This document shows positions 1 to 64,000 of a stretch of DNA of 64,000 nucleotides, in pieces (position 1 is the stretch's first letter; each line of letters opens with the position of its first letter). This stretch comes from an uncultured virus (IMG/VR IMGVR_UViG_3300025128_008688) (lineage: Duplodnaviria; Heunggongvirae; Uroviricota; Caudoviricetes). Position numbers and translations under genes: made by a program. The DNA lies in IMG/VR virus record IMGVR_UViG_3300025128_008688. One strand, 5' to 3'. Under the pieces are notes generated by a model, which saw nothing but the letters and a program-made list of their open reading frames with translations, made no database searches and had not been told where the DNA came from.

Positions 1-348
1 ATGCCAGAATACAGCTATATGTGCGACAGCTGTCAGCACAAATGGAGTGTCTACTGCTCTATTAAAGAGTACAAAGAAAAGGTTCCATGTCCAGAATGTG
101 CAAATGTGGAATCAGTCTACCGGGACTACGAAGAGGATAATATCTATGGCGCTTATAGCTACTCTGTATCTGAGGCTAAAACCTTAGGGCACTATGCTGA
201 CAAACAGAGTAAGAAATATGGTAAAGCTAAAGTAGAAGATATGATCAGAGGCCAGAAAACAAAGAAGACCCAAGGTGGTGGAGATCTGCCGACAGGTATG
301 AGTAGAATAGATAAACCAAAAGAAAAAACGGCTTGGATTAAGGAATAA
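1..348 (+). CDS. FmdB-like zinc-ribbon protein
   Basis: N-terminal MPEYSYMCDSC...CPEC matches the MPxYxYxCxxC...CPxC pattern of FmdB-type zinc ribbons. Confidence 0.7.
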   Translation: MPEYSYMCDSCQHKWSVYCSIKEYKEKVPCPECANVESVYRDYEEDNIYGAYSYSVSEAKTLGHYADKQSKKYGKAKVEDMIRGQKTKKTQGGGDLPTGMSRIDKPKEKTAWIKE

Positions 349-350
349 TA

Positions 351-734
351 ATGACTATACATAGAATGGATGAAGCTGGAGATCCTAATGGAGATTCAAC
401 AGATGTCGAGGTATATACTGTACCATCAGCAGAGGACTTCAGGGACAATGAAGGATTTCCTAGGCTAAGTGACGATAAGGCGGCAAGCTCTCACGCTTAT
501 GCTAAAAAAGTTACTTTTGATACAGGTAATATTAGATTCTATGCTAAAACAGGAAAGCACGGAAAGTTCTTTAACCCTGTAGGGCTTTACTCAGAGGGTA
601 ATATGTCTAGAAGAATGAAAGGAATTTCAGAATGGATCTTTAGACCCGTCAGCGAAAAGGCCTTTCATCACTATATTAATTTTTTGAAAACAAACAATAC
701 AGCTTGGCTTAGTAATGCAGAAAGGGAAGTATAA
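351..734 (+). CDS. hypothetical phage protein
   Basis: 127-aa ORF, AAGGA RBS, tightly coupled to neighbours. Confidence 0.6.
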   Translation: MTIHRMDEAGDPNGDSTDVEVYTVPSAEDFRDNEGFPRLSDDKAASSHAYAKKVTFDTGNIRFYAKTGKHGKFFNPVGLYSEGNMSRRMKGISEWIFRPVSEKAFHHYINFLKTNNTAWLSNAEREV

Positions 735-1045
735 TGGGTAAACTATCTAAAGCAAAAAACCTTACTAATGTAGAAAAATTTTCTATCGACGGAATGGAAC
801 AGAATGGAATGAGTGTCGCTGACATTGCCAAGGCGATTGATAGAAGCATCGAAAAGGTATCGGAGTATATCGACACCAGAGATGTTAGTATCAAGGCAAG
901 GGATCTAATCAACAACAGGACTCTTAGCGGAAAAGAAGGTGTGGCTATTATGACAGAAGCAGCATCTCAAAAATCTGATGAGTCTAACAAGGAAGTAGCG
1001 ACACCTGAAACAACAGGAAAGTCAGACTATATCCATTACGGCTAA
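734..1045 (+). CDS. small helix-turn-helix protein
   Basis: GMSVADIAKAIDRSIEKVSEY resembles an HTH; TAATG overlap with upstream stop. Confidence 0.55.
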   Translation: MGKLSKAKNLTNVEKFSIDGMEQNGMSVADIAKAIDRSIEKVSEYIDTRDVSIKARDLINNRTLSGKEGVAIMTEAASQKSDESNKEVATPETTGKSDYIHYG

Positions 1046-1055
1046 AGGACAAGCC

Positions 1056-1490
1056 ATGGCAAATAGTAGGACGGAGAAGAGCCCATATCCTTCCAGATAT
1101 TCTCCGGGAGGATGGGTCTCTGGCTCTCAGTATATAACAGAGCTGATCTGCGAAAAAAAGGCTCGCAGAGAAAATAAGGATCTTCCTAGAAAGTTCTGGG
1201 AGGACAAGGACTGGGAAAAATATTTTAAATACCAGATAACTCTTGCAAGCCAACTTATTAAAAAGTTTGGTGAAGAAGCAGTCATAGCAGCACTAAAGGA
1301 CAACAGGTGCTGGTCTACGTACTCTTTAAGGTCTCCCTTTCTAGTTCCTGTAATTGAGGAAAAGAAAAAGGAAATATCTGACAACCGGCCAGAAGCCGAG
1401 TATAATATTAAAGACGAAGAAGAAGTTACTCATAGAAGTAGCAATAACAAGAAGTCAATAATTTCTAAGTTAAGGGATTTAGATGAATAA
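1056..1490 (+). CDS. hypothetical protein, replication/recombination operon
   Basis: 144-aa ORF, AAGGA RBS, overlaps the recA-like start. Confidence 0.6.
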   Translation: MANSRTEKSPYPSRYSPGGWVSGSQYITELICEKKARRENKDLPRKFWEDKDWEKYFKYQITLASQLIKKFGEEAVIAALKDNRCWSTYSLRSPFLVPVIEEKKKEISDNRPEAEYNIKDEEEVTHRSSNNKKSIISKLRDLDE

Positions 1491-2460
1491 AGACATTATC
1501 AAAGAATATGGTAATGTCCTTCACGATCCCGCCTCAATAACAGAAAGACCTTTAGAAGTCTTGTCTGTAGGCCCAAAGCTAGACATAGCTCTCGGAGGAG
1601 GCGTGCCTGAAGGTTCATTATTTATTATGACTGGCCCAGAGAAGGTCGGCAAGACAGTAACAGCTCTGACTTTCTGTGCCAATGCGCAGAAGCATTATGA
1701 GAGGAAGATTTACTACGCGAACATAGAGGGAAGACTTAAGAAAAGAGACTTAGAAGGAATAACAGACCTTACATTAGACTCAGAAAAGATGCAAATTATT
1801 GGCTCAACAGAAGGAAACATTCTGTCTGCCGAAAAGTATCTGAGCATTATTGACAACATTGTTCATACTCAGCCGGGATCTCTAGCTATTGTGGACTCAT
1901 TTTCTGCATTGTCAAGCGAATCTGAACTTACAGGAAACCTAGAAGATGTTCAAGTTATGAGCGTGCAAAAAGTTCTGGCTAAGTTCTGTAGAAGGATTTC
2001 TAACGTACTGCCCATCAATAGAGTCACTGTTGTTGGAATTACCCACCTGATGGCTAATATGAATAGGTTTGGGAGGGGGAAGACTAAAGTCGAAAAGTCA
2101 GGAAGCGCATTAAAATATCAGGTTGATGTAAAGCTTCATGCGAGCCACTCAACGGCTTTGATGCAAGGAGATACTCAGATAGGCCAGACTGTGCACTGGC
2201 AGATTACGACCTCAGCTATCGGGCCTCCGGGGCAGAAGGTAGAGAGCCATATTAGATATGGTAAAGGCATTTGGAAAGAAATGGAACTGACAGACTTGCT
2301 TATCGACTTCGGGCTCATCAGCAAAGCTGGAGCTTGGCTAAAGCTCCCTAATGGAGAAAAGATTCAAGGTAAAGTCAACTTGGCCAAATACTTAGAAGAG
2401 AACCCTGAGCAGTATGAGACATTTAGAAAAGAAGTGTTTGAAATGGTTGGTATGGAATGA
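1483..2460 (+). CDS. recA: RecA/UvsX-like recombinase
   Basis: LDIALGGGVPEG, Walker A GPEKVGKT, Walker B IVDS, SGSALKY, and KAGAW C-terminal motif. Confidence 0.9.
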   Translation: MNKDIIKEYGNVLHDPASITERPLEVLSVGPKLDIALGGGVPEGSLFIMTGPEKVGKTVTALTFCANAQKHYERKIYYANIEGRLKKRDLEGITDLTLDSEKMQIIGSTEGNILSAEKYLSIIDNIVHTQPGSLAIVDSFSALSSESELTGNLEDVQVMSVQKVLAKFCRRISNVLPINRVTVVGITHLMANMNRFGRGKTKVEKSGSALKYQVDVKLHASHSTALMQGDTQIGQTVHWQITTSAIGPPGQKVESHIRYGKGIWKEMELTDLLIDFGLISKAGAWLKLPNGEKIQGKVNLAKYLEENPEQYETFRKEVFEMVGME

Positions 2461-2855
2461 TGGATACAAAGTGCTCCCAAGCCTACGAATGCAAGATATT
2501 CATAGGTTCAAAAAACGAATACTTAAAACAATATTTCGATAGAAGCATATTGCTAGAATATATACAAGGCTTTCAGGACAACTACCATAAACTTATACCA
2601 GTGCGAGTAACAGGGACGGAATTTGTATGTGGGAGCAAGTATCAGGAGTCAGGTTGGGAAATAGCTGTTATAAACTACCCTAAGCTAGACCTTTGCATAG
2701 AAGAAATCGAATATTTCTGCGAACAACTAACGGAGTATCTTACAGACCGTCTAAGGCAAAAGAGAGTCACCCTCATGACTCCAAGCATTAGCACTATGTA
2801 TTACACTCCGTTATGCTTTCCACAGTCGGCAAGTAGTAAGGCTGCCTCGCCTTAA
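2457..2855 (+). CDS. hypothetical protein; last ~13 codons overlap RNA motif copy A
   Basis: 132-aa ORF, ATGA overlap with recA; stop TAA 2853-2855 lies in a predicted RNA stem. Confidence 0.6.
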   Translation: MMDTKCSQAYECKIFIGSKNEYLKQYFDRSILLEYIQGFQDNYHKLIPVRVTGTEFVCGSKYQESGWEIAVINYPKLDLCIEEIEYFCEQLTEYLTDRLRQKRVTLMTPSISTMYYTPLCFPQSASSKAASP

Positions 2856-2884
2856 CTAAGGCTGTGCGACAACTTAATGAGGTA
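2815..2884 (+). ncRNA. putative pseudoknotted structured RNA motif, copy A
   Basis: GCTTTC; P1 CACAGTC(2821-27)/GGCTGTG(2860-66); P2 TAAGGC(2837-42)/GCCTTA(2849-54); loop TGCCTC pairs with GAGGTA(2879-84) after a 12-nt linker; covaries with copies B and C. Confidence 0.75.
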
Positions 2885-2889
2885 CTTAG

Positions 2890-3306
2890 ATGAAGATACG
2901 TGATCTGAATAATGATATTCACAAATGGAATCTGCAGGGGTATGTTGTTCGTGCAAATGAACAGCGTCCCCGATCTAAGTTACATCTTGCCGCAAGAAAC
3001 ATATTGATAGAAATGTTTCCCACTGTTCAGATATTAGAAGAGGTTCTAATTCCAATAACTCGCAACGAAAGAGGTTATCTGGATTTTTACATCAATACGC
3101 TTAAGCTTGCTGTAGAGGTTCATGGGCAGCAGCACTATAAATTCAATTCACTATTCCATACATCTGCCCAAGATTTTGCAAATCAACGAAAAAAAGACCG
3201 GCGAAAGCAGGAGTGGTGTGAGTATAATAATATAACGTATCTTGAGTTACCTTATAATGAAGGCATTGAGGAATGGAAAACGCGAATAGTCCAAAGGAAC
3301 GACTAG
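2890..3306 (+). CDS. DUF559/Vsr-like (PD-(D/E)XK-related) endonuclease
   Basis: YLDFYINTLKLAVEVHGQQH...DRRKQEWC motif; SD GAGG 7 nt upstream. Confidence 0.7.
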   Translation: MKIRDLNNDIHKWNLQGYVVRANEQRPRSKLHLAARNILIEMFPTVQILEEVLIPITRNERGYLDFYINTLKLAVEVHGQQHYKFNSLFHTSAQDFANQRKKDRRKQEWCEYNNITYLELPYNEGIEEWKTRIVQRND

Positions 3307-3761
3307 AGCAAGTAGATAAAGTCTTAGACGAATATGAGTCAGGGCTTGGACTTGTGGGCTACGCCGGAGACTTTCACGACCAGACTGTGAAGTCATACAT
3401 GAAAATGGAGAGAGTGCAAATGGAAAAGCTTACGGTAGAGGAATGCGCTGAAGCAGCACTTCTACTGGGTGGGTTTTCATTCTATCTTCAAAGGTCTTAC
3501 AATAGAGAAATTGCTAGAGTTAATTGGGCCTCCTCCAACTTAAAAAAAATGATAGCCGGAAGAGAGCGCCAGTACAATGGATCATGGGACAGTCAATACT
3601 ACCAAGCGGTAAAAGACGACAGCTATGCGATTAAGCTAGAAAGCATAAAGACATACGCTCAACAAAGGGCTGATAGGCTTACCTACCTAGCAAGCTCCAT
3701 CAAAAATCTAAGTGACCTATATATAAACTTACAGAGAGCAAAGATAAATAAACATGGTTGA
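3273..3761 (+). CDS. UvsY-like recombination mediator (tentative)
   Basis: 162-aa helical/coiled-coil protein close to the recA/uvsX-like gene; based on size and context only. Confidence 0.4.
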   Translation: MENANSPKERLEQVDKVLDEYESGLGLVGYAGDFHDQTVKSYMKMERVQMEKLTVEECAEAALLLGGFSFYLQRSYNREIARVNWASSNLKKMIAGRERQYNGSWDSQYYQAVKDDSYAIKLESIKTYAQQRADRLTYLASSIKNLSDLYINLQRAKINKHG

Positions 3762-4137
3762 TAAAAAAGAATTACTCAAACTTCTTTCTGAGCTTTCTCC
3801 TGAGGAACTTGAGTCCATAATGCCTAAGAAAAAACGTAGGCGGGGCAAGGGTAAGAGAAAAAAGAACCGATCTGCGAATAAGCCCAGTGCTTCTGAAGAG
3901 AATAAATTTGACGACATGCTGTCTAGCATACGATTTACAGATGAGGAGAAAAGAGAGCTTGAAGAAGCTACTAAGGTAGATGATGAGGCTGATCAAACGA
4001 AATCAGTCTCTGCTCGTCCTGCTGCCTCTACGGTAGAAGTTACTTGCTGCGCCTGTAATAAAAAGTTTATCGTATCGCCATCTGTGGTATTTTCTGTAGA
4101 CAGATGGAAATGTAACGCTTGTATAACAGGGAGATAA
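3754..4137 (+). CDS. hypothetical protein with basic tract and C-terminal zinc ribbon
   Basis: KKKRRRGKGKRKK; CCAC...CNAC. Confidence 0.6.
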   Translation: MVDKKELLKLLSELSPEELESIMPKKKRRRGKGKRKKNRSANKPSASEENKFDDMLSSIRFTDEEKRELEEATKVDDEADQTKSVSARPAASTVEVTCCACNKKFIVSPSVVFSVDRWKCNACITGR

Positions 4138-4138
4138 T

Positions 4139-5584
4139 ATGCTTAACGATCTACCAGCAGAAAGAGCTGTCCTAGCAGGAATATACCGATATGGGGCAGA
4201 GACATATTATGATGTCGCAGACATAATAGATGAGTCCTCTTTTACAGACGATTCAAATGCTGTAATATTTTCCTGTATGAAGCGTGTCCTAGAAACAGAT
4301 GACACTGTCTCCCTAGATATCCCTACGATGCTTTCCGCAGCAAAGGAAATGGGTTTAGAGACTTTCTTCAACACTCAGGAAGTGCAGCACTTATCTTCTA
4401 TTACTAAGTATCCAGTCTTAGCAACTAACGTCAGGAAGTTTGCTGCTAAGGTCAAGAAGCTTGAGATAGCAAGGATGATGTATGACCAGCTTGAGCTAAC
4501 AAAAGAGAAGTATCTCGAAATAAAAGGAGACGAGCCCATAGCAAAAATACTTGGGCTAGCTGAAGACTCAATTATGGAAGTCACAGGTATGGTCTCAGGA
4601 ACAGATGAAGCTCCAACGCAGATGTTTGACAACATTGTTGAATATTTAGAAGAGCTCTCTGAGGAGCCTGTTGATCAGATAGGGATCTCTACTGGATTCC
4701 CAAGGTATGACTTTGCTATCGGAGGAGGTCTTAGACGCGGCACGGTCAATGTGATTGGAGCTCGACCTAAAACCGGTAAGACATTGCTAGCAGACAACAT
4801 GGGGGTACATATAGCTAAGCAAGGTGTTCCTGTGCTGAATCTTGATACTGAAATGAGGAAAGAAGACCATCAGCACAGACTGATGGCTATGCTAACAGAC
4901 GTTCCTATCAGCGAGATAGAAACAGGTGCTTTTTCTCGAAGTCCTATAGCTAAGAGGAAGGTAGAACAAGCTGCGAAAGAAATAACAGATATACCGTATT
5001 ACTACAAATCTATTGGAGGCTGCTCATTTGAAGAGCAACTATCAATCGTAAGAAGATGGCTGAACAGAGTTGTAGGTCTTAACGACAAGGGAAAGGCTAA
5101 CGACTGTGTGATTATATATGATTATCTGAAGCTTATGGACTCCGCTGAGATTAAAGGAGATATGAAAGAATTTCAGGTTCTTGGCTTTATGATGACAGCT
5201 CTCCATAATCTATCATTAAAATATGAGATACCTATACTTTCCTTTGTACAATTAAACAGAGACGGCATAAACAAGGAGTCAACAGATACTGCCTCTGGCT
5301 CAGATAGAATCATATGGCTGTGTTCTAACTTTACGATATATAAGAGTAAGTCAGATGAAGAAGTAGCTAAGGACGGTCTTGAGAACGGAAATAGGAAGCT
5401 TGTCCCCGTAATCGCTAGACATGGACAAGGACTTGAAGACAGAGATTATATTAACATAATGCTTAAAGGAAACTGCGGTAAGATAACAGAAGGCAAAACT
5501 GCTTTTGAACTTGATAGTGCCGTAAGTGCTGTAGAAGAAGGTGATTTCTTTGATGAACCAGAAGACGACATCCCGTTCAAGTAG
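4139..5584 (+). CDS. dnaB: DnaB-like replicative helicase
   Basis: AERAVLAG N-terminus, GISTGF, Walker A GARPKTGKT, IYDYLKLM, QLNRDG, acidic DDIPF tail. Confidence 0.92.
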   Translation: MLNDLPAERAVLAGIYRYGAETYYDVADIIDESSFTDDSNAVIFSCMKRVLETDDTVSLDIPTMLSAAKEMGLETFFNTQEVQHLSSITKYPVLATNVRKFAAKVKKLEIARMMYDQLELTKEKYLEIKGDEPIAKILGLAEDSIMEVTGMVSGTDEAPTQMFDNIVEYLEELSEEPVDQIGISTGFPRYDFAIGGGLRRGTVNVIGARPKTGKTLLADNMGVHIAKQGVPVLNLDTEMRKEDHQHRLMAMLTDVPISEIETGAFSRSPIAKRKVEQAAKEITDIPYYYKSIGGCSFEEQLSIVRRWLNRVVGLNDKGKANDCVIIYDYLKLMDSAEIKGDMKEFQVLGFMMTALHNLSLKYEIPILSFVQLNRDGINKESTDTASGSDRIIWLCSNFTIYKSKSDEEVAKDGLENGNRKLVPVIARHGQGLEDRDYINIMLKGNCGKITEGKTAFELDSAVSAVEEGDFFDEPEDDIPFK

Positions 5585-6710
5585 TGGATATGATTATTCT
5601 AAGATTAATGCTCTTTGCAAATATGCAATGCAATATCTAGATGAGATATACTCGTACTTTGGAATATCCGCTGCCTACAAAAATGAGGTGCTGGTTAAGT
5701 CTGTTTGCCCTATTCATGGTGGAGACAATGATACCGCCCTTAACATGTACTACAATGGGGATTATAAAATACACTACAAGTGCAGAACCCACCAGTGCGA
5801 AGAGATTTTTGGGAACGGATTCATAGGCTTTATAAAGGGCTGTATATCTAGAACTAAATATGGCTGGGAAAAAGAAGGCGACAAGGAGGCGACATTTAAA
5901 GAAGCTGTAAATTTTTTAACAGGCTTCCTAAATCAAGACCTAAGCAAGTTTGAATCCTCTAGTAAGAGTGTAGAGAAGATGAAGTTTGGAGCTATGGTCA
6001 ATGCCATTTCTTCAGATGCCCCAAAAAAGAGTGGGATTACTAGAGAGCTGTACCGATCTAGGGTTCAAGTGCCTTGTGAGTATTATGTCAAGAGAGGGTT
6101 CTCGTCACAAGTGCTCGACGAGTATGATGTTGGCTATTGTGATAATCCAAATAAACCTATGTTCGGAAGAGCAGTGGTTCCTATATATGACAACAACCAT
6201 GAGTTTATCGTAGGATGCACAGGTAGGAGCGTGTTTGAGAAGTGTCCAAAGTGTTCAGGCTATCATGATCCTACTAAAAAATGTCATCATTCTCCGAAAT
6301 GGCTTCACAGCAAAGGATTTCAGAAGCAAAAATGGCTGTATAATTATTGGACAGCTAAGGAGCATATATCCAAAACGGGCGTTGCGATTCTAGTTGAATC
6401 TCCCGGAAATGTTTGGAGACTTGCTGAAGCTGGCATAAGGAATGTAGTTGCGATTTTTGGAACAGCATTTAACAACGACCAAAAGAACTTACTAGATGAA
6501 TCTGGAGCGCTGTCTCTGATATGCCTTATGGATAACGATGAGGCTGGCAAGAAGGCAGCAAAGAAGATTGAAGAGCAATGCTCTAGGCTCTATAGAATAT
6601 ATTTCCCTAGCTTTGATGCTTCGGATATTGCAGAACTTAATGTTGACAAGGTTACGTCTGACATTAAACCTTTTATTGAAAACGCCATGAATATTTATAA
6701 GGAGATCTAA
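5541..6710 (+). CDS. dnaG: DNA primase (zinc finger + TOPRIM)
   Basis: CPIH...CRTHQC zinc-binding domain, ILVESPGN, VAIFGT, MDNDEAG TOPRIM motifs; follows the helicase. Confidence 0.88.
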   Translation: MISLMNQKTTSRSSSGYDYSKINALCKYAMQYLDEIYSYFGISAAYKNEVLVKSVCPIHGGDNDTALNMYYNGDYKIHYKCRTHQCEEIFGNGFIGFIKGCISRTKYGWEKEGDKEATFKEAVNFLTGFLNQDLSKFESSSKSVEKMKFGAMVNAISSDAPKKSGITRELYRSRVQVPCEYYVKRGFSSQVLDEYDVGYCDNPNKPMFGRAVVPIYDNNHEFIVGCTGRSVFEKCPKCSGYHDPTKKCHHSPKWLHSKGFQKQKWLYNYWTAKEHISKTGVAILVESPGNVWRLAEAGIRNVVAIFGTAFNNDQKNLLDESGALSLICLMDNDEAGKKAAKKIEEQCSRLYRIYFPSFDASDIAELNVDKVTSDIKPFIENAMNIYKEI

Positions 6711-6959
6711 ATGACTTACAGAGAAAGTGCTATTGAGTTTCTATGGAGAAGCGCACTAACTGACCAATCAAAAGCACTCGCATCGCTACAGCTTCTGCTG
6801 GATCACGGTACAGGTATCGGAGACCATTCAACAGAAGACCTGCACTCAAATCTTGAGGATGCGTTATCTACGCTTGCTGACGCTGAGGATAGACTTGAGA
6901 CTTTAAATAAATACTTCCGTCCGCCAGAGGGCGAAGAGCAACAGTCAGAGGAGGTATAA
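6711..6959 (+). CDS. small hypothetical phage protein
   Basis: 82 aa, strong AAGGAG RBS, GIGDHS motif. Confidence 0.6.
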   Translation: MTYRESAIEFLWRSALTDQSKALASLQLLLDHGTGIGDHSTEDLHSNLEDALSTLADAEDRLETLNKYFRPPEGEEQQSEEV

Positions 6960-6961
6960 CT

Positions 6962-7735
6962 ATGACTCAAATTCTAGGCTTTGCCGGCAAAAAACAAAGC
7001 GGCAAAAATACTTTATGTAACTATATAGTAGCTATGAAGCTGGCTGAGCTTGGAATATGCTCTGAGTCTAGACTGTCAACTTCCGGAGACATAGAGATTA
7101 CAGATGTATTCGGGGAGAAAAAGAAAGGTGTAGAGTGGATTCCGTTTTCTCAGGAAAACATGAATGTAGAACTACTAAGGACAGAGCATCTGGATAAGTA
7201 TGTGAAAATTTATGGCCTTGCAGATACACTCAAGGATATGTGTGTTAATATTTTAGGGCTCTCTCACGATCAAGCATACGGTACAGATGAGGATAAAAAC
7301 TCAAACTCTACCATCAAATGGGAGGATATTCCTACTTGGGAAAACAGCAGCCTAAATAAAAACAGGGGCTTTATGACCGCTAGGGAAGTGCTCCAGTATG
7401 TGGGTACGGATATATTTAGAAAGCTAGATCCAGACGTGTGGATAAAAAGTCTATTGAGAAAAATAGAAAAAGACTCTCCTGAGCTTGCTCTTATATGCGA
7501 TGTTAGATTTGAGAATGAAGTCTTGCACCTTAAAGATGCTGGGGCTACTGTAATTGGTCTCACAAAAGATAAGTTCAAGGGTCAGGATGTACACTCTAGT
7601 GAAGCGTTAGTGCAGGATGCTCTTGATAATTGCTCCTTCCTTATTCAGAACGAAGATATGACAATACAGCAGCAGTGCCTCAAGCTTTATGAGATACTAT
7701 CTGACAGAACCAATCTCCTTCCGAAGGTCTTATAA
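6962..7735 (+). CDS. deoxynucleoside monophosphate kinase (T4 gp1-like)
   Basis: GFAGKKQSGKNT P-loop, TAREVLQYVGTD, ICDVRFENE. Confidence 0.85.
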   Translation: MTQILGFAGKKQSGKNTLCNYIVAMKLAELGICSESRLSTSGDIEITDVFGEKKKGVEWIPFSQENMNVELLRTEHLDKYVKIYGLADTLKDMCVNILGLSHDQAYGTDEDKNSNSTIKWEDIPTWENSSLNKNRGFMTAREVLQYVGTDIFRKLDPDVWIKSLLRKIEKDSPELALICDVRFENEVLHLKDAGATVIGLTKDKFKGQDVHSSEALVQDALDNCSFLIQNEDMTIQQQCLKLYEILSDRTNLLPKVL

Positions 7736-8773
7736 ATGTCAATACCTATAGTCTACTTTAGAAGTAGCTCTTTCAACTCACACAGAATGTGTCCTATGCA
7801 ATATTACATGGAATATACTCTTGGTTGGAGAGGGTCATCTGGAAAGAAAGCTGACAAAGGAACTATTGTTCATAAGGTTCTTGAGTTGTGCGCACTTGCA
7901 AAGAAAGCCTTGCAAGATGGTCATGAAATTTTTAAAGATAATGAGATTGGTGAGATAGAAACTGCTAACTATGATACAGAATATCTAGATGAAATTATTG
8001 ATAGGGTATACGAATATTATACATCTAGAACTACACATCATGACTGGAAGCCATTAGACCTAAAGCATTGCCGAAAATGGGTTTGGAAAATATTCAATGA
8101 CGACGACGGATTCTTTGATCCTAAGAACAGAACAGTTGTAGAAGCAGAACCACACTTTGACTTTGAAGTAGATGAAGAATGGGCAGAATATAGTTATACC
8201 TTAGATGATGGTACCGTCTTGGAGGGGAAGCTAGCGCTAAAGGGAACAATAGACCTTATAACAGATGTGGGAGACGGAGTCTATGAGATAATAGACTGGA
8301 AGACTGGCCGCAGACTTGACTGGGCTACAGGAAAAGAAAAGACGATGGCAAAGTTGCAGAAAGATCCACAGCTAAGGATGTATCATCTAGCATGCAAAAA
8401 GCTTTACCCAGATGTAGAAACATTTTTAGTAACTATCCACTTCATGAATGACGGCGGTCCTTTTACACTCCATTTTCAAGATAGCGATATACCTGAGACA
8501 TTAGAGATGATAAGGGCAAAATTTGAGACAATTAAAGACACTAACTTTCCTCAACAAATAAAGTCATGGAAATGCAGCAAGCTTTGTTCTGCGGGAAAAA
8601 CCACATACGAAGGAACAGATGTCAAAGTCATGGGCAACATGTTTGGAGCTCCGCTAACAAAGTGCCAGCAGACAGAAGCTATGATAAAAGAGAACGGAAT
8701 AGAGTGGGTGACAAGTAACTGTATGTCCCCAGAACATGAAATAGGTAAGTATAAAGCTCCCGGAGAAGTATGA
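7736..8773 (+). CDS. Cas4/RecB-like PD-(D/E)XK exonuclease
   Basis: SSS..CP, GTIVH, KGTIDLI, IIDWKTG, QLRMY, C-terminal Cys cluster. Confidence 0.85.
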   Translation: MSIPIVYFRSSSFNSHRMCPMQYYMEYTLGWRGSSGKKADKGTIVHKVLELCALAKKALQDGHEIFKDNEIGEIETANYDTEYLDEIIDRVYEYYTSRTTHHDWKPLDLKHCRKWVWKIFNDDDGFFDPKNRTVVEAEPHFDFEVDEEWAEYSYTLDDGTVLEGKLALKGTIDLITDVGDGVYEIIDWKTGRRLDWATGKEKTMAKLQKDPQLRMYHLACKKLYPDVETFLVTIHFMNDGGPFTLHFQDSDIPETLEMIRAKFETIKDTNFPQQIKSWKCSKLCSAGKTTYEGTDVKVMGNMFGAPLTKCQQTEAMIKENGIEWVTSNCMSPEHEIGKYKAPGEV

Positions 8774-10119
8774 TGTACGCAACAGAGATTAGTCGAGGAA
8801 GGAAGCTGCTAATACCTAAAAGCAACATACAGGCAGAACAGTTTATTCAGAAGGAAGCAGCGTTCTTTATGTCCTGTGTTAATGCTTATATAAGGGAGCT
8901 ACTAGAGTGGATAAACATATCTGACTTTGAAGTTACTGGCATAACTGATCATGGAGAAGTGTACCTAAGAGAAGAAGATAACGGTTTCTTTGTTGGGCCA
9001 AACGGAGGGTTCTTCGCACCAATAACAAAGAGAAAGAATGGAGAGCCGTTTGCGAAACCAAAGTGGAGTGATACACAGCTAAAGGCGATGTTTTGTAATG
9101 TATTTAATGAGACGCATACTCATGATTCTTGCGCGTCTTGGAAATTAAATATTATTGCTAACGGTGCTAATAAGATAAAGTCCTCTATAAAGCGATTCAA
9201 AAAGAGGGGCGACTCATATGCTGATTATATCAAAGACATGAAACCGCCTGTTATAACCAACCCTACTATCTGCCACAAAAAGGCTTTAGCAAAGATTAAA
9301 GATGATGCCTTAGTAATAAGAGGGGCTAACAAACAGGAGGTCAAGATAAAAGACTTTTTTATACCCTACAAAAAGTATACAAAAGTTCATAAGAAGACAT
9401 TTGGAGGAAACTTAGTTTTATCGAAAAAGAAAAATAGTAAGCATAACGAATACACTATAATGATCAAGTGCAAAAAGCATTTCTATTCTCCTTTAGGATG
9501 GATAGGTATGGACATAAACAAATACAACCCTGAGTGGCTTGCCATAGCGGAAGATGCCAAAGATGGTTTCTACAACATACTTCCTAAGCCTGATAATATT
9601 GATAAGATAGAAAAGATTAGAGATGACATAGACAAGATGATCGACAACAAGGAAAGATCATCAGGATCGACTAAGAGAAGAGCAAGATTAAGAAAAGCAA
9701 AAGATAGGGCTGTATCAGCGTATAGAAGAGAAATCAAAAAGTTTTTACTCCCGATGTTAGACTTCGTACAGTTATGTCGATTTGGACTTTGCTTAGACGG
9801 TGTTGCTACAAAAGGAAGAAGCTTTGGTCAGCAAGAAATAAATTCTATACTTGAGAAAGAATGTATAAAGAGAAACATTCCCTTTGCTATGACAAATCCT
9901 AGAATGACTACTAGGTCTTGTTATTATTGCGAAGAGAATAATCCTAGGCCTAAAACCTCTGGGCCAGATGCGGGAGTCTACATTTGTGGAAACCCTCTTT
10001 GTCCTAAGTTTGAGTCTAGGGAAATTCCCCATGTAAATGCCGCTAGAAACATAGCAAGGCAGGGTAAGAAACGCTTTCTAGAGTCGGCGGTAGAAGAGGG
10101 TATAGCTAGCCCTGCTTAA
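8770..10119 (+). CDS. tnpB: TnpB/Cas12f-like RuvC + zinc-finger protein with non-canonical active site
   Basis: RuvC-I WIGMDIN; Arg-rich bridge helix KRRARLRKAKDR; RuvC-II LCLDGV; NPRMTTRSCYYC..YICGNPLC zinc finger; RuvC-III PHVNAARNI; 449 aa. Confidence 0.8.
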   Translation: MMYATEISRGRKLLIPKSNIQAEQFIQKEAAFFMSCVNAYIRELLEWINISDFEVTGITDHGEVYLREEDNGFFVGPNGGFFAPITKRKNGEPFAKPKWSDTQLKAMFCNVFNETHTHDSCASWKLNIIANGANKIKSSIKRFKKRGDSYADYIKDMKPPVITNPTICHKKALAKIKDDALVIRGANKQEVKIKDFFIPYKKYTKVHKKTFGGNLVLSKKKNSKHNEYTIMIKCKKHFYSPLGWIGMDINKYNPEWLAIAEDAKDGFYNILPKPDNIDKIEKIRDDIDKMIDNKERSSGSTKRRARLRKAKDRAVSAYRREIKKFLLPMLDFVQLCRFGLCLDGVATKGRSFGQQEINSILEKECIKRNIPFAMTNPRMTTRSCYYCEENNPRPKTSGPDAGVYICGNPLCPKFESREIPHVNAARNIARQGKKRFLESAVEEGIASPA

Positions 10120-10144
10120 GGCTCTACGATAACATAAATAGCTA
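10073..10144 (+). ncRNA. putative pseudoknotted structured RNA motif, copy B (overlaps tnpB-like 3' end)
   Basis: GCTTTC; P1 TAGAGTC(10079-85)/GGCTCTA(10120-26); P2 AGGGT(10097-101)/GCCCT(10109-13); loop ATAGCTA pairs with TAGCTA(10139-44) after a 12-nt linker. Confidence 0.75.
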
Positions 10145-10148
10145 CTAG

Positions 10149-10225
10149 CCTTTCTACTGTCGGGCATATAGTTAAGTGGGCGACCAGCTTAAACTGAGGC
10201 AGTACGTAATTCTTATTGGTCGCTT
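10149..10225 (+). ncRNA. putative pseudoknotted structured RNA motif, copy C (tandem with B)
   Basis: CCTTTC; P1 TACTGTC(10155-61)/GGCAGTA(10198-204); P2 TTAAGT(10172-77)/GCTTAA(10187-92); loop GGGCGACCA pairs with TGGTCGCTT(10217-25) after a 12-nt linker. Confidence 0.75.
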
Positions 10226-10240
10226 TTAAAAGGATGTATA

Positions 10241-10786
10241 ATGATAAAGCTAGACTTCACAGAAGAGATGGTGAAAAGTGCTAGAGAAAAAGCACAATCT
10301 CTCGGGGCCATAAATAACTCTATACTCAAGGGCGGTGGAAATGTTGCCGGATACCTTGGAGAGGAGGCTCTTGCTCCGTTTATCGGCGCTGAAATAGTCA
10401 GTAACAATAGAGGTCTAGATAAGTACAATCATGACCTACTCCTACAAGATGGTCACAGAATAGAGGTTAAAACAAAAAGGAGGACTGTCGCGCCAAAACC
10501 TTACTACGACGTATCTGTTGCCAAAACAAGCAAGCACCAACAGCCAGACATATATGCTTTTATTAGTATAGAATTTCAAAGGGCTAGCTCAGGGCATCCT
10601 AAACAATATTTCGGACTAAAGAACATCTGGCTATGTGGATTTATGGGCGCACACGACTACTGGGATATGGCAAAACTGTGGAAAAGTGGACAAATTGACA
10701 AAAGAAATAACTTCAAAACTCATGTTGACATGTATAATTTAGAGATAGCGGATTTACACAAAGACTTGTCAGGAATACTTGTATGA
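10241..10786 (+). CDS. restriction-endonuclease-fold (PD-(D/E)XK) protein
   Basis: GYLGEEAL...HDLLLQDGHRIEVKTK catalytic-type motif. Confidence 0.6.
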   Translation: MIKLDFTEEMVKSAREKAQSLGAINNSILKGGGNVAGYLGEEALAPFIGAEIVSNNRGLDKYNHDLLLQDGHRIEVKTKRRTVAPKPYYDVSVAKTSKHQQPDIYAFISIEFQRASSGHPKQYFGLKNIWLCGFMGAHDYWDMAKLWKSGQIDKRNNFKTHVDMYNLEIADLHKDLSGILV

Positions 10787-12642
10787 AATACGTACCTTTA
10801 CACGTGCATAGCGAATACTCATTACTAGACGGATTATCTAAAACATCAGATATTTACAGTCGTCTAGAACAAATAGAAACAGATGCATGTGCCCTAACCG
10901 ATCATGGAAGCGTCAGTGGCGCTGTTGATTTTCATAAGACTATATCCAAGGGATACAAACCTATTCTTGGGTGTGAGCTTTATCTTTCCACGCAGAGTGC
11001 AAAAATAAAAGAGCCCGACAATTCTAAGCTTATGCATCAAGTTGTTCTTGCTAAAGACCTAGAAGGATGGAAAAAGCTTCTAGCTCTTGTTTCTCAAAGT
11101 AATCGACCAGATAATTTCTACTACAAACCTAGAATAGGTCTCGATGAGTTCTTGCAGAGCTGCGCATCTGATTACTCCTTAGTATCATTCAGTGGTCATT
11201 TGGGATCTAGACTTGGGAATTTATGCTTGAACAATGCTGACTGGAGAAGAGATGCCGCAAGAGAGGCAGAGAGGATGCAGGAGTCTTTTGGCAAGGGAAA
11301 CTTTTTTATAGAGATCCAGCTTATAGACTCGCTAATAAATAAAGAAGCAAAAGAAGTTGCAGAGAAGTTAAGAGAGATAGCTAATATAACTAGGATACCT
11401 ACTGTTGCCACCCCCGATGCACACTATTGCAGAAGAGAAGATGCTCATGACCAAAGGGTCCTTTTGTGTACTGCCCTTAGGAAAAGCATAGGTGAGATAC
11501 AGAGGGAAATAAAGCAGGGCAAGTCAGCAGCTATGGAAACCTTCTTTAAGTCTGACAACTACCATATTCCTACATATGAAGAAATGAAAGAGCACCATAC
11601 AGATGAAGAGTTAGATAATACTCTAGCTATAGCCGATATGTGTTCTAGCTATGAAATATTAGGGCCTCCTAACCCTCCTGAATTTAAATGCCCTGACGGA
11701 ATGTCTCCTAATGATTATCTCCGGGCCTTATGCAGAGATGGTTGGCGCACAAAAATGGCTCATGTAACAAAAGGTGATGAGCTTTTCTTAGGCTATGGGC
11801 AGCGGGTAGATAAAGAGATAGATATTTTTACTGAGACCAATCTCTCTAGCTACTTCTTGATAGTGCGAGATATCGTCGAAGAAGCTACAAAAAGGGGATA
11901 CCTAACAGGGCCGGGAAGAGGAAGTGCAGCAGGATGCATGGTATCATACCTCATGGACATAACACAGATAGATCCATTAAGATATGATCTTATTTTTGAG
12001 AGATTCTACAATGCCGGACGTAATGCCGGAGGAAGAGTGTCAATGCCTGATATTGACATTGATGTTCCAAAGCAGTCTAGGTCAGAAATAATTGAGTACA
12101 TCAAAGAACAATATGGCAAAGATAATGTAGCTCAGATTATTACATTTCAGACACTTAAAGGAAGGGCGGCTCTAAAGAGAGTAATGGCAGCAAGAGGCAA
12201 TATAAGCTTTGACGAGCAGAACGCTATTACCTCACACATTATTGATGAAGCCAAGATTTCTGATGAACTACAGGATATGAGAGATGAGCTAGGAACTGCC
12301 TCGGTTATATCTTGGGCTTTAGAGAACAAGTCTGACAGTCTAAGAGAGTGGTGTGAGGTCGGTGAAGACGGGTCTTTAAATGGTAAGCTCTCTAAAATAT
12401 TTGAACAAGCGATACGCCTTGAAGGCACTAAGATTATTCAGTCTAAGCATGCTGCTGGCGTTGTAGTCTCTCCTCAAAGAATATATGATGTATGTCCTAT
12501 GGTCATAGATAGAGAAGAGAAGGGTATGCTAGCTGGCTTCGAAGGTCCTAGCTGCGAAGATGTTGGTCTTCTAAAGTTAGACATACTAGGAATCAAAATG
12601 CTAGATAAAATTATGGATGTCTCGGAAATTCTAAAAGTATAA
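10783..12642 (+). CDS. dnaE: DNA polymerase III alpha, N-terminal part (PHP + palm)
   Basis: LHVHSEYSLLDG, ALTDHG, GPGRGSAAG, FERF, MPDIDID, KHAAGVV, LKLDILG; stops shortly after LKLDILG. Confidence 0.92.
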   Translation: MKYVPLHVHSEYSLLDGLSKTSDIYSRLEQIETDACALTDHGSVSGAVDFHKTISKGYKPILGCELYLSTQSAKIKEPDNSKLMHQVVLAKDLEGWKKLLALVSQSNRPDNFYYKPRIGLDEFLQSCASDYSLVSFSGHLGSRLGNLCLNNADWRRDAAREAERMQESFGKGNFFIEIQLIDSLINKEAKEVAEKLREIANITRIPTVATPDAHYCRREDAHDQRVLLCTALRKSIGEIQREIKQGKSAAMETFFKSDNYHIPTYEEMKEHHTDEELDNTLAIADMCSSYEILGPPNPPEFKCPDGMSPNDYLRALCRDGWRTKMAHVTKGDELFLGYGQRVDKEIDIFTETNLSSYFLIVRDIVEEATKRGYLTGPGRGSAAGCMVSYLMDITQIDPLRYDLIFERFYNAGRNAGGRVSMPDIDIDVPKQSRSEIIEYIKEQYGKDNVAQIITFQTLKGRAALKRVMAARGNISFDEQNAITSHIIDEAKISDELQDMRDELGTASVISWALENKSDSLREWCEVGEDGSLNGKLSKIFEQAIRLEGTKIIQSKHAAGVVVSPQRIYDVCPMVIDREEKGMLAGFEGPSCEDVGLLKLDILGIKMLDKIMDVSEILKV

Positions 12643-12660
12643 TAATAAGAGGAGATAATT

Positions 12661-13332
12661 ATGAATAACAGATGGATTATTGTTTTTGACTGGGAAACAG
12701 ATGGCCCAGATCCAACTACCTGCAACCCTGTCGAGTTAGCTGCCGTTCCGGTAGACCCTAGAACATTAGAAGTAAAGACAGATCAGGCATTTAAGGCAGT
12801 TATTAAACCTGATGGTATAGACACAGAAGAATATTTCACAAAGTCCCGACAGGATACTATAGCTTGGCACGCTAAGCAAAGAGGAGTTTCCTCAGAAGAG
12901 ATTGTAGAAGATTGGAAGTCAGGACAGTCCGAAAAGGTTGTGTGGAAAAACTTTTGTAACTACTGCTCAAAGTATCATGTTGACAAAAAGCCCGGACAAT
13001 GGTTTACCGAACCCGTCCCTTCAGGCTACAACATAATTAACTTTGATATTCCTATAGCAAGAAGATTGGCAAAAAAATACAAGACAAAACTTCCATTCTC
13101 AGAAGTATCTAAGATAGACATGATGGATATACTGTTTATGTGGTTTGAGAATCTAGACGAACCAAGCAGCATGAAGTTAGATGCATTTAGAAAATTCTTT
13201 GGAATGAAAGCTATACAAGCGCACGAGGCATTGTCTGATACGATTGATGAAGCAGAGCTAATGGTTAAGTTTATAAAATTTCATCGAAGACAAGCTAGCG
13301 TAGGTAAGTTCAAAGGGGCATTTGCAAAATGA
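12661..13332 (+). CDS. DEDDh 3'-5' exonuclease (DnaQ/epsilon-like)
   Basis: IVFDWETDG, GYNIINFDI, AHEALSD. Confidence 0.85.
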   Translation: MNNRWIIVFDWETDGPDPTTCNPVELAAVPVDPRTLEVKTDQAFKAVIKPDGIDTEEYFTKSRQDTIAWHAKQRGVSSEEIVEDWKSGQSEKVVWKNFCNYCSKYHVDKKPGQWFTEPVPSGYNIINFDIPIARRLAKKYKTKLPFSEVSKIDMMDILFMWFENLDEPSSMKLDAFRKFFGMKAIQAHEALSDTIDEAELMVKFIKFHRRQASVGKFKGAFAK

Positions 13333-13754
13333 AAGTAGGTTTTACTTGCTCATCTTTCGATCTGCTGCATGCTGGTCATATACTAATGCTCAAAGATTGT
13401 AAGGATTACTGTGACCATTTGGTTGTTGGTTTGCAGACAGACCCTACGATTGACAGAAAAGACAAGAACAAACCTATACAAAGTTTCTTTGAAAGATTTA
13501 TACAGCTAGAGGCAGTATCTCATATTGACGAGATATGTGTATATGAGACAGAAGAAGAACTTAAGCAACTTATAAACTATATAAACCCTGACATTAGATT
13601 CATTGGCATAGATTGGTATGGTAAAGAGTTTACCGACTGCAGAAGTGCAAGGCTTAAAAAATATGAAATGCACTATAATCCGAGATATGGATACTCTACA
13701 AGCAAACTAAGAAAAGACATATACAAAGCAGAGAAGAAGAGAAAAAATGCGTAG
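13329..13754 (+). CDS. cytidylyltransferase (TagD/RfaE-like)
   Basis: SSFDLLHAGH (HxGH), LVVGLQTD, PIQSFFER. Confidence 0.85.
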   Translation: MKVGFTCSSFDLLHAGHILMLKDCKDYCDHLVVGLQTDPTIDRKDKNKPIQSFFERFIQLEAVSHIDEICVYETEEELKQLINYINPDIRFIGIDWYGKEFTDCRSARLKKYEMHYNPRYGYSTSKLRKDIYKAEKKRKNA

Positions 13755-15381
13755 TTTTGATTGTGGGTGCGAGTTCGAAGAGCGCGGTGATGGTATAGTA
13801 TTTGATTGCGATATTACCAAACTTCCATTAGATTGCAACGCGACTTGGGACTTAATATGCGAAGGTAATACAAAGGGTGTTTTTCAACTAGAGTCTCAGC
13901 TAGGAAGATCCCTAGCAAAACAAGCCAAACCCAGAAACATAAGCGAGCTCTCTGACCTTATCGCCATCATGAGGCCCGGTTGTCTTGAGGCTATTGTCAA
14001 AGGCAAAAGCCTAACGATGCACTATATAGATAGAAAGAAACATGTAGACCACGTTGAGTACTTCCATGAATCCTTGAGACCTATTCTTGAGAGCACTTAT
14101 GGAATCCTTGTGTACCAAGAACAGGCGATTCTCATTGCTACGGAGATTGCCGGATTTGACCTACAGGAAGCCGACATTCTTCGTAAGGCCATTGGTAAGA
14201 AGAAAACAGATGTTATGGCTAAGGTGAAAAAGTCTTTCTTGCAAAAGGCTGAGAAGAGGGGTATTGTCACGAAAGAAGAGGCTGAGGAAATCTTTTCGTG
14301 GATTGAGAAGTCGCAGAGATACTCTTTTAATAAGTCTCACTCTGTTAGCTATGCTTATAATGCTTACCTGACAGCGTATGCAAAAGCTCATTTCCCTAGA
14401 GAGTTCTTTACCTCTTATCTAAAACATGCGGTAGGCAAGCCTGATACTTTCTTGGAAGTTCAGGAGCTAGTTAACAATGCCAAGGTCATGGGTATAAATG
14501 TTATGCCTCCTAGTATTATAAACATGAACGAAGAGTTTGGATTAATAAATAACAACCCTACTTATGGTATGACTAACGTTAAAGGAGTCGGCTCCTCTGT
14601 CTTTACTAAAATGAAAAAGGACATGGAGGAGCTTGGGATAAACCCTGCGGAGTGCGACTGGAACTGCTTCTTGCTTTGTGTATCCCCTACTGTGAATAAG
14701 AAAGCTTTTGAGGCACTCATACTGGCAGGATGTTTTGACTGCTTTAAGATGCCTAGAACACAGATGATGCATGAATTTTCTATAATAAAAGAACTTTCCA
14801 AGAGAGAAAAGACTTGGCTTAGATCTTACGCTTTAGAAAAAGACGGGATTACTGTTAGCGAATGCTTAGAAGACATGATAGACGCTTCTATGAACAAAGA
14901 TAAAAATAGACCTATCTTTAGAAAAGACCGTGCCCCTGTCGTGCAAGACTTAATAAATTCATACAGCAATCCGGGCTATTCGCTCACTGATTCTTTTTCA
15001 TGGCTAGCGAAGCAAGAAAATGATTATCTTGGAATATCTCTGACATGTAATAAGGTTGATGAGTATAACACCGATATGTCAAACTGCTCATGCAAGGAGT
15101 TTGTAAATGGTTTTGAGAGTACCCATGGAATAGTTCTGGCTGTGCAGATAGAGAGAGTGAGAGAGTGGAAGATAAAGAACGGTCGTGCTAAAGGTCAGAA
15201 AATGGCATTTGTCACTGCTAGTGATTCCAGCTGCTCAATAGATAATATAACTGTCTTCTCTGACGAATGGGCAAAGTATAAAAAGCTAATATATGAAGGC
15301 AACACTGTGCTACTCAGAGGGTCACGGGACAAAGGAAGAGGCGGTTTTTTATTGAAAAGAGCCGAACAACTAAGAAGTTAG
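13747..15381 (+). CDS. dnaE: DNA polymerase III alpha, C-terminal part (fingers, HhH, OB)
   Basis: GVFQLES, RPGCL, TYGILVYQEQ, ADILRKAIGKK, YSFNKSHS, VKGVG, MAFVT OB domain. Confidence 0.92.
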   Translation: MRSFDCGCEFEERGDGIVFDCDITKLPLDCNATWDLICEGNTKGVFQLESQLGRSLAKQAKPRNISELSDLIAIMRPGCLEAIVKGKSLTMHYIDRKKHVDHVEYFHESLRPILESTYGILVYQEQAILIATEIAGFDLQEADILRKAIGKKKTDVMAKVKKSFLQKAEKRGIVTKEEAEEIFSWIEKSQRYSFNKSHSVSYAYNAYLTAYAKAHFPREFFTSYLKHAVGKPDTFLEVQELVNNAKVMGINVMPPSIINMNEEFGLINNNPTYGMTNVKGVGSSVFTKMKKDMEELGINPAECDWNCFLLCVSPTVNKKAFEALILAGCFDCFKMPRTQMMHEFSIIKELSKREKTWLRSYALEKDGITVSECLEDMIDASMNKDKNRPIFRKDRAPVVQDLINSYSNPGYSLTDSFSWLAKQENDYLGISLTCNKVDEYNTDMSNCSCKEFVNGFESTHGIVLAVQIERVREWKIKNGRAKGQKMAFVTASDSSCSIDNITVFSDEWAKYKKLIYEGNTVLLRGSRDKGRGGFLLKRAEQLRS

Positions 15382-15411
15382 ATTGAAAACTACGCTATAA
15401 TAAGGTATAAG

Positions 15412-15861
15412 ATGGATCAGCTTATAGAAGAAAATATGGGACTTGTTGTTTCTGTTGTTAATTCTTTTAAACCAAAGAACGCTACAGAGAGGGATGACTA
15501 TACCCAAGCGGGACGGATAGGCCTATGGAAAGCCATAGCAAAGTATCAAGTTGAAAAGGGAGCAGCTCTATCAACGTATGCATGGAATCCAATCAGGTGG
15601 GAAATTATAAAAGAGATAAAGTCTCTAAAGAAGGGCCGATACCTTACACTGTCTTCGGAGCCCGATGGTTATAATTCTAAGGAATCATTTTGGGAGATAT
15701 GCCCAAGCAATATATCCGACGAAGAATGCCATTTGTTAGAGCTTAGAAGAATGGGATATAAGCTAGATGAGGTATGTCAGATAATAGGCAGAAGCAAATC
15801 GTATGTCAAAAAAACGATATACGGAGCCATTCATAAAATAAGGGAATCAAATGAACAATAG
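15412..15861 (+). CDS. small sigma-70-family RNA polymerase sigma factor
   Basis: NMGLVVSVV...DDYTQAGRIGLWKAIAKY...LSTYA (region 2); GYKLDEVCQIIG HTH (region 4); TATAAT upstream. Confidence 0.8.
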   Translation: MDQLIEENMGLVVSVVNSFKPKNATERDDYTQAGRIGLWKAIAKYQVEKGAALSTYAWNPIRWEIIKEIKSLKKGRYLTLSSEPDGYNSKESFWEICPSNISDEECHLLELRRMGYKLDEVCQIIGRSKSYVKKTIYGAIHKIRESNEQ

Positions 15862-17491
15862 AAAGAAGAGGGTTCTAGTACTCTCAGAATCTCATCACTT
15901 AGCTTCCGGGTTTGGAACTTATGGCAAAGAGGTTATTAGTCGCCTTGTAGATACAGGGAAGTATGATATTGCGGAGTTCGCGTGCTTTGGTCACCCAGCA
16001 CATTCCCATTCGGTTCCTTGGGATTATTATGGTAATATGCCAATGAGTGCAGACGAAGAAAAGCAATATAACACAAGTCCTATAAACTCTTTTGGATACT
16101 GGAAATTCGACCTTACATGCTTGCACTTTAAACCAGATATCGTAATATCTTATAGAGATCCTTGGATGGATAAATGGTTGTCTCTACATCCGTATAGAGA
16201 TTATTTTCACTGGGCTTGGATGCCGACCGTAGACTCTGCCCCTCAAAGACGAGAGTGGTTAGATATATTTGAAGGCTGCGATGCTATATTTACATACTCA
16301 GAGTTTGGAACAAAGACCCTTTTGGATCAAACCAATGGAAAAATAAATGTTATTGGCTGTGCGTCTCCCGGCATAGATCCTAATCTATTCAAGCCAGTTG
16401 AAGACAAGAAGCAACTAAAGGCAGAGCTAGGGCTACCTGAAGACTGTTTCATAGTCGGAACAGTAATGAGGAATCAAAAAAGAAAACTCTTCATAGAGCT
16501 TATCAAATCTTTTAGAATATTTCTTGACAATGCTCCAAAAGAAATAGCCGAAAAAACATACTTGTATCTGCACACTAGCTATCCAGAAAAAAGCGGCTGG
16601 GACATAGGTGGAGCGCTAGTAGAGATGGGAGTCGCATCACGAACATTTGTAACATACTGCTGTAGAAATTGTGGCGAATGGTTTACTACCAAGTTTAGAG
16701 ATGCTATAACAACGTGCAAGTATTGTGGGGCAAGATCTGCGTATATGCCACATGTAAGTCACGGATTAGATGTTCCAGACCTAATAAAAGTCTACAACTT
16801 ATTTGACATATATGTTCAGTATGCTATCTGCGAAGGCTTTGGGATGCCGCAAGTGGAAGCTGCCGCATGTGGTGTTCCTGTCGCTGCGCCTAACTACAGC
16901 GCAATGGAAGATGTTGTAAGACACACTAAGGGAATACCTATAGATATAGCCTGCAAGTTTAGAGAGATGGATACGGGAGCAGACAGGATTTATCCCTGCA
17001 ACAAGCATCTAGCTAAAATACTGGAAGACTTCTTCTCGTCTAGCGAGGAGGAAAGAAATAAGAAGAGTGTCGAGGCAAGAGAAGGCGCAATCAAAAGATA
17101 TAATTGGGACGACACAGCTAAGGTATGGGAGAAGTACTTGGATAGTTATACGCCTACTGGACTTCAAGGAGAGTGGGGATCTCCTCCAAGATTCAAAACC
17201 CCTGTTGAGCAAATTCCAGACTTGCCTAACAACACTGACCTTACCAGATGGCTTTTGGCAAACGTGGAGCAATCTGAAGATAAAGTATTCTCAAAGCAGT
17301 CGGCAGATTTTTCTGCTGCTTTAAACTTTGGTGCAATGCTGCAGGGAGGACTAGAGCCTATGGACAGAGAGAAGCTTATAAATATAGCTAAGTCAAATGC
17401 TCAAGCTTATAATAAAGCAGAGAATATAAGAGTCTCCAATGTCGAAATACCAGTGCCTAATTTCTACAGAAAGGCTGAAGCGAACAAATGA
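15851..17491 (+). CDS. GT4/GT-B glycosyltransferase with inserted Cys ribbon
   Basis: SGFGTY, VMRNQKRK, EGFGMPQVEAAACGVPV; CCRNC..CKYC insert. Confidence 0.85.
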   Translation: MNNRKKRVLVLSESHHLASGFGTYGKEVISRLVDTGKYDIAEFACFGHPAHSHSVPWDYYGNMPMSADEEKQYNTSPINSFGYWKFDLTCLHFKPDIVISYRDPWMDKWLSLHPYRDYFHWAWMPTVDSAPQRREWLDIFEGCDAIFTYSEFGTKTLLDQTNGKINVIGCASPGIDPNLFKPVEDKKQLKAELGLPEDCFIVGTVMRNQKRKLFIELIKSFRIFLDNAPKEIAEKTYLYLHTSYPEKSGWDIGGALVEMGVASRTFVTYCCRNCGEWFTTKFRDAITTCKYCGARSAYMPHVSHGLDVPDLIKVYNLFDIYVQYAICEGFGMPQVEAAACGVPVAAPNYSAMEDVVRHTKGIPIDIACKFREMDTGADRIYPCNKHLAKILEDFFSSSEEERNKKSVEAREGAIKRYNWDDTAKVWEKYLDSYTPTGLQGEWGSPPRFKTPVEQIPDLPNNTDLTRWLLANVEQSEDKVFSKQSADFSAALNFGAMLQGGLEPMDREKLINIAKSNAQAYNKAENIRVSNVEIPVPNFYRKAEANK

Positions 17492-18528
17492 GAAAAAGTA
17501 TTTTAACAATAAGTCCATATTCAGAAATTTCTGAGATTGGAAGAAAATCGGTAACCGTTTGTTCTAATATACACTCGATAGATTCTGTTAGAGCCGTTCA
17601 TAAGAACGCTATTGATCCTACATTAGGTCAGAATCCTAAGATTCTTATTATGAATAACTCAGCTGCAAAAAAATATGACCTGTGCGTGCAGCATGTGATG
17701 CCGCATCTAATAGCAAAGGTAGACATTCCCACGTTTTCTTTTTACGAGCCGAATTCTTATGGTAACCAGTCTTTTGATTCTTGGCTCCAGTGTACCGATA
17801 GCATAGTAGTCAGATCAGAAGAGCAAAAAAAAGCACTTTCAGAAAGAGTGCGACAAAGAGCAATCGTGATACCTCCATCTATAGATCATGGAGCTAAGAT
17901 TGGCTATAAGCAAGTGCTTGATGAATTCACATTCTTTGTGCCAAATGGTAAGTATAACGGCAACAACGCAGACGTGCTTATGGCATACCTTATGGAGTTT
18001 GGGCAAGAAGAGTCTGTTAGGTTAGGCATTATGTCAGCCAACCCGCAGGCAACTATAGACGAAATACATGCTTTGAAAACAGGTATGTGTCTTTACGCTA
18101 AGGACTTATTTCCGGAAATTAAGATATACACAGACATAGCTACAATGATGAACGAGGGCTGTTGCTGTATAGATGTTGTTTCATCTCTATCTTATCAGCC
18201 AACTACTCTTCTTAGCATGGCTCAAGGGAGTCCTTCTATCATGCTCAAAAACTCGTGTCTCGCAGAGTGGATGCCAGAAGAACTCTACTACCCCGTAGAA
18301 AGCTACAGAGATGTCTGTAAATTCACGGAAAATAGACCAATAGAAATCCAGCCTGCGCGATGTGAGATACACTATCCCATAGTGAAAAGCATAAGACAAC
18401 AGATGAGAAAAGCATACGAAGATAGACTAGGCTTCCTAAGCAAGCAAAAGAAAATTAGAAAATCTTTGTTAGATATTTTTGGACAGGAAAAATTTGAAAA
18501 AGAGTTTAAGGAAAAAATATGTTCGTAG
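17488..18528 (+). CDS. divergent glycosyltransferase-like protein
   Basis: GT-B-like layout (CVQHVMP, AYLMEF, IRQQMRKAYE) lacking a clear EGF motif; lies in the GT cluster. Confidence 0.45.
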   Translation: MRKSILTISPYSEISEIGRKSVTVCSNIHSIDSVRAVHKNAIDPTLGQNPKILIMNNSAAKKYDLCVQHVMPHLIAKVDIPTFSFYEPNSYGNQSFDSWLQCTDSIVVRSEEQKKALSERVRQRAIVIPPSIDHGAKIGYKQVLDEFTFFVPNGKYNGNNADVLMAYLMEFGQEESVRLGIMSANPQATIDEIHALKTGMCLYAKDLFPEIKIYTDIATMMNEGCCCIDVVSSLSYQPTTLLSMAQGSPSIMLKNSCLAEWMPEELYYPVESYRDVCKFTENRPIEIQPARCEIHYPIVKSIRQQMRKAYEDRLGFLSKQKKIRKSLLDIFGQEKFEKEFKEKICS

Positions 18529-19448
18529 TAAAAAATCTTATAGACTCAGGACAGACAACAAAGAAAGTAGCAATTTTTTGTTCTACCAACCAAGAGTATG
18601 TCGCACCAATCTCAGAATGTGATATTAAATCATATATAATGAGGCATGATCAGTGGCCTCTTAGCGTAGAGCAATTTTCATCAAATATGAGGATCGTACA
18701 GACGAAAGACGCTGTAGACTCGTCTATTGACTGCGTTATCTGCGTAGGCATGGCTGATAACTACGACCATGCAGTAGCATATGCAAAGAAAAACTGTGTG
18801 CCTCTTGTATTGGTCAGGGAGACAAGCGATAAAACATACGCTATATATCCATATTCTACAAACGTCAACAGAAGAGAGCATATCTCACCGGATGTCTTAG
18901 TTGACATTATTGAATCCGGAGAATCTGAACTGGATGATAATAATATGGTGGTTACAATCCCTCCTGTAAAATCCAAGCTACAGGTGCTGACAAAAAGAGC
19001 TTATGAAAAGATTACTATAAATACAAACATACCTAAAGAGGTCTTTACTCATTATCGGTCAATGTTAGCCGGCCTTAATGTGCAACCGCATGACAGGAAG
19101 TCTCCAAGCAGTTCTGACATATACATAGAGACTTGGGTTGGGGATATTATAATGCCATTAAGATGTATGAGTGCTGGATCTATCGTTATGCTCCCCGACT
19201 CTCAAGAAGCTCGCAGAATAGTAGAACACGAGAAAAATGGTTTTATATATACTGACTTTCAGGACATGAGGGCTAATATGATTAAGATTCTTCAAGGAAA
19301 AGGTGAAGGAACTCTTCAGGAGGTTTCAGAAAATGCTCGTGAATCAGCACCACAGTTCTTCTGCTCCGAAGAAGAATTCGTGTCCAGATGGGAGACTATA
19401 ATAAACTTACTATGTTCAACAAAATCTAAGTTAGGTAATATACTATGA
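18519..19448 (+). CDS. divergent glycosyltransferase-like protein
   Basis: PLRCMSAGSIV...IVEHEKNGFI...SENARE resembles a GT-B C-terminal domain. Confidence 0.55.
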   Translation: MFVVKNLIDSGQTTKKVAIFCSTNQEYVAPISECDIKSYIMRHDQWPLSVEQFSSNMRIVQTKDAVDSSIDCVICVGMADNYDHAVAYAKKNCVPLVLVRETSDKTYAIYPYSTNVNRREHISPDVLVDIIESGESELDDNNMVVTIPPVKSKLQVLTKRAYEKITINTNIPKEVFTHYRSMLAGLNVQPHDRKSPSSSDIYIETWVGDIIMPLRCMSAGSIVMLPDSQEARRIVEHEKNGFIYTDFQDMRANMIKILQGKGEGTLQEVSENARESAPQFFCSEEEFVSRWETIINLLCSTKSKLGNIL

Positions 19449-19861
19449 AAGCTATTATTTTTTCTTCGGCAAAGAAGCCGATACTCCCCGGAATCAAAGG
19501 GAATGTAACGCAGTTAGACTTAAGTGAGATAGACAAAATAAAGAGAAGCTCGCTGACAGAGCTTGAATGCTTCGACGTACTAGAGTCTTCTGAAGACGAC
19601 AATATACTCGACAGCCTTATGTCGAAACTGAGAACAGGAGGTATGCTTAAGCTAAAAGGAACAGATGCTCGTCAAGTGTGCAAGGTCTTTGATAGGGGTC
19701 ATATAGGAGAAGCAGAGCTAACCGATCTGTTAATAAACAATAAAATAAGAGCCGTAAGTGTAGCAGACATCTTACAAAAAGTTTCTAATAACAAAGAGAT
19801 GTCAATAGCATTTGCCGGAGTTTCAGGAACGGGATATGTTGTAGAGGTAAAGAGAAACTGA
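19445..19861 (+). CDS. degenerate methyltransferase-like protein
   Basis: DVLE...KLRTGGMLKL resembles the class I MTase LKPGG motif; SAM-binding motif I not evident. Confidence 0.35.
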   Translation: MKAIIFSSAKKPILPGIKGNVTQLDLSEIDKIKRSSLTELECFDVLESSEDDNILDSLMSKLRTGGMLKLKGTDARQVCKVFDRGHIGEAELTDLLINNKIRAVSVADILQKVSNNKEMSIAFAGVSGTGYVVEVKRN

Positions 19862-20688
19862 TGAATCAAATAAGTCAGATACATACCACTTGTAGAGATT
19901 GCAGATTTGCTGTGTATGAAGGTAATACTCAGGAATCATGTTCTATAGACAGGATAGATAAGCTCAGGCAAAATGGGGCTGAAATCCTTGAGGTTTACGA
20001 CGGAACAGAGAAAGAGTTCTTTGTAATCAATGATAAAATATGCGTATTTCACAGAGAAAAGGGTTGGCGTCCAGACTTAACAGACGAAGAGGTAGTGATA
20101 GAAATAGAAAGCGCTACAAAGATACCTTATCAATGGATCATAGTTGAAGAGGATAATCTATACTCACAAGAAATAATGAGAGAGAACATACAGACTCTTT
20201 CAAAAGAGTTTAATCCTCCTGCCATTTTAGACTTTGTTATAAGGAGATTTGACCGGACAGGTGAACAAATAAGTGACTCAATAACATGGATCGAAGATAC
20301 TATGCAAGAACATGGTCTAAGCTGCGTCTGGAGAGTTCAGGCCGTGCTAGACGAAGAGCTAGACTCAAGAAATTGTATTGACATGTGCGTCGATTTGCAT
20401 GACAAGAAAGATGCCACAATGGCATACATATGTTTTACAAGCGACTTTGTGATACCTGATGGGATTACTGAAGAGTTACACAAATCTATAAATGACTATA
20501 ACAAGAAGCCCATATTCGCGGAGCCAGTTGAAGGCATAAACGGACTATTGATGAACAGGATAATGCATAGAAAGCACACAGGAAATGCATTCAATGTAAA
20601 TATAGAAGATAAGCTAAGAGAATTTGAAGACGGTATAGAAAACTTTTCCTACAAAATTACAGAGCTATGCCCGAGCTTGAAACAGTAA
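19861..20688 (+). CDS. hypothetical protein with N-terminal Cys cluster
   Basis: 275 aa, TCRDCRFA..C; coupled to neighbours. Confidence 0.55.
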   Translation: MNQISQIHTTCRDCRFAVYEGNTQESCSIDRIDKLRQNGAEILEVYDGTEKEFFVINDKICVFHREKGWRPDLTDEEVVIEIESATKIPYQWIIVEEDNLYSQEIMRENIQTLSKEFNPPAILDFVIRRFDRTGEQISDSITWIEDTMQEHGLSCVWRVQAVLDEELDSRNCIDMCVDLHDKKDATMAYICFTSDFVIPDGITEELHKSINDYNKKPIFAEPVEGINGLLMNRIMHRKHTGNAFNVNIEDKLREFEDGIENFSYKITELCPSLKQ

Positions 20689-21062
20689 TAATTGCGCACG
20701 GAGAATTACTCAAGCCCGGACAGAAGCATAAGAAAGTAGTTGCTTGGTACAATGTTCCTCCTTCAGAAACTTTTATTGCTGACACCTTTAAGAAGGCCAT
20801 TGGCAATGATATCTTTGGCATTATATCAAGCCCATATAGGTTTGCAGATGAGAATAGTCTAAGCATAATACTAAAAATTTTTAACAGCGACCCAAACAAG
20901 GTAGCAATGGTGCAAGCAGAAGAGTCTAGTCCGTCATCTCCTATGCTTTTTATAAACATGAGGTTGATACCTAGTCAAGGTTTTAATCTAAAGAACTTTG
21001 GATCTTTCTGTCAAGAAAAAGGATATACCACATTCAATGTTGCTGGACTTTTTACAAAATGA
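20667..21062 (+). CDS. hypothetical protein
   Basis: 131-aa ORF filling the operon between coupled genes. Confidence 0.5.
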   Translation: MPELETVIIAHGELLKPGQKHKKVVAWYNVPPSETFIADTFKKAIGNDIFGIISSPYRFADENSLSIILKIFNSDPNKVAMVQAEESSPSSPMLFINMRLIPSQGFNLKNFGSFCQEKGYTTFNVAGLFTK

Positions 21063-21745
21063 TTAAGAACAACAAAAAGATGACTGTCATAATACCTGCC
21101 GCAGGAGCAGGCAGAAGGATGAAGTCATATGGCCCTAAGTGCTTAATAGACTTAACTCCGAACCAAACGATACTGGATAGGCAGTTAGAGATAATAAACA
21201 ATACATTTAAAAGAACGGAAATAATATTGGTATGCGGTTTTGAGTCAGAAAAAGTTATACAGAAGGCTCCTGAAGAATGCATAAAGGTAGAAAACGAGCT
21301 ATACGAAGATACAAATGTAGCTAGAAGTGTAGCTATGGCTCTAAGGGCAACAACTGCAAAAGATATCTTGATAGTAAATGGAGATCTGGTATTTTCTAGA
21401 GAAATACTAAAGCACATCGACTACTCATCGTCATGCACCATCTGCTCTAAAGATCCTGAAAGAGAAAGTGAAGTTGGGTGCATTATAGACCAACAAGGAA
21501 ACCTATCTCATATAATGTATGACTTAGAAAAAAAGTGGAGTCAGATAGTATACTTGAAAGGAAAAGAACTCATCCTATTCAAAAAGCATATATGGGACAC
21601 TAGATATAGAAAATATTTTATGTTTGAGATAATAAACAAAGTAATAGAAACCGGAGGAGCAATTAAATGCAGAGAAGTCTTCGGTGAAAAAATAATTGAT
21701 GTAGACAACTCAAAAGACCTTGTAAGGGCAAAGGAGATTGTATGA
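21059..21745 (+). CDS. sugar-/choline-phosphate nucleotidyltransferase (NTP transferase, LicC-like)
   Basis: IIPAAGAGRRMKSYGPKCL, IVNGDL, IDVDNSKDL. Confidence 0.85.
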   Translation: MIKNNKKMTVIIPAAGAGRRMKSYGPKCLIDLTPNQTILDRQLEIINNTFKRTEIILVCGFESEKVIQKAPEECIKVENELYEDTNVARSVAMALRATTAKDILIVNGDLVFSREILKHIDYSSSCTICSKDPERESEVGCIIDQQGNLSHIMYDLEKKWSQIVYLKGKELILFKKHIWDTRYRKYFMFEIINKVIETGGAIKCREVFGEKIIDVDNSKDLVRAKEIV

Positions 21746-22581
21746 GATTTGTAATTGATAAGAGCTTATCAGAATGGAATAAATTAGCCACTACTTTTGG
21801 GAGCTGTGGGATAGAGATAGTAATTTGGGAACCGGACAAGGTTTCAGAGATTGATATGTTTGATAGAATGAAGCCAGATATATTGTTTTACTCTCAGAAT
21901 GCAGATGCCTCTGTGTTTAGCTATGCTACGCAAGGAACAAATGTAAAAACAGTCATGTTAGGCCGATATAAAAAAATGGATACTAAGCTTTACTCTCCTA
22001 GTCTAGTAGTAGGAGATACCTCTGTGGAAGAAGTTCCTTTAATAAAGCATCAGAGATATTTACCTGCTATCGTCGGACCAAAAGAAGGAAGATACAGAAA
22101 AGAACTGGAATGTGACTTAGCTTGCTTCACAGATGAGTTTATAGGCATACCCGAGGAGAACCTACAAAACCTTTTGATGGTACTAATGAAACATAAGTGC
22201 CGGATGTTTGGACTTTTGAAGGTTAATGTCCCTAACTACCTAGGTGTAGTTTCAGATGAGATGAAATCAGATATAGTTGCCTCGGCAAAATTTTACCTTG
22301 ATCCTCAGGCCAAGTCTTGGGGTGAAGCAGTGATATCCGGAGGCATGCCTCTGGTAATGAGTAGCGAACAGTTGAAAGTGCCTACATTTTCAAACTTGAA
22401 CGAACTAGATTCGTACTTAACAGAGAACAAAAAGAAAAAGCATACTAGGCTTAATAAGATAGAAAAGAATTTGCTATTTAAGAATAGGAACTTTTCAGAT
22501 CTCGCTATAGAGATATCCAATTTCTTTGGGATCAAAAACCTTACTAATGCTCTAGTTAACAGCAGGAGAAGTGCAATATGA
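21742..22581 (+). CDS. hypothetical protein, possibly glycosyltransferase-related
   Basis: 279-aa ORF in the glycosylation cluster. Confidence 0.5.
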   Translation: MRFVIDKSLSEWNKLATTFGSCGIEIVIWEPDKVSEIDMFDRMKPDILFYSQNADASVFSYATQGTNVKTVMLGRYKKMDTKLYSPSLVVGDTSVEEVPLIKHQRYLPAIVGPKEGRYRKELECDLACFTDEFIGIPEENLQNLLMVLMKHKCRMFGLLKVNVPNYLGVVSDEMKSDIVASAKFYLDPQAKSWGEAVISGGMPLVMSSEQLKVPTFSNLNELDSYLTENKKKKHTRLNKIEKNLLFKNRNFSDLAIEISNFFGIKNLTNALVNSRRSAI

Positions 22582-23006
22582 TTGGAATAATAAAAGAATC
22601 GTTCACAATTGAAGAGTTGTCCAAAATAGACGATATCTCGTCACGCAACGATGTGATACTATTTACAGATACCAGAATGCCCGCTAATGATTTCCGAAAT
22701 ATAGCTACGACGAGTGTTTCAAGAAGCTTTGAGTTTGAGGGAACTTTAATATCAACCTGCTACAGAAGTACTGAGTACCTTCTTAATAACCGTAGCGCAA
22801 AGCGTAAGATCTTTTATGCTAGCGACTTAGAATGGACCAAACATGACAATCTGTCTTATAGTAAACCACTAGGAATTTACAACTCCGAAGAAATTGAAGT
22901 TCTGGCATCTAGTCAAGATGTCTATGATATGATTAAGACCTTCTTCAAAAAACCTAAGGGAGTAATGGAAGATTGGGATTTAGCACAAGTATCTAAGGAT
23001 ATATAA
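22578..23006 (+). CDS. hypothetical protein
   Basis: 142-aa ORF with ATGA overlap. Confidence 0.5.
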   Translation: MIGIIKESFTIEELSKIDDISSRNDVILFTDTRMPANDFRNIATTSVSRSFEFEGTLISTCYRSTEYLLNNRSAKRKIFYASDLEWTKHDNLSYSKPLGIYNSEEIEVLASSQDVYDMIKTFFKKPKGVMEDWDLAQVSKDI

Positions 23007-23007
23007 T

Positions 23008-23790
23008 ATGTACAACGAACTTTCAGAAAAAGAAAAGAAAAAGATAATCAAGAAAAAATACTTGGGCGAGCTAATGAGCTTTGCTGAGATAGCAGAACTT
23101 ATGCAGACATACCCTAACAGGGTCAGGAGAGATGCAAAGAAGTTCGGTATAAGAATAAGAAGTCGAAGTGAATCTGCAAAGATAGCTTTAGACAAGGGAC
23201 GCTCAAAGCATCCTACTAAGGGAAAGAAAAGAGACAGCACGACCAAGAAGAAAATAAGCGAGAGCCAAGGCAAGGTCTGGGATGGTCTAAGCACCGAGGA
23301 AAGGCAAAAGAGATCTAGGATAGGAAGGGAGTCTTGGAACAAAAAGACAGACCAAGAAAAGAACGACCTTATCCAAAAAGGGTCTGCCGCTATCAGGGAA
23401 TCTGCTAGGACCGGAACTAAACTTGAGAGGTTTTTACTGGAAGAGCTGACAGAGAGAAAATACGATGTACAATTTCATAGAGAGCATGTACTTAAGAACT
23501 CTAGGCTTGAAATAGACTTATTTGTTAAACAGCTTAGAACAGCTATAGAGATAGATGGTCCTTCTCACTTCAGGCCGGTGTGGGGAGAAAAAAATCTTTT
23601 GCGAAACAAGAAATCGGACAAGCAAAAAACTGGACTTATACTAAGTCAAGGATTTGTTTTAATAAGAGTAAAACAGGATAAGAGGACATCTCAAAGATAT
23701 TTCAGAGAAGTCCTTGATTCTATTTTAAGTATTTTATCGGACATAAAGAAACAATTCCCAGTAGAAGGAAAGAGGTATATAGAAGTATGA
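23008..23790 (+). CDS. HTH/NUMOD3-like + Vsr/DUF559-like endonuclease (homing-endonuclease-like)
   Basis: HTH MSFAEIAEL, HPTKGKKRDSTTKKKISES, GTKLE...EIDLF...AIEIDGPSH. Confidence 0.7.
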   Translation: MYNELSEKEKKKIIKKKYLGELMSFAEIAELMQTYPNRVRRDAKKFGIRIRSRSESAKIALDKGRSKHPTKGKKRDSTTKKKISESQGKVWDGLSTEERQKRSRIGRESWNKKTDQEKNDLIQKGSAAIRESARTGTKLERFLLEELTERKYDVQFHREHVLKNSRLEIDLFVKQLRTAIEIDGPSHFRPVWGEKNLLRNKKSDKQKTGLILSQGFVLIRVKQDKRTSQRYFREVLDSILSILSDIKKQFPVEGKRYIEV

Positions 23791-24527
23791 AGAAGAGTGA
23801 ATTTGAAGACATGGTAGAACCTGTAGAAGATTCCAAGGATCTTTCCGAAGATGTTGAAGCAGAGGAGATCATAGGGTCTGAAAATCCAAACTGGAGCGAG
23901 TATGTTCTTGACCAAATGGATGACAGCGAGCTAAAAGACGGCAACCCAACAGTGGATGGCTTAAGACGAGTCACAGAGAGAATCTATGGTGAAATAATCC
24001 AGTCCACAAGTGATATAGTTAACTATGATGCGAGTCGTGGCGTTTGTGCGGTAAAGCATACTTTGGCGATCCAAAAATACTCTACGGACGCTATAATAAC
24101 TATAGATGGATGTGTCGATGTAAAATTTCAAAATATCCCATACCCTTTCAATCAACATCTGGTGGCTACTGCAGATACTAGAGCTGAAGGTAAGGCGCTT
24201 AGGAGAGCTTTGAAGCTTCGTGTTGTAACGGCAGAAGAGATGCAAGACACCTCAGCAGACGATGTCTTAGCATCAGAAGAAGACATAACCGATCAGCAGA
24301 TATTGGCAATTAATCAAATGTGTAAAAGGCTAGATATCAGCTTGGTAGATCTTGTTAAATCAACTTCTGCTAAAACAAAGTCCATCAGAGAAATAAGTAA
24401 CCTCCAAGGCCGGATGCTGTTAAGTACTTTATCAGATTACCAAAGAAGCTCAGCATCTATTCCTGATAACGTTAAGGGTTACAACACAGAGTGGAGAGAA
24501 AGTTTTGATACCGGAGGTAAAAAATGA
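23787..24527 (+). CDS. Rad52/Sak-like single-strand annealing protein (tentative)
   Basis: ATADTRAEGKALRRALKL..TAEEM, plus C-terminal ITDQQILAI small domain. Confidence 0.5.
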   Translation: MKKSEFEDMVEPVEDSKDLSEDVEAEEIIGSENPNWSEYVLDQMDDSELKDGNPTVDGLRRVTERIYGEIIQSTSDIVNYDASRGVCAVKHTLAIQKYSTDAIITIDGCVDVKFQNIPYPFNQHLVATADTRAEGKALRRALKLRVVTAEEMQDTSADDVLASEEDITDQQILAINQMCKRLDISLVDLVKSTSAKTKSIREISNLQGRMLLSTLSDYQRSSASIPDNVKGYNTEWRESFDTGGKK

Positions 24528-24907
24528 AAGCTAGCATAAAGACAACAACAGACCTTTCCTTTCAAGTAGAAGCCGAAACAGAAGAAGAACTATTCAAGCA
24601 AGTTGCTCGTGTTCAGGAGATATTCCAGCACAAGTCATGCGGAAAGTGTTCTTCGCCTAATGTCAGGTTTGTTTGCCGTCATGATAGTTCAGAGAATGAT
24701 TGGCTAGAAGTCGTGTGCCAAGAGTGCAGGGCAAAGTTAATTTTTGGAAGAACTAAAAAGGGCGGTCAAATATATCCAAAGATCAAATGGGATCAGTTGT
24801 CCGAAAAACAAAAAGAGCAGAGAGCTAATGAAAAGGGATATGCTGACAAAAATCGAGGATATTTGCCTGATAAAGGCTGGTTCATATACAGGCCTATCGC
24901 TTCGTAG
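24524..24907 (+). CDS. zinc-ribbon hypothetical protein
   Basis: CGKC...CQEC; GGAGG RBS. Confidence 0.6.
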   Translation: MKASIKTTTDLSFQVEAETEEELFKQVARVQEIFQHKSCGKCSSPNVRFVCRHDSSENDWLEVVCQECRAKLIFGRTKKGGQIYPKIKWDQLSEKQKEQRANEKGYADKNRGYLPDKGWFIYRPIAS

Positions 24908-24935
24908 AGCCTATATCAGATAGCTTTTAAAAACT

Positions 24936-24960
24936 AAGGGGGTTTCATACCCCCTTTTTT
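24936..24960. terminator. intrinsic terminator between the convergent arms
   Basis: AAGGGGGT-TTCAT-ACCCCCTT followed by a T run on the + strand; lies where the two arms meet. Confidence 0.8.
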
Positions 24961-25531
24961 ATTTCAAGACCCTGCACATATAAGAAGGGAACTGTTCTAA
25001 AGTGATTCCTTCCATAACCATGTCAAGAGTTTGTATTCTCTCGTTGACAGCTCTGATGACCGAAGAGCCCCAAGCCCCATAGGAAACATGATAGTCATGC
25101 CCCATGATGTAGCCTCCAGCCTTAACCTTCTTAAGGGCAAGATCAATTTCTATCGAGACGCAATCATAGTGATGGTCTGAGTCCAGATAGACCCAGTCTA
25201 GAGAGTTGTCTCTGAGAGGAGCTAAGAAATCGCTTCCGTATCCACGGAACATTTCCACCTGACCAGAAAGTATCTCGTCTCTAAATAATGAGGACACGTC
25301 TTCTAAATAGTTTCCATACTCATTGACAGCATAAGGTCTGCTTCCCCACTCTTCTCCATTAGGACACTTTTCGGTCCATATGTCTACTAGAGAAAGTTTG
25401 TGTGGCTTACAACAGGCTAAAAGAGTTATAGCGTTTAATCCCTTGCAGACACCGATCTCTACTCCTATGCCATTATTTGGCACTGAGGAAAACATGTACT
25501 CTCTACTATCAAACTCCTCTATCCTTATCAA
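24959..25531 (-). CDS. class I SAM-dependent methyltransferase
   Basis: GVEIGVCKG, LVDIW, LDWVYLDSDHHY, KVKAGGYIMGHDY. Confidence 0.85.
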   Translation of the reverse strand: MIRIEEFDSREYMFSSVPNNGIGVEIGVCKGLNAITLLACCKPHKLSLVDIWTEKCPNGEEWGSRPYAVNEYGNYLEDVSSLFRDEILSGQVEMFRGYGSDFLAPLRDNSLDWVYLDSDHHYDCVSIEIDLALKKVKAGGYIMGHDYHVSYGAWGSSVIRAVNERIQTLDMVMEGITLEQFPSYMCRVLK

Positions 25532-26103
25532 TACTTGAATCTCCTGAATATATAGTTATCGGCTGCAAATATCAGATTCTTAACTTCTTGGTCATACTCT
25601 TGACATTCTATAAGATCGGTATTGTTAACTCTTACATTGCCGAAATCCCTGATCGCCCTCTCATCAAATACCTCTATCCTCGGCAAAAAGTTTAACGCAT
25701 CGATGAAGTCTTCTACTAGATTCTCGTACTTGCCTATAAATGATATTTCATAATGATCGCCAAAGTAATATTTAGATAGAGAATATAAAGACTCTCCTAC
25801 ACCTAACACATTACGAACAAACTTATTTATGTCATGCATTTCCCAACTCGGGTTTACCTTAGTGAGTGCATTGAACTTAAAAAGAGATTTATACCAGTCG
25901 AACGGATTTCTTATAAATGAAAATGAAAAGCCACTATAGTTCTGGTAATAATAGCCGGTATGCCCACCTCTAATATCTAGCTCGGGATTACACAATTCAT
26001 ATTTGACCCCAGACTTACACAACGCTTGCCGGCACCATGTGCCTCCAGTTTTTGGTAGATGTAGGTATCTAGAGTGCGAGAATGGTAAAAGCAGGCTAGG
26101 CAT
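25528..26103 (-). CDS. sulfotransferase-family protein
   Basis: YLHLPKTGGTW (5'-PSB loop) and FSFIRNPFDWYKS (3'-PB), GKYENL. Confidence 0.75.
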   Translation of the reverse strand: MPSLLLPFSHSRYLHLPKTGGTWCRQALCKSGVKYELCNPELDIRGGHTGYYYQNYSGFSFSFIRNPFDWYKSLFKFNALTKVNPSWEMHDINKFVRNVLGVGESLYSLSKYYFGDHYEISFIGKYENLVEDFIDALNFLPRIEVFDERAIRDFGNVRVNNTDLIECQEYDQEVKNLIFAADNYIFRRFKY

Positions 26104-26111
26104 GTAAGAGC

Positions 26112-26375
26112 TTAAGTGTCTTTTTTCTTAGAGAAGAATGGAAATAATTTATTTAGAAATTTCTTTCTTCCTCCACACCCACATCCTCCAGTGTTGAATA
26201 CTCGCTCTATTCTTTCGGGGGTAACTCCAAACTTGGACAGTACGCTCTCAATAGCATCTCCAAGTCCTCCATTCTCTTCAGTTAGATCTTCGACAGTGAC
26301 GCCCTCGTCATTAAGTGCACCTACTAACTTATCAGCCAATTCATCATCTGAAAGCTTATCTATCTCTTCTGACAT
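26112..26375 (-). CDS. small protein with GLGD..CGC..RK module
   Basis: GLGDAIESVLSKFGVT..CGCGGRKKFLNKLF; paralogous to the C-terminus of 26376-26816. Confidence 0.6.
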   Translation of the reverse strand: MSEEIDKLSDDELADKLVGALNDEGVTVEDLTEENGGLGDAIESVLSKFGVTPERIERVFNTGGCGCGGRKKFLNKLFPFFSKKKDT

Positions 26376-26816
26376 TTAATCACCTTTATAACCAAAAATT
26401 TTATTCAGCCATTCTTTTCTTTTATTACAACCACAGTCCTTGAGTCCTGAGACTTTCTGCATTATTTCTGTAGTTATTCCAAATTTTGATAAAACTCTTT
26501 CTATCTTGTCACCAAGACCGTCGCTGACAACTATGTTATCATCTTCATCTAAGTCTATTCCTTCATTCTTCAGATTCCTTATAGCTTTATCTACGGTAGC
26601 TTTCGCAATGCTAAGATCCTTCTTTTCTTCCTGTCTTGCTAAACCTTCCTCTGAATGGTCTGGGCGAAAAAGATCTAAATAAAAATCTCTATTGTGTTGA
26701 TCTGACTTACACTGATGACGTATGCCCTCACTTACATGCTGCTGATATACTGGACAATAACCTGCTATATCACAAGTACACTCCGTGTGCTCTCTATTCT
26801 GCATATTCTCGCTCAT
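26376..26816 (-). CDS. Cys-rich protein with CxCD..GYC and GLGD..CGC modules
   Basis: CTCDIAGYC; GLGDKIERVLSKFGIT..CGCNKRKEWLNKIF. Confidence 0.6.
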   Translation of the reverse strand: MSENMQNREHTECTCDIAGYCPVYQQHVSEGIRHQCKSDQHNRDFYLDLFRPDHSEEGLARQEEKKDLSIAKATVDKAIRNLKNEGIDLDEDDNIVVSDGLGDKIERVLSKFGITTEIMQKVSGLKDCGCNKRKEWLNKIFGYKGD

Positions 26817-27882
26817 AAATAATCCCTTCCTCTGGATATAATACCATCTTCTTCGAGCTCTTTGCTATGTTCCCAGCCTGAATACCATTACTCTCTACAA
26901 ATATTGTAGCGCTAGAGGCAGAAAAAAGGTCCGACTTAAACGAGCTAACATTTTTGTTATGATCTCTTCCTGATAAACCATCTCTATCTACCCTAGTATT
27001 AGAGGGGTACATAAAAAGCTCACCATATCTAACCCCTTTATCTCTTAGCCACTTTTCAGTTATTTCCCGATATTTCTCTAATCTACCGGTTACGAGCCCT
27101 TTTGCTTCAAATAAACTCGGCGTCATCTGAGGTATATTATCTACAGAGCTTATATACTCTATGTACTTCTCACCATCATCACATAACTCGGGAGGAACAT
27201 CTGGGCATAATATTCCATCTATATCTAATAAGCAATTTTTCATTACCGAACAGTTAAAAAAACACCATTCATAAAAACAACTAGCAGTTATTATCTCTGC
27301 AAAAATATCTAAATCAGCTGCCTTTCTTTCACTAGCATAAACAGCACTATAAATATATTTACCTTTTGGTAAGATTTTCTTTGCTGCTCTTAGAGCCGAG
27401 CCTTTCCATATAGTATCATCTATAACAAGGATATTCCCTTCTCTTGGCTCATATGAACACATACGAACACCGCCTGAGAAAGATCTTCCATTGCATTTCA
27501 CAACCTTGCCTTCACTCAGCGTGTATAGAGGTATTGATAGGAAAGTAGATATCACAGATGCGGGAAGCATTCCGGATCTTGGGATTCCGATAACTCCAGA
27601 TATGTTATACTTAGAGAGTTGTGGAATTATTTTTTCTATGCATGCTTGAACCAAGTCTTTGGTCTTAAAAAACTTCCTGTGTGTCCGAGTTATTTTTCGT
27701 GCCGAATCCCTTCTTTTTCTTCTGTTGTATTCGTTTTTTATATGACCCCTCTCATAGGCACTCGCATTCTGACATATAGCAAGCTCACAATCAGTTTTTA
27801 TCTCATACTGATGAGTATCGCAATATCCGATAGAATCACATCTGCAAGAGTGAATAGGTTCAGGATCGTCCATTATTAGCAC
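26794..27882 (-). CDS. phosphoribosyltransferase + HAD-like fusion protein
   Basis: GIPRSG and ILVIDDTIWKG (PRPP-binding loop); LLDIDGIL, LVTGR (HAD motifs I and II). Confidence 0.75.
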   Translation of the reverse strand: MLIMDDPEPIHSCRCDSIGYCDTHQYEIKTDCELAICQNASAYERGHIKNEYNRRKRRDSARKITRTHRKFFKTKDLVQACIEKIIPQLSKYNISGVIGIPRSGMLPASVISTFLSIPLYTLSEGKVVKCNGRSFSGGVRMCSYEPREGNILVIDDTIWKGSALRAAKKILPKGKYIYSAVYASERKAADLDIFAEIITASCFYEWCFFNCSVMKNCLLDIDGILCPDVPPELCDDGEKYIEYISSVDNIPQMTPSLFEAKGLVTGRLEKYREITEKWLRDKGVRYGELFMYPSNTRVDRDGLSGRDHNKNVSSFKSDLFSASSATIFVESNGIQAGNIAKSSKKMVLYPEEGIIYEREYAE

Positions 27883-28826
27883 CCAGCAGGAGGCTTTGGT
27901 GTTGCAATAACCCTCATACTTACATTGCCTGTACAGGGAGAAGTATCATCATCAACAGCTCCCCTACAGCAGTCACAGTGCCATAGCTCATTGTGAATTT
28001 CAAAGACAACCTTCCAGTTATCTGCATTTCCGGAACCGCACTCTGCTGATACCATTGGCCAAGTAAAAATATTATCTCCTTGAGGTGAACATTCGTTTGG
28101 AGGAATGTAATACTCAGAATAAGCGTCAATAACAGGGCATGTGCAGAAGTCGCCATCCTCCCAGTGTGCTCCGGGAGGTGGATTGTGCCTAGCAGACCAA
28201 GAGAACCTTAGCTGATATCGACAACCGTGACATTCATCACTGAAAGAAGCCGCTTGAGCTGCAGAACTATACAGATCGCAACAAGCCAGACTTATTAGTA
28301 TCTCTTCTCCGCTACCTCCAGCGCAGGTGCCAGTTATTCCGGCACTTCCGGGAGCGCATAAAGTAATAGGAGCATAACTTCCACCCCCATCAGGAGTAGC
28401 CCACTTTTCATGCGGCCACTCAAGAAGGCTTTTTCTGAAGTCTTGATGAACATTAACTGTAGCTGACGGGTCATCACAACCTATGGCTGTAGGATCATAG
28501 CAGGGCGTGCCCCCAACATTTTTTGTAGTCCCATATGGGGCGTTAGCGTTTTGCAGAGCTATACCAGCGGCTCTATCTAACTCTATAACTGTCCCATTAA
28601 GGTTCTGACAAGTACCGCCAAGGTCTTGGAAAGTAAGACAGATATTCCCAGTAGGAGGACACGGACAACAGTGCGCTGGACACGAGTTCAAGCCAACTGG
28701 CAATCCGGTTGAGCAAACTTGGCAACAATAGCAACAAGTATCGCCTGAGCCACTCGCATAAGGGCTGCCATATCCCGGCCCTATCTGTATTGTCTTCTTT
28801 GGAGTTCCAGTTCTATCTGCTGACAT
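27876..28826 (-). CDS. Cys-rich putative virion/tail-associated protein
   Basis: 316 aa with many Cys (CCYCCQVC, HCCPCP, HCDCC); follows the giant tail protein. Confidence 0.55.
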   Translation of the reverse strand: MSADRTGTPKKTIQIGPGYGSPYASGSGDTCCYCCQVCSTGLPVGLNSCPAHCCPCPPTGNICLTFQDLGGTCQNLNGTVIELDRAAGIALQNANAPYGTTKNVGGTPCYDPTAIGCDDPSATVNVHQDFRKSLLEWPHEKWATPDGGGSYAPITLCAPGSAGITGTCAGGSGEEILISLACCDLYSSAAQAASFSDECHGCRYQLRFSWSARHNPPPGAHWEDGDFCTCPVIDAYSEYYIPPNECSPQGDNIFTWPMVSAECGSGNADNWKVVFEIHNELWHCDCCRGAVDDDTSPCTGNVSMRVIATPKPPAGC

Positions 28827-28896
28827 TTATAAATCCTATATAATCCTACATACTATACTTATATTATATACGCTATAAGCGACAAAAGGTTACAAA

Positions 28897-31800
28897 TTAA
28901 CCACATCCGGGATTAGCACAATCACAGAATCCACCATCATTAGTTATTCCTTTGAACAAGCCACAGTCACTGAAGTTTAGAGTGACATAGTTAATTGACA
29001 GTTTATCACCCGTGCAGCATACATCTCTAACGACTGTTATTCCAGTTGAAGTTCCTCCAGCACAGAAAGGATCAAGCTCAATATCTATTCCACATGCGTC
29101 ACCTGCAGTTGCAGTAGCCTTGATGCCACAACCAAAGTTGAAATCCTCTATAGGTCTAGAGAAGTTTCCTGAGCAGGCTGTTACGTTGAAATATGTTCCG
29201 ATATTTTGCACGCAAGCATTTGTTCCATTTTTGACAAATGCTATACCCGGACCTGCACCTATCGTTCGTATATCTTGATTGACGCTGGGCGCTGACAATG
29301 CAGTGAACGCACCGCATGCTAGCTTTCCGTTATACTCTAAAGGTATTGCATCTAAGAAATAATCACAGCTTCCTGATGCAGTAAACTTAACACCATTTCT
29401 AGCAAAAATATTCCTAAAATGATTATGCTGGGCATTAGTAGGAGAACTGGTTGGATCTCCGCAGCCGTCTTCACTAGGGACATTAGCAAGGCCCATGTAA
29501 ATATCAACAGATGCGGTGCCATCAGCAGAAACCTCACCTATCCTTAAACCTGTCCTGAAATCAACGCAACTAACACCTTCGCATGATGTTATCGCTCCTG
29601 CAGGTGTACATGCCGCTGTGTCTTTAATTGGTGTGCATGAGTGAATTGTAAACTCACATGCTTTCGCAGCGTTAGCCGCACCTTCGTCAATGACGCTCAT
29701 GCCACTACCAAAGTTCAACTTGGAGAAGAACTTGTAATCAAAGTCATCGTCTGGACTGCAATAGCTAGCGGTAGACTTAATATAGTGATCAGCAGAAATA
29801 CCGTACTCACATTTGCCACCAGCTATTTCATGAAGGCGAAGGCCTGTTCCGGCAACAAGTGTCCTGAAGTAAGTTCCTCCAAGACTGAGGTCTGCTGGTC
29901 TAGATACAGTAGGTGTCCATCCGCAATATGCCTCGTCTCTTATAAACCTTTCAGTGTGAATATTGTACTCGCAGTTACTGCCTCTTAGTATGAATCCAGT
30001 GCCGAGTGTAAGCTGATCGAAGTGAACAGGACCATCAACACTTCTGGTGTTGTTACAATGCTGGGTAGAGTCTATTAATCTTCTGGCATTAACTATTGTT
30101 GTCTTAAAATCTGGAGCAGCTCTATATATTCTTAATCCAGTTCCATAGGTTGTGCACTCAGTATCGCTACATGCATTTATAGGGGCCTCACTAGGAGTGC
30201 TCGGAGGCGTATATCCGCAGTATCCTGAGCCTCTAGTTTGATGGACTGAGCCACTTCCGCTTCCACCTGAACCACAGGCAAATATATGATACTCACAATC
30301 TCCTCCGGTTACGCCTATACCCTCTCCAAAGAATAGGTGCGTGAATGGTTGCTTATTGATACTAGTGCTTGTATCCTCGCACGTTGTATCTGTAGATGTT
30401 ATATACTGAGGTGCAGCTATCTCGTAATTACAATTGCCAAGATCTGTGACTGCAATACCCGTGCTAAACTTCAGATCCTTAAAGAACTTTTTACCAGCTA
30501 TAGAAGCTAGACCACAGTTGGCGCCATGACTAATAGTTCTGTCAGAGTCAATTGTGAACAAGCAGTCCGAGCCTTCAGATATGACAAGCCCAGAACCAAA
30601 TTCTAGCGTCTTAAAGAACTCAGCGTTGGTTTCGGTATAACAAGTAGCATCAGAGTGTTTAATCGAGTGATTAGCATCAATTCTATACGTGCAATTCGAT
30701 TCTGCTTTTAAGTTCAGACCAGAACCTAAATTCAATGTATTAAAGTGAGCTTCAGCAACCGCTGATTCACCGCATGTACTTGTCTTCTTAATCTTTCTAT
30801 ATGCAGAGATATTAAATTCGCAGTTAGAGGCTGAATCAACCTTTATACCAGAACTAAAATTAAGTGTTCTAAACTGAGTCTCAGCAACCGCTGGCACACC
30901 GCAATCAGCAGTTTTCTTAATCTTAAAGTCGGCATCTATAAAGTACGTGCAGTCTCCAGCATCTTGCACTCTGAGTCCGCTTCTTGCCTTCAATGTCTTA
31001 AAGAATGCGTCAGATATGGTAGTTGGCTGGTTACAAGAAGTAATATCGGTAATATAGTGATTTGCATTTACTCGGTACTGACAGTTACCCATATCCTGCA
31101 GATAAAGACCTGTACCAAAGTCCAGCCTATTAAAGAACTCGTATGAGCCTACTTTATGATTGCTCTGGCAAAGATTAGTATCTTTTACATAATGATCTGC
31201 TTCTATTGAAAAATCTTTACAGTCACCTTCCGTAAAAGCATTGAGCTTGAGCCCTTTATCAAAGGCTAGGTTTCTGAATAAATTTCTGCCGTTTACAGAA
31301 GGGTTATAGTTGCAATAACCAGAATCTTCAACGGTTACATTTAACCCTATAACAAAGTCGCAGTCCGAAGCATCAGAGACCTTAATACCACTTGTGAACT
31401 TAAGATCTTGGAAGAATTTCTTATCTACTTCAACACCATCGGATTCGCAAGGATCTGCAGATATAGTCCTATCAGAATCTATGTTGAATGCACAAGTACC
31501 CGTGCTGTCAATTGTAAGGCCGGAACGGAATATTAGCCTGTCAAATATAGAAGCGGCACTGCTGCCTCCTGCACAAACTCCAGAATCTTCTATCCACATT
31601 GGAGATGTTATTTCAAAGTCACAAGCATTCTCATTTGCCTGAACAACCAGACCAGTGCTGAACTTAAGGTGTCTAAAGAACTTATCGCTTACCGTGTCTC
31701 CACTGCAATATGGTGCTGCGCTAATATTATGGTCTGCATGGAATGTATAATTACAATCTCCAGTATTTTTCAGATAAAGACCTGTTCCCGCAACGATAGT

Positions 31801-33100
31801 CCTAAAGAAGTTTTCATTAGGATAACTCGAAGTCCTTCCACAATAGTCATCTCCTCTGACAAATCTTTCTGCACTTATTTCATAACCGCAATCAGATCCA
31901 CCACTCTCAACTATAAGCCCACTCTTAAACGACAAATCAGTGAACACCGCATTAGTTACTAAATCCCTTCCGGGAGGACAAGGATGAAGGTCTGATATTT
32001 TGAAGTCTGCATCTATTGATGCTACACAGTCTTCCAACTCAAGCTTAAGACCTGTACCTACGACAATATCATCAAAGAAAGAAAACTCTCCCGTGCCATC
32101 ATCGCCACATGGAGACGACGCTATCTCGTGCTGGGCATCAATCGTGAAGACGCAGCCATCTCCACTCACAGATAGACCAGAACCAAATTTTAGCTCAGTA
32201 AAGAACTCGTTAGATACAAGGTCGCCGTTTCCGGTATTGGTGCAGTATCCCTCATCTGACACAGTATGGTCAGCATGAATTGTCGGATTGCAACTATCTG
32301 ATCCTGAGGCTGTGCCGACGTATAACCCACTTCCAAAAGTCAGACATTCAAAAACATGACAGTCGGAAGACCCCGTCCCGTTACCTACTCCGCAATACCC
32401 CTCGCTAGCAACTTTATAAGGTCTGGCGTGAACAGATATAGACTGAGTGCAAGACTCCCCTGTCTCTCCTGTATATACATTAAGACCCGAGCCAAAGTCT
32501 ATATGAGTGTACTTAACACTCGGAACCCCTGCTCCCTCTCCGGCTTTTATCTCCGCATAGCCAAGCTGATCTTCGGCAACCGCATCATCACATTGACCGC
32601 CAGTTAGACTACTAGCTGTGCTTATAACAGAAACTCGCGCGACTCCACAGTCACCACCGCCCTCTTCAGAGGCGCCACCCGCAAGACCAAACCCAAACTC
32701 TATAGACTGGGCTGCAGATGAGCCTTCACCAGAGCATACGGTAATATCTATACCTGCCAAGGTTGATATATTGAATTCAGTTTCACAATCAGTCTCTGAT
32801 ATAGTGAAACCTGTACCAAAAGTTAAATGAGTATATGGGAAACATATATCTGTATCTATCAGTCCGCTTTCAAATTCCTCTCTTTCAGCTCCAGTCAGTC
32901 CTGTCGGTATACAAGGTTCCACAGAAGAAGACAAGGTTAGGTCGCTATTAATCCTGAGCGCAAACATAAAATCGCCAGTATTTGTACCTGTCTGACACAT
33001 GGTTCCGCTTTTTATGTCGTCCGACGCAGGAAAGCCATCTTTAGGTATCTTATAAATCTCAGCAAAGACACCAGTTCCAGCTACTAAAGGAGTCTTCAAG
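28897..33100 (-). repeat. ~28 degenerate ~40-aa protein repeats
   Basis: consensus F-x-x-L-x-F-G-[ST]-G-L-x-[VL]-x(4-5)-C-x-[YF]-x-I-x-A-x-H-x-I-x(4-5)-C, counted by eye. Confidence 0.8.
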
Positions 33101-36100
33101 TCCCAGCCAGTAATAGGCGATAAAGCACTTATTGTGTTTAAATCTATAATCCCAGTATCTGAACAGGCTCCAGATTGATTGCCAGTTGCACACTGATGCC
33201 AATTCAAGACATCTACACAGAATGAAGGAGCACCTGCCGTGATAGGGTGATAAGCGCACTCTTCACTGTCCCAATAAGCTAAGACACTAGTGCCAGACTC
33301 TAGTGTTCCAGCGCCTGCAAGAGTATTACTGATCTTTATATTGTATCCAGTCGTAGGATGAATAAGTCCGCCCTCTGAGTCATAGGCTGGTCTAGGGTTA
33401 CTGATACGAGCATCTCCGGTCATGCCTCCTTCAATCACTCCAGTCCCAATTTCAGCGTGAATTATTCTAAAGCTATTTGGAACTGTCCATACTGCCCTTT
33501 CTCTGTCATACCTTAGATCTAAAGGCGCTACAGGCCAAGTCTTGGGCTGACGTAGCCACTTATCTAAAAACTTATCCTTCAGTCCAGCAGTTGTAAAATT
33601 CCCCGCTTCGGCATTGCTAACAACATCCGCCTTATTAGGTACTGGTTTTCCTTCTAGGTCATATCCCCATCCTTGAATAAGTAAAGGACCTCTGGTTGCA
33701 ATAGCTCTAAGGTCTTGGGGATAGTTTCCAGTTCTGAGATTATGCATGTAGGTGTCTGGACTGTCTGCTCCAGAGCCGTGATTTAATCTCCTTACATTAT
33801 TATTACCATAGCCAGTGTGGTTAGGGTCATCTGAATGCTTACTATTATGATAAGTATAATAAGGATCTAGATAATCTATATTAATAGCGGGAGGGGTCCA
33901 GTCAAGGATAGGTGGGTTTACTTGTCTAGTGTTAGATCTATAAGCCAGAGGCATTGGCGACTCGCCAGTAGGGCATGCCTCCCCGTTTTTACTAGCATAG
34001 CGAGCAAGATGACTATTATTGGGTGCTGTGCCTGATTTACTTATGGGTAAATACAGAGCGTCCCAACTGACGAAAGAACCACTGTCATCAGGAGGTGTAT
34101 TCTTATACGTGTTACTGGATGGTGTGCTAGCATCTACAACCGGATCTTCTGAATGCGCAGCTACCCACTCGGGCTTTGCATTGGTTTGAGTCATAGCTAG
34201 AAGCTGACCGCCAGCATTTTCTACATTCTTTGCATCCTCAAGGGCCTTAACACTTCCTTTAAGACCTTTAATCTGTTTATCATGTTCAGCAAATTTCTTA
34301 TTCTGTTGATCCCTAAGCCTCTGGTCTCTAAGCATCGCTTGACGAGCTTTAGCAATTCTAGCAAGCCTATTGGCATTGTACTTAGCAAACTTACCGAACG
34401 TTGGTGCAAACGTATTGCACTGAATCGTTGTTGTTACTCCACCAACACCAATGTTTGCGGAAATATTAGTGATACTGGGCCCAAGTGTACCAGCCCAAGC
34501 TTCTGTATCGTAAAAGAAGTATGGGATGGCTATACCGCCTACTACGAGACTAGCCTGCTGAAGGCTAAATGTATTGAAACTTTCTAAGTCAGCATTAAGC
34601 TCTTGCCCTAATCTCTTCTTTGGGTATCCGGGCATAGTAAATGTACCCTTTTCGCCCTCTTGCATAAACGTAGCGCCATCTGCGGCTAACGTAAATCCTG
34701 CTTGCTGCATCTGTGAATAGCTATCATGTGTCCAAGGATTGAGAGAGGAGTCTTCTCTAAAAGACACCTGACCGGGAGGACCTTGAGCAAACCAAGGACC
34801 ATACCTATCGGTATTACTCTTCATCGGAAGAGCTACGCCACTAGGAACAAGCCTGTCAGGAGCTTCTGCCTTCGCATAGTCGCCTCTGATACCTTGCTTG
34901 TCACCATCTACCTTCTTCTTAAGGTTCGATATCTTCTCATCGTTCCAATCAGCTGGAGCAAACCCGTGCTTCTCTATAGTAAACAGACCTTTAACGGCCT
35001 TGTCTATATCATCACTTTTTGGCTCAACAGGATTGCTTATCTTGATAACAGCTGCAGCTTTGCCGTTATATTGATATACTTTTTCGTCTGGTGTTGCCGG
35101 AATGTATAGATTGTCATCAAAGACTATTACGCTGTCGGATTGCTCTGCATAAACTCCCGTTCCACTTGCGTCATAGCGTACAAAGCATTGAACTTTTCCG
35201 TCATCGCTCCTGAAGGTTTCGAGCTCAGGATTAGCTGCTGTTGGCTTCCATGTAAGACCCAATACATCAGTTCTTAGGCCAACTCCTTTATTAGTGCTAG
35301 GCCATCCTCCATCTGCTGTAGGATTATCAGAGTAATATACCTTTCCTGTATCTGCATCTGTATAGTAACAAACAAAGGGTAAACGAACAAGGAACTGCTT
35401 GCCCCAATGCTCATCGGCAAATTTAGATACAAAAGCATGTATCTTCTTCATATCCTCAGACTGCGCCTCTGTTAATTTCTGCAAATCGTTCTTGACGATC
35501 TTGGCAATCCCTTGGTCTTGACCGCCCTCTGGTGGATTCTTAGCATTAGCAAAAGGATTATTAGCTACGGGACCATCTTCGTCCTTGAATATAAGAGCAT
35601 ATGCACCAGCTATGAGCTGACCCATAGGAGTCATATTGCCTTCATCCCAAGCGAATATTAAACTTTTCCAAGTATCAAAAGAACCTAATGCAGCCTTTAT
35701 TTCATCTTCATATATGTATACTTGATCTGCCGGTAGCCCATTTTTTAGTCCCAAGTTTAAAGGTCTTAGATCAAGCTGGACTTTCCATTGTTCACCATAT
35801 CCATCTATATCTCCATATACAGCATTAATGAAATTACCATTGGAGTCAAAACCCCAGTGCTGTATTATATCTGTACCTGCAACAGGGTTAGCGGCATCTT
35901 CTTCATATATTGTTTGTATTGGAGAGCCATAGGTAAAGGTTTGAGTAGTCTCATTTCTAAGCTCTCTACCTATATTTTTTGATACTATATCTTCTTGGGC
36001 TTCTATAAAGACTTCTATTTCACCTAGAGTAGGCTGTGTCTTTCTTTTTGCAGTCCTAACCTTAATAACAGTATTCATAGAGCCATCTACTATAAGCTCT

Positions 36101-37038
36101 ATATAATAGTCACATCCAGTGAGGTCACAGATAGTCTGTATGAAGTTCATCAACGTGTCACTTGGACCGGGGAATCTGAACTCTTGATTGTACAGGTCAG
36201 GCAGATCAGTTATATCTACCATGTAGCTTCTTGTGTAACCATTTCCTCCATAATCACCTATTATAGGGGCGGAGAATCCATTAGAAGGAATCATTCCCAT
36301 CCCTTTGTTACCCTTGGTGGAATCATGCCCTTTATAAATTACTGCACCATAAGGAGAGAATTTAGGATGACTGTTACCAGTCAATAAGCTCTGCGTAGCT
36401 ATTTTTAGCCTATCATATCTAGTTCCCGCATCATTTGTCTGAGCTCCACCAAAGCCTCCAGCCGGTGATCCAAAAGATGCTCCATTTATCTGCTGCTGAG
36501 CGCAAGCTATACCTAAAGACTCTAGATAACCATAAGGATTAATAAGATTATAGAGACTTTCTACATTGTCTGCATAATTAGAGACAATCATAGTTAGGTT
36601 TTCAAGCAGAAGCCTCGGATCTGCTATAGTGACAGTGAAGGTAGGATTACTACTAGTAGAGTTGGTTTTTTCCCAGTTTTGAACTAAGCCAGCAAATTCA
36701 AAATCACCTAGTCTGAAATATACTGGAGCACCAATATCTGGATAGAAGAATCCGGGATCTTTTGATCGTGTACTCCCTTTATGACCCGGCCTGTCGTAGA
36801 ATACCTTTGATGGGGCATCTATGGGAACATCGCAGTTATCTTCAACTAATTTTACCGTTATTGTGCTCTGTTGGTCATTCCAGCCATGAGACATGGTAAC
36901 ATCTTGAATGCTACATCCCAAGAACATAGTCTGCTCAAAAGGTCCAACCTTAGTAGCTGGCCCACAGACTCTAGGCTGTTTAGTGCTTAGATCTTCTCCG
37001 TCAAAAGACGTGAAGGTACTCGGAAAGTGAAAAACCAT
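28897..37038 (-). CDS. giant tail/baseplate protein with C-terminal Cys-containing repeat fibre
   Basis: 2713 aa, two genes downstream of the tape measure; beta-rich N-terminal half, ~28 repeats in the C-terminal half. Confidence 0.7.
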   Translation of the reverse strand: MVFHFPSTFTSFDGEDLSTKQPRVCGPATKVGPFEQTMFLGCSIQDVTMSHGWNDQQSTITVKLVEDNCDVPIDAPSKVFYDRPGHKGSTRSKDPGFFYPDIGAPVYFRLGDFEFAGLVQNWEKTNSTSSNPTFTVTIADPRLLLENLTMIVSNYADNVESLYNLINPYGYLESLGIACAQQQINGASFGSPAGGFGGAQTNDAGTRYDRLKIATQSLLTGNSHPKFSPYGAVIYKGHDSTKGNKGMGMIPSNGFSAPIIGDYGGNGYTRSYMVDITDLPDLYNQEFRFPGPSDTLMNFIQTICDLTGCDYYIELIVDGSMNTVIKVRTAKRKTQPTLGEIEVFIEAQEDIVSKNIGRELRNETTQTFTYGSPIQTIYEEDAANPVAGTDIIQHWGFDSNGNFINAVYGDIDGYGEQWKVQLDLRPLNLGLKNGLPADQVYIYEDEIKAALGSFDTWKSLIFAWDEGNMTPMGQLIAGAYALIFKDEDGPVANNPFANAKNPPEGGQDQGIAKIVKNDLQKLTEAQSEDMKKIHAFVSKFADEHWGKQFLVRLPFVCYYTDADTGKVYYSDNPTADGGWPSTNKGVGLRTDVLGLTWKPTAANPELETFRSDDGKVQCFVRYDASGTGVYAEQSDSVIVFDDNLYIPATPDEKVYQYNGKAAAVIKISNPVEPKSDDIDKAVKGLFTIEKHGFAPADWNDEKISNLKKKVDGDKQGIRGDYAKAEAPDRLVPSGVALPMKSNTDRYGPWFAQGPPGQVSFREDSSLNPWTHDSYSQMQQAGFTLAADGATFMQEGEKGTFTMPGYPKKRLGQELNADLESFNTFSLQQASLVVGGIAIPYFFYDTEAWAGTLGPSITNISANIGVGGVTTTIQCNTFAPTFGKFAKYNANRLARIAKARQAMLRDQRLRDQQNKKFAEHDKQIKGLKGSVKALEDAKNVENAGGQLLAMTQTNAKPEWVAAHSEDPVVDASTPSSNTYKNTPPDDSGSFVSWDALYLPISKSGTAPNNSHLARYASKNGEACPTGESPMPLAYRSNTRQVNPPILDWTPPAINIDYLDPYYTYHNSKHSDDPNHTGYGNNNVRRLNHGSGADSPDTYMHNLRTGNYPQDLRAIATRGPLLIQGWGYDLEGKPVPNKADVVSNAEAGNFTTAGLKDKFLDKWLRQPKTWPVAPLDLRYDRERAVWTVPNSFRIIHAEIGTGVIEGGMTGDARISNPRPAYDSEGGLIHPTTGYNIKISNTLAGAGTLESGTSVLAYWDSEECAYHPITAGAPSFCVDVLNWHQCATGNQSGACSDTGIIDLNTISALSPITGWDLKTPLVAGTGVFAEIYKIPKDGFPASDDIKSGTMCQTGTNTGDFMFALRINSDLTLSSSVEPCIPTGLTGAEREEFESGLIDTDICFPYTHLTFGTGFTISETDCETEFNISTLAGIDITVCSGEGSSAAQSIEFGFGLAGGASEEGGGDCGVARVSVISTASSLTGGQCDDAVAEDQLGYAEIKAGEGAGVPSVKYTHIDFGSGLNVYTGETGESCTQSISVHARPYKVASEGYCGVGNGTGSSDCHVFECLTFGSGLYVGTASGSDSCNPTIHADHTVSDEGYCTNTGNGDLVSNEFFTELKFGSGLSVSGDGCVFTIDAQHEIASSPCGDDGTGEFSFFDDIVVGTGLKLELEDCVASIDADFKISDLHPCPPGRDLVTNAVFTDLSFKSGLIVESGGSDCGYEISAERFVRGDDYCGRTSSYPNENFFRTIVAGTGLYLKNTGDCNYTFHADHNISAAPYCSGDTVSDKFFRHLKFSTGLVVQANENACDFEITSPMWIEDSGVCAGGSSAASIFDRLIFRSGLTIDSTGTCAFNIDSDRTISADPCESDGVEVDKKFFQDLKFTSGIKVSDASDCDFVIGLNVTVEDSGYCNYNPSVNGRNLFRNLAFDKGLKLNAFTEGDCKDFSIEADHYVKDTNLCQSNHKVGSYEFFNRLDFGTGLYLQDMGNCQYRVNANHYITDITSCNQPTTISDAFFKTLKARSGLRVQDAGDCTYFIDADFKIKKTADCGVPAVAETQFRTLNFSSGIKVDSASNCEFNISAYRKIKKTSTCGESAVAEAHFNTLNLGSGLNLKAESNCTYRIDANHSIKHSDATCYTETNAEFFKTLEFGSGLVISEGSDCLFTIDSDRTISHGANCGLASIAGKKFFKDLKFSTGIAVTDLGNCNYEIAAPQYITSTDTTCEDTSTSINKQPFTHLFFGEGIGVTGGDCEYHIFACGSGGSGSGSVHQTRGSGYCGYTPPSTPSEAPINACSDTECTTYGTGLRIYRAAPDFKTTIVNARRLIDSTQHCNNTRSVDGPVHFDQLTLGTGFILRGSNCEYNIHTERFIRDEAYCGWTPTVSRPADLSLGGTYFRTLVAGTGLRLHEIAGGKCEYGISADHYIKSTASYCSPDDDFDYKFFSKLNFGSGMSVIDEGAANAAKACEFTIHSCTPIKDTAACTPAGAITSCEGVSCVDFRTGLRIGEVSADGTASVDIYMGLANVPSEDGCGDPTSSPTNAQHNHFRNIFARNGVKFTASGSCDYFLDAIPLEYNGKLACGAFTALSAPSVNQDIRTIGAGPGIAFVKNGTNACVQNIGTYFNVTACSGNFSRPIEDFNFGCGIKATATAGDACGIDIELDPFCAGGTSTGITVVRDVCCTGDKLSINYVTLNFSDCGLFKGITNDGGFCDCANPGCG

Positions 37039-37050
37039 TGATTATTCCTA

Positions 37051-38649
37051 TTATGGGCAGGGTGTATATATCCATGAGACAGACCGCGTATATCTTCCTG
37101 TCTTTGGATCAAAACTTTCTGCATCTGCAGTTCTAAATGTAGAGTTAGTTGACGCTATATCGTCCTGTGTCTGAGTAATCAGCGCGTCATAGGAAGCTAT
37201 GGGGGCACCACCAAACCAACCCGGAGAAGTAGTATCAGGCGGTCTAATAACAGCCTCTATATTCAAGTCTGCTGAATATGCCGTCTGTGTTCCTATGTCT
37301 TGCAATATTGGTCCTGCTGCTCTTCCTAGTATTTGTAATTCTGCATAAACATCTACTGGATTGTTCCTAGAGATACTTATTGACTCTGATAATATATCAG
37401 TTCCTGTCGCGACACCGTGAGGCCTATCATTGTATGATACGCTAAAGCTTATACTTCCCTCTGCTATATTATAGCTATAAGACGTGCTAATCGGTTGCTG
37501 ATGTAACCCCGGAAAATTGCCTCTTGAAGGAGAAAGTTCCTGTTCTTTTATAGTCGCAGGATAAATACCGCTGGAACATTCGTTATTTGCATCGCCATAT
37601 ACGCAGTTAGCAATATTGTATATAGGGCCAGATACAGCTCCTCCTGCCATCATGAGCTCTGACTTGAAAAAGTTCTTAGCTGAGTTAAACTTGAAACTAG
37701 TAGCATCATAGTTACCTCCGGGATTTACACCACTTGCCAAGGGCAACGCTGCAATACCTCTTACTTCTCCGTTCACAGTAACACCTATGTTACCATCATC
37801 TATGCCACCATTAGCCTCTGCGGATATAGTTAATGTTGCAGGAATACTCTTGGGGCCCTCAAACACTACAAACTCTCGATCTACCGAAACATTTCCTTGT
37901 TCTTGATCTACCGTAACATTAGTACCTTGAAGAAAATAAGATCCATCGCTTAGTATCCCAACTCCCATAGAAGGCGGTGCCGCAAGCGCAGAGGTAATAT
38001 AATTTACAGCCCTATCAATAGCCGCTGTGCTACCACTTGACTCTGCAGATGGTTCTCCTGATATTCCACTAGCGCTTGTTGATGGATTGCATGCGTCGCC
38101 TCCTACTCTATAGTCTAGACCTCTTGCACTTATATTTTCAGTAACAGTATAAGAGGCCGGCTCATAAAAACCGCAGTATGTCCAAGCGTCTGTGTTCTTA
38201 GTCTGAGAAACGGTATGAGTTAACTCTGCGAGCTGACTAGAAGCCGAACCAGTTATGGCGTCACTATTTAAGTCTGAATCATCTAGGAATCCCAGCGGGA
38301 AGAATAACTCGATAGTGTATGGCATTGTCTGGACATTGTTATCACTACTTTCTCCAAAAGTGAAGGATTCGACCAAAGGGCTTCCGGTGATAAAAATTTC
38401 GTTGCAAAGCATTAGCCCAAAGGGACAATAATCCCTCTCAAGTGCCGATTCCAGTGATGCTCTTTGCTGAAACACCCCCAAAGCTCCATCCGTAAGACCT
38501 GATCCGGGGAAGATAAGTCCGTCAAGAGTAACTCTTTTGCCATCACTCAGCGTTCTTCGAGCTGTCCTGACTATTTCAGAACTAATATCTATCATTGGTA
38601 TGGGGTCAAATTCATAAGCCCCATAAGCCATATAATTTCCACTTGCCAT
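37051..38649 (-). CDS. tail-associated protein (distal tail/baseplate region)
   Basis: 532 aa, beta-rich, directly downstream of the tape measure. Confidence 0.55.
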   Translation of the reverse strand: MASGNYMAYGAYEFDPIPMIDISSEIVRTARRTLSDGKRVTLDGLIFPGSGLTDGALGVFQQRASLESALERDYCPFGLMLCNEIFITGSPLVESFTFGESSDNNVQTMPYTIELFFPLGFLDDSDLNSDAITGSASSQLAELTHTVSQTKNTDAWTYCGFYEPASYTVTENISARGLDYRVGGDACNPSTSASGISGEPSAESSGSTAAIDRAVNYITSALAAPPSMGVGILSDGSYFLQGTNVTVDQEQGNVSVDREFVVFEGPKSIPATLTISAEANGGIDDGNIGVTVNGEVRGIAALPLASGVNPGGNYDATSFKFNSAKNFFKSELMMAGGAVSGPIYNIANCVYGDANNECSSGIYPATIKEQELSPSRGNFPGLHQQPISTSYSYNIAEGSISFSVSYNDRPHGVATGTDILSESISISRNNPVDVYAELQILGRAAGPILQDIGTQTAYSADLNIEAVIRPPDTTSPGWFGGAPIASYDALITQTQDDIASTNSTFRTADAESFDPKTGRYTRSVSWIYTPCP

Positions 38650-38661
38650 ATTACATTCCTA

Positions 38662-41600
38662 TTATTGAGCTGTACCAAATAATGCAGTCATTATTTCTGA
38701 CTGCCGATTTTCTATAATTGCAGGCAACTGTTCTGCCATAGCGTTTAACGCCATTGAAGTCACTATATTTCTCATTTGATCTGAGAACGCTCCGGTATTT
38801 AGTATTATTTCCATAGGGGCCATGCTCACCGACATACGAAGACCACCAGAAGCATCATTAAGAGGTTTTATTGCCGAGCGCAAACCGGCAACGAGCTCAT
38901 GAACATCAATATCGTTCAACTCTGCACCATGTGTCGGCTTACCTATTGCGCTGGCCCTGCTAGCGCTCATTGTATCAACCCTCATACCACTAGAACCTAT
39001 TGCTTTCTTCAATAGTTTTTCTAAGTGTATATCATGAGTAAAGATACTTCCTTCTTCAGTGGCTTGGTTTGCCATTGCGTTAAGATTGCCCATTGTAGTG
39101 CTATCGTCAATAGTTTCCCCATTAATAGTAGGCAATGCATCGGTATTTATAGGCATTCCGCCGGCAGGAAGAGCAATCTCATTACCTTCTGCGTCTGTCC
39201 TTGTGTTGTTAGCTTGATCTGAAACCGTGTTGCGAATAGACTCAGCTTCGCCTCTACGTTCTTCAGCGTCCCTCATGAGGTCTAAGAACTTTTGCCCAGC
39301 TTCCCTGATGTCTTTTGAAAACTTATTAAGATTCTTTTGTGCTTTCTTAAGGGCCTTGTCATATGCTTCTTGAGTCTTTTTGTCTTGCGCTGCTTGTGCA
39401 GCTTCTTGATCTGCCTGCGCTTGCATTGCAGCTTCATATGCCTCTTGCTCCTCTGCGGTCCCGGTCCCAGCTATTGGGTTCCCATCTGGGCCCATAATCA
39501 TAGCTCCCGTAGCGGCAGTATTCAATAGATCTAAGTTCATAGCGTTCATAGCACCACCAAAGAACGGTACGTTATCTCCACTCATTCCAGCAGGATTAAG
39601 GGCACCATACGCACCTCCTAGTGTCTTGAAGTATTTGACCCTTATCGCCTCTGCTTCTTGTGGAGTTATTTGACCGGAAGCTAGGCCAACTTTGATCTGC
39701 TCTTCTATAAAGTCCTGAGTCAAGTACCCTAAGTCTTGCTGGCTCAGATCTCCCCCGGACATCATTGCTTCAAAGGCTCTCATCGGCCCAAGGAATGCTT
39801 CTCTTGCTTCTGCCCTTGCTTTAGGGTCTTTTATCTGTTCGATTTCATTCATCTGCTGGACTCTTCCAGAAACAATATCCCTAGCACTCTGTCTTCTTTT
39901 AGCTTCCCTTGCGAGCACTTCCTGAGCTGCCGTTAGCATTTCTGTAGAGCTAATTAAGTCTGCAGTCATCTGCTGCTGAGCTTCAAGAGCTTGAGTATTA
40001 GCTTGCATGTTTGCATTAAAATCAGATATCTGTTGATCGGTTGGACCACCTCCTGCTGCTCTTGTATCCTTACCCTGTTGTTGTGCTGTTGCGGAGGCAC
40101 CTTGTGCTACTCCTCCAGCAGCAACATAGCGATCAATCATCTCTTGACGATCTTTTCTTAGCCCATCAACTGCCGCCTGAGAATCCTGAGCTGATGCGTT
40201 CATGATTCCAAACGTTCCGCCTCCGACCCCGAGTTTAAAACCGTAGGTTTCTCTCAATCTTTCGGTTTGTTTTGCTCTGGCGCTCTCAATCGTTGTTTCT
40301 GGACCTATGCTAAAATTCTTAAGTCCATCTACATATTTCTTTTCTATCTCTATTAATCTTTTCTTAGACTGTATCTCCTGATTCGTCGCTTCTGCAGCAA
40401 GCTGCATTGTATCAGCGAATGCTTTACCGTACTGATTTTGTTTCTCAATTAAACTTGAGAACTGTTCCCTAAGCTTTTCAGTGTTACCTGCAAGCTCTTT
40501 CATTATTTCATCGACATCTCCCTCATCCAAGAATGTCTTAAGGGCATCTTCTAGAGATATTTGTTCTCCCCCTTCTCCTTGTTGTCTACCTTGGACTTGG
40601 TCACTTATGCCTGCCATAAGACTTTCTAGCACTGTTGGTGGTAGTAAGTCTGCATCAATTCCAGCGGCTGCCATCTGATCCTTGACTATCTGCAAAAATT
40701 GCTCAGGGCTCTCTAGCTGTCCCGTTTGTTGAGCTTCTTGAACAGCTGATGCGATGATTGTTGGCATCGCCTGATTAAGCTTCATTGCTTCTGTGAACTG
40801 GCCTTGCGCTCCAGCTCCAACTCCAGTTCCTGCAAATGCAGTATCCACACCGGCAGCGATTGACCCCGATGTTGCACTCGACATATTTTCAAATACATTG
40901 AATGCTGGTCTTGCAGAATCAGCTGACTTATGTACATCTTCTATCTCAGCTCTCATCTCATTAAAGGAATGATTAAATCTATTTGCAGCTTCACCCATTT
41001 CTTTTGATAGTGTCGAAAGCGAAGCTACAAGCATGTCCATAGCTGATCTAGCTAATCGAGAAGCCCTATCAAGAGCTACCATCGCATGTTCTGTTCTTAG
41101 CCTTTCTTCTTGTTCTCTTTGTAGCTCGCGGTTCATGGAAGCTATTTGACCAGCACCATAAGCAACCTCATCGCCAGTAGCACCGGCCTGTATCAGCAGC
41201 TCGTTCATCTCGTCTTCAGACAGCTCGGAAATTGTTCTTCCGGTCCCTTGAAGCTGACTCTGTAAAGCTACAAACGCTGCTTTTACTCCTCTGGTTTCCT
41301 GTGCGCTGCCACCAACAAATTCTGCTACGCCCGTTGTAAGTCGTGCTTGTCGTTCCGCTTGAAGAGCCTTGACCATAGTCTGTGAAGCTATGTCTCCTCC
41401 CTTTAAAGCGTCCTCTAGCTTTCCTGTCGTAATTGCTGCTTTTAGCGCTTCGGTACTTAAACTATCAAGAGACTGCTTGAATGCATTGTCAATAGCTTGT
41501 TTGAAAGCTCCTGCACCTAAGTCATCTCCTAGAGCAGACTGCATTTCCTTAAACGTATTATCAAAGACAGTAGCTAACTCTTCGTCTCTCTTCTGTTGCA

Positions 41601-44600
41601 GCAGCTGTATATTATTAGCCACTTGGTAAATGGCTTCGTCACCGAACTCTGCACGAACAGCCTCAGGATTGATACCTCTAACCCCCTGTGCCCGACCAAA
41701 CTCACTGTCTGCGCCTGCTCCTGCATAGCCGAATTGACCTCCTCGACCCGCTTGGGCCCTTCCGATCCGCCTTCGGTCACCGGTGGTCACACCTTCAAAA
41801 AACATATCTCTAGCGATATTCTTCCTATCCATAAAGCCAGCCATTCTATCGGCTCGTAGAGAGCCTGCCGAGGAATCACCTCCCATGAGCCCTGATTGAG
41901 CGAATGCCTGACTGCTGGCTGCTTGGTCTGCTGCAAGGAATGTCTTTGTCAGTTGTTTTGTTGTCCTTTGAAGCTCTAAGTTAGTTATATTATTATCTTT
42001 AGCTAACAACTCCAGACTCTTGGCTGCTTTTTTACCGCTAATAGCTACATTATTAAGTGCATTAAATGATTGCTGAGCATATTTGGCGGAATTTGATTTT
42101 CTAAGACTATCAAAGACAAAATAAATCCCAGCAACAACTGCCGTAAGAGGTCCGAGTTTGCCGGCAAGGGCACCTAATCCTCCCAGCACTGCTGGAAATG
42201 CAGCTGCAACTTTTTGGATAACCATCGTTGCGACAACAGCTGCTCCGAGAGCAGCAAACGCTTTAGCCAATGTCTTAGCCCCTGCAGCCGACCGGGCTGT
42301 TTCAGCGTCTAAATCCTTAATCCCTTTTATTCCACCAATTTCCTCTATCTTTGATGAGTCTATACCTAAAATTGCATCAATAGCACTACTGGCAGCTTTA
42401 TCCAATATTAAGAAGGTAGCAGCTCCGGCAAGAAGACCTGCTGAAAAAGCACCTAGAGCTGGCATTGTAATATTTTTAAGTGCTCCGGCAGTGACCGTAA
42501 ACCTACCACCTAAGCTAGCGACTTTTTTCCCAAGGTTGCCAAGTCCTGCCGTAGCCGTCTTTAGAGTCTGGCTAAATCCAGCGACAAACTGCTGGGAACC
42601 TGTAGCGGAGCTTAACGCAGTGCCACTTGTTCCTAACGTTGTGAACATCTTTGCGGGCGTTGGCGGGACAAAGGTTGGTCGGGTCACGCCCGCTCCAAAA
42701 CCGCCAAAAGCACCTCCCATAAATCCCGAAAGAATCTTATCAATATTCGCAGCCTTCAATGCCGTAAACGTCCCACTTAAACCAGCCATTAGCATGGCAG
42801 CTGTGGTTGCTACGTTCATTGCGCTAGCAAAGCTAAGGCCTTCAGCTTCAAGCTGTGCAAAAGAAGCGGTAAGCCCAGTAATCCCTGCGGTTAGGTTTGA
42901 TATACCGAGCTGCATAGCAGCACCTTTTTCCGCGACATTTCCACTTCCTCCTACTCCTCCACCATTACTAAAACCTACACGACCACCCTTTGCATATTTA
43001 TTAATGCTATTTAATTTACTATAGCCATACCTCTTAGCAGAGTCTCTGTTTATAACGAACTCACCGGGAGTTAGAAGCGCTGGTACAGTATCTGTTCCTG
43101 ACGTTAACCCTCCAGTGGCCTTTCCTTTTCTTGACTTCCCTGACCCCGCAGGCATATTTGTTGTTGTGATCATAGGGGTTCCAGTTCTAAGTAGCTTTCC
43201 TACAATAGATCCTGTATCTTTAAGTGTAGATTCACGACTAAGAGATTTCTTGGCCTCCCCTTTTGAGGCAGAGCCTGCTGAACCGCTTCCAAATACTTGA
43301 TCAATAGCATTTCTTGCCTCCTGATCTATTGAGGCAATATCAAAAGTAGCTTTGTCATCTGGATCTAAAATTGCTCCTGTTGTCTTTGAAATGAATCCTT
43401 CAAATAAAAGCCCCTTGATAGGGTCAAAGTTTACTCTCTCCAGAGCCATATCTGCAAGCGCCTGAGCACTTTGGCTTAGTCCCGGAATCTCAAACTTGTC
43501 CATAAATTGAGAAACGTGATTGTCAAGCTCTTGTTTAATGGACTCAACCATCTTCCTATCAAGAACATCCAGCGCGTCTTTTCCTAACATTCCACCTGCA
43601 GAAGTGTATGATAGATCCATGTAGCCTAGACCTGCTTGGGCTCCAGCGGCACTAAACTGACTTTGGATTTTATCCATGCCGGGAAGAGCAGCAAACTCTT
43701 TAAATCTAGTGCTTTGTTTTGCGCCAGCCTTCGCGCTACTTTTTCTTCCGGCATAAAACACTCTGGTCTTTCCGGAAGTGGCGTTGAAGATATTGCCAGC
43801 CGTCGGGCCCTGCGTACCTTTTTCCATAAATAAGCTTGTAACATCATCCCTGTTAATTGTAGCTGTAGCGGTTGGAATTGTTTCGCCTACTTTACCTGCC
43901 TTATTGAATCTTTGAACAGGGCCTCCGTTTGCATATCTATTGATCTTATTTAGATTACCGGCACCATAAGCTTCTACCGCCGACTTCCTTATGACATATT
44001 CTCCGGGAGTCAGATTAGCTTTAACTGTATCGCCAGATCCATGTCCGGGAACTAGACCACCTGTGGCAAAGCCTCTTCTTGGACCTCTAGCGGGACCTCT
44101 TCCTCCGCCAAACCCACCAGTCGTCTTAGCATTGATACTTGACAGAAGACCTATCATTGCCTTCTGGTTTTGAATCTGAGTTTGTAGGTGAGTATTTTGA
44201 GTATTAGATGCTGAAAGAATGTTGCTTAGCTGGGTTGTCTGAGCTGCCGTAGAAGCAGCAGTCTTCTTCTGGGCGGCATTTCCTTGCCCTCCCATAGCCT
44301 GACCAGCAGAGGCGCCCAATCCTCCTTTACCAAACCCACCCATAAAACCAGTGATAAAACCACCGGCAGCACGACTAACCGAACGAGCTGCAAAGGCAGT
44401 GAGCATAGGAAGCAATGGAGCTAATGTTTCGCCAATCTGTAGAAACGCATTTGCTATTCCTATCAATGATTTACTTATTGTAGCAAAAGTACTGGACTCT
44501 GCTATCGTCATTAGAAAATCTTGGAATCTGGACTGGACTTGTTCAAAGGCTTTTATAATTGGAGTTAAACCTTTTTCCACATCTTTACCGAGACCCATAG

Positions 44601-45771
44601 CGGCTCCTTTTTGGCCTTCTATGAGTGCTTGTTGGGCTTTTCCAAAGTTCCTTAATGCAGGAACTAATTTACCCATCTGTCTAATACCACCAAGCTCTTC
44701 AGTAATAGCAGATAAAGTTAAGGCGTCTCCTTTTTGGACTATCACATCCAGCTGCTGCCCAATTCTTTGCATAGCAGGATAGAGCCCAATAAAGTTACCT
44801 TGAACATCAGTAAGCTTGATACCAAGGTTTTCAAGCATCTGAATGGTGTCTTTTCGTTGCAACCTAGTGAAGATTGTTCTTAAACCAGTAGCGATTGTTT
44901 CTGCAGACTCACGAGTCGTTGCTCTAACAGAAGTAAATACAGCCGCAAACTGATTAAGGGCCTCAATAGGCTCAGTCATTTGACCAGCAGATATTGCAAA
45001 CACACCACCGGCACGTCTTATAGCAGCGATCAGGTCTTGAGCCTCAACAGCAAACTTCTTAGATATCTGATTCAAAGAACCTAGTACTGCCTCAGACTGC
45101 TGTGCGGATATTCCAAACTGGTTCAAAGCAGCGATCAAACCTTCTGCTGTCTGCTTCATATCTCCAAAAGTAGGAGCTAAACTAGAACGAGCAATAGCTT
45201 TCATAGAAGCTTCTACTTGAGCTAAATTCTGACCAGCCTGAGCAAACAATCTAGCTATCTCAATTACCTCGTTGGCGTCCAACCCAAGAGACTTAGCTGC
45301 ATTTCTGGCAGCACCTGAAATGTTCTCTAGCCCCTTGGCTGTCTGTCCAGTAACCTGTTGGAGCTTAACTATTTCTCTCTGGAACTCAAGTGCCTTGGGT
45401 ATTGCCTGAGTAATAGCATTTGTAAGACGGAAGAATGTTGCAGTAACAATACCTGCAGCCGCAAACCTTTTGAATGTAAGAGCAGTTTCCTTACCAAGGA
45501 TATTCATAGCACCACCAGCTTGCTTAGCAGAGCTTGCCACCCTATTTAAACTATTGGAAGTTGTCTTAGATGCCGCGCTTAGCTTAGCAGCACTTCCTGT
45601 GGTAGTCTTAAAAGTATTATTAAGTTTGTTAAGTTGCTGAGATCCTTTTTGAGGTATGTTTAAATTAACATTAGCATTTATATTTTTCAACTGCTGTTGT
45701 ATCTTCTTGGACACAGCCCTAATGTTCTTAGGACCAGACAAAACAACTTGTGCGTTTATATTGAATGCCAT
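38662..45771 (-). CDS. tail tape measure protein
   Basis: 2369 aa, Ala/Gly/Gln-rich helical; TTRESAETIATGLRTIFTRL TMP core; DTVxAxLTPGExVI motifs. Confidence 0.9.
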   Translation of the reverse strand: MAFNINAQVVLSGPKNIRAVSKKIQQQLKNINANVNLNIPQKGSQQLNKLNNTFKTTTGSAAKLSAASKTTSNSLNRVASSAKQAGGAMNILGKETALTFKRFAAAGIVTATFFRLTNAITQAIPKALEFQREIVKLQQVTGQTAKGLENISGAARNAAKSLGLDANEVIEIARLFAQAGQNLAQVEASMKAIARSSLAPTFGDMKQTAEGLIAALNQFGISAQQSEAVLGSLNQISKKFAVEAQDLIAAIRRAGGVFAISAGQMTEPIEALNQFAAVFTSVRATTRESAETIATGLRTIFTRLQRKDTIQMLENLGIKLTDVQGNFIGLYPAMQRIGQQLDVIVQKGDALTLSAITEELGGIRQMGKLVPALRNFGKAQQALIEGQKGAAMGLGKDVEKGLTPIIKAFEQVQSRFQDFLMTIAESSTFATISKSLIGIANAFLQIGETLAPLLPMLTAFAARSVSRAAGGFITGFMGGFGKGGLGASAGQAMGGQGNAAQKKTAASTAAQTTQLSNILSASNTQNTHLQTQIQNQKAMIGLLSSINAKTTGGFGGGRGPARGPRRGFATGGLVPGHGSGDTVKANLTPGEYVIRKSAVEAYGAGNLNKINRYANGGPVQRFNKAGKVGETIPTATATINRDDVTSLFMEKGTQGPTAGNIFNATSGKTRVFYAGRKSSAKAGAKQSTRFKEFAALPGMDKIQSQFSAAGAQAGLGYMDLSYTSAGGMLGKDALDVLDRKMVESIKQELDNHVSQFMDKFEIPGLSQSAQALADMALERVNFDPIKGLLFEGFISKTTGAILDPDDKATFDIASIDQEARNAIDQVFGSGSAGSASKGEAKKSLSRESTLKDTGSIVGKLLRTGTPMITTTNMPAGSGKSRKGKATGGLTSGTDTVPALLTPGEFVINRDSAKRYGYSKLNSINKYAKGGRVGFSNGGGVGGSGNVAEKGAAMQLGISNLTAGITGLTASFAQLEAEGLSFASAMNVATTAAMLMAGLSGTFTALKAANIDKILSGFMGGAFGGFGAGVTRPTFVPPTPAKMFTTLGTSGTALSSATGSQQFVAGFSQTLKTATAGLGNLGKKVASLGGRFTVTAGALKNITMPALGAFSAGLLAGAATFLILDKAASSAIDAILGIDSSKIEEIGGIKGIKDLDAETARSAAGAKTLAKAFAALGAAVVATMVIQKVAAAFPAVLGGLGALAGKLGPLTAVVAGIYFVFDSLRKSNSAKYAQQSFNALNNVAISGKKAAKSLELLAKDNNITNLELQRTTKQLTKTFLAADQAASSQAFAQSGLMGGDSSAGSLRADRMAGFMDRKNIARDMFFEGVTTGDRRRIGRAQAGRGGQFGYAGAGADSEFGRAQGVRGINPEAVRAEFGDEAIYQVANNIQLLQQKRDEELATVFDNTFKEMQSALGDDLGAGAFKQAIDNAFKQSLDSLSTEALKAAITTGKLEDALKGGDIASQTMVKALQAERQARLTTGVAEFVGGSAQETRGVKAAFVALQSQLQGTGRTISELSEDEMNELLIQAGATGDEVAYGAGQIASMNRELQREQEERLRTEHAMVALDRASRLARSAMDMLVASLSTLSKEMGEAANRFNHSFNEMRAEIEDVHKSADSARPAFNVFENMSSATSGSIAAGVDTAFAGTGVGAGAQGQFTEAMKLNQAMPTIIASAVQEAQQTGQLESPEQFLQIVKDQMAAAGIDADLLPPTVLESLMAGISDQVQGRQQGEGGEQISLEDALKTFLDEGDVDEIMKELAGNTEKLREQFSSLIEKQNQYGKAFADTMQLAAEATNQEIQSKKRLIEIEKKYVDGLKNFSIGPETTIESARAKQTERLRETYGFKLGVGGGTFGIMNASAQDSQAAVDGLRKDRQEMIDRYVAAGGVAQGASATAQQQGKDTRAAGGGPTDQQISDFNANMQANTQALEAQQQMTADLISSTEMLTAAQEVLAREAKRRQSARDIVSGRVQQMNEIEQIKDPKARAEAREAFLGPMRAFEAMMSGGDLSQQDLGYLTQDFIEEQIKVGLASGQITPQEAEAIRVKYFKTLGGAYGALNPAGMSGDNVPFFGGAMNAMNLDLLNTAATGAMIMGPDGNPIAGTGTAEEQEAYEAAMQAQADQEAAQAAQDKKTQEAYDKALKKAQKNLNKFSKDIREAGQKFLDLMRDAEERRGEAESIRNTVSDQANNTRTDAEGNEIALPAGGMPINTDALPTINGETIDDSTTMGNLNAMANQATEEGSIFTHDIHLEKLLKKAIGSSGMRVDTMSASRASAIGKPTHGAELNDIDVHELVAGLRSAIKPLNDASGGLRMSVSMAPMEIILNTGAFSDQMRNIVTSMALNAMAEQLPAIIENRQSEIMTALFGTAQ

Positions 45772-45786
45772 TTAAATTACCTTTAT

Positions 45787-45828
45787 AAAACAAAACGACC
45801 ATAGTAAACGCAGTGCTTATTATGGTCG
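45787..45828 (-). terminator. intrinsic terminator-like hairpin upstream of the tape measure gene
   Basis: minus strand CGACCATAATAA..TTACTATGGTCG followed by TTTTGTTTT. Confidence 0.65.
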
Positions 45829-45844
45829 CTTATCCAGTTATATA

Positions 45845-46840
45845 CTACTCTGAAGGAGCTTCTTCTGGTTGCTCTTCAGGAGGTGATTCAGCCTCAGCAG
45901 CTGGCTCCTCTTTCTTCTTAGTAGTCTTTTTTCTCGGTGCTCTCTTTTTAGGAGTAGTTTTCTTTTCAACAGTTTCGGCTTGTTCCTCTTCCTCAGCCTG
46001 CTCTTTCTCTTCTGATTCGGATTCCAAAACAATAGGAGTTCCGTCTTCATCTAAGAAAGGAGAAAACTCTACCTTAAACTTGCCTTCATCAACGTCTATT
46101 TCGCGCCCATTAGCATCCACATAGATAAAGTTGTCGTCTTCTTGCCACTTTATAAAGTTTCCAAAAACGTCTATATGTCTGCCTTCTCTGTCAACTCTAC
46201 GACCATCTTTATCAACAAGGTGACCATCTTCATTAACAAGCTTGTATTGGGTGAGAAACTGGTTCTCAGGCAATGTGGAGTCTAGATCCTCAGTACCGGA
46301 CAATAGATAATAAAACTGTGTAGCACCTATGGTACTAACTTCATCCTCTATTGATGCCAGATATGAATCTAACCCATGCTCATAGTACGGGTCTCCAGTA
46401 TCTTCATACACCAAACACTCGGCAAAAAGCAGGTTGAAACGAGCCGAATCTGCCTTGCCCTCACATGTGTTTTGGTCTAAATCGCTTCTGGAAGTAAGCA
46501 TCTCAACCATTCTATTTCTAGCATTTCTCATGTCTAAAGCAATATTTTTAGCTTCTTGAAGACTAATTCCCCCTTTAGACAATGTGAACTCACCATCGAC
46601 AACAGACTTCTTTAATGTCTGGTATTCGGTCTCTTTTTGATCATTCCAGAGATTTCTTTTTCTTAAATTGTCATCTAGCTGATCTCTAAGAATATCACCG
46701 TTTTCAAGAGCTTGATTAAAAGTTTTAGATCTCATCTCACTACCTCTTCTGAGAGTAGCAACACTAGGTCTAATAACTGCATATTTAACCTCGTTCACCT
46801 CAAAAACTCTTTTGTCTTCATCTTTTACATCATTGGCCAT
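45845..46840 (-). CDS. tail assembly chaperone-like protein
   Basis: between tail tube and TMP; acidic/basic low-complexity C-terminus. Confidence 0.45.
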   Translation of the reverse strand: MANDVKDEDKRVFEVNEVKYAVIRPSVATLRRGSEMRSKTFNQALENGDILRDQLDDNLRKRNLWNDQKETEYQTLKKSVVDGEFTLSKGGISLQEAKNIALDMRNARNRMVEMLTSRSDLDQNTCEGKADSARFNLLFAECLVYEDTGDPYYEHGLDSYLASIEDEVSTIGATQFYYLLSGTEDLDSTLPENQFLTQYKLVNEDGHLVDKDGRRVDREGRHIDVFGNFIKWQEDDNFIYVDANGREIDVDEGKFKVEFSPFLDEDGTPIVLESESEEKEQAEEEEQAETVEKKTTPKKRAPRKKTTKKKEEPAAEAESPPEEQPEEAPSE

Positions 46841-46842
46841 CG

Positions 46843-47163
46843 TTATATATCCTTATCCTCATCTTGAAAATGAAATTTAGTTACGTATCTATCCCAACTT
46901 ATTGTATAGTAGTTGAGCTCATTTTGTACCGCCCTAAGGTTAGAATTTCCTAAGTCCAGTATATCCGTTCTAGTTCGAGACCAAACTTTTCTCCACTCTT
47001 TTTGGTCTTCGCTAAGTCTATCATACTCTATTCCATGTCCCCATAGAAATCCAAAGTCTTCTTCAAAAGTTGCTAGTGCTCCTATTGTAGTTGTATTAAA
47101 TTTTTTTGTTATATTATTCTTAAGCCTTTTCTTGGACTGGTCTTTATAATTTTTATTATCCAT
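46843..47163 (-). CDS. hypothetical protein
   Basis: 106 aa, AGGAG RBS. Confidence 0.55.
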   Translation of the reverse strand: MDNKNYKDQSKKRLKNNITKKFNTTTIGALATFEEDFGFLWGHGIEYDRLSEDQKEWRKVWSRTRTDILDLGNSNLRAVQNELNYYTISWDRYVTKFHFQDEDKDI

Positions 47164-47173
47164 ATGGCTCCTG

Positions 47174-48229
47174 TTATCCTCCTCTCCTAGAGTTTTTTAG
47201 TTCTTCCATCATTTGTTTTCTTAATTGTAATTTGACATCGCTAAGTTCCATGTCATCAACCTGACCCTTGTTTTTCACTTCTAACTCTTTACTCTTTAAC
47301 TTCATCCTCTCGTTATGTTCATTTATGTTAAATATTCTACTTGCGTCGGACTTGGTCTCTGCCATAACAAACACCTCATTTCCCTTCTGATCAATAGCTT
47401 TGTCCACAGACTTCTTCTCTCTTGACTTTTTCATTTTTTCTTGCTCTTTGAGCATCCATCCATCGAACATATCATCATCTTCAAACACGTCCTCAGGAGG
47501 GGAGTCTGGACTTTGGAAGGCGTTGTCATACATTTTGGAGTACGACATAATGACTCTCTGTAGTGCATTCAAGCTACCTACTGGTGCGCTAAATGGTCCT
47601 GATTTACCTCCAGCATTCCAGAAAGATTTCCAAGGCTCGTTTCTTGATATCTCTCTAAGACTGCTAAACAGATGCGTAAAGCTACCGCTCCAAGCAGATG
47701 CTGCTTCCTGAAGTATTCTAGAAGAAGAAGCATAAACATCTGAGTGAGTATATACATGAGACCCGTCAGACATATCAACTATCCTTAACGCTAGCACGAA
47801 CTGGTCAATTGAGGCTTCTGTAAAACCTTCTATCGTCAGACTATCAAAAGAATTTTTAGTCTCGGAAGATTCTTCAATGAGAGTCTTAAGGCCTTTTATT
47901 CTAGACTTCAGCGACTTCACGGCTTTTGAGTTGAGCCTTGACTCAAATAAATTAATTTTATATCTTTCGAGCTCTTTCTCGGCTTCTTCAAGATGCGCGT
48001 TGTCGCTATCTGTCCATATACCTAGCTCGTGCAGTTTCTGCTTGGCCTGACTCCTTGTCATCATTTGCTGAAAGCGTAGATTATGAGTCTGCTTTTTTAC
48101 ATAGAATTCTGCAAGCCGATGCATTTCTTGCGTTGCAGGAATTATTTTATAGAGCTTATTATCAAGTTCAAAGAAGCAAATCCCAGAAAGGATAAAAGAT
48201 ACAGCTTCTTCCAGTTCCCTTTTTTCCAT
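47174..48229 (-). CDS. tail assembly chaperone-like protein
   Basis: 351 aa helical, PPEDVFEDDDMFDGW; follows the tail tube gene. Confidence 0.45.
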   Translation of the reverse strand: MEKRELEEAVSFILSGICFFELDNKLYKIIPATQEMHRLAEFYVKKQTHNLRFQQMMTRSQAKQKLHELGIWTDSDNAHLEEAEKELERYKINLFESRLNSKAVKSLKSRIKGLKTLIEESSETKNSFDSLTIEGFTEASIDQFVLALRIVDMSDGSHVYTHSDVYASSSRILQEAASAWSGSFTHLFSSLREISRNEPWKSFWNAGGKSGPFSAPVGSLNALQRVIMSYSKMYDNAFQSPDSPPEDVFEDDDMFDGWMLKEQEKMKKSREKKSVDKAIDQKGNEVFVMAETKSDASRIFNINEHNERMKLKSKELEVKNKGQVDDMELSDVKLQLRKQMMEELKNSRRGG

Positions 48230-48288
48230 ATATAAATCCTAAATCCTAGTTCTGCTATATTATCCACTCGCCCAATGGCTATCGCTTC

Positions 48289-48342
48289 AAAAATAGCAGT
48301 TTGAGCCACGGAGAATATACTCCGTGACCCTAATCTGCTGTT
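48289..48342 (-). terminator. terminator-like long hairpin after the major tail gene
   Basis: outer stem AATAGCAG/CTGCTGTT, inner stem CACGGAG/CTCCGTG, T5 on the minus strand. Confidence 0.6.
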
Positions 48343-48367
48343 ACAAACTAAGTCTTATTACTATGGA

Positions 48368-49474
48368 TTAACCACCCTTAAGACTTGGAATCCTACCGTT
48401 GCTTGCTCCACTTGGATCAGAGGACATTGTGGTGTCCGCCGAGTGCAAGACCGTGAAATCATTAAATGTTTGATAACTATAAGTAACAGTAGCGTTTCCA
48501 CCACCAGCGTCTCCTCCTCCGTAGCTTACGGAAGCAAGACGATTCTTTGTACCTAAGTCAAGCCCAAGACCTTCGCAAGTTGCGATAGCAATGGTTTGTT
48601 CTGAGGTGTTCTTATAGCCAGAGCATTCTACCGTACTTTTGTCGATAGCATTAATCATGTCACCACGATTTGCTGTTACTTCAAAGTCACATGTGACTTC
48701 TACTGGGAATGTAACTGTCTTAGCGTATGGACGCTTCATGCCAAGTCTGAAGATGTCTTCTCTACCAATATCACAAGAAACAGTAATGCTAGCAAGGTTG
48801 GTATTAGTTCTACCACCTTCAACTTGAAAATTATTGACTGTGCCAATTTCAGTTGGGAACGTAGATCCACCTATCCAGAGTTGCTCTCTTCTTGCTACTC
48901 CAAATTCTCCACTTGGAGTGTCACTGTTGCCACTGAATCCACCTGCAATCGAACCCGGAGTATACGTTATAGCACCTCCAGCGGTATTTGTAGCACCAGC
49001 GCCCCATGCCTTATAGTTTCCTACAAGGGTAACATCTTCTGTGAAATAATCATCCAGAGGGAAGTTGTAACCAACTGAAGAAACCTGCAAGCCTGACATC
49101 TCCACCCAATATGATGGAGCTCCACCAGCTGCATTGTTAGCTTCGTCCCATATACCTAGCTGAACACGGCATTTACCCTGAACTCTTTTTTCGAGTTGAG
49201 GACCAGTGTCCGAAATTTCAGTTTGGTCTTTAGTAGTTGCACAATAAATAGGTTTGTAACCGTCTAAAACTTTAGACATTGTTACTTCAACATCAGGAAC
49301 ACCTTCAATGTTCTCGTAGATAGCGAGCTGCCCGAGCTCAAAAGTTTGTTCTAGATTGAAGGTCGTTGTTATACCAACAGATTGGACGCCATGAATAGCT
49401 TCCATATCGGTACCAGAATTGGTTCCGACTGCGACCTGTTGTATAGCATAATAGATTCTATTATTACCGGCCAT
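48368..49474 (-). CDS. major tail (tube) protein
   Basis: GVQSVGITTTFNLEQTFELGQL; strong RBS, own promoter motif and terminator; position after neck genes. Confidence 0.65.
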   Translation of the reverse strand: MAGNNRIYYAIQQVAVGTNSGTDMEAIHGVQSVGITTTFNLEQTFELGQLAIYENIEGVPDVEVTMSKVLDGYKPIYCATTKDQTEISDTGPQLEKRVQGKCRVQLGIWDEANNAAGGAPSYWVEMSGLQVSSVGYNFPLDDYFTEDVTLVGNYKAWGAGATNTAGGAITYTPGSIAGGFSGNSDTPSGEFGVARREQLWIGGSTFPTEIGTVNNFQVEGGRTNTNLASITVSCDIGREDIFRLGMKRPYAKTVTFPVEVTCDFEVTANRGDMINAIDKSTVECSGYKNTSEQTIAIATCEGLGLDLGTKNRLASVSYGGGDAGGGNATVTYSYQTFNDFTVLHSADTTMSSDPSGASNGRIPSLKGG

Positions 49475-49510
49475 TATAAATCTCCTAAATTAAAAGATAC
49501 GTATCTACTC

Positions 49511-49523
49511 AACAATACACCAT
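49511..49523 (-). promoter_or_regulatory. candidate late promoter motif ATGGTGTATTG
   Basis: GGTGTA core recurs ~36-55 nt upstream of several structural genes. Confidence 0.55.
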
Positions 49524-50486
49524 TTAAGCCATAAATACTTCAAAACTTACCCTTACTGTACCTTGATGTAGTCTCTGGGTAAGAGATTGCATTTCTGTGA
49601 CCGAAATATCGGTAAATCTAGCCTTTTTGTACCTATACTGTTCAGTTTCTACTATGTCATCATAGTTTAATGGAGAAGTGGTTTTCATACCTCTGTAATC
49701 AAGAGGGAATACTCCACTGTCTGCCAAAGTGTTGCTATTATACAGCCATATAGTGCTGTCTTTCTGCAGAGTAAGAATATCAACTATCTGGTTTCTCCAC
49801 CATCTGTCCTCTGCAAGAACGTGGAAGAGCATGTCTTGTTTTATAATTTGGGAAGTATTGCCCATTTGGTAGGGCTGCATCCGTCTACGAGAAACAGTTT
49901 CGACAACAACAGCAGGCATCTGGACTCTATGATTTGCCAGTATTCCCCATGAACCAGAGCCAGAAAGGAGATAACTAGGATCATCTACTCTAAGTGAATC
50001 ATACTGTAACTCGTCCCACCAAGGCGCTTGATCTGCTATGTAAGTCTGAACATTTCTATAACTGTACTCGGCCTGAACTGTGCTGGAGGTTGATATAGCT
50101 GAGTCAAACACCACTCTACCATTAGGATAGTCATAATGGTGTGAAAATGCACCTTCTCCAGTTGTCTTGTAAGAGCTATCCACATAGACTCCTGAAACTT
50201 GAACCGGATTGTATCCTGAATACGAAGTACCTGTTTCCCATACCCAATCCTTTCTTGAAGATTCCCATACTTGACCATCCGTATATGCAGGGTCTTGCAC
50301 TGCTCTCAATCTGTCAAATGTACCTCCCCACGCTCCAGAGGTAGGAATTGTTACATCGGTCCAGCCACCAATACCGAGCATGCCCCAATCTATATACCAT
50401 TTTAGATTCGACTCAAGCTCAGAATTGAGAAGACTATTACCAACTTCTGTTACTTTCTGAAATTTTGTATATGGAGGACAGCTCAT
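49524..50486 (-). CDS. tail completion/terminator-like protein
   Basis: QMPAVVVE..PYQMG..WRNQIVDIL; position just before the tail tube gene. Confidence 0.5.
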   Translation of the reverse strand: MSCPPYTKFQKVTEVGNSLLNSELESNLKWYIDWGMLGIGGWTDVTIPTSGAWGGTFDRLRAVQDPAYTDGQVWESSRKDWVWETGTSYSGYNPVQVSGVYVDSSYKTTGEGAFSHHYDYPNGRVVFDSAISTSSTVQAEYSYRNVQTYIADQAPWWDELQYDSLRVDDPSYLLSGSGSWGILANHRVQMPAVVVETVSRRRMQPYQMGNTSQIIKQDMLFHVLAEDRWWRNQIVDILTLQKDSTIWLYNSNTLADSGVFPLDYRGMKTTSPLNYDDIVETEQYRYKKARFTDISVTEMQSLTQRLHQGTVRVSFEVFMA

Positions 50487-51131
50487 TTAAAGTACCTTTG
50501 TTACTTCCCTTCTTACAATTACATCTATTTCATCTTGTATGTTTTCCAACGCCCTTGTAGCAAAATTATCATTTGCCGTGCCCTGTGCTTGTGCAGGCAC
50601 TTTCCAGCTTGCGTTCTCTCTTTTTACCATGATTCCTCCTTTAGTCCTTCCAAATCTAGAAGGCTTAAACGAGTAACTGTTGACTATAGGGCGGTCTCCT
50701 TCAAGAAGCAACCATCTTAGCCAAGGAAGAGAAACCCCTTTTTCTGTAGTAAAGTCAGCAGCCGGCAATGATAACGCCATACCGTAGTCTTTATCTACAA
50801 AATCAATTATAATACCCCCAAAGTCTGATAATGCTTTTACATAAGTGACTTCAATCGAATCAGCCCACAGCTCAATAATAGACGCGATCCTAGACGCTCC
50901 ATCGGGAAGGCCTAGCTGTACTCTTAAAGGGCCTGAAGCTATAGACTGAACTTCTGGGGCAGTCATTAACCGATCCTGAACTAGTGTCTGGAGAGCAAAC
51001 TCTATTGACTCTGTTATTAGATTCATAGACGACATAAGCCTTTTGCTTATTTCTTTTTTAACGTCTTGCTCAAACTTCTTCTCCCATCCAGATTCTAGCC
51101 TAATTTCAAACATTAATTTGTTCTTCTCCAA
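50487..51131 (-). CDS. neck/tail-completion protein
   Basis: LPWLRWLLLEG..GTANDNFATRA; synteny. Confidence 0.45.
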   Translation of the reverse strand: MEKNKLMFEIRLESGWEKKFEQDVKKEISKRLMSSMNLITESIEFALQTLVQDRLMTAPEVQSIASGPLRVQLGLPDGASRIASIIELWADSIEVTYVKALSDFGGIIIDFVDKDYGMALSLPAADFTTEKGVSLPWLRWLLLEGDRPIVNSYSFKPSRFGRTKGGIMVKRENASWKVPAQAQGTANDNFATRALENIQDEIDVIVRREVTKVL

Positions 51132-51640
51132 TTACAAAAGACGAACTCGTTATTACCAAAGCCTACTGGCTGTGGATCAGATATTCTTTCAAACTTATGA
51201 TGACCATAGTTCGATATATCTATAGATGTCTGAAGCTCCTTAGCTCTTTTTAGCTTAGGTGTCAATTCTTTTTTGGCAATCGTTTGGATTGTGCCGTCAG
51301 GATCATTTACGGAAACGCCCAAGTCCATAAACTGTGAATAATCATATATAACCCCAAGACTCACGTTCTCAGAAGATATAGTTGGCTTCTTACCTTGCCC
51401 GTGACATATAGGGCACATACCACCATTCCTAAAAGGAACAGGGCCTCCATGCTGATATCTATTTGATGATTTTTTGCCTATTGGGTCATACGTACAATTA
51501 ACACAGTCTTCCCATTTGGTAACACCAAAGAAGAGCGTGCACTGAACAGTTAAGGCAGTGTCTTCTAGCAATGATCCGATAGCATTGTTAAACAGACTTT
51601 TCATTTCGTCTGTTATAATTCCGGAAAATGGATTAACCAT
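51113..51640 (-). CDS. head-closure/neck protein with Cys motifs
   Basis: CVNC..CPICHGQG; synteny. Confidence 0.45.
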   Translation of the reverse strand: MVNPFSGIITDEMKSLFNNAIGSLLEDTALTVQCTLFFGVTKWEDCVNCTYDPIGKKSSNRYQHGGPVPFRNGGMCPICHGQGKKPTISSENVSLGVIYDYSQFMDLGVSVNDPDGTIQTIAKKELTPKLKRAKELQTSIDISNYGHHKFERISDPQPVGFGNNEFVFCNWRRTN

Positions 51641-51650
51641 TGTTTACCTC

Positions 51651-51863
51651 TTAACTAGTGCAAGGAGGGCAACCTGTGAACATGTTTTCGTAAGTAGCAT
51701 TTATAGTTCCAGTAGTAGGAACAGAAGCCATTGTATCGTCTAAAGCTCCCCTTATAACATAATTGCTTGTACCCGCATCCGCAGGGGCTCCTTTTGGACT
51801 TTGTACAACAATACTGCCGTTTTGGATAGGATTAGAACCGTCAACCTTATCTACTATAGCCAT
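51651..51863 (-). CDS. small hypothetical protein
   Basis: 70 aa, AAGGT RBS. Confidence 0.5.
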   Translation of the reverse strand: MAIVDKVDGSNPIQNGSIVVQSPKGAPADAGTSNYVIRGALDDTMASVPTTGTINATYENMFTGCPPCTS

Positions 51864-51888
51864 TTTTATTTACCTTTATAAATTATTG

Positions 51889-52416
51889 TTAATCTCTTCC
51901 AATCTGAGGTGGTACATTACTACCGCCAGCATGACTCGTAGGGTCATAGTCGTTAGAGACAAATGGACTCATTAAGACCCTTATTATCTGCTTGCCTTTA
52001 TAACTAAAGTTATACTCATTTTTTAGTTCCTCGTATGTTTGACAAGGGCCTAAATTCAGTAACGCTCCGAGCTGCACACCATAACTACTAGTCTGTAAAG
52101 ATGCCGGCCCAAGTCTAGCAGTAACACCTTGAAGAAGTGCTCTAGTTCTAAAGTTACCTGTATCAGCCATGCAAGCCGCCTTAAGAACAACCAGAGATAT
52201 AAAATCAATCCCGTCTAAGGATACAGTAGCAGGATCTGGAGTGACTGTTTCTAGTGTCACGTCTACAGTATAATCTGTAGCGAAATTTACTTCTACAGGC
52301 AGAAAGTATGCAGAAGTTGATAGTAGACTATTAAGTCTCGAATCCGTATACGTAGAACTAGAAGGGTCGTTAAGCATAGTTCTAAGCATAGTTCTTCCAA
52401 TTGTCTTCCAGCTCAT
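51889..52416 (-). CDS. head-tail adaptor-like protein
   Basis: RTMLNDPSSSTYTDSRL N-terminus typical of adaptors; directly after the capsid gene. Confidence 0.5.
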   Translation of the reverse strand: MSWKTIGRTMLRTMLNDPSSSTYTDSRLNSLLSTSAYFLPVEVNFATDYTVDVTLETVTPDPATVSLDGIDFISLVVLKAACMADTGNFRTRALLQGVTARLGPASLQTSSYGVQLGALLNLGPCQTYEELKNEYNFSYKGKQIIRVLMSPFVSNDYDPTSHAGGSNVPPQIGRD

Positions 52417-52450
52417 ATTTGTCTCCTATAAAATAAAATGTTCTTCTAAA

Positions 52451-52462
52451 ACAATATACACC
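52451..52462 (-). promoter_or_regulatory. candidate late promoter motif GGTGTATATTG
   Basis: same core, directly after the capsid terminator T run. Confidence 0.55.
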
Positions 52463-52512
52463 AAAAAAAAGAGCCGCCTTAAGCAACCAATGGTCACAAA
52501 AAGCGGCTTTTT
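52463..52512 (-). terminator. terminator after the major capsid gene
   Basis: AGCCGC/GCGGCT stem (large loop) flanked by A8 and T runs. Confidence 0.6.
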
Positions 52513-52529
52513 GTTAGAAAAGATATATC

Positions 52530-53546
52530 TTAGAACGCGCCCAAGATTACTCTTCTATTGTCAAGAGCAGCAAAACCTTGCTCAGCCCAACCGTAGAAAC
52601 CAGCTCTTTTCTGACGATGCAATGTATCATCTTCAAAGATCTGAACTTCCTGTCGGATTGGCATAACAAAACTATCTTGATTTCTTTGATCAAGACCTAC
52701 AACGAACTGTTTCTTAGCTACTCCGGGATTCGGAAGTGTAGCCGTGAGGTCGTTCAGTAGGTAGTTCTGATATTCCTGACCTTCTCCGAGCTCATCAAGA
52801 GTATGAATGTTTACTTGGAAGATCCGACTCAAGAGTCCGCCTTCACGAGTAATCAATTCTCTTCTTGTGATATCATCGACTTCATCTACGCCCCAGTTTC
52901 TGATGTCTTCGACACCTTCTGGACTGATGTAGAGGTCAGTTAGTTCCCCTCGGTTAACCGAGGTGCTATTGCCGCCACCATTTCTTCTAACGATGGTTTT
53001 TAGCAAAGATACAAGTCTCTTAGAGAAGTATCCTGCCGATGCATCTGGATCATACACAGTGATATTACGATTTCTAGCTGCAGCCAGAATTGTATGCCAG
53101 CCATCGTCGTTCATCTTTTTGACAAACTGCGATTGCATAACATCCATTGCTCTGCCAACAACATCCCATCTTGCGTCCCTAGCATACTTAAGCAAGTAGT
53201 CAATTGAAGCGCCAACGTCATAAGTTGGGACCATTACATAGTCACCTTCTACATGTCGTTCTGGAATACGTCCGTGATTAGGGATGGTATAAGCGACAAA
53301 TTCTTTCTCAGTTCCGGGAGCAATGAAATCCAACGGGAATTCAGTACTAGCACCGGGCGCAAGGCGAATAGGTTCGAAAATACCATCGAGAATATCACCA
53401 CTTAAGACTCCTTTTCGGAGAGGAAGCTCTAGTGCTTTCGCAAGTTCAGCGGTTGCGCTTAGAGACTCTTCTCTGACCAATGAACCTGCTTGACGCAGTA
53501 GTTCATTCATCTCTGGAGTCGGTTCGAATAACTTTCTTGTAGTCAT
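52530..53546 (-). CDS. major capsid protein (HK97-like fold)
   Basis: 338 aa, downstream of protease and cement genes; C-terminal GFYGWAEQGFAALDNRRVILG; followed by a terminator. Confidence 0.8.
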   Translation of the reverse strand: MTTRKLFEPTPEMNELLRQAGSLVREESLSATAELAKALELPLRKGVLSGDILDGIFEPIRLAPGASTEFPLDFIAPGTEKEFVAYTIPNHGRIPERHVEGDYVMVPTYDVGASIDYLLKYARDARWDVVGRAMDVMQSQFVKKMNDDGWHTILAAARNRNITVYDPDASAGYFSKRLVSLLKTIVRRNGGGNSTSVNRGELTDLYISPEGVEDIRNWGVDEVDDITRRELITREGGLLSRIFQVNIHTLDELGEGQEYQNYLLNDLTATLPNPGVAKKQFVVGLDQRNQDSFVMPIRQEVQIFEDDTLHRQKRAGFYGWAEQGFAALDNRRVILGAF

Positions 53547-53564
53547 TTCTAATCTATCTCCTAT

Positions 53565-54029
53565 TTAAACGATGTTAATTTCGACTTTAACATACCCGTC
53601 TGCATCTTTAACAGAAAGGAATCTACCGATTTGAGTGGCGCCAGTATCTTGGTCAGGGGTAATAAGCCCGTTGGCCATAGGATAGGCTGGTGTGCCCGCA
53701 GCGATAGTGGCGGAAGGAGATCCTTCTACCATGTTAGTAACAACTGTACCACGACGAAGCAATAGGACTTTACCGCCCTTTTGAACTTCATCTTTGTGGA
53801 AATTAATGTGTTGACGAGTTAGATCAAGGTTAACTACGTCATTCAGTAACAGACCAGCAGGTAAATCACCGGAGCCCCCAGTGGCAACAATAACGGCAGC
53901 ATTGCTATCGTCCATTGAGGCCCCAGAGCCAGCAGTGCTGTGGGTTACAACAACCCCTCTTTCACCTGTTTCGTTCATGAAAAAGCTGAGATCTGTTAGA
54001 TGTTCAACTCTATCTGGTTTAAGTGCCAT
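53565..54029 (-). CDS. capsid cement/decoration protein
   Basis: 154 aa between scaffold and MCP; GTVVTN..AGTPAY..GRFLS..DADGYVKVEINI. Confidence 0.6.
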   Translation of the reverse strand: MALKPDRVEHLTDLSFFMNETGERGVVVTHSTAGSGASMDDSNAAVIVATGGSGDLPAGLLLNDVVNLDLTRQHINFHKDEVQKGGKVLLLRRGTVVTNMVEGSPSATIAAGTPAYPMANGLITPDQDTGATQIGRFLSVKDADGYVKVEINIV

Positions 54030-54043
54030 TTAAGTTCTCCCTC

Positions 54044-55657
54044 TTAATCTTCTGAGTTTAAAACATACGAATTCACCCAGCTCTGTAGGCCTGCACGAAC
54101 CGTCTCTGTTCCATCTTCAATATCGTCAGAAGGAACTGCTAAGTCCACTTCTTCTTCAACTGAAGCTGTCTCTAAGACTTCTTCATCAACCTCTTCGCTC
54201 GCTTCAGATTCTTCGACCTCTTTCTTCTTTTTCTTTTTGTCTTTATCGTCATGATATTTCATGCCGGACTCCAAGTTTTCTTCGGTCTCAGTTTCTTCAG
54301 CTTCGGTGGTAAAAGAATCGCTAGCTTCGTCAGCTTCTGAAACCGTTTTCAGTGCTGCAATAGTGCTAACAATATCTTGAAACTGTTCATCTGAAAGGGA
54401 AGCAAAAGTTTCCAGCTTAGAATCTACTTCATCTTCACTGATACCAGCTTCAATGAGACTAGATGCTCTGCTTTGTCTTTTCTTTTCCTCTTCCAAACTT
54501 GCGATAGCGTCTTCAGCTATCTTACGTGCTTCTGCCTCTTCAGCAACTTTAGACAACAAGTCTTCTTTCGCTGTATTGGCTTCTTCTAGATCAGCTTGAG
54601 CCGATGCTAAAGATTCAGAAAGAGCTTCAACTGTCTGATTAAGTTCAGCCAGCTCGCCTTCCATCTTCTCAACATTGGCATTTGAGAGTTTACTCAAAAG
54701 CTCTTTGTTTTCTTCTTGAACAGAAGAAAGAGCTTCCTTTAACTCCCTTACCTGATCATTTAAAAAGTCGTTGGACATAAGATTCTTCTCCTCTTGTGGT
54801 TCCACTTTAGAAAGAATTTCTTTTTCTACTTTAGATGATACACCATTTTGTTTAGAAAACAGGTTTTTTGCAACAGAAGCTCCAGCAAAATCAAAGATAT
54901 GACCACGATCAAAAATGACACTATCCGGATTAGCGGGCTTTTCAACAAAGCCTTTACCCGAGAAGGTGATATTTCTAAGCAGTCTACCTACCTTGTGACC
55001 TTGGTACTCACCAGTACCTCCATACGCTCTTAAATGTCTTGATAAGAACGAGGTGTCTTCACTTCTAGCTATTATCTTATTCTCTTCGCTAGGTGTTCTA
55101 ACAGCATAATCAAAGCCTCTAAAGATACACTCCATAGAGACAAACATATTCCCTTCTTCTATTTTTCTTATTAAGTCCTCTGCTCTAGCTTTATATTCAG
55201 GATCTTGCCACTGTCTGTATATAACAGAAGAAACCAGTATATGGTAATTGTCTGGTAGCTCATTGGCTTCTGTTGTTTCATTGATAAGTTTAAACTCATC
55301 ATCAACAGCCCAGCTACCTATAATTCCACCTACTATCTTTTTTTCGTCGTGCTCTAAATTTGCCGGTTTGAATTTAGGAGTATTCTTTGCTTCCCAAATT
55401 TCACCTTTTGCAAAAACGTCATCATTTCTATTCCAAGAAGAAGTAACTAAAATAGAAAAGGTGTGATAAATATCTAAATCTTTTACCCCACCTTGAGCTA
55501 GCATATCTGACATCTTCAGCTTACATGAATTAAGTACTGAAGGTTTGAAGCTATCTGGCTCAAAAAGAGGCGATGCATAAGCTATGGAAGCTTGACTCTT
55601 TATTAGGTCACCTATTCCATCTGCTATCTCTGATTTGTATATTGCAATTTTGCTCAT
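54044..55657 (-). CDS. prohead protease fused to scaffold
   Basis: NRNDDVF, NLEHD, VSMEC, FSGKGFVEKPAN, followed by an acidic coiled-coil. Confidence 0.8.
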   Translation of the reverse strand: MSKIAIYKSEIADGIGDLIKSQASIAYASPLFEPDSFKPSVLNSCKLKMSDMLAQGGVKDLDIYHTFSILVTSSWNRNDDVFAKGEIWEAKNTPKFKPANLEHDEKKIVGGIIGSWAVDDEFKLINETTEANELPDNYHILVSSVIYRQWQDPEYKARAEDLIRKIEEGNMFVSMECIFRGFDYAVRTPSEENKIIARSEDTSFLSRHLRAYGGTGEYQGHKVGRLLRNITFSGKGFVEKPANPDSVIFDRGHIFDFAGASVAKNLFSKQNGVSSKVEKEILSKVEPQEEKNLMSNDFLNDQVRELKEALSSVQEENKELLSKLSNANVEKMEGELAELNQTVEALSESLASAQADLEEANTAKEDLLSKVAEEAEARKIAEDAIASLEEEKKRQSRASSLIEAGISEDEVDSKLETFASLSDEQFQDIVSTIAALKTVSEADEASDSFTTEAEETETEENLESGMKYHDDKDKKKKKKEVEESEASEEVDEEVLETASVEEEVDLAVPSDDIEDGTETVRAGLQSWVNSYVLNSED

Positions 55658-55661
55658 TCAA

Positions 55662-55847
55662 TTATCTCCAAAAAGGAGGTTTTGGTTGTTCATTATTCTC
55701 AGCTGGTGCTTCGGCTGGTGCTTCCTCTGCCGACTCGTTAACAGGCGGAGCCTCAGGAGCTGGAGCTGGAGGTGAATCATTGCCACAATCAACACAATCA
55801 TCCGGGTCCGGGTATGTGTCCGGGGTAAGCTTTCTTACTACCGTCAT
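55662..55847 (-). CDS. small Pro/Ala/Glu-rich protein
   Basis: 61 aa, strong AAGGAG RBS, promoter motif upstream. Confidence 0.5.
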   Translation of the reverse strand: MTVVRKLTPDTYPDPDDCVDCGNDSPPAPAPEAPPVNESAEEAPAEAPAENNEQPKPPFWR

Positions 55848-55876
55848 TTTTCTCTCCTTATAAAAAGTTTCGTCTA

Positions 55877-55890
55877 ATTAAATACACCAT
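55877..55890 (-). promoter_or_regulatory. candidate late promoter motif ATGGTGTATTTAAT
   Basis: TAA-ATGGTGTATT is identical to the copy at 49514-49526. Confidence 0.55.
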
Positions 55891-58050
55891 TTACTGGTTT
55901 TCTTTAAAGTTGGCATAGAAAGAAGCCTTCAGGCTTCTGATCTCTTCGATAGTTAGGCGTCTATCAGCATCTTTTGATGCTTGGAATATCCAAGATTCAC
56001 ATTCTTTGTGAACAGAGCGAGCAATAGGGTCTGAGTTTATTGCTTCAGCTATTTGTTCGGCGCCAACTTCACAGTTGTAGTCTAAGTTACAGAGTATCTC
56101 GAATTTTAGCCTTTCAGCCATCGACTTCTCATCCCTACTTAAACTTCTAATATTCTTTTTATCAAACTGCTCTAGTATTGCAGGTTTCATAAATGCCGAT
56201 ATCTTTTCCTGCGCTGACTTTGCCCATATCTCAATAGAGGCCTTCAGTGCAGGTTTAAACTGCCTTCGTTCTCTAGGAACAGAGTCTCGGGAATTCATAG
56301 GTCTACCTTGCGGTTCAGGAGAAGGAGCATCTGGTTCTGGCAACTTGGGGTTTTTAGAGTCTTTCTTTCTAAGCTCTAGAGCGCTCTTTTCTCCGTTTCT
56401 CTTATTCTTTAGATCAAGACCAACCTCAGAAGGAGAGGCAACTCCTGTCTGCAGTGCTATCTTCTCAAGGCTATGCTGCTTGTCAACTGAATGATATGGA
56501 CTTACTTTTTCCGACATAGAACCTCTTTGCCTCTTAGCGCCTTCTTTGTTTAGTCTATTCTGCTCAACAGTAGGTTTAGCTTTAACATTTCTTTGAACAA
56601 ACTCATCACTGATAATATTTCTGTCAGCCAAGTTTATTAACAACTGCGTCATTGAAGCTGGATCTTCTAGATACATAAAATCAAACTCTATCTGTGCCGG
56701 AGCTCTAAATCCCATTGCTGCCTGCACTAACTTAATTTGATGGTTCCAAAATTCTACCAATATTTCACGAACATAATTAAGTCTTTCAGTAAGCGTTTTC
56801 AACGAGATAAAGTTATTCGTAGTACCGCTAGCCCCAAATGTCCCAGTCAGTGTCGGAGGTATTCCTAAGCATGAGTAGATAGACATTAGAGTGGGTCGGT
56901 ATTTTTCGTCGCCCAAAAATCTCTGAACGTCCGATCCTGTCTCTAGTAGTTCAATATCAGGACCCCAAACGATATCCATTGTCCCACCACCAACATTAGA
57001 ACCAAGTATACTACTTAACGCACTAGCGGCATTAGCTGTAGGCGCAAGCTTATGTTCTAAGTTACCTAGCTTCCATACTCTTATCTTGTTTACAGCTCCA
57101 TCAAGAGCAGCTTTATCAGCAAGTTTGAGCTTTTCATAAAGAATAAGGTCATCAAAGCAAGCGTATGTCATAGGATCAGCCCACTGCTGCCAATCATCCT
57201 TCTTGTAGTGATACACAAAGGTTTTCTCAGGAGGTAGTATAATAGACTTATTCGGCTGATTAATAAGATTTCTAAGTTCGGAGGGGATGCTATCAAGTAT
57301 AGCTCTATCGTCCTTGTTCGGGCTTTTATTAAGCTGATCTATATATCTCTTCAGGGTAGGAGGAAGCTTTATTTTGTATCTCTTTACTCCGGTAAGACTA
57401 GAAACAGGGCCTCCAACAACGTCTATATTCAATGGATCAAGAAAGATATACTGCCAAGGTATCTCGTTCTTTGAGAACCCATTGCTTTTTATAACGGCAG
57501 TCATATCTGCACCAGCAACAGAACGTTGCATCTCATCTCTTTTCTTTCTGTTTATCTTTGCAGTTTTCATTCTTACAGGAACATTTGCTTCTCTAAACAG
57601 CAGATTGCAGAATCTCTCTGAAACGAACTTGCCTTTGCATCTAGTGAACCAGTCGTTATAGAATCTTTCTATTCTAGGACTAGAATGAACAAGCCTAACA
57701 CCCTGACATGCAAAGTCTCCCATGAGGTCGATTGCATTTCTTATTAAACCTATTCTTCTGTAAGCTCTTCTAGCAAAAGCCATAATCTCTTTGCTTTTCT
57801 GAGGAACTGCCTCAGTGGGGCGATAGGCATCGTAATCACTACCTCTAAGTCCGGGTCTTCCGCTTTGATAAGTAGTCAGCCCTGAGAAGTCTCTAGACCT
57901 TGAACCTAATGCAGCGCTAGCGAACTCTGGTATTGCTGAACTATAAGCCTGTATAGCCTCTCTACGTTCTGCAGCGTCTTCTGAAGCCCAACTTACATAG
58001 GACTCGCCTTCTGGTAAAATCGAACTTTTAGGGTATCTTTTGTCAACCAA
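55891..58050 (-). CDS. portal protein
   Basis: between terminase and protease; IRNAIDLMGDF, LGIPPTL; start moved to TTG at 58050 because GGAG lies 9 nt upstream. Confidence 0.75.
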   Translation of the reverse strand: MVDKRYPKSSILPEGESYVSWASEDAAERREAIQAYSSAIPEFASAALGSRSRDFSGLTTYQSGRPGLRGSDYDAYRPTEAVPQKSKEIMAFARRAYRRIGLIRNAIDLMGDFACQGVRLVHSSPRIERFYNDWFTRCKGKFVSERFCNLLFREANVPVRMKTAKINRKKRDEMQRSVAGADMTAVIKSNGFSKNEIPWQYIFLDPLNIDVVGGPVSSLTGVKRYKIKLPPTLKRYIDQLNKSPNKDDRAILDSIPSELRNLINQPNKSIILPPEKTFVYHYKKDDWQQWADPMTYACFDDLILYEKLKLADKAALDGAVNKIRVWKLGNLEHKLAPTANAASALSSILGSNVGGGTMDIVWGPDIELLETGSDVQRFLGDEKYRPTLMSIYSCLGIPPTLTGTFGASGTTNNFISLKTLTERLNYVREILVEFWNHQIKLVQAAMGFRAPAQIEFDFMYLEDPASMTQLLINLADRNIISDEFVQRNVKAKPTVEQNRLNKEGAKRQRGSMSEKVSPYHSVDKQHSLEKIALQTGVASPSEVGLDLKNKRNGEKSALELRKKDSKNPKLPEPDAPSPEPQGRPMNSRDSVPRERRQFKPALKASIEIWAKSAQEKISAFMKPAILEQFDKKNIRSLSRDEKSMAERLKFEILCNLDYNCEVGAEQIAEAINSDPIARSVHKECESWIFQASKDADRRLTIEEIRSLKASFYANFKENQ

Positions 58051-58094
58051 CTGTAAGCACTCCAATAGGTATTAAAATTATAGTAATGACTATT

Positions 58095-58108
58095 AACATT
58101 TACACCAA
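58095..58108 (-). promoter_or_regulatory. candidate late promoter motif TTGGTGTAAATGTT
   Basis: same GGTGTA core upstream of the portal gene. Confidence 0.5.
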
Positions 58109-58110
58109 TA

Positions 58111-60198
58111 TTAATTATTTTTGTTTATAGCTCTGAACACAGAAGAGTCTATGCTCTGCGCCCATTCAGGACCTATGTACATCCCCTGCTGAGTAGTGGA
58201 TGGGGTGTCTGAACCAACCACCATCCCTATCGTATTATATGTCGGAGCCGGTAGAGCTCTGTGGATAGTTCTAGCTATCATATTAGCTATGACGATAGCA
58301 CTATAACGGTCTTTTCTCATTCTGCCCTTCTTACCTGTACCTAGCTTTATTTCGGGCGTAGACCATCTTTCTCGACCTGCATTTGTGACTGTCATAACAA
58401 TCGTAGATAGCTCATCTTTAAGTTCTTCGACTTCCATCACAGCGTCCTCAAGTGTGTCATAGAGCCTTAGAGCTGTGCTCTCTCCAATCTTTTCCTTGAT
58501 CTCTTTAAATGCGATCTTGTCCTTCTCTGTCATCAAGCTTAGAGTGAGAGTATCGAATCTGGGGAATAGTAAAACCTTATCCTCCAAGTCTTTTCTAAGC
58601 CCATGATTGGCCTGAGATGTCCACTTAGCACTAGCAAAGTTAACTAGATCTAAGATATGGTCACCTGCCATAGCGTCTGTATCTTTAGTTTTGCCATCTT
58701 CTATTATTTCATATATAGGTCTTTCGCCCGGTTTAAGCTTATCTAAGTCTCTTAAAGATTCAGCTATTGTGAAACCTCCCCCCTGAGAGTCTATTCCAAG
58801 TCTTACGCAAGGGAATGATCTCATTAGGTCTCTGATCTTTCGAGCGCAGAAAGAATAGTAATCATGCGCATCAGTAAGTCCTATCTTCTTTCGTCCAGCA
58901 AAATCCTTCTTGTTAGTTGTCCATCCGTATACAACCCTCTGATGCTCTGGGTGAAGCTCTAATACTACGACCGCAAAATTATCTTGTTCGGAAGCTGGGT
59001 CAACGCCTATAACATACCTTTTATTTGGATCTCCCTTTGTCATGACATCAAAGGCATCAGGACACCAATCGGGCCAGTTATGACCTCCTACATTTGAATC
59101 GCTAGCAACGCAAGCATGTATCAAACTCCTTTTAAAGAAGCCTTGGCTATCAGACGTAAAACAAGCGCCATATTCCATTTGGTAAATGCCGTTATGCATC
59201 GTAGCCCTAGAGCGAGCTACCTGCTGGTCATCCATAAAGCCTTCAGGTATAATTTCATAAGGTACTCTTATAATCGAAAAGGATTTCCAATTCAACCTTT
59301 TCATGTAGTCAGGTATCTCATCATCGCCTTCTTCCGATTCTTCCTTTGACTTATTCCTTGCCTTACCAGAGGTTCCCCTGTTTATTATTGTAGATTTATA
59401 TTTTCTCCAATATTCAGCATATGGTTCAAAGTCATATCCAGCAGTTCCAGCTATGATAGACTGGTTAGCGGAGCGATCTTCATACTGAGATTCTTGAGCC
59501 TCATTCCAGACGCCCTGCTCTTTCATTTTCTTTCTTCTAGCTGCGTCCTTTACGTTCTGAGTAGGATTGCTAGAAACAGCAGCGAAACCAGCAACAACAG
59601 TCTCATAAATGTGAGTAGGGATAGAGTTAAATTCGTCGGCAATAATTGTATGTGCTCGTAAACCTCTAATCTTATTTCCATCACCCAGAGGAACAGCCAT
59701 GGCCCAACTATCATTGACCTTCATAGTGCAGCGGTCAACATCTCTTCTCGGCCCACTTGAATCTGTACAGATACTTTGTAAGATAGGGGCGTTTCTCCAA
59801 ATGCTATCCATATATTCAAAGATAACCTTCGACTGCCTGAACGCAGCGCCTACGATGACTATCTTAGTTCCGGGCACAAGAGTTGTCTTAAGAAGACAAT
59901 ATACCGAAAGCAGAAAAGACTTACCAAAACCACGAGATGCAATATACATAGGAAACGGTCGTCTCCAAAGCTCTCTAAGTATACATGTTTGTATTGGTAG
60001 TAGTTCTATGCCTAAGAGCGTCTTGACAGTCCAGTGAAAGTATTCTGGATCTCTCATTTTTTTAAGTACATATAAGTGGAAATCGTTCCTGTCTTTGTCG
60101 CTCAGGTTAGAGAGAGGCCTTTCTATTGAGCTGAGGTCATTCTCATCTAATCCTAACCAAGCATTCTCATATGCATTTATATCAATGTTGGAGTTCAT
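58111..60198 (-). CDS. terminase large subunit
   Basis: ASRGFGKS Walker A, IRGLRAHTIIADEF Walker B, IGVDPA and RKDRYSA nuclease motifs. Confidence 0.92.
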   Translation of the reverse strand: MNSNIDINAYENAWLGLDENDLSSIERPLSNLSDKDRNDFHLYVLKKMRDPEYFHWTVKTLLGIELLPIQTCILRELWRRPFPMYIASRGFGKSFLLSVYCLLKTTLVPGTKIVIVGAAFRQSKVIFEYMDSIWRNAPILQSICTDSSGPRRDVDRCTMKVNDSWAMAVPLGDGNKIRGLRAHTIIADEFNSIPTHIYETVVAGFAAVSSNPTQNVKDAARRKKMKEQGVWNEAQESQYEDRSANQSIIAGTAGYDFEPYAEYWRKYKSTIINRGTSGKARNKSKEESEEGDDEIPDYMKRLNWKSFSIIRVPYEIIPEGFMDDQQVARSRATMHNGIYQMEYGACFTSDSQGFFKRSLIHACVASDSNVGGHNWPDWCPDAFDVMTKGDPNKRYVIGVDPASEQDNFAVVVLELHPEHQRVVYGWTTNKKDFAGRKKIGLTDAHDYYSFCARKIRDLMRSFPCVRLGIDSQGGGFTIAESLRDLDKLKPGERPIYEIIEDGKTKDTDAMAGDHILDLVNFASAKWTSQANHGLRKDLEDKVLLFPRFDTLTLSLMTEKDKIAFKEIKEKIGESTALRLYDTLEDAVMEVEELKDELSTIVMTVTNAGRERWSTPEIKLGTGKKGRMRKDRYSAIVIANMIARTIHRALPAPTYNTIGMVVGSDTPSTTQQGMYIGPEWAQSIDSSVFRAINKNN

Positions 60199-60655
60199 GG
60201 ACTTTCCTCATTATATAGAACGCAACTTCCTCGGCTCTCTTCTTGTCTCCACAAGCTATAACATGTATTCCATACTGAAGCCTAGCTGTAGAAATAACTC
60301 TATTGATGTACTTGCCCTTTATTTTTATACTGCTCCACTTTGACCTAGGAACACTAGAGCCCTCTGGATATCTTTCTATATCTGACCAGCTAAACTCTAA
60401 GATTAAAAAAGCATAAGGAAAAGTAGACATTCTCTCCAATTCTTTATGGAATCTTTTTTCGCTACAGTTTCCTGCTAACTCGGATACACTTTCTTTTCTC
60501 TCTATGCATAAGACGTGTTCCATCCCTTCAATAGCATAGTCACCTATCTCGACCTTGGCTTTAGTGGTTCCGGAACAATAAGCGTTCTCGTCATACCACC
60601 AGCCATGGCCTTGTTTCTCCCTAGTGTCACGAATGACTTGAAATCTATTGCTCAT
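60182..60655 (-). CDS. ERCC4-domain nuclease
   Basis: IRDTREK, GDY, CIERK. Confidence 0.8.
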   Translation of the reverse strand: MSNRFQVIRDTREKQGHGWWYDENAYCSGTTKAKVEIGDYAIEGMEHVLCIERKESVSELAGNCSEKRFHKELERMSTFPYAFLILEFSWSDIERYPEGSSVPRSKWSSIKIKGKYINRVISTARLQYGIHVIACGDKKRAEEVAFYIMRKVHELQH

Positions 60656-60989
60656 CTTCTTTCTTCTTTATTCTCTGAATGGCGTCCCACTCTAGTATTT
60701 TAAAGAAGAAGCTTTCATAAACCTCTTCGTTATTTTTTATTGCATCATGGCATTTCTTGCATAATGTAATACCGTTTGTTACATCATATCTCATAGAAGG
60801 GTGACTAGCCCACTTCTTAATATGATGAACATGCAATTTACTTTTTGAACCACATCCCGGATACTTACACACATTGCCATCCCTCTTACGCACTTCTTTT
60901 CTAAAATTAGCATAAGCAGGGTCGTCATAGTTTCTGGAATTGTTATAGTTCGAGCGAAAATTCTTTCTCTTCTTCGGCATCAAGATCAC
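60645..60989 (-). CDS. HNH endonuclease (terminase-associated type)
   Basis: RDGNVCKYPGC..LHVHHI..NGITLCKKCH. Confidence 0.85.
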   Translation of the reverse strand: MILMPKKRKNFRSNYNNSRNYDDPAYANFRKEVRKRDGNVCKYPGCGSKSKLHVHHIKKWASHPSMRYDVTNGITLCKKCHDAIKNNEEVYESFFFKILEWDAIQRIKKKEDEQ

Positions 60990-62058
60990 TTTCTAACATT
61001 CTCTGTACTAAGTTCTCAAATGAGACCTCAGGATTCCAACCAAGCGTCTTTCTTGCTTTAGAGGGCTCTCCCTTGAGGTATTCCACTTCTGCTGGTCTAT
61101 AGAACTCGGGATCTATTACAACGAATTCTGAGTAGTTATCAATCTCAAAATATTCAAAAGCATGAACTAAAAAGTCATGGACGCTGTGTGTTTCTCCAGT
61201 AGCTATTACATAGTCGTCAGGCTCGTCCTGCTGCAGCATAAGCCACATTGCTTTAACATAGTCCTCAGCATGCCCCCAGTCTCTAAATGCGTGCAGATTG
61301 CCTAGACGGAGCTTAGGGAACTCAGATCTTCTTGAGTGGATATGATCATCATCAAAAAAGAAATGTCTCGAATCAAGATCAAGGCCTTGGTCAAATGCCC
61401 ACTTGGCAAAAGCAGCTAGCCATTTAGTTATCTTTCTAGTAACGAAGTTCTCACCTCTTCGTTCGCTCTCGTGGTTAAATAATATTCCACATGAAGAGTG
61501 AAGGCCGAAACCTTCTCTATAGATCCGCACCAAATGGTGGGATGCTAGCTTCGCAGCACCATAGGGACTCTGAGGCTCAAAAACCGTTTCTTCATCTTGA
61601 AATTTTTCAGAATTTGAACCATCTTCCGCGTTGGCGACTAGTTCTCCGTCAACCAGAACGTCGTAGTTTTTTCCAAACATTTCACTTGTGCTAGCTTGGT
61701 AAAATCTTGTGGAAGGTGAAAATCGTCTAATTGCCTCAAGGAAATTCACCACCCCTATCGTATTAACTTGGATAGTGTAGTTAGGCTGGTCAAACGATGT
61801 CCCGACATGTGATTGTGCAGCAAGGTTATAAATTTCATCAGGTTGATGTTTATCAACTATAGAATATACAGATCCGCTATCTATAATTTCGAATTCTTCG
61901 ACAGAAAAGAACTCTGAACTTATATGTGATATCCTATCGTGATTAGAAGTGCTTGCTCTGCGCTTAAGACCAACTACCTCATATCCTTTTTCTAATAGCA
62001 GTTCTGCTAGAAAAGACCCATCCTGACCGGTAATGCCAGTTATTAAAGCTTTCCTCAC
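60943..62058 (-). CDS. gmd: GDP-mannose 4,6-dehydratase
   Basis: ALITGITGQDGS, NLAAQSHV, YQASTSEMFG, SPYGAAK, LFNHESERRG, RDWGHA. Confidence 0.95.
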   Translation of the reverse strand: MRKALITGITGQDGSFLAELLLEKGYEVVGLKRRASTSNHDRISHISSEFFSVEEFEIIDSGSVYSIVDKHQPDEIYNLAAQSHVGTSFDQPNYTIQVNTIGVVNFLEAIRRFSPSTRFYQASTSEMFGKNYDVLVDGELVANAEDGSNSEKFQDEETVFEPQSPYGAAKLASHHLVRIYREGFGLHSSCGILFNHESERRGENFVTRKITKWLAAFAKWAFDQGLDLDSRHFFFDDDHIHSRRSEFPKLRLGNLHAFRDWGHAEDYVKAMWLMLQQDEPDDYVIATGETHSVHDFLVHAFEYFEIDNYSEFVVIDPEFYRPAEVEYLKGEPSKARKTLGWNPEVSFENLVQRMLESDLDAEEEKEFSLEL

Positions 62059-62880
62059 TTATTCATCCTCCTCATCTTTGACTGTGTCAGCATTAAGGAA
62101 CGGCTGGTCTACTCCTCCATCCTCAAACGTATGGTAGTCAGACAGTGCCTTCAACGCTTTATTTGCGGCAAGCCTATTGATTTCCATACTCTCTTCCTCA
62201 CGCTTACGAAACTGTTCATCATCAAGTTGTTTTAACCAAGCTGAAAAGTTTGTCTTTGCGTCAGCTGCATTTCGCTTACGCTGTTCTCTTGTCCCCTTCA
62301 AATCTTTTAGGAGACGCTCCTTCTTTGTCAGTAACTTCTCATGTTCATTAATATAAGCAGACTTACTAGCCATCGCAGCACCTAATTGCGTCTGGAAACT
62401 AGCGATAGCCTGAGTGTCTTGCATATCTGTAGGTTTTCTTATTTCATCTTCGATAAGTTGGTTTAGTCGTGACACATTTTGGAGAACCTCTTGCCGATCT
62501 TCCATTCCACGATTAATTAAAACCTCAGTCCTGATAACCTCTAGAATTTGCATCTCTTCTGTATGAGTAACATCCTCTGAGAACTGACGATAATAGTCAA
62601 TCCACTGATGTTCAAAGAAAATCAACTCAGAATCATGAAATTGTTTTCTTAATTCATTATAATAATATCTTTTTCTAAGATTAATAAGAAGATGCTCTTC
62701 ATCTGTTAAATCGCGCGCCTTTAAATTTTCCTTATCAATGAACTTATTAATAGGACCCGTAGTCCTGTTCAAAGTTTCCGCTATTTCTTCAATAGATAAA
62801 TCAAAACAGTTTTGCCTAATATAGTCCATCTCCCCGTTGGAAAGTTTACCACGTTTCCTTGTCAATATTATGCTCCTCAA
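62059..62880 (-). CDS. HTH + coiled-coil protein, possible terminase small subunit
   Basis: LSIEEIAETLNR HTH, long helical part, upstream of the packaging genes; start uncertain. Confidence 0.4.
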   Translation of the reverse strand: MRSIILTRKRGKLSNGEMDYIRQNCFDLSIEEIAETLNRTTGPINKFIDKENLKARDLTDEEHLLINLRKRYYYNELRKQFHDSELIFFEHQWIDYYRQFSEDVTHTEEMQILEVIRTEVLINRGMEDRQEVLQNVSRLNQLIEDEIRKPTDMQDTQAIASFQTQLGAAMASKSAYINEHEKLLTKKERLLKDLKGTREQRKRNAADAKTNFSAWLKQLDDEQFRKREEESMEINRLAANKALKALSDYHTFEDGGVDQPFLNADTVKDEEDE

Positions 62881-63442
62881 CTATTAAGTTTATTTCCTCT
62901 AGCAATCTAGTTCTTCTATTTTTAGAAAGCTTTAAATTGTTAATAAATCTTATCCAGTCCTCTCGTAAAGAAACCGGAAGCGCTATATCTATTATCTCAA
63001 ATACTTCCTTCGTAAATAAAGTACTAAAGAAGCTTTCATTGTGTTCGTTTTGTTCAAATTCTAATGTAACTGATTTCATTAGGCTTTTCTTAGCGTTGTT
63101 GCGTTGACACCACCCTTTATATAGTGCACACTCATCTTGTCTATCAAAAGCTAGGCATTTCTGATTTCTAAAGAACTCACATGTATCACATGGTTTCTCT
63201 GGTCTGGAATAATTGTTCCTCTTAAAGTTATAGAGACGATTTCTTACATGTGTCCAGAGAAAATTCTCAAGTGGTCTCTTTTCATCATACTTTTCTAGAC
63301 CTTCCCAAGCAAATAGACTTGCCTGCTGCTTAATATCATCTACTTCATGATAACCAAAACGAAATTTTCTACAAAGTCTTGTAGCAACTCTCTCTATGGT
63401 CTCTATGACTTCTTCCTCAGTCATGTTAGAAGGAATGTGCAA
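62846..63442 (-). CDS. sigma-70-family sigma factor (candidate late sigma)
   Basis: DDIKQQASLFAWEGLEKYDEKRPLENFLWTHVRNRLYN (region 2), with a CDTC..C..C insert. Confidence 0.7.
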   Translation of the reverse strand: MHIPSNMTEEEVIETIERVATRLCRKFRFGYHEVDDIKQQASLFAWEGLEKYDEKRPLENFLWTHVRNRLYNFKRNNYSRPEKPCDTCEFFRNQKCLAFDRQDECALYKGWCQRNNAKKSLMKSVTLEFEQNEHNESFFSTLFTKEVFEIIDIALPVSLREDWIRFINNLKLSKNRRTRLLEEINLIVEEHNIDKETW

Positions 63443-63443
63443 A

Positions 63444-63590
63444 TTAATCCTCTAGATTCTCTAAAAGCTCTTCAATATCTTTTTCCTCTGACGCATTAGC
63501 TAACTCTTCTTGAACTTCTTGGTCCAGCTCCTCAGACGCTGTTACCTTAAGCTCAGACGGCGTTAGCTTTACATTGTCTTTATCTGTCAT
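63444..63590 (-). CDS. small acidic protein (48 aa; not in the ORF track)
   Basis: ATG 63590 to TAA 63444, MTDKDNVKLTPSELKVTASEELDQEVQEELANASEEKDIEELLENLED; AAGGGA RBS. Confidence 0.55.
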   Translation of the reverse strand: MTDKDNVKLTPSELKVTASEELDQEVQEELANASEEKDIEELLENLED

Positions 63591-63630
63591 AAAACTTTCC
63601 CTTTACATGAAACAATTTTCTGTTATAGGT

Positions 63631-63650
63631 TATATAATATTATATACACG
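63631..63650. promoter_or_regulatory. divergent promoter core: 16-bp palindrome TATATAATATTATATA plus GTGTA motif
   Basis: perfect palindrome 63631-63646 giving TATAAT on both strands between divergent genes. Confidence 0.55.
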
Positions 63651-63674
63651 AAAGACCACTTTTAGGGGATTAAA

Positions 63675-63884
63675 ATGAACATAAAATGGACAGAAGAAGA
63701 CAAGCAGTTCGTTATAGATAACTCAAAGTACATGAAAGATAAAGAAGTTGCTGAAAAGTTAAGCGAACAGGCTGGTAGAAAGGTCTCTCTTGACGCTGTT
63801 AGAAAGATGAGACAAAAACTAGGCATAAAAAAGAAACAAGGTCGAGGTATATGCGGAGTTATAGATAATGAACAAGGAAGATAA
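63675..63884 (+). CDS. small HTH/Myb-like DNA-binding protein
   Basis: KWTEEDKQF..KEVAEKL..AVRKMRQKLGI. Confidence 0.65.
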   Translation: MNIKWTEEDKQFVIDNSKYMKDKEVAEKLSEQAGRKVSLDAVRKMRQKLGIKKKQGRGICGVIDNEQGR

Positions 63885-64000
63885 GAAAAAGTTGGTGGAC
63901 AGCTACAAGTATTGGTGGCATTCTATTGACTTTGGAGACGGGGTTTGGTCGGATGGAGAGAAGGCAGACTGTTTACCCGTAGAGAAAAGGATGATAAGTG
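63868..64000 (+). CDS. partial CDS, possibly a methyltransferase (truncated by window end)
   Basis: MNKEDKKKLVDSYKYWWHSIDFGDGVWSDG; WxHxIDxGxG is seen at the N-termini of some SAM methyltransferases. Confidence 0.35.
   Translation, partial: MNKEDKKKLVDSYKYWWHSIDFGDGVWSDGEKADCLPVEKRMIS

Follow-up and report, generated by a model that had tools for sequence, protein, structure and literature searches.

What is the function of a small pseudoknotted RNA that occurs three times in one viral genome, and which gene does it serve? The window analyzed here is a stretch of 64,000 nucleotides from an uncultured virus (IMG/VR record IMGVR_UViG_3300025128_008688). A first-pass annotation made from the sequence had pointed out three such elements, A, B and C, and had proposed a riboswitch-like element, a self-cleaving ribozyme or a protein-binding RNA.

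Structure and conservation of the RNA units

Units A, B and C are genuine copies of one undescribed family of small pseudoknotted RNAs. Each is ~70 nt long, with a scaffold of ~55-57 nt through P1', and all share a 7-bp P1, a junction led by GG and an interrupted P2 composed of 3 bp (P2a), a 1-nt bulge on the 3' side and 5-6 bp (P2b), while the loop pairs with a tail located 12 nt past P1'. All sequences, coordinates and P1, P2 and loop-tail pairings quoted in the first-pass annotation are present in the DNA, as is the 12-nt linker between P1' and tail in all three units. TAG, listed as part of the shared frame in the first-pass annotation, is no unpaired motif but the 5' strand of P2a, a TAG/CTA extension of P2 by 3 bp that itself covaries (TGG/CCA in L013, AAG/CTT in B).

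2816..2884, + strand: unit A, whose orthologues show compensatory changes; 5' flank CTTTC 2816-2820; P1 2821-2827 with 2860-2866; GG 2828-2829; P2a 2834-2836 with 2856-2858; P2b 2837-2842 with 2849-2854; loop 2843-2848 with tail 2879-2884; CG and 10-nt linker 2867-2878
10074..10144, + strand: unit B; CTTTC 10074-10078; P1 10079-10085 with 10120-10126; P2a 10094-10096 with 10115-10117; P2b 10097-10101 with 10109-10113; loop 10102-10108 with tail 10139-10144
10150..10225, + strand: unit C, 5 nt after B; CTTTC 10150-10154; P1 10155-10161 with 10198-10204; P2a 10169-10171 with 10194-10196; P2b 10172-10177 with 10187-10192; loop 10178-10186 with tail 10217-10225 (9 bp)

The same linker length was found in 11 of 11 parsed units of the close clades and in the unit of lineage L216. 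Unpaired bases invariant in the close clades are the T-rich 5' flank, GG after P1, A or AA before P1' and CG after P1'. In distant lineages GG is replaced by GC or CT and CG is absent; the T-rich flank is conserved ahead of P1 in every parsed unit.

The structure rests on covariation, and folding energy lends it no support, with unremarkable thermodynamic z-scores for single units (-0.86 to +0.64). Alignment A9 is an ungapped MAFFT alignment of six orthologous units, made without fitting to the structure. Of its 126 pair cells, 98.4% were paired, compared to 26.2-46.0% when partners were slid by 1-3 columns. Both sides were changed in 13 of the 21 pairs (3/7 in P1, 5/8 in P2 and 5/6 in the pseudoknot), confirming covariation in every helix as originally claimed, and the observed covariation score was reached in none of 500 shuffles. 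G-U accounts for 51 of 536 pairs across 25 parsed units; these would be A-C mismatches on the opposite strand, which upholds the earlier assignment to a + strand RNA.

Covariance models, a check the first-pass annotation had suggested, recovered units across types and matched relatives. Model R1, built of C-type units only, recovered A at 40.1 bits (E 5.6e-8) and B at 17.2 bits (E 0.065), and model R2, built of B-type units and the L216 unit, recovered A at 45.1 bits and C at 27.6 bits. The whole record of 125,401 bp holds only three copies by R1 (three matches at E<=10), and a strict descriptor run on both strands of it returned seven clusters, three of which are true units. No Rfam family matches the motif, and riboswitch and ribozyme models in particular gave no match near A, B or C at E<=10 or in seven related loci at E<=1, consistent with the initial impression of an unrecognised motif.

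Association with a TnpB/Cas12f-like gene

The decisive clue to this motif is a TnpB/Cas12f-like gene. Genes of the window next to the units are as follows.

2457..2855, + strand: 132-aa ORF, function unassigned; last 13 codons and stop within unit A
2890..3306, + strand: homing-endonuclease-like ORF, 138 aa (PHROG 9084 / 559), directly 3' of unit A
7736..8773, + strand: PD-(D/E)XK nuclease, 345 aa, weak Cas4 likeness
8770..10119, + strand: TnpB/Cas12f-like ORF, 449 aa, proposed protein partner of the units; last 15 codons and stop (10117-10119) covered by unit B
10241..10786, + strand: 181-aa ORF with a D...EVK motif, PD-(D/E)XK-like by eye

The first-pass annotation did not mention the TnpB-like gene or the position of B on its 3' end. 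Judged by sequence, the product of ORF 8770-10119 is a divergent TnpB/Cas12f-like protein. A profile search identified 172 relatives at E<=1e-3, and Pfam Cas12f1-like_TNB was detected in all 30 top relatives tested (E<=0.01), 29 of which exceed the curated cut-off. The family profile matches 30 solved chains of Cas12f, TnpB, Cas12m and CasPhi, the best being a 433-aa Cas12f chain (9nzq_A, E 4.7e-16). The RuvC residues are D248 in RuvC-I, D343 at the RuvC-II position and H421 in the RuvC-III motif HVNAARNI, and D, D and H are conserved across the family; a zinc ribbon (CxxC...CxxxxC) is also present. An AlphaFold model of the protein (mean pLDDT 41) is too low in confidence for use. The gene is translationally coupled to the nuclease gene upstream, whose stop (8773) overlaps its start; the same pair occurs in L216 and L217, and synteny extends across clades at 43-48% identity.

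Units were found singly or as short tandem arrays in a group of marine phages. In seven of 14 family lineages (22-48% identity), the TnpB-like gene has units of this architecture next to it, always on its own strand: the clade of this virus, G001, G004-type, L216/G005, L217, L218 and L223/L224/G006. They are arranged as one to three tandem copies downstream or upstream of the gene, or form a remote array served by a dedicated promoter and terminator. In L218, R2 independently matches the units upstream of the gene (E 2.4e-4 and 1.9e-3), and its matches to L223 and L217 are weak (E 0.12). Variant units, parsed by eye only, occur in L220, L221 and L225/L227, and the descriptor search found no unit in L226, L240/241 and L243, one of these records being rated 100% complete. 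G006 possesses eight units, all on the + strand; its remote three-unit array has TTGACT-17-TATAAT ahead of it and a hairpin with a T-run behind it, and single-stranded segments are near-identical among its units (N6 + TAAATCGGCAACC). In L223, L218 (u3), L221 and L220, and from B to C, only 1-7 nt separate the tail from what comes next, be it a terminator hairpin, a T-run or another unit. Genes downstream of the units vary by lineage (DUF2784, AdoMet decarboxylase, Hsp20, a nuclease-like ORF), leaving the TnpB-like gene as the only constant neighbour across the lineages compared.

A probable cognate RNA of the TnpB-like protein

Since the units travel with a TnpB/Cas12-like gene, they are most likely the partner RNA of its product rather than a riboswitch or ribozyme. 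We consider them to be probably a cognate, miniature omega-RNA-like scaffold of the phage protein. Binding of the units by this protein, the likeliest part of the reading, is well favoured, and of the functions proposed at the outset protein-binding RNA fits best.

In this virus the units would be transcribed inside a + strand polycistronic message, while some relatives appear to use a dedicated promoter. Each would fold as a coaxial P1/P2 hairpin whose loop pairs with the tail 8-13 nt past P1', giving an H-type pseudoknot with an A-rich linker. By analogy to TnpB/Cas12 enzymes, which bind a pseudoknot conserved among their guide RNAs, the TnpB-like protein could recognize this one, its presumed counterpart. 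The protein may then hold the 3' 14-20 nt of a unit as a guide-like stretch: either linker and tail or, as canonical TnpB does, the bases past the tail. That the units act as a guide on DNA is a tentative suggestion. Comparison of the units revealed no variable guide set off sharply from the scaffold, linker plus tail had no second match in the virus's own record at up to 3-4 mismatches, and in G006 only chance-level matches with three mismatches were obtained.

Past the tail, A and C each run into the ribosome-binding site and start of a nuclease gene, and the GAGG Shine-Dalgarno sequence of ORF 2890-3306 falls in the tail of A, so bound protein would be expected to block translation in cis. 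As a role of the units, such repression of downstream genes is a slightly more tentative suggestion than the guide function. Several observations count against a partner RNA: 7 kb separate unit A from the TnpB-like gene and it stands directly 5' of another gene, which fits plain cis-regulation, the G006 segments are near-identical, terminator hairpins, T-runs or further units follow closely on the tail in several lineages, and no unit was found in L226, L240/241 and L243.

Alternative explanations

Plain cis-regulation would make the units mRNA elements independent of the TnpB-like protein, in which a 5'-UTR pseudoknot regulates the downstream gene at the level of translation, processing or stability, for example by sequestering or presenting the ribosome-binding site or by coupling translation to an upstream ORF ending inside the unit. 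The Shine-Dalgarno sequence in the tail of A is consistent with this. So is the placement of C, G006 unit c, the unit in L216 and the downstream one in L217, each of which has a start codon 4-20 nt past its end (15 nt for C, at the ATG of ORF 10241-10786). ORFs 2457-2855 and 8770-10119 both stop inside a unit and read into the motif in one and the same frame, and unit A accompanies the endonuclease-like gene, when present, in three genome arrangements. However, what follows B is C and not a gene, the G006 array stands alone with its own promoter and terminator, a terminator hairpin follows each L223 unit, and downstream genes are unrelated in different lineages. Two GenBank phages encode homologues of the 181-aa ORF with neither a unit upstream nor room for one, and in G005 the 132-aa ORF homologue overlaps the endonuclease-like gene (ATGA) without a unit between them. 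We therefore regard a purely cis-acting element as improbable.

Somewhat less probable again is a DNA mobile element, with the units as hairpins in single-stranded DNA that belong to PATE- or REP-like miniatures of the IS200/IS605 type, either left behind by the TnpB lineage or still moving with it, and the T-rich 5' flank as insertion target. Unit A is indeed polymorphic by insertion or deletion, being absent in G005 and standing in G001, which lacks the ORF 2457-2855 homologue, in another upstream context with CTTTC retained; moreover, one or two units separate the TnpB-like gene from the next gene, and L217, L218 and L223 have arrays on both sides of it. Yet copies within one genome are diverged, all units follow the direction of transcription, some with promoter and terminator, and the TnpB-like gene is coupled and syntenic as described above. 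Loop-tail pairing covaries, which a transposase-recognised hairpin would not need, and no Y1 transposase was found in the 125-kb record, rated only 52% complete.

Tandem pseudoknotted RNA units beside a protein gene are also the layout of ToxIN-type (type III) toxin-antitoxin systems. Cut units could each silence one molecule of the TnpB-like protein, in agreement with the upstream arrays of two to three units in L218 and L223, with a terminator hairpin before the gene, and with a T-rich flank that could serve as a processing site before every P1. RuvC-III D-to-H TnpBs have in addition been linked with antitoxin-like partners, in the account of PMC10691335. There is little likelihood of such an inhibitor, given units downstream of the gene in this window and L216, repeats that are diverged rather than near-identical, a protein outside known type III toxin folds and no sign of toxicity.

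The compact pseudoknotted fold with few invariant unpaired bases would suit a riboswitch or self-cleaving ribozyme, the other functions first proposed. Either is very improbable and unsupported because no Rfam riboswitch or ribozyme model matches at the thresholds given above, unit number varies, arrays stand alone with promoter and terminator, the tie is to one protein family instead of a metabolic gene class, and the invariant bases are partly lost in distant lineages.

Comparison with known systems

The units resemble ToxI-like repeats as tandem pseudoknots by a gene, upstream and with a terminator in L218 and L223, but are diverged and longer (~70 nt), follow the gene in this window and accompany a TnpB-like protein instead of a ToxN-type RNase. 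Unit A and the remote G006 array, away from the protein gene, recall gene-less IS200/IS605 miniatures (PATE-like), small non-autonomous copies that retain the scaffold of a guide RNA; the units are, however, much shorter, without separate left and right ends and not multi-copy identical, and neither transposon ends nor TnpA nor any other transposase is present in the 52% complete record.

In the ISDra2 omega-RNA (reRNA), the loop of stem 1 joins nucleotides -6 to -2 beside the guide, a pseudoknot that PMC10097598 describes as a conserved feature of every Cas12 guide RNA. In the phage units a hairpin loop likewise pairs with a short 3' stretch to form a pseudoknot, and the phage protein shares RuvC motifs and the TNB zinc ribbon with ISDra2-type TnpB. 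In contrast to the 116-nt scaffold given there for ISDra2, that of the units ends at P1' after ~55-57 nt, and only 8-13 nt link hairpin and pseudoknot where ISDra2 has stems 2-4. Units also occur as tandem copies, can stand 5' of the gene or far away from it, have no evident flank-derived 16-nt guide, and accompany a protein with RuvC residues D, D, H, compared to D, E, D in TnpB.

TldR, as presented in bioRxiv 10.1101/2023.11.30.569447, is similarly a phage-borne domesticated TnpB homologue with a downstream guide RNA. Its scaffolds are single and 97-100 nt long, guides are as short as 9-11 nt, and targets lie at host promoters; none was found for the units in the virus's own record or G006.

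Omega-RNA arrays and virus-enriched RuvC-III D-to-H branches have been reported (PMC10691335), as have tandem single guide RNAs of similar sequence downstream of dCas12f genes (PMC13472631). According to the latter description, dCas12f-sigmaE RNAs measure 85-105 nt and carry a defined 3' guide of 14-16 nt, whereas phage units are without defined guide or target; their proteins, the dCas12f proteins, have partly lost RuvC, while the phage family keeps D, D, H; and the systems are from Bacteroidetes with a sigma-factor partner, whereas these are marine phages with no adjacent sigma factor. Head-to-tail scaffold units beside a small Cas12f/TnpB-type gene are nevertheless common to these systems and the phage loci, units of one locus are similar in sequence in both, and the best structure match of the phage family profile is itself a 433-aa Cas12f chain.

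Structure and covariation of the units

Three copies of a pseudoknotted RNA motif, termed units A, B and C, lie where the first-pass annotation had placed them, and their sequences match those quoted there. The units and the genes discussed with them are listed here.

2816-2884 (+), unit A
7736-8773, PD-(D/E)XK gene
8770-10119 (+), TnpB-like ORF of 449 aa, with RuvC-I D248 and RuvC-III H421
10074-10144 (+), unit B
10150-10225 (+), unit C

Each unit starts with a T-rich flank, CTTTC, followed by helix P1 of 7 bp, GG with 4-6 nt, and helix P2, in which P2a (3 bp) is stacked on P2b (5-6 bp) and one base is bulged on the 3' strand. A loop of 6-9 nt lies within P2b; it is followed by A or AA, the strand P1', CG with 10 nt, and a tail whose pairing with the loop begins at the last loop base and forms the pseudoknot. 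The shared frame proposed in the first-pass annotation holds as an architecture, except that the TAG listed there as a separate motif is the 5' strand of P2a. The linker between P1' and tail had been said to be exactly 12 nt, and it is of this length in each of the 11 units parsed from the close clades as well as in the unit of the related locus L216. G-U pairs make up about a tenth of the total (51 of 536 in the parsed units), and the fold therefore exists on the plus strand only, which agrees with the earlier proposal of a plus-strand RNA. The three copies are ~68% identical by column. The folding energy of single units is ordinary and no better than that of shuffled sequences.

Covariation was assessed using six B-type and L216 units, which align with zero gaps, so that the alignment is independent of the structure. 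Standard pairs occupy 98.4% of the pair cells in this ungapped alignment, compared with 26-46% when partners are slid by 1-3 columns. Both-sided changes were observed in 13 of the 21 pairs (three in P1, five in P2 and five of the six in the pseudoknot), which bears out the claim that every helix covaries. None of 500 shuffles reached the observed covariation score; the shuffles ignore relatedness, a weakness from which the slid-partner controls are free. Models built from one unit type recovered the other types in cross-searches, and exactly three copies (A, B and C) were found by covariance model in the 125,401-bp phage-like IMG/VR record that contains the window (40.7% G+C; referred to as the own record).

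Searches for known families and homologues

Rfam 15 searched with cmscan gave no match at the gathering score in the window and no relevant match at E<=10 around the units (hammerhead, HDV-like, twister, pistol, hatchet, riboswitch, IS605-associated and RAGATH models included). The suggestion that the motif is new to Rfam thus withstood the search, and the units define an RNA family missing from this database. At E<=1 in seven related loci, tmRNA alone was matched. A full-length tmRNA gene (RF00023, 83 bits, E 4e-31) occupies 188-470 of L221, a phage-like metagenome contig, ~500 nt upstream of a distant TnpB-like gene. ARAGORN identified no tRNA.

Orthologous units are present in related marine phage contigs. 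A strict pattern scan of IMG/VR returned 65 stretches, among which the true units are 14 loci on 10 contigs of one phage group; a looser pattern returned at least 118 stretches, with 80 loci retrieved among the matches listed. Full P1 pairing was seen in 14 of the looser-pattern matches listed, 10 from the same phage group and four chance-like, and no new clade appeared among the matches listed in these IMG/VR scans. Neither megablast with 10 kb of the window nor tblastn with the TnpB-like protein found a match in GenBank phages. Locus searches with the queries P0007 in IMG/VR and P0009 in genome contigs gave no match, and P0010 in IMG/VR gave one partial match. Stretch 2400-10800 was found in sequencing runs of 13 studies, all recorded as DNA or unlabelled, with no RNA run among those listed as containing it.

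A TnpB/Cas12f-like protein next to the units

The ORF at 8770-10119 has its final 15 codons, at its 3' end, within unit B. Judging from its sequence, the product of this ORF can be placed in the TnpB/Cas12 superfamily by its RuvC-I, -II and -III motifs, a TNB zinc ribbon and a profile match to solved chains. The ORF itself scores 20 bits against Pfam TNB, below the 26.3-bit cut-off, which relatives pass. A profile of this protein and three orthologues recovered 172 relatives from 1.84 billion representatives, and a Cas12f1-like TNB domain was detected in all of the best 30 of these 172, the ones tested. The family profile matches solved Cas12f, TnpB, Cas12m and CasPhi chains (best E 4.7e-16). 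Across the aligned family, all members keep the RuvC-I aspartate and carry aspartate in place of glutamate at RuvC-II. At RuvC-III, 13 of the 14 members aligned have histidine, and the zinc-ribbon cysteines are retained. An AlphaFold2 model from a 4-row alignment had a pLDDT of 41. Altae-Tran et al. describe virus-enriched TnpB branches with a RuvC-III D-to-H change and argue that conserved changes of this type imply retained activity (PMC10691335). The largest such branch in their account is without zinc finger, and we therefore do not equate it with the phage family.

The PD-(D/E)XK gene at 7736-8773 has a weak likeness to Cas4 (TIGR00372, E 6e-7, below cut-off) and is translationally coupled to the TnpB-like gene. 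This gene pair was found in three lineages, namely in the window (7736-8773/8770-10119) and in the related loci L216 (407-1504) and L217 (282-1334); two RNA units lie between the two genes in L217. In another related locus, L218, the first ~36 codons of the called 477-aa TnpB-like ORF (P0008) overlap the third upstream unit and a terminator-like hairpin at 302-409. The true start is probably an ATG further on that lines up with the rest of the family.

Loci of the TnpB-like family were drawn from metagenomes and IMG/VR and scanned for units. A loose structural descriptor gave ~45 matches in the window and was replaced, being unspecific, by a strict one, which gives seven clusters on both strands of the own record, three of them the true units. 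With the strict descriptor, seven of 14 lineages show units adjoining the TnpB-like ORF, invariably on the same strand as the ORF, one of the 14 loci being a fragment.

Table. Units adjoining the TnpB-like gene (L and G denote related metagenome or IMG/VR loci or records)
Own clade: two downstream
G001 and G004 type: two downstream
L216/G005: one downstream
L217: two upstream, one downstream
L218: three upstream, at least one downstream
L223/L224/G006: three upstream, two downstream

A covariance model from B-type and L216 units independently matches the units upstream of the gene in L218 (E 2.4e-4 and 1.9e-3), and matches those of L223 and L217 weakly. Looser variant units were parsed by eye only in L220, L221 and L225/L227, and no units were identified in the family loci L226, L240/241 and L243. 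From lineage to lineage the units are followed by unrelated genes, and homologues of the 181-aa ORF downstream of unit C lack a unit elsewhere, which leaves the TnpB-like gene as the only constant neighbour. Record G006 has eight units on one strand, including a three-unit array 16 kb from the TnpB-like gene with its own TTGACT-17-TATAAT promoter and terminator; units can therefore be stand-alone RNA genes. Unit A, 7 kb from the TnpB-like gene, parallels this remote array.

L240 and L243, the two most distant TnpB-like lineages, both without recognisable units, have a next gene (2641-3045 and 2761-3105, respectively) that starts no more than ~50 nt past the TnpB-like stop (13 nt in L240). Pfam identifies this gene as a thioredoxin in L240, and its translated start looks similar in L243. 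Host thioredoxin is described as activating a phage-encoded miniature Cas12 (10.1101/2025.01.20.633832).

The TnpB-like gene belongs to the replication and recombination module of marine phages that form an abundant group. This suggests that an RNA-guided or RNA-binding function has been domesticated for phage development or inter-phage competition. A DnaE-type polymerase at 10783-15381 is split over two ORFs, 10783-12642 with the PHP and NTPase domains and 13747-15381 with the Finger and HhH domains. The two are separated by genes for an RNase T-like exonuclease (12661-13332) and a cytidylyltransferase-like protein (13329-13754); G006 has a similar exonuclease followed by the C-terminal part of a polymerase. 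Two giant ORFs were also seen on the minus strand of the window: 28897-37038 (2713 aa) has no Pfam or PHROG match and contains several internal repeat families at 29.8-32.2 kb, and 38662-45771 (2369 aa) is tape-measure-like (PhageMin_Tail).

Gene context of unit A and alternative explanations

Three arrangements were found around unit A. The own phage and G004 have a recA-like gene, a 132-aa ORF, the unit and an endonuclease-like gene; G001 has the same order with the 132-aa ORF absent; and in G005 the recA-like gene is followed by a 121-aa ORF that overlaps the endonuclease-like gene by ATGA, the unit being absent. Unit A thus represents an indel that separates two genes otherwise coupled. 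Its CTTTC flank is kept in differing upstream contexts, and it supplies the Shine-Dalgarno sequence of the downstream endonuclease-like gene. Upstream ORFs stop inside unit A (2853-2855, at P2b' and the bulge) and unit B (10117-10119, at the AA junction), the TTT of the flank being read as Phe in the same frame in both; in L216 the upstream stop (2857-2859) is the conserved TAA of the linker. Such stops may be a mere consequence of insertion.

Positions such as those of A and C would suit a cis-acting element that works independently of the protein, yet unit B, the stand-alone arrays and the changing downstream genes do not fit this explanation, and we consider it unlikely. A DNA-level miniature transposon resembling the PATE elements of IS200/IS605 could account for the unit A indel and the conserved flank. 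It is rather improbable, given that the copies are diverged, all units are of one type, the pseudoknot covaries, and no Y1 transposase (PF01797) was matched in the own record, which is rated 52% complete; the subterminal left and right hairpins, transposase and near-identical copies of such elements were not found. In type III toxin-antitoxin systems, near-identical tandem RNA repeats lie upstream of an endoribonuclease toxin gene with a terminator between. A comparable array-terminator-gene layout was seen only in L218 and L223, where it could point to an RNA inhibitor of the TnpB-like protein; the layout does not fit the window, the repeats have diverged and the neighbouring protein resembles TnpB, making this a quite improbable explanation. 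A riboswitch or self-cleaving ribozyme, both offered in the first-pass annotation, has no positive support and no Rfam model match and is very hard to credit.

Possible working of the units and comparison with known systems

Since the units share the pseudoknot topology of the ISDra2 TnpB guide RNA, we take them to be the scaffold RNA of the TnpB-like protein, which would bind them. Like guide RNAs, they adjoin the gene on the same strand (B at the 3' end of the ORF, and units in half of the lineages). They also contain a covarying loop-tail pseudoknot, which may be equivalent in structure to that of TnpB. A 9-20-nt 3' guide with a sharp boundary and a TAM-adjacent target was not found. By the canonical rule the guide would start right after the tail, and would correspond to the ribosome-binding regions of two nuclease genes for A and C and to the start of C for B. 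In several lineages a terminator or the next unit follows 1-7 nt past the tail, and the single-stranded sequence is nearly the same among units of one genome. No target matching guide candidates was found in the own record, and G006 gave only chance-level matches with three mismatches.

From P1' it is 13-23 nt to the terminator or the following unit, and because this is near guide length, linker and tail together may form an alternative guide, partly masked by the loop. TldR guides of 9-16 nt (bioRxiv 10.1101/2023.11.30.569447) and tandem guide RNAs of similar sequence for dCas12f (PMC13472631) are described. We tentatively propose, as a possibility well short of even odds, that a TnpB-derived protein of lytic marine phages uses arrays of mini pseudoknots (~55-nt scaffold) without a conventional flank-derived guide. 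In one variant the 3' segment, partly paired with its own loop, would be a fixed self-masked guide. In the other, the units would serve the protein as RNA operators through which it holds the ribosome-binding sites of nearby nuclease genes and, in certain relatives, that of its own gene. Either variant, if true, would give the TnpB/Cas12 lineage a new mode of action and its smallest known natural scaffold.

A limited search of the full-text literature turned up no account of this RNA; the branch may be listed in the supplements of PMC10691335, where the regions downstream of TnpB branches are aligned. Neither the RNA family nor its small size and placements appear to have been described in Rfam or in the literature searched.

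TnpB proteins are ancestors of Cas12 and compact genome-editing tools, and TnpB/Cas12 RNA scaffolds usually have at least 100 nt. A natural scaffold family of ~55-57 nt would be of direct interest for the working of these ribonucleoproteins and for miniaturisation, as would its covarying pseudoknot, its tandem, upstream and remote copies, and the conserved D, D, H RuvC site. A TnpB-type protein with an adjacent RNA, arrays included, is an already known kind of system. The guide-RNA pseudoknot of ISDra2 TnpB is described as pairing the first-stem loop with bases just before the guide, a TnpB-type pseudoknot that the same source calls conserved in all Cas12 guide RNAs (PMC10097598). The topology of the units is the same, a short A-rich linker taking the place of everything in between.
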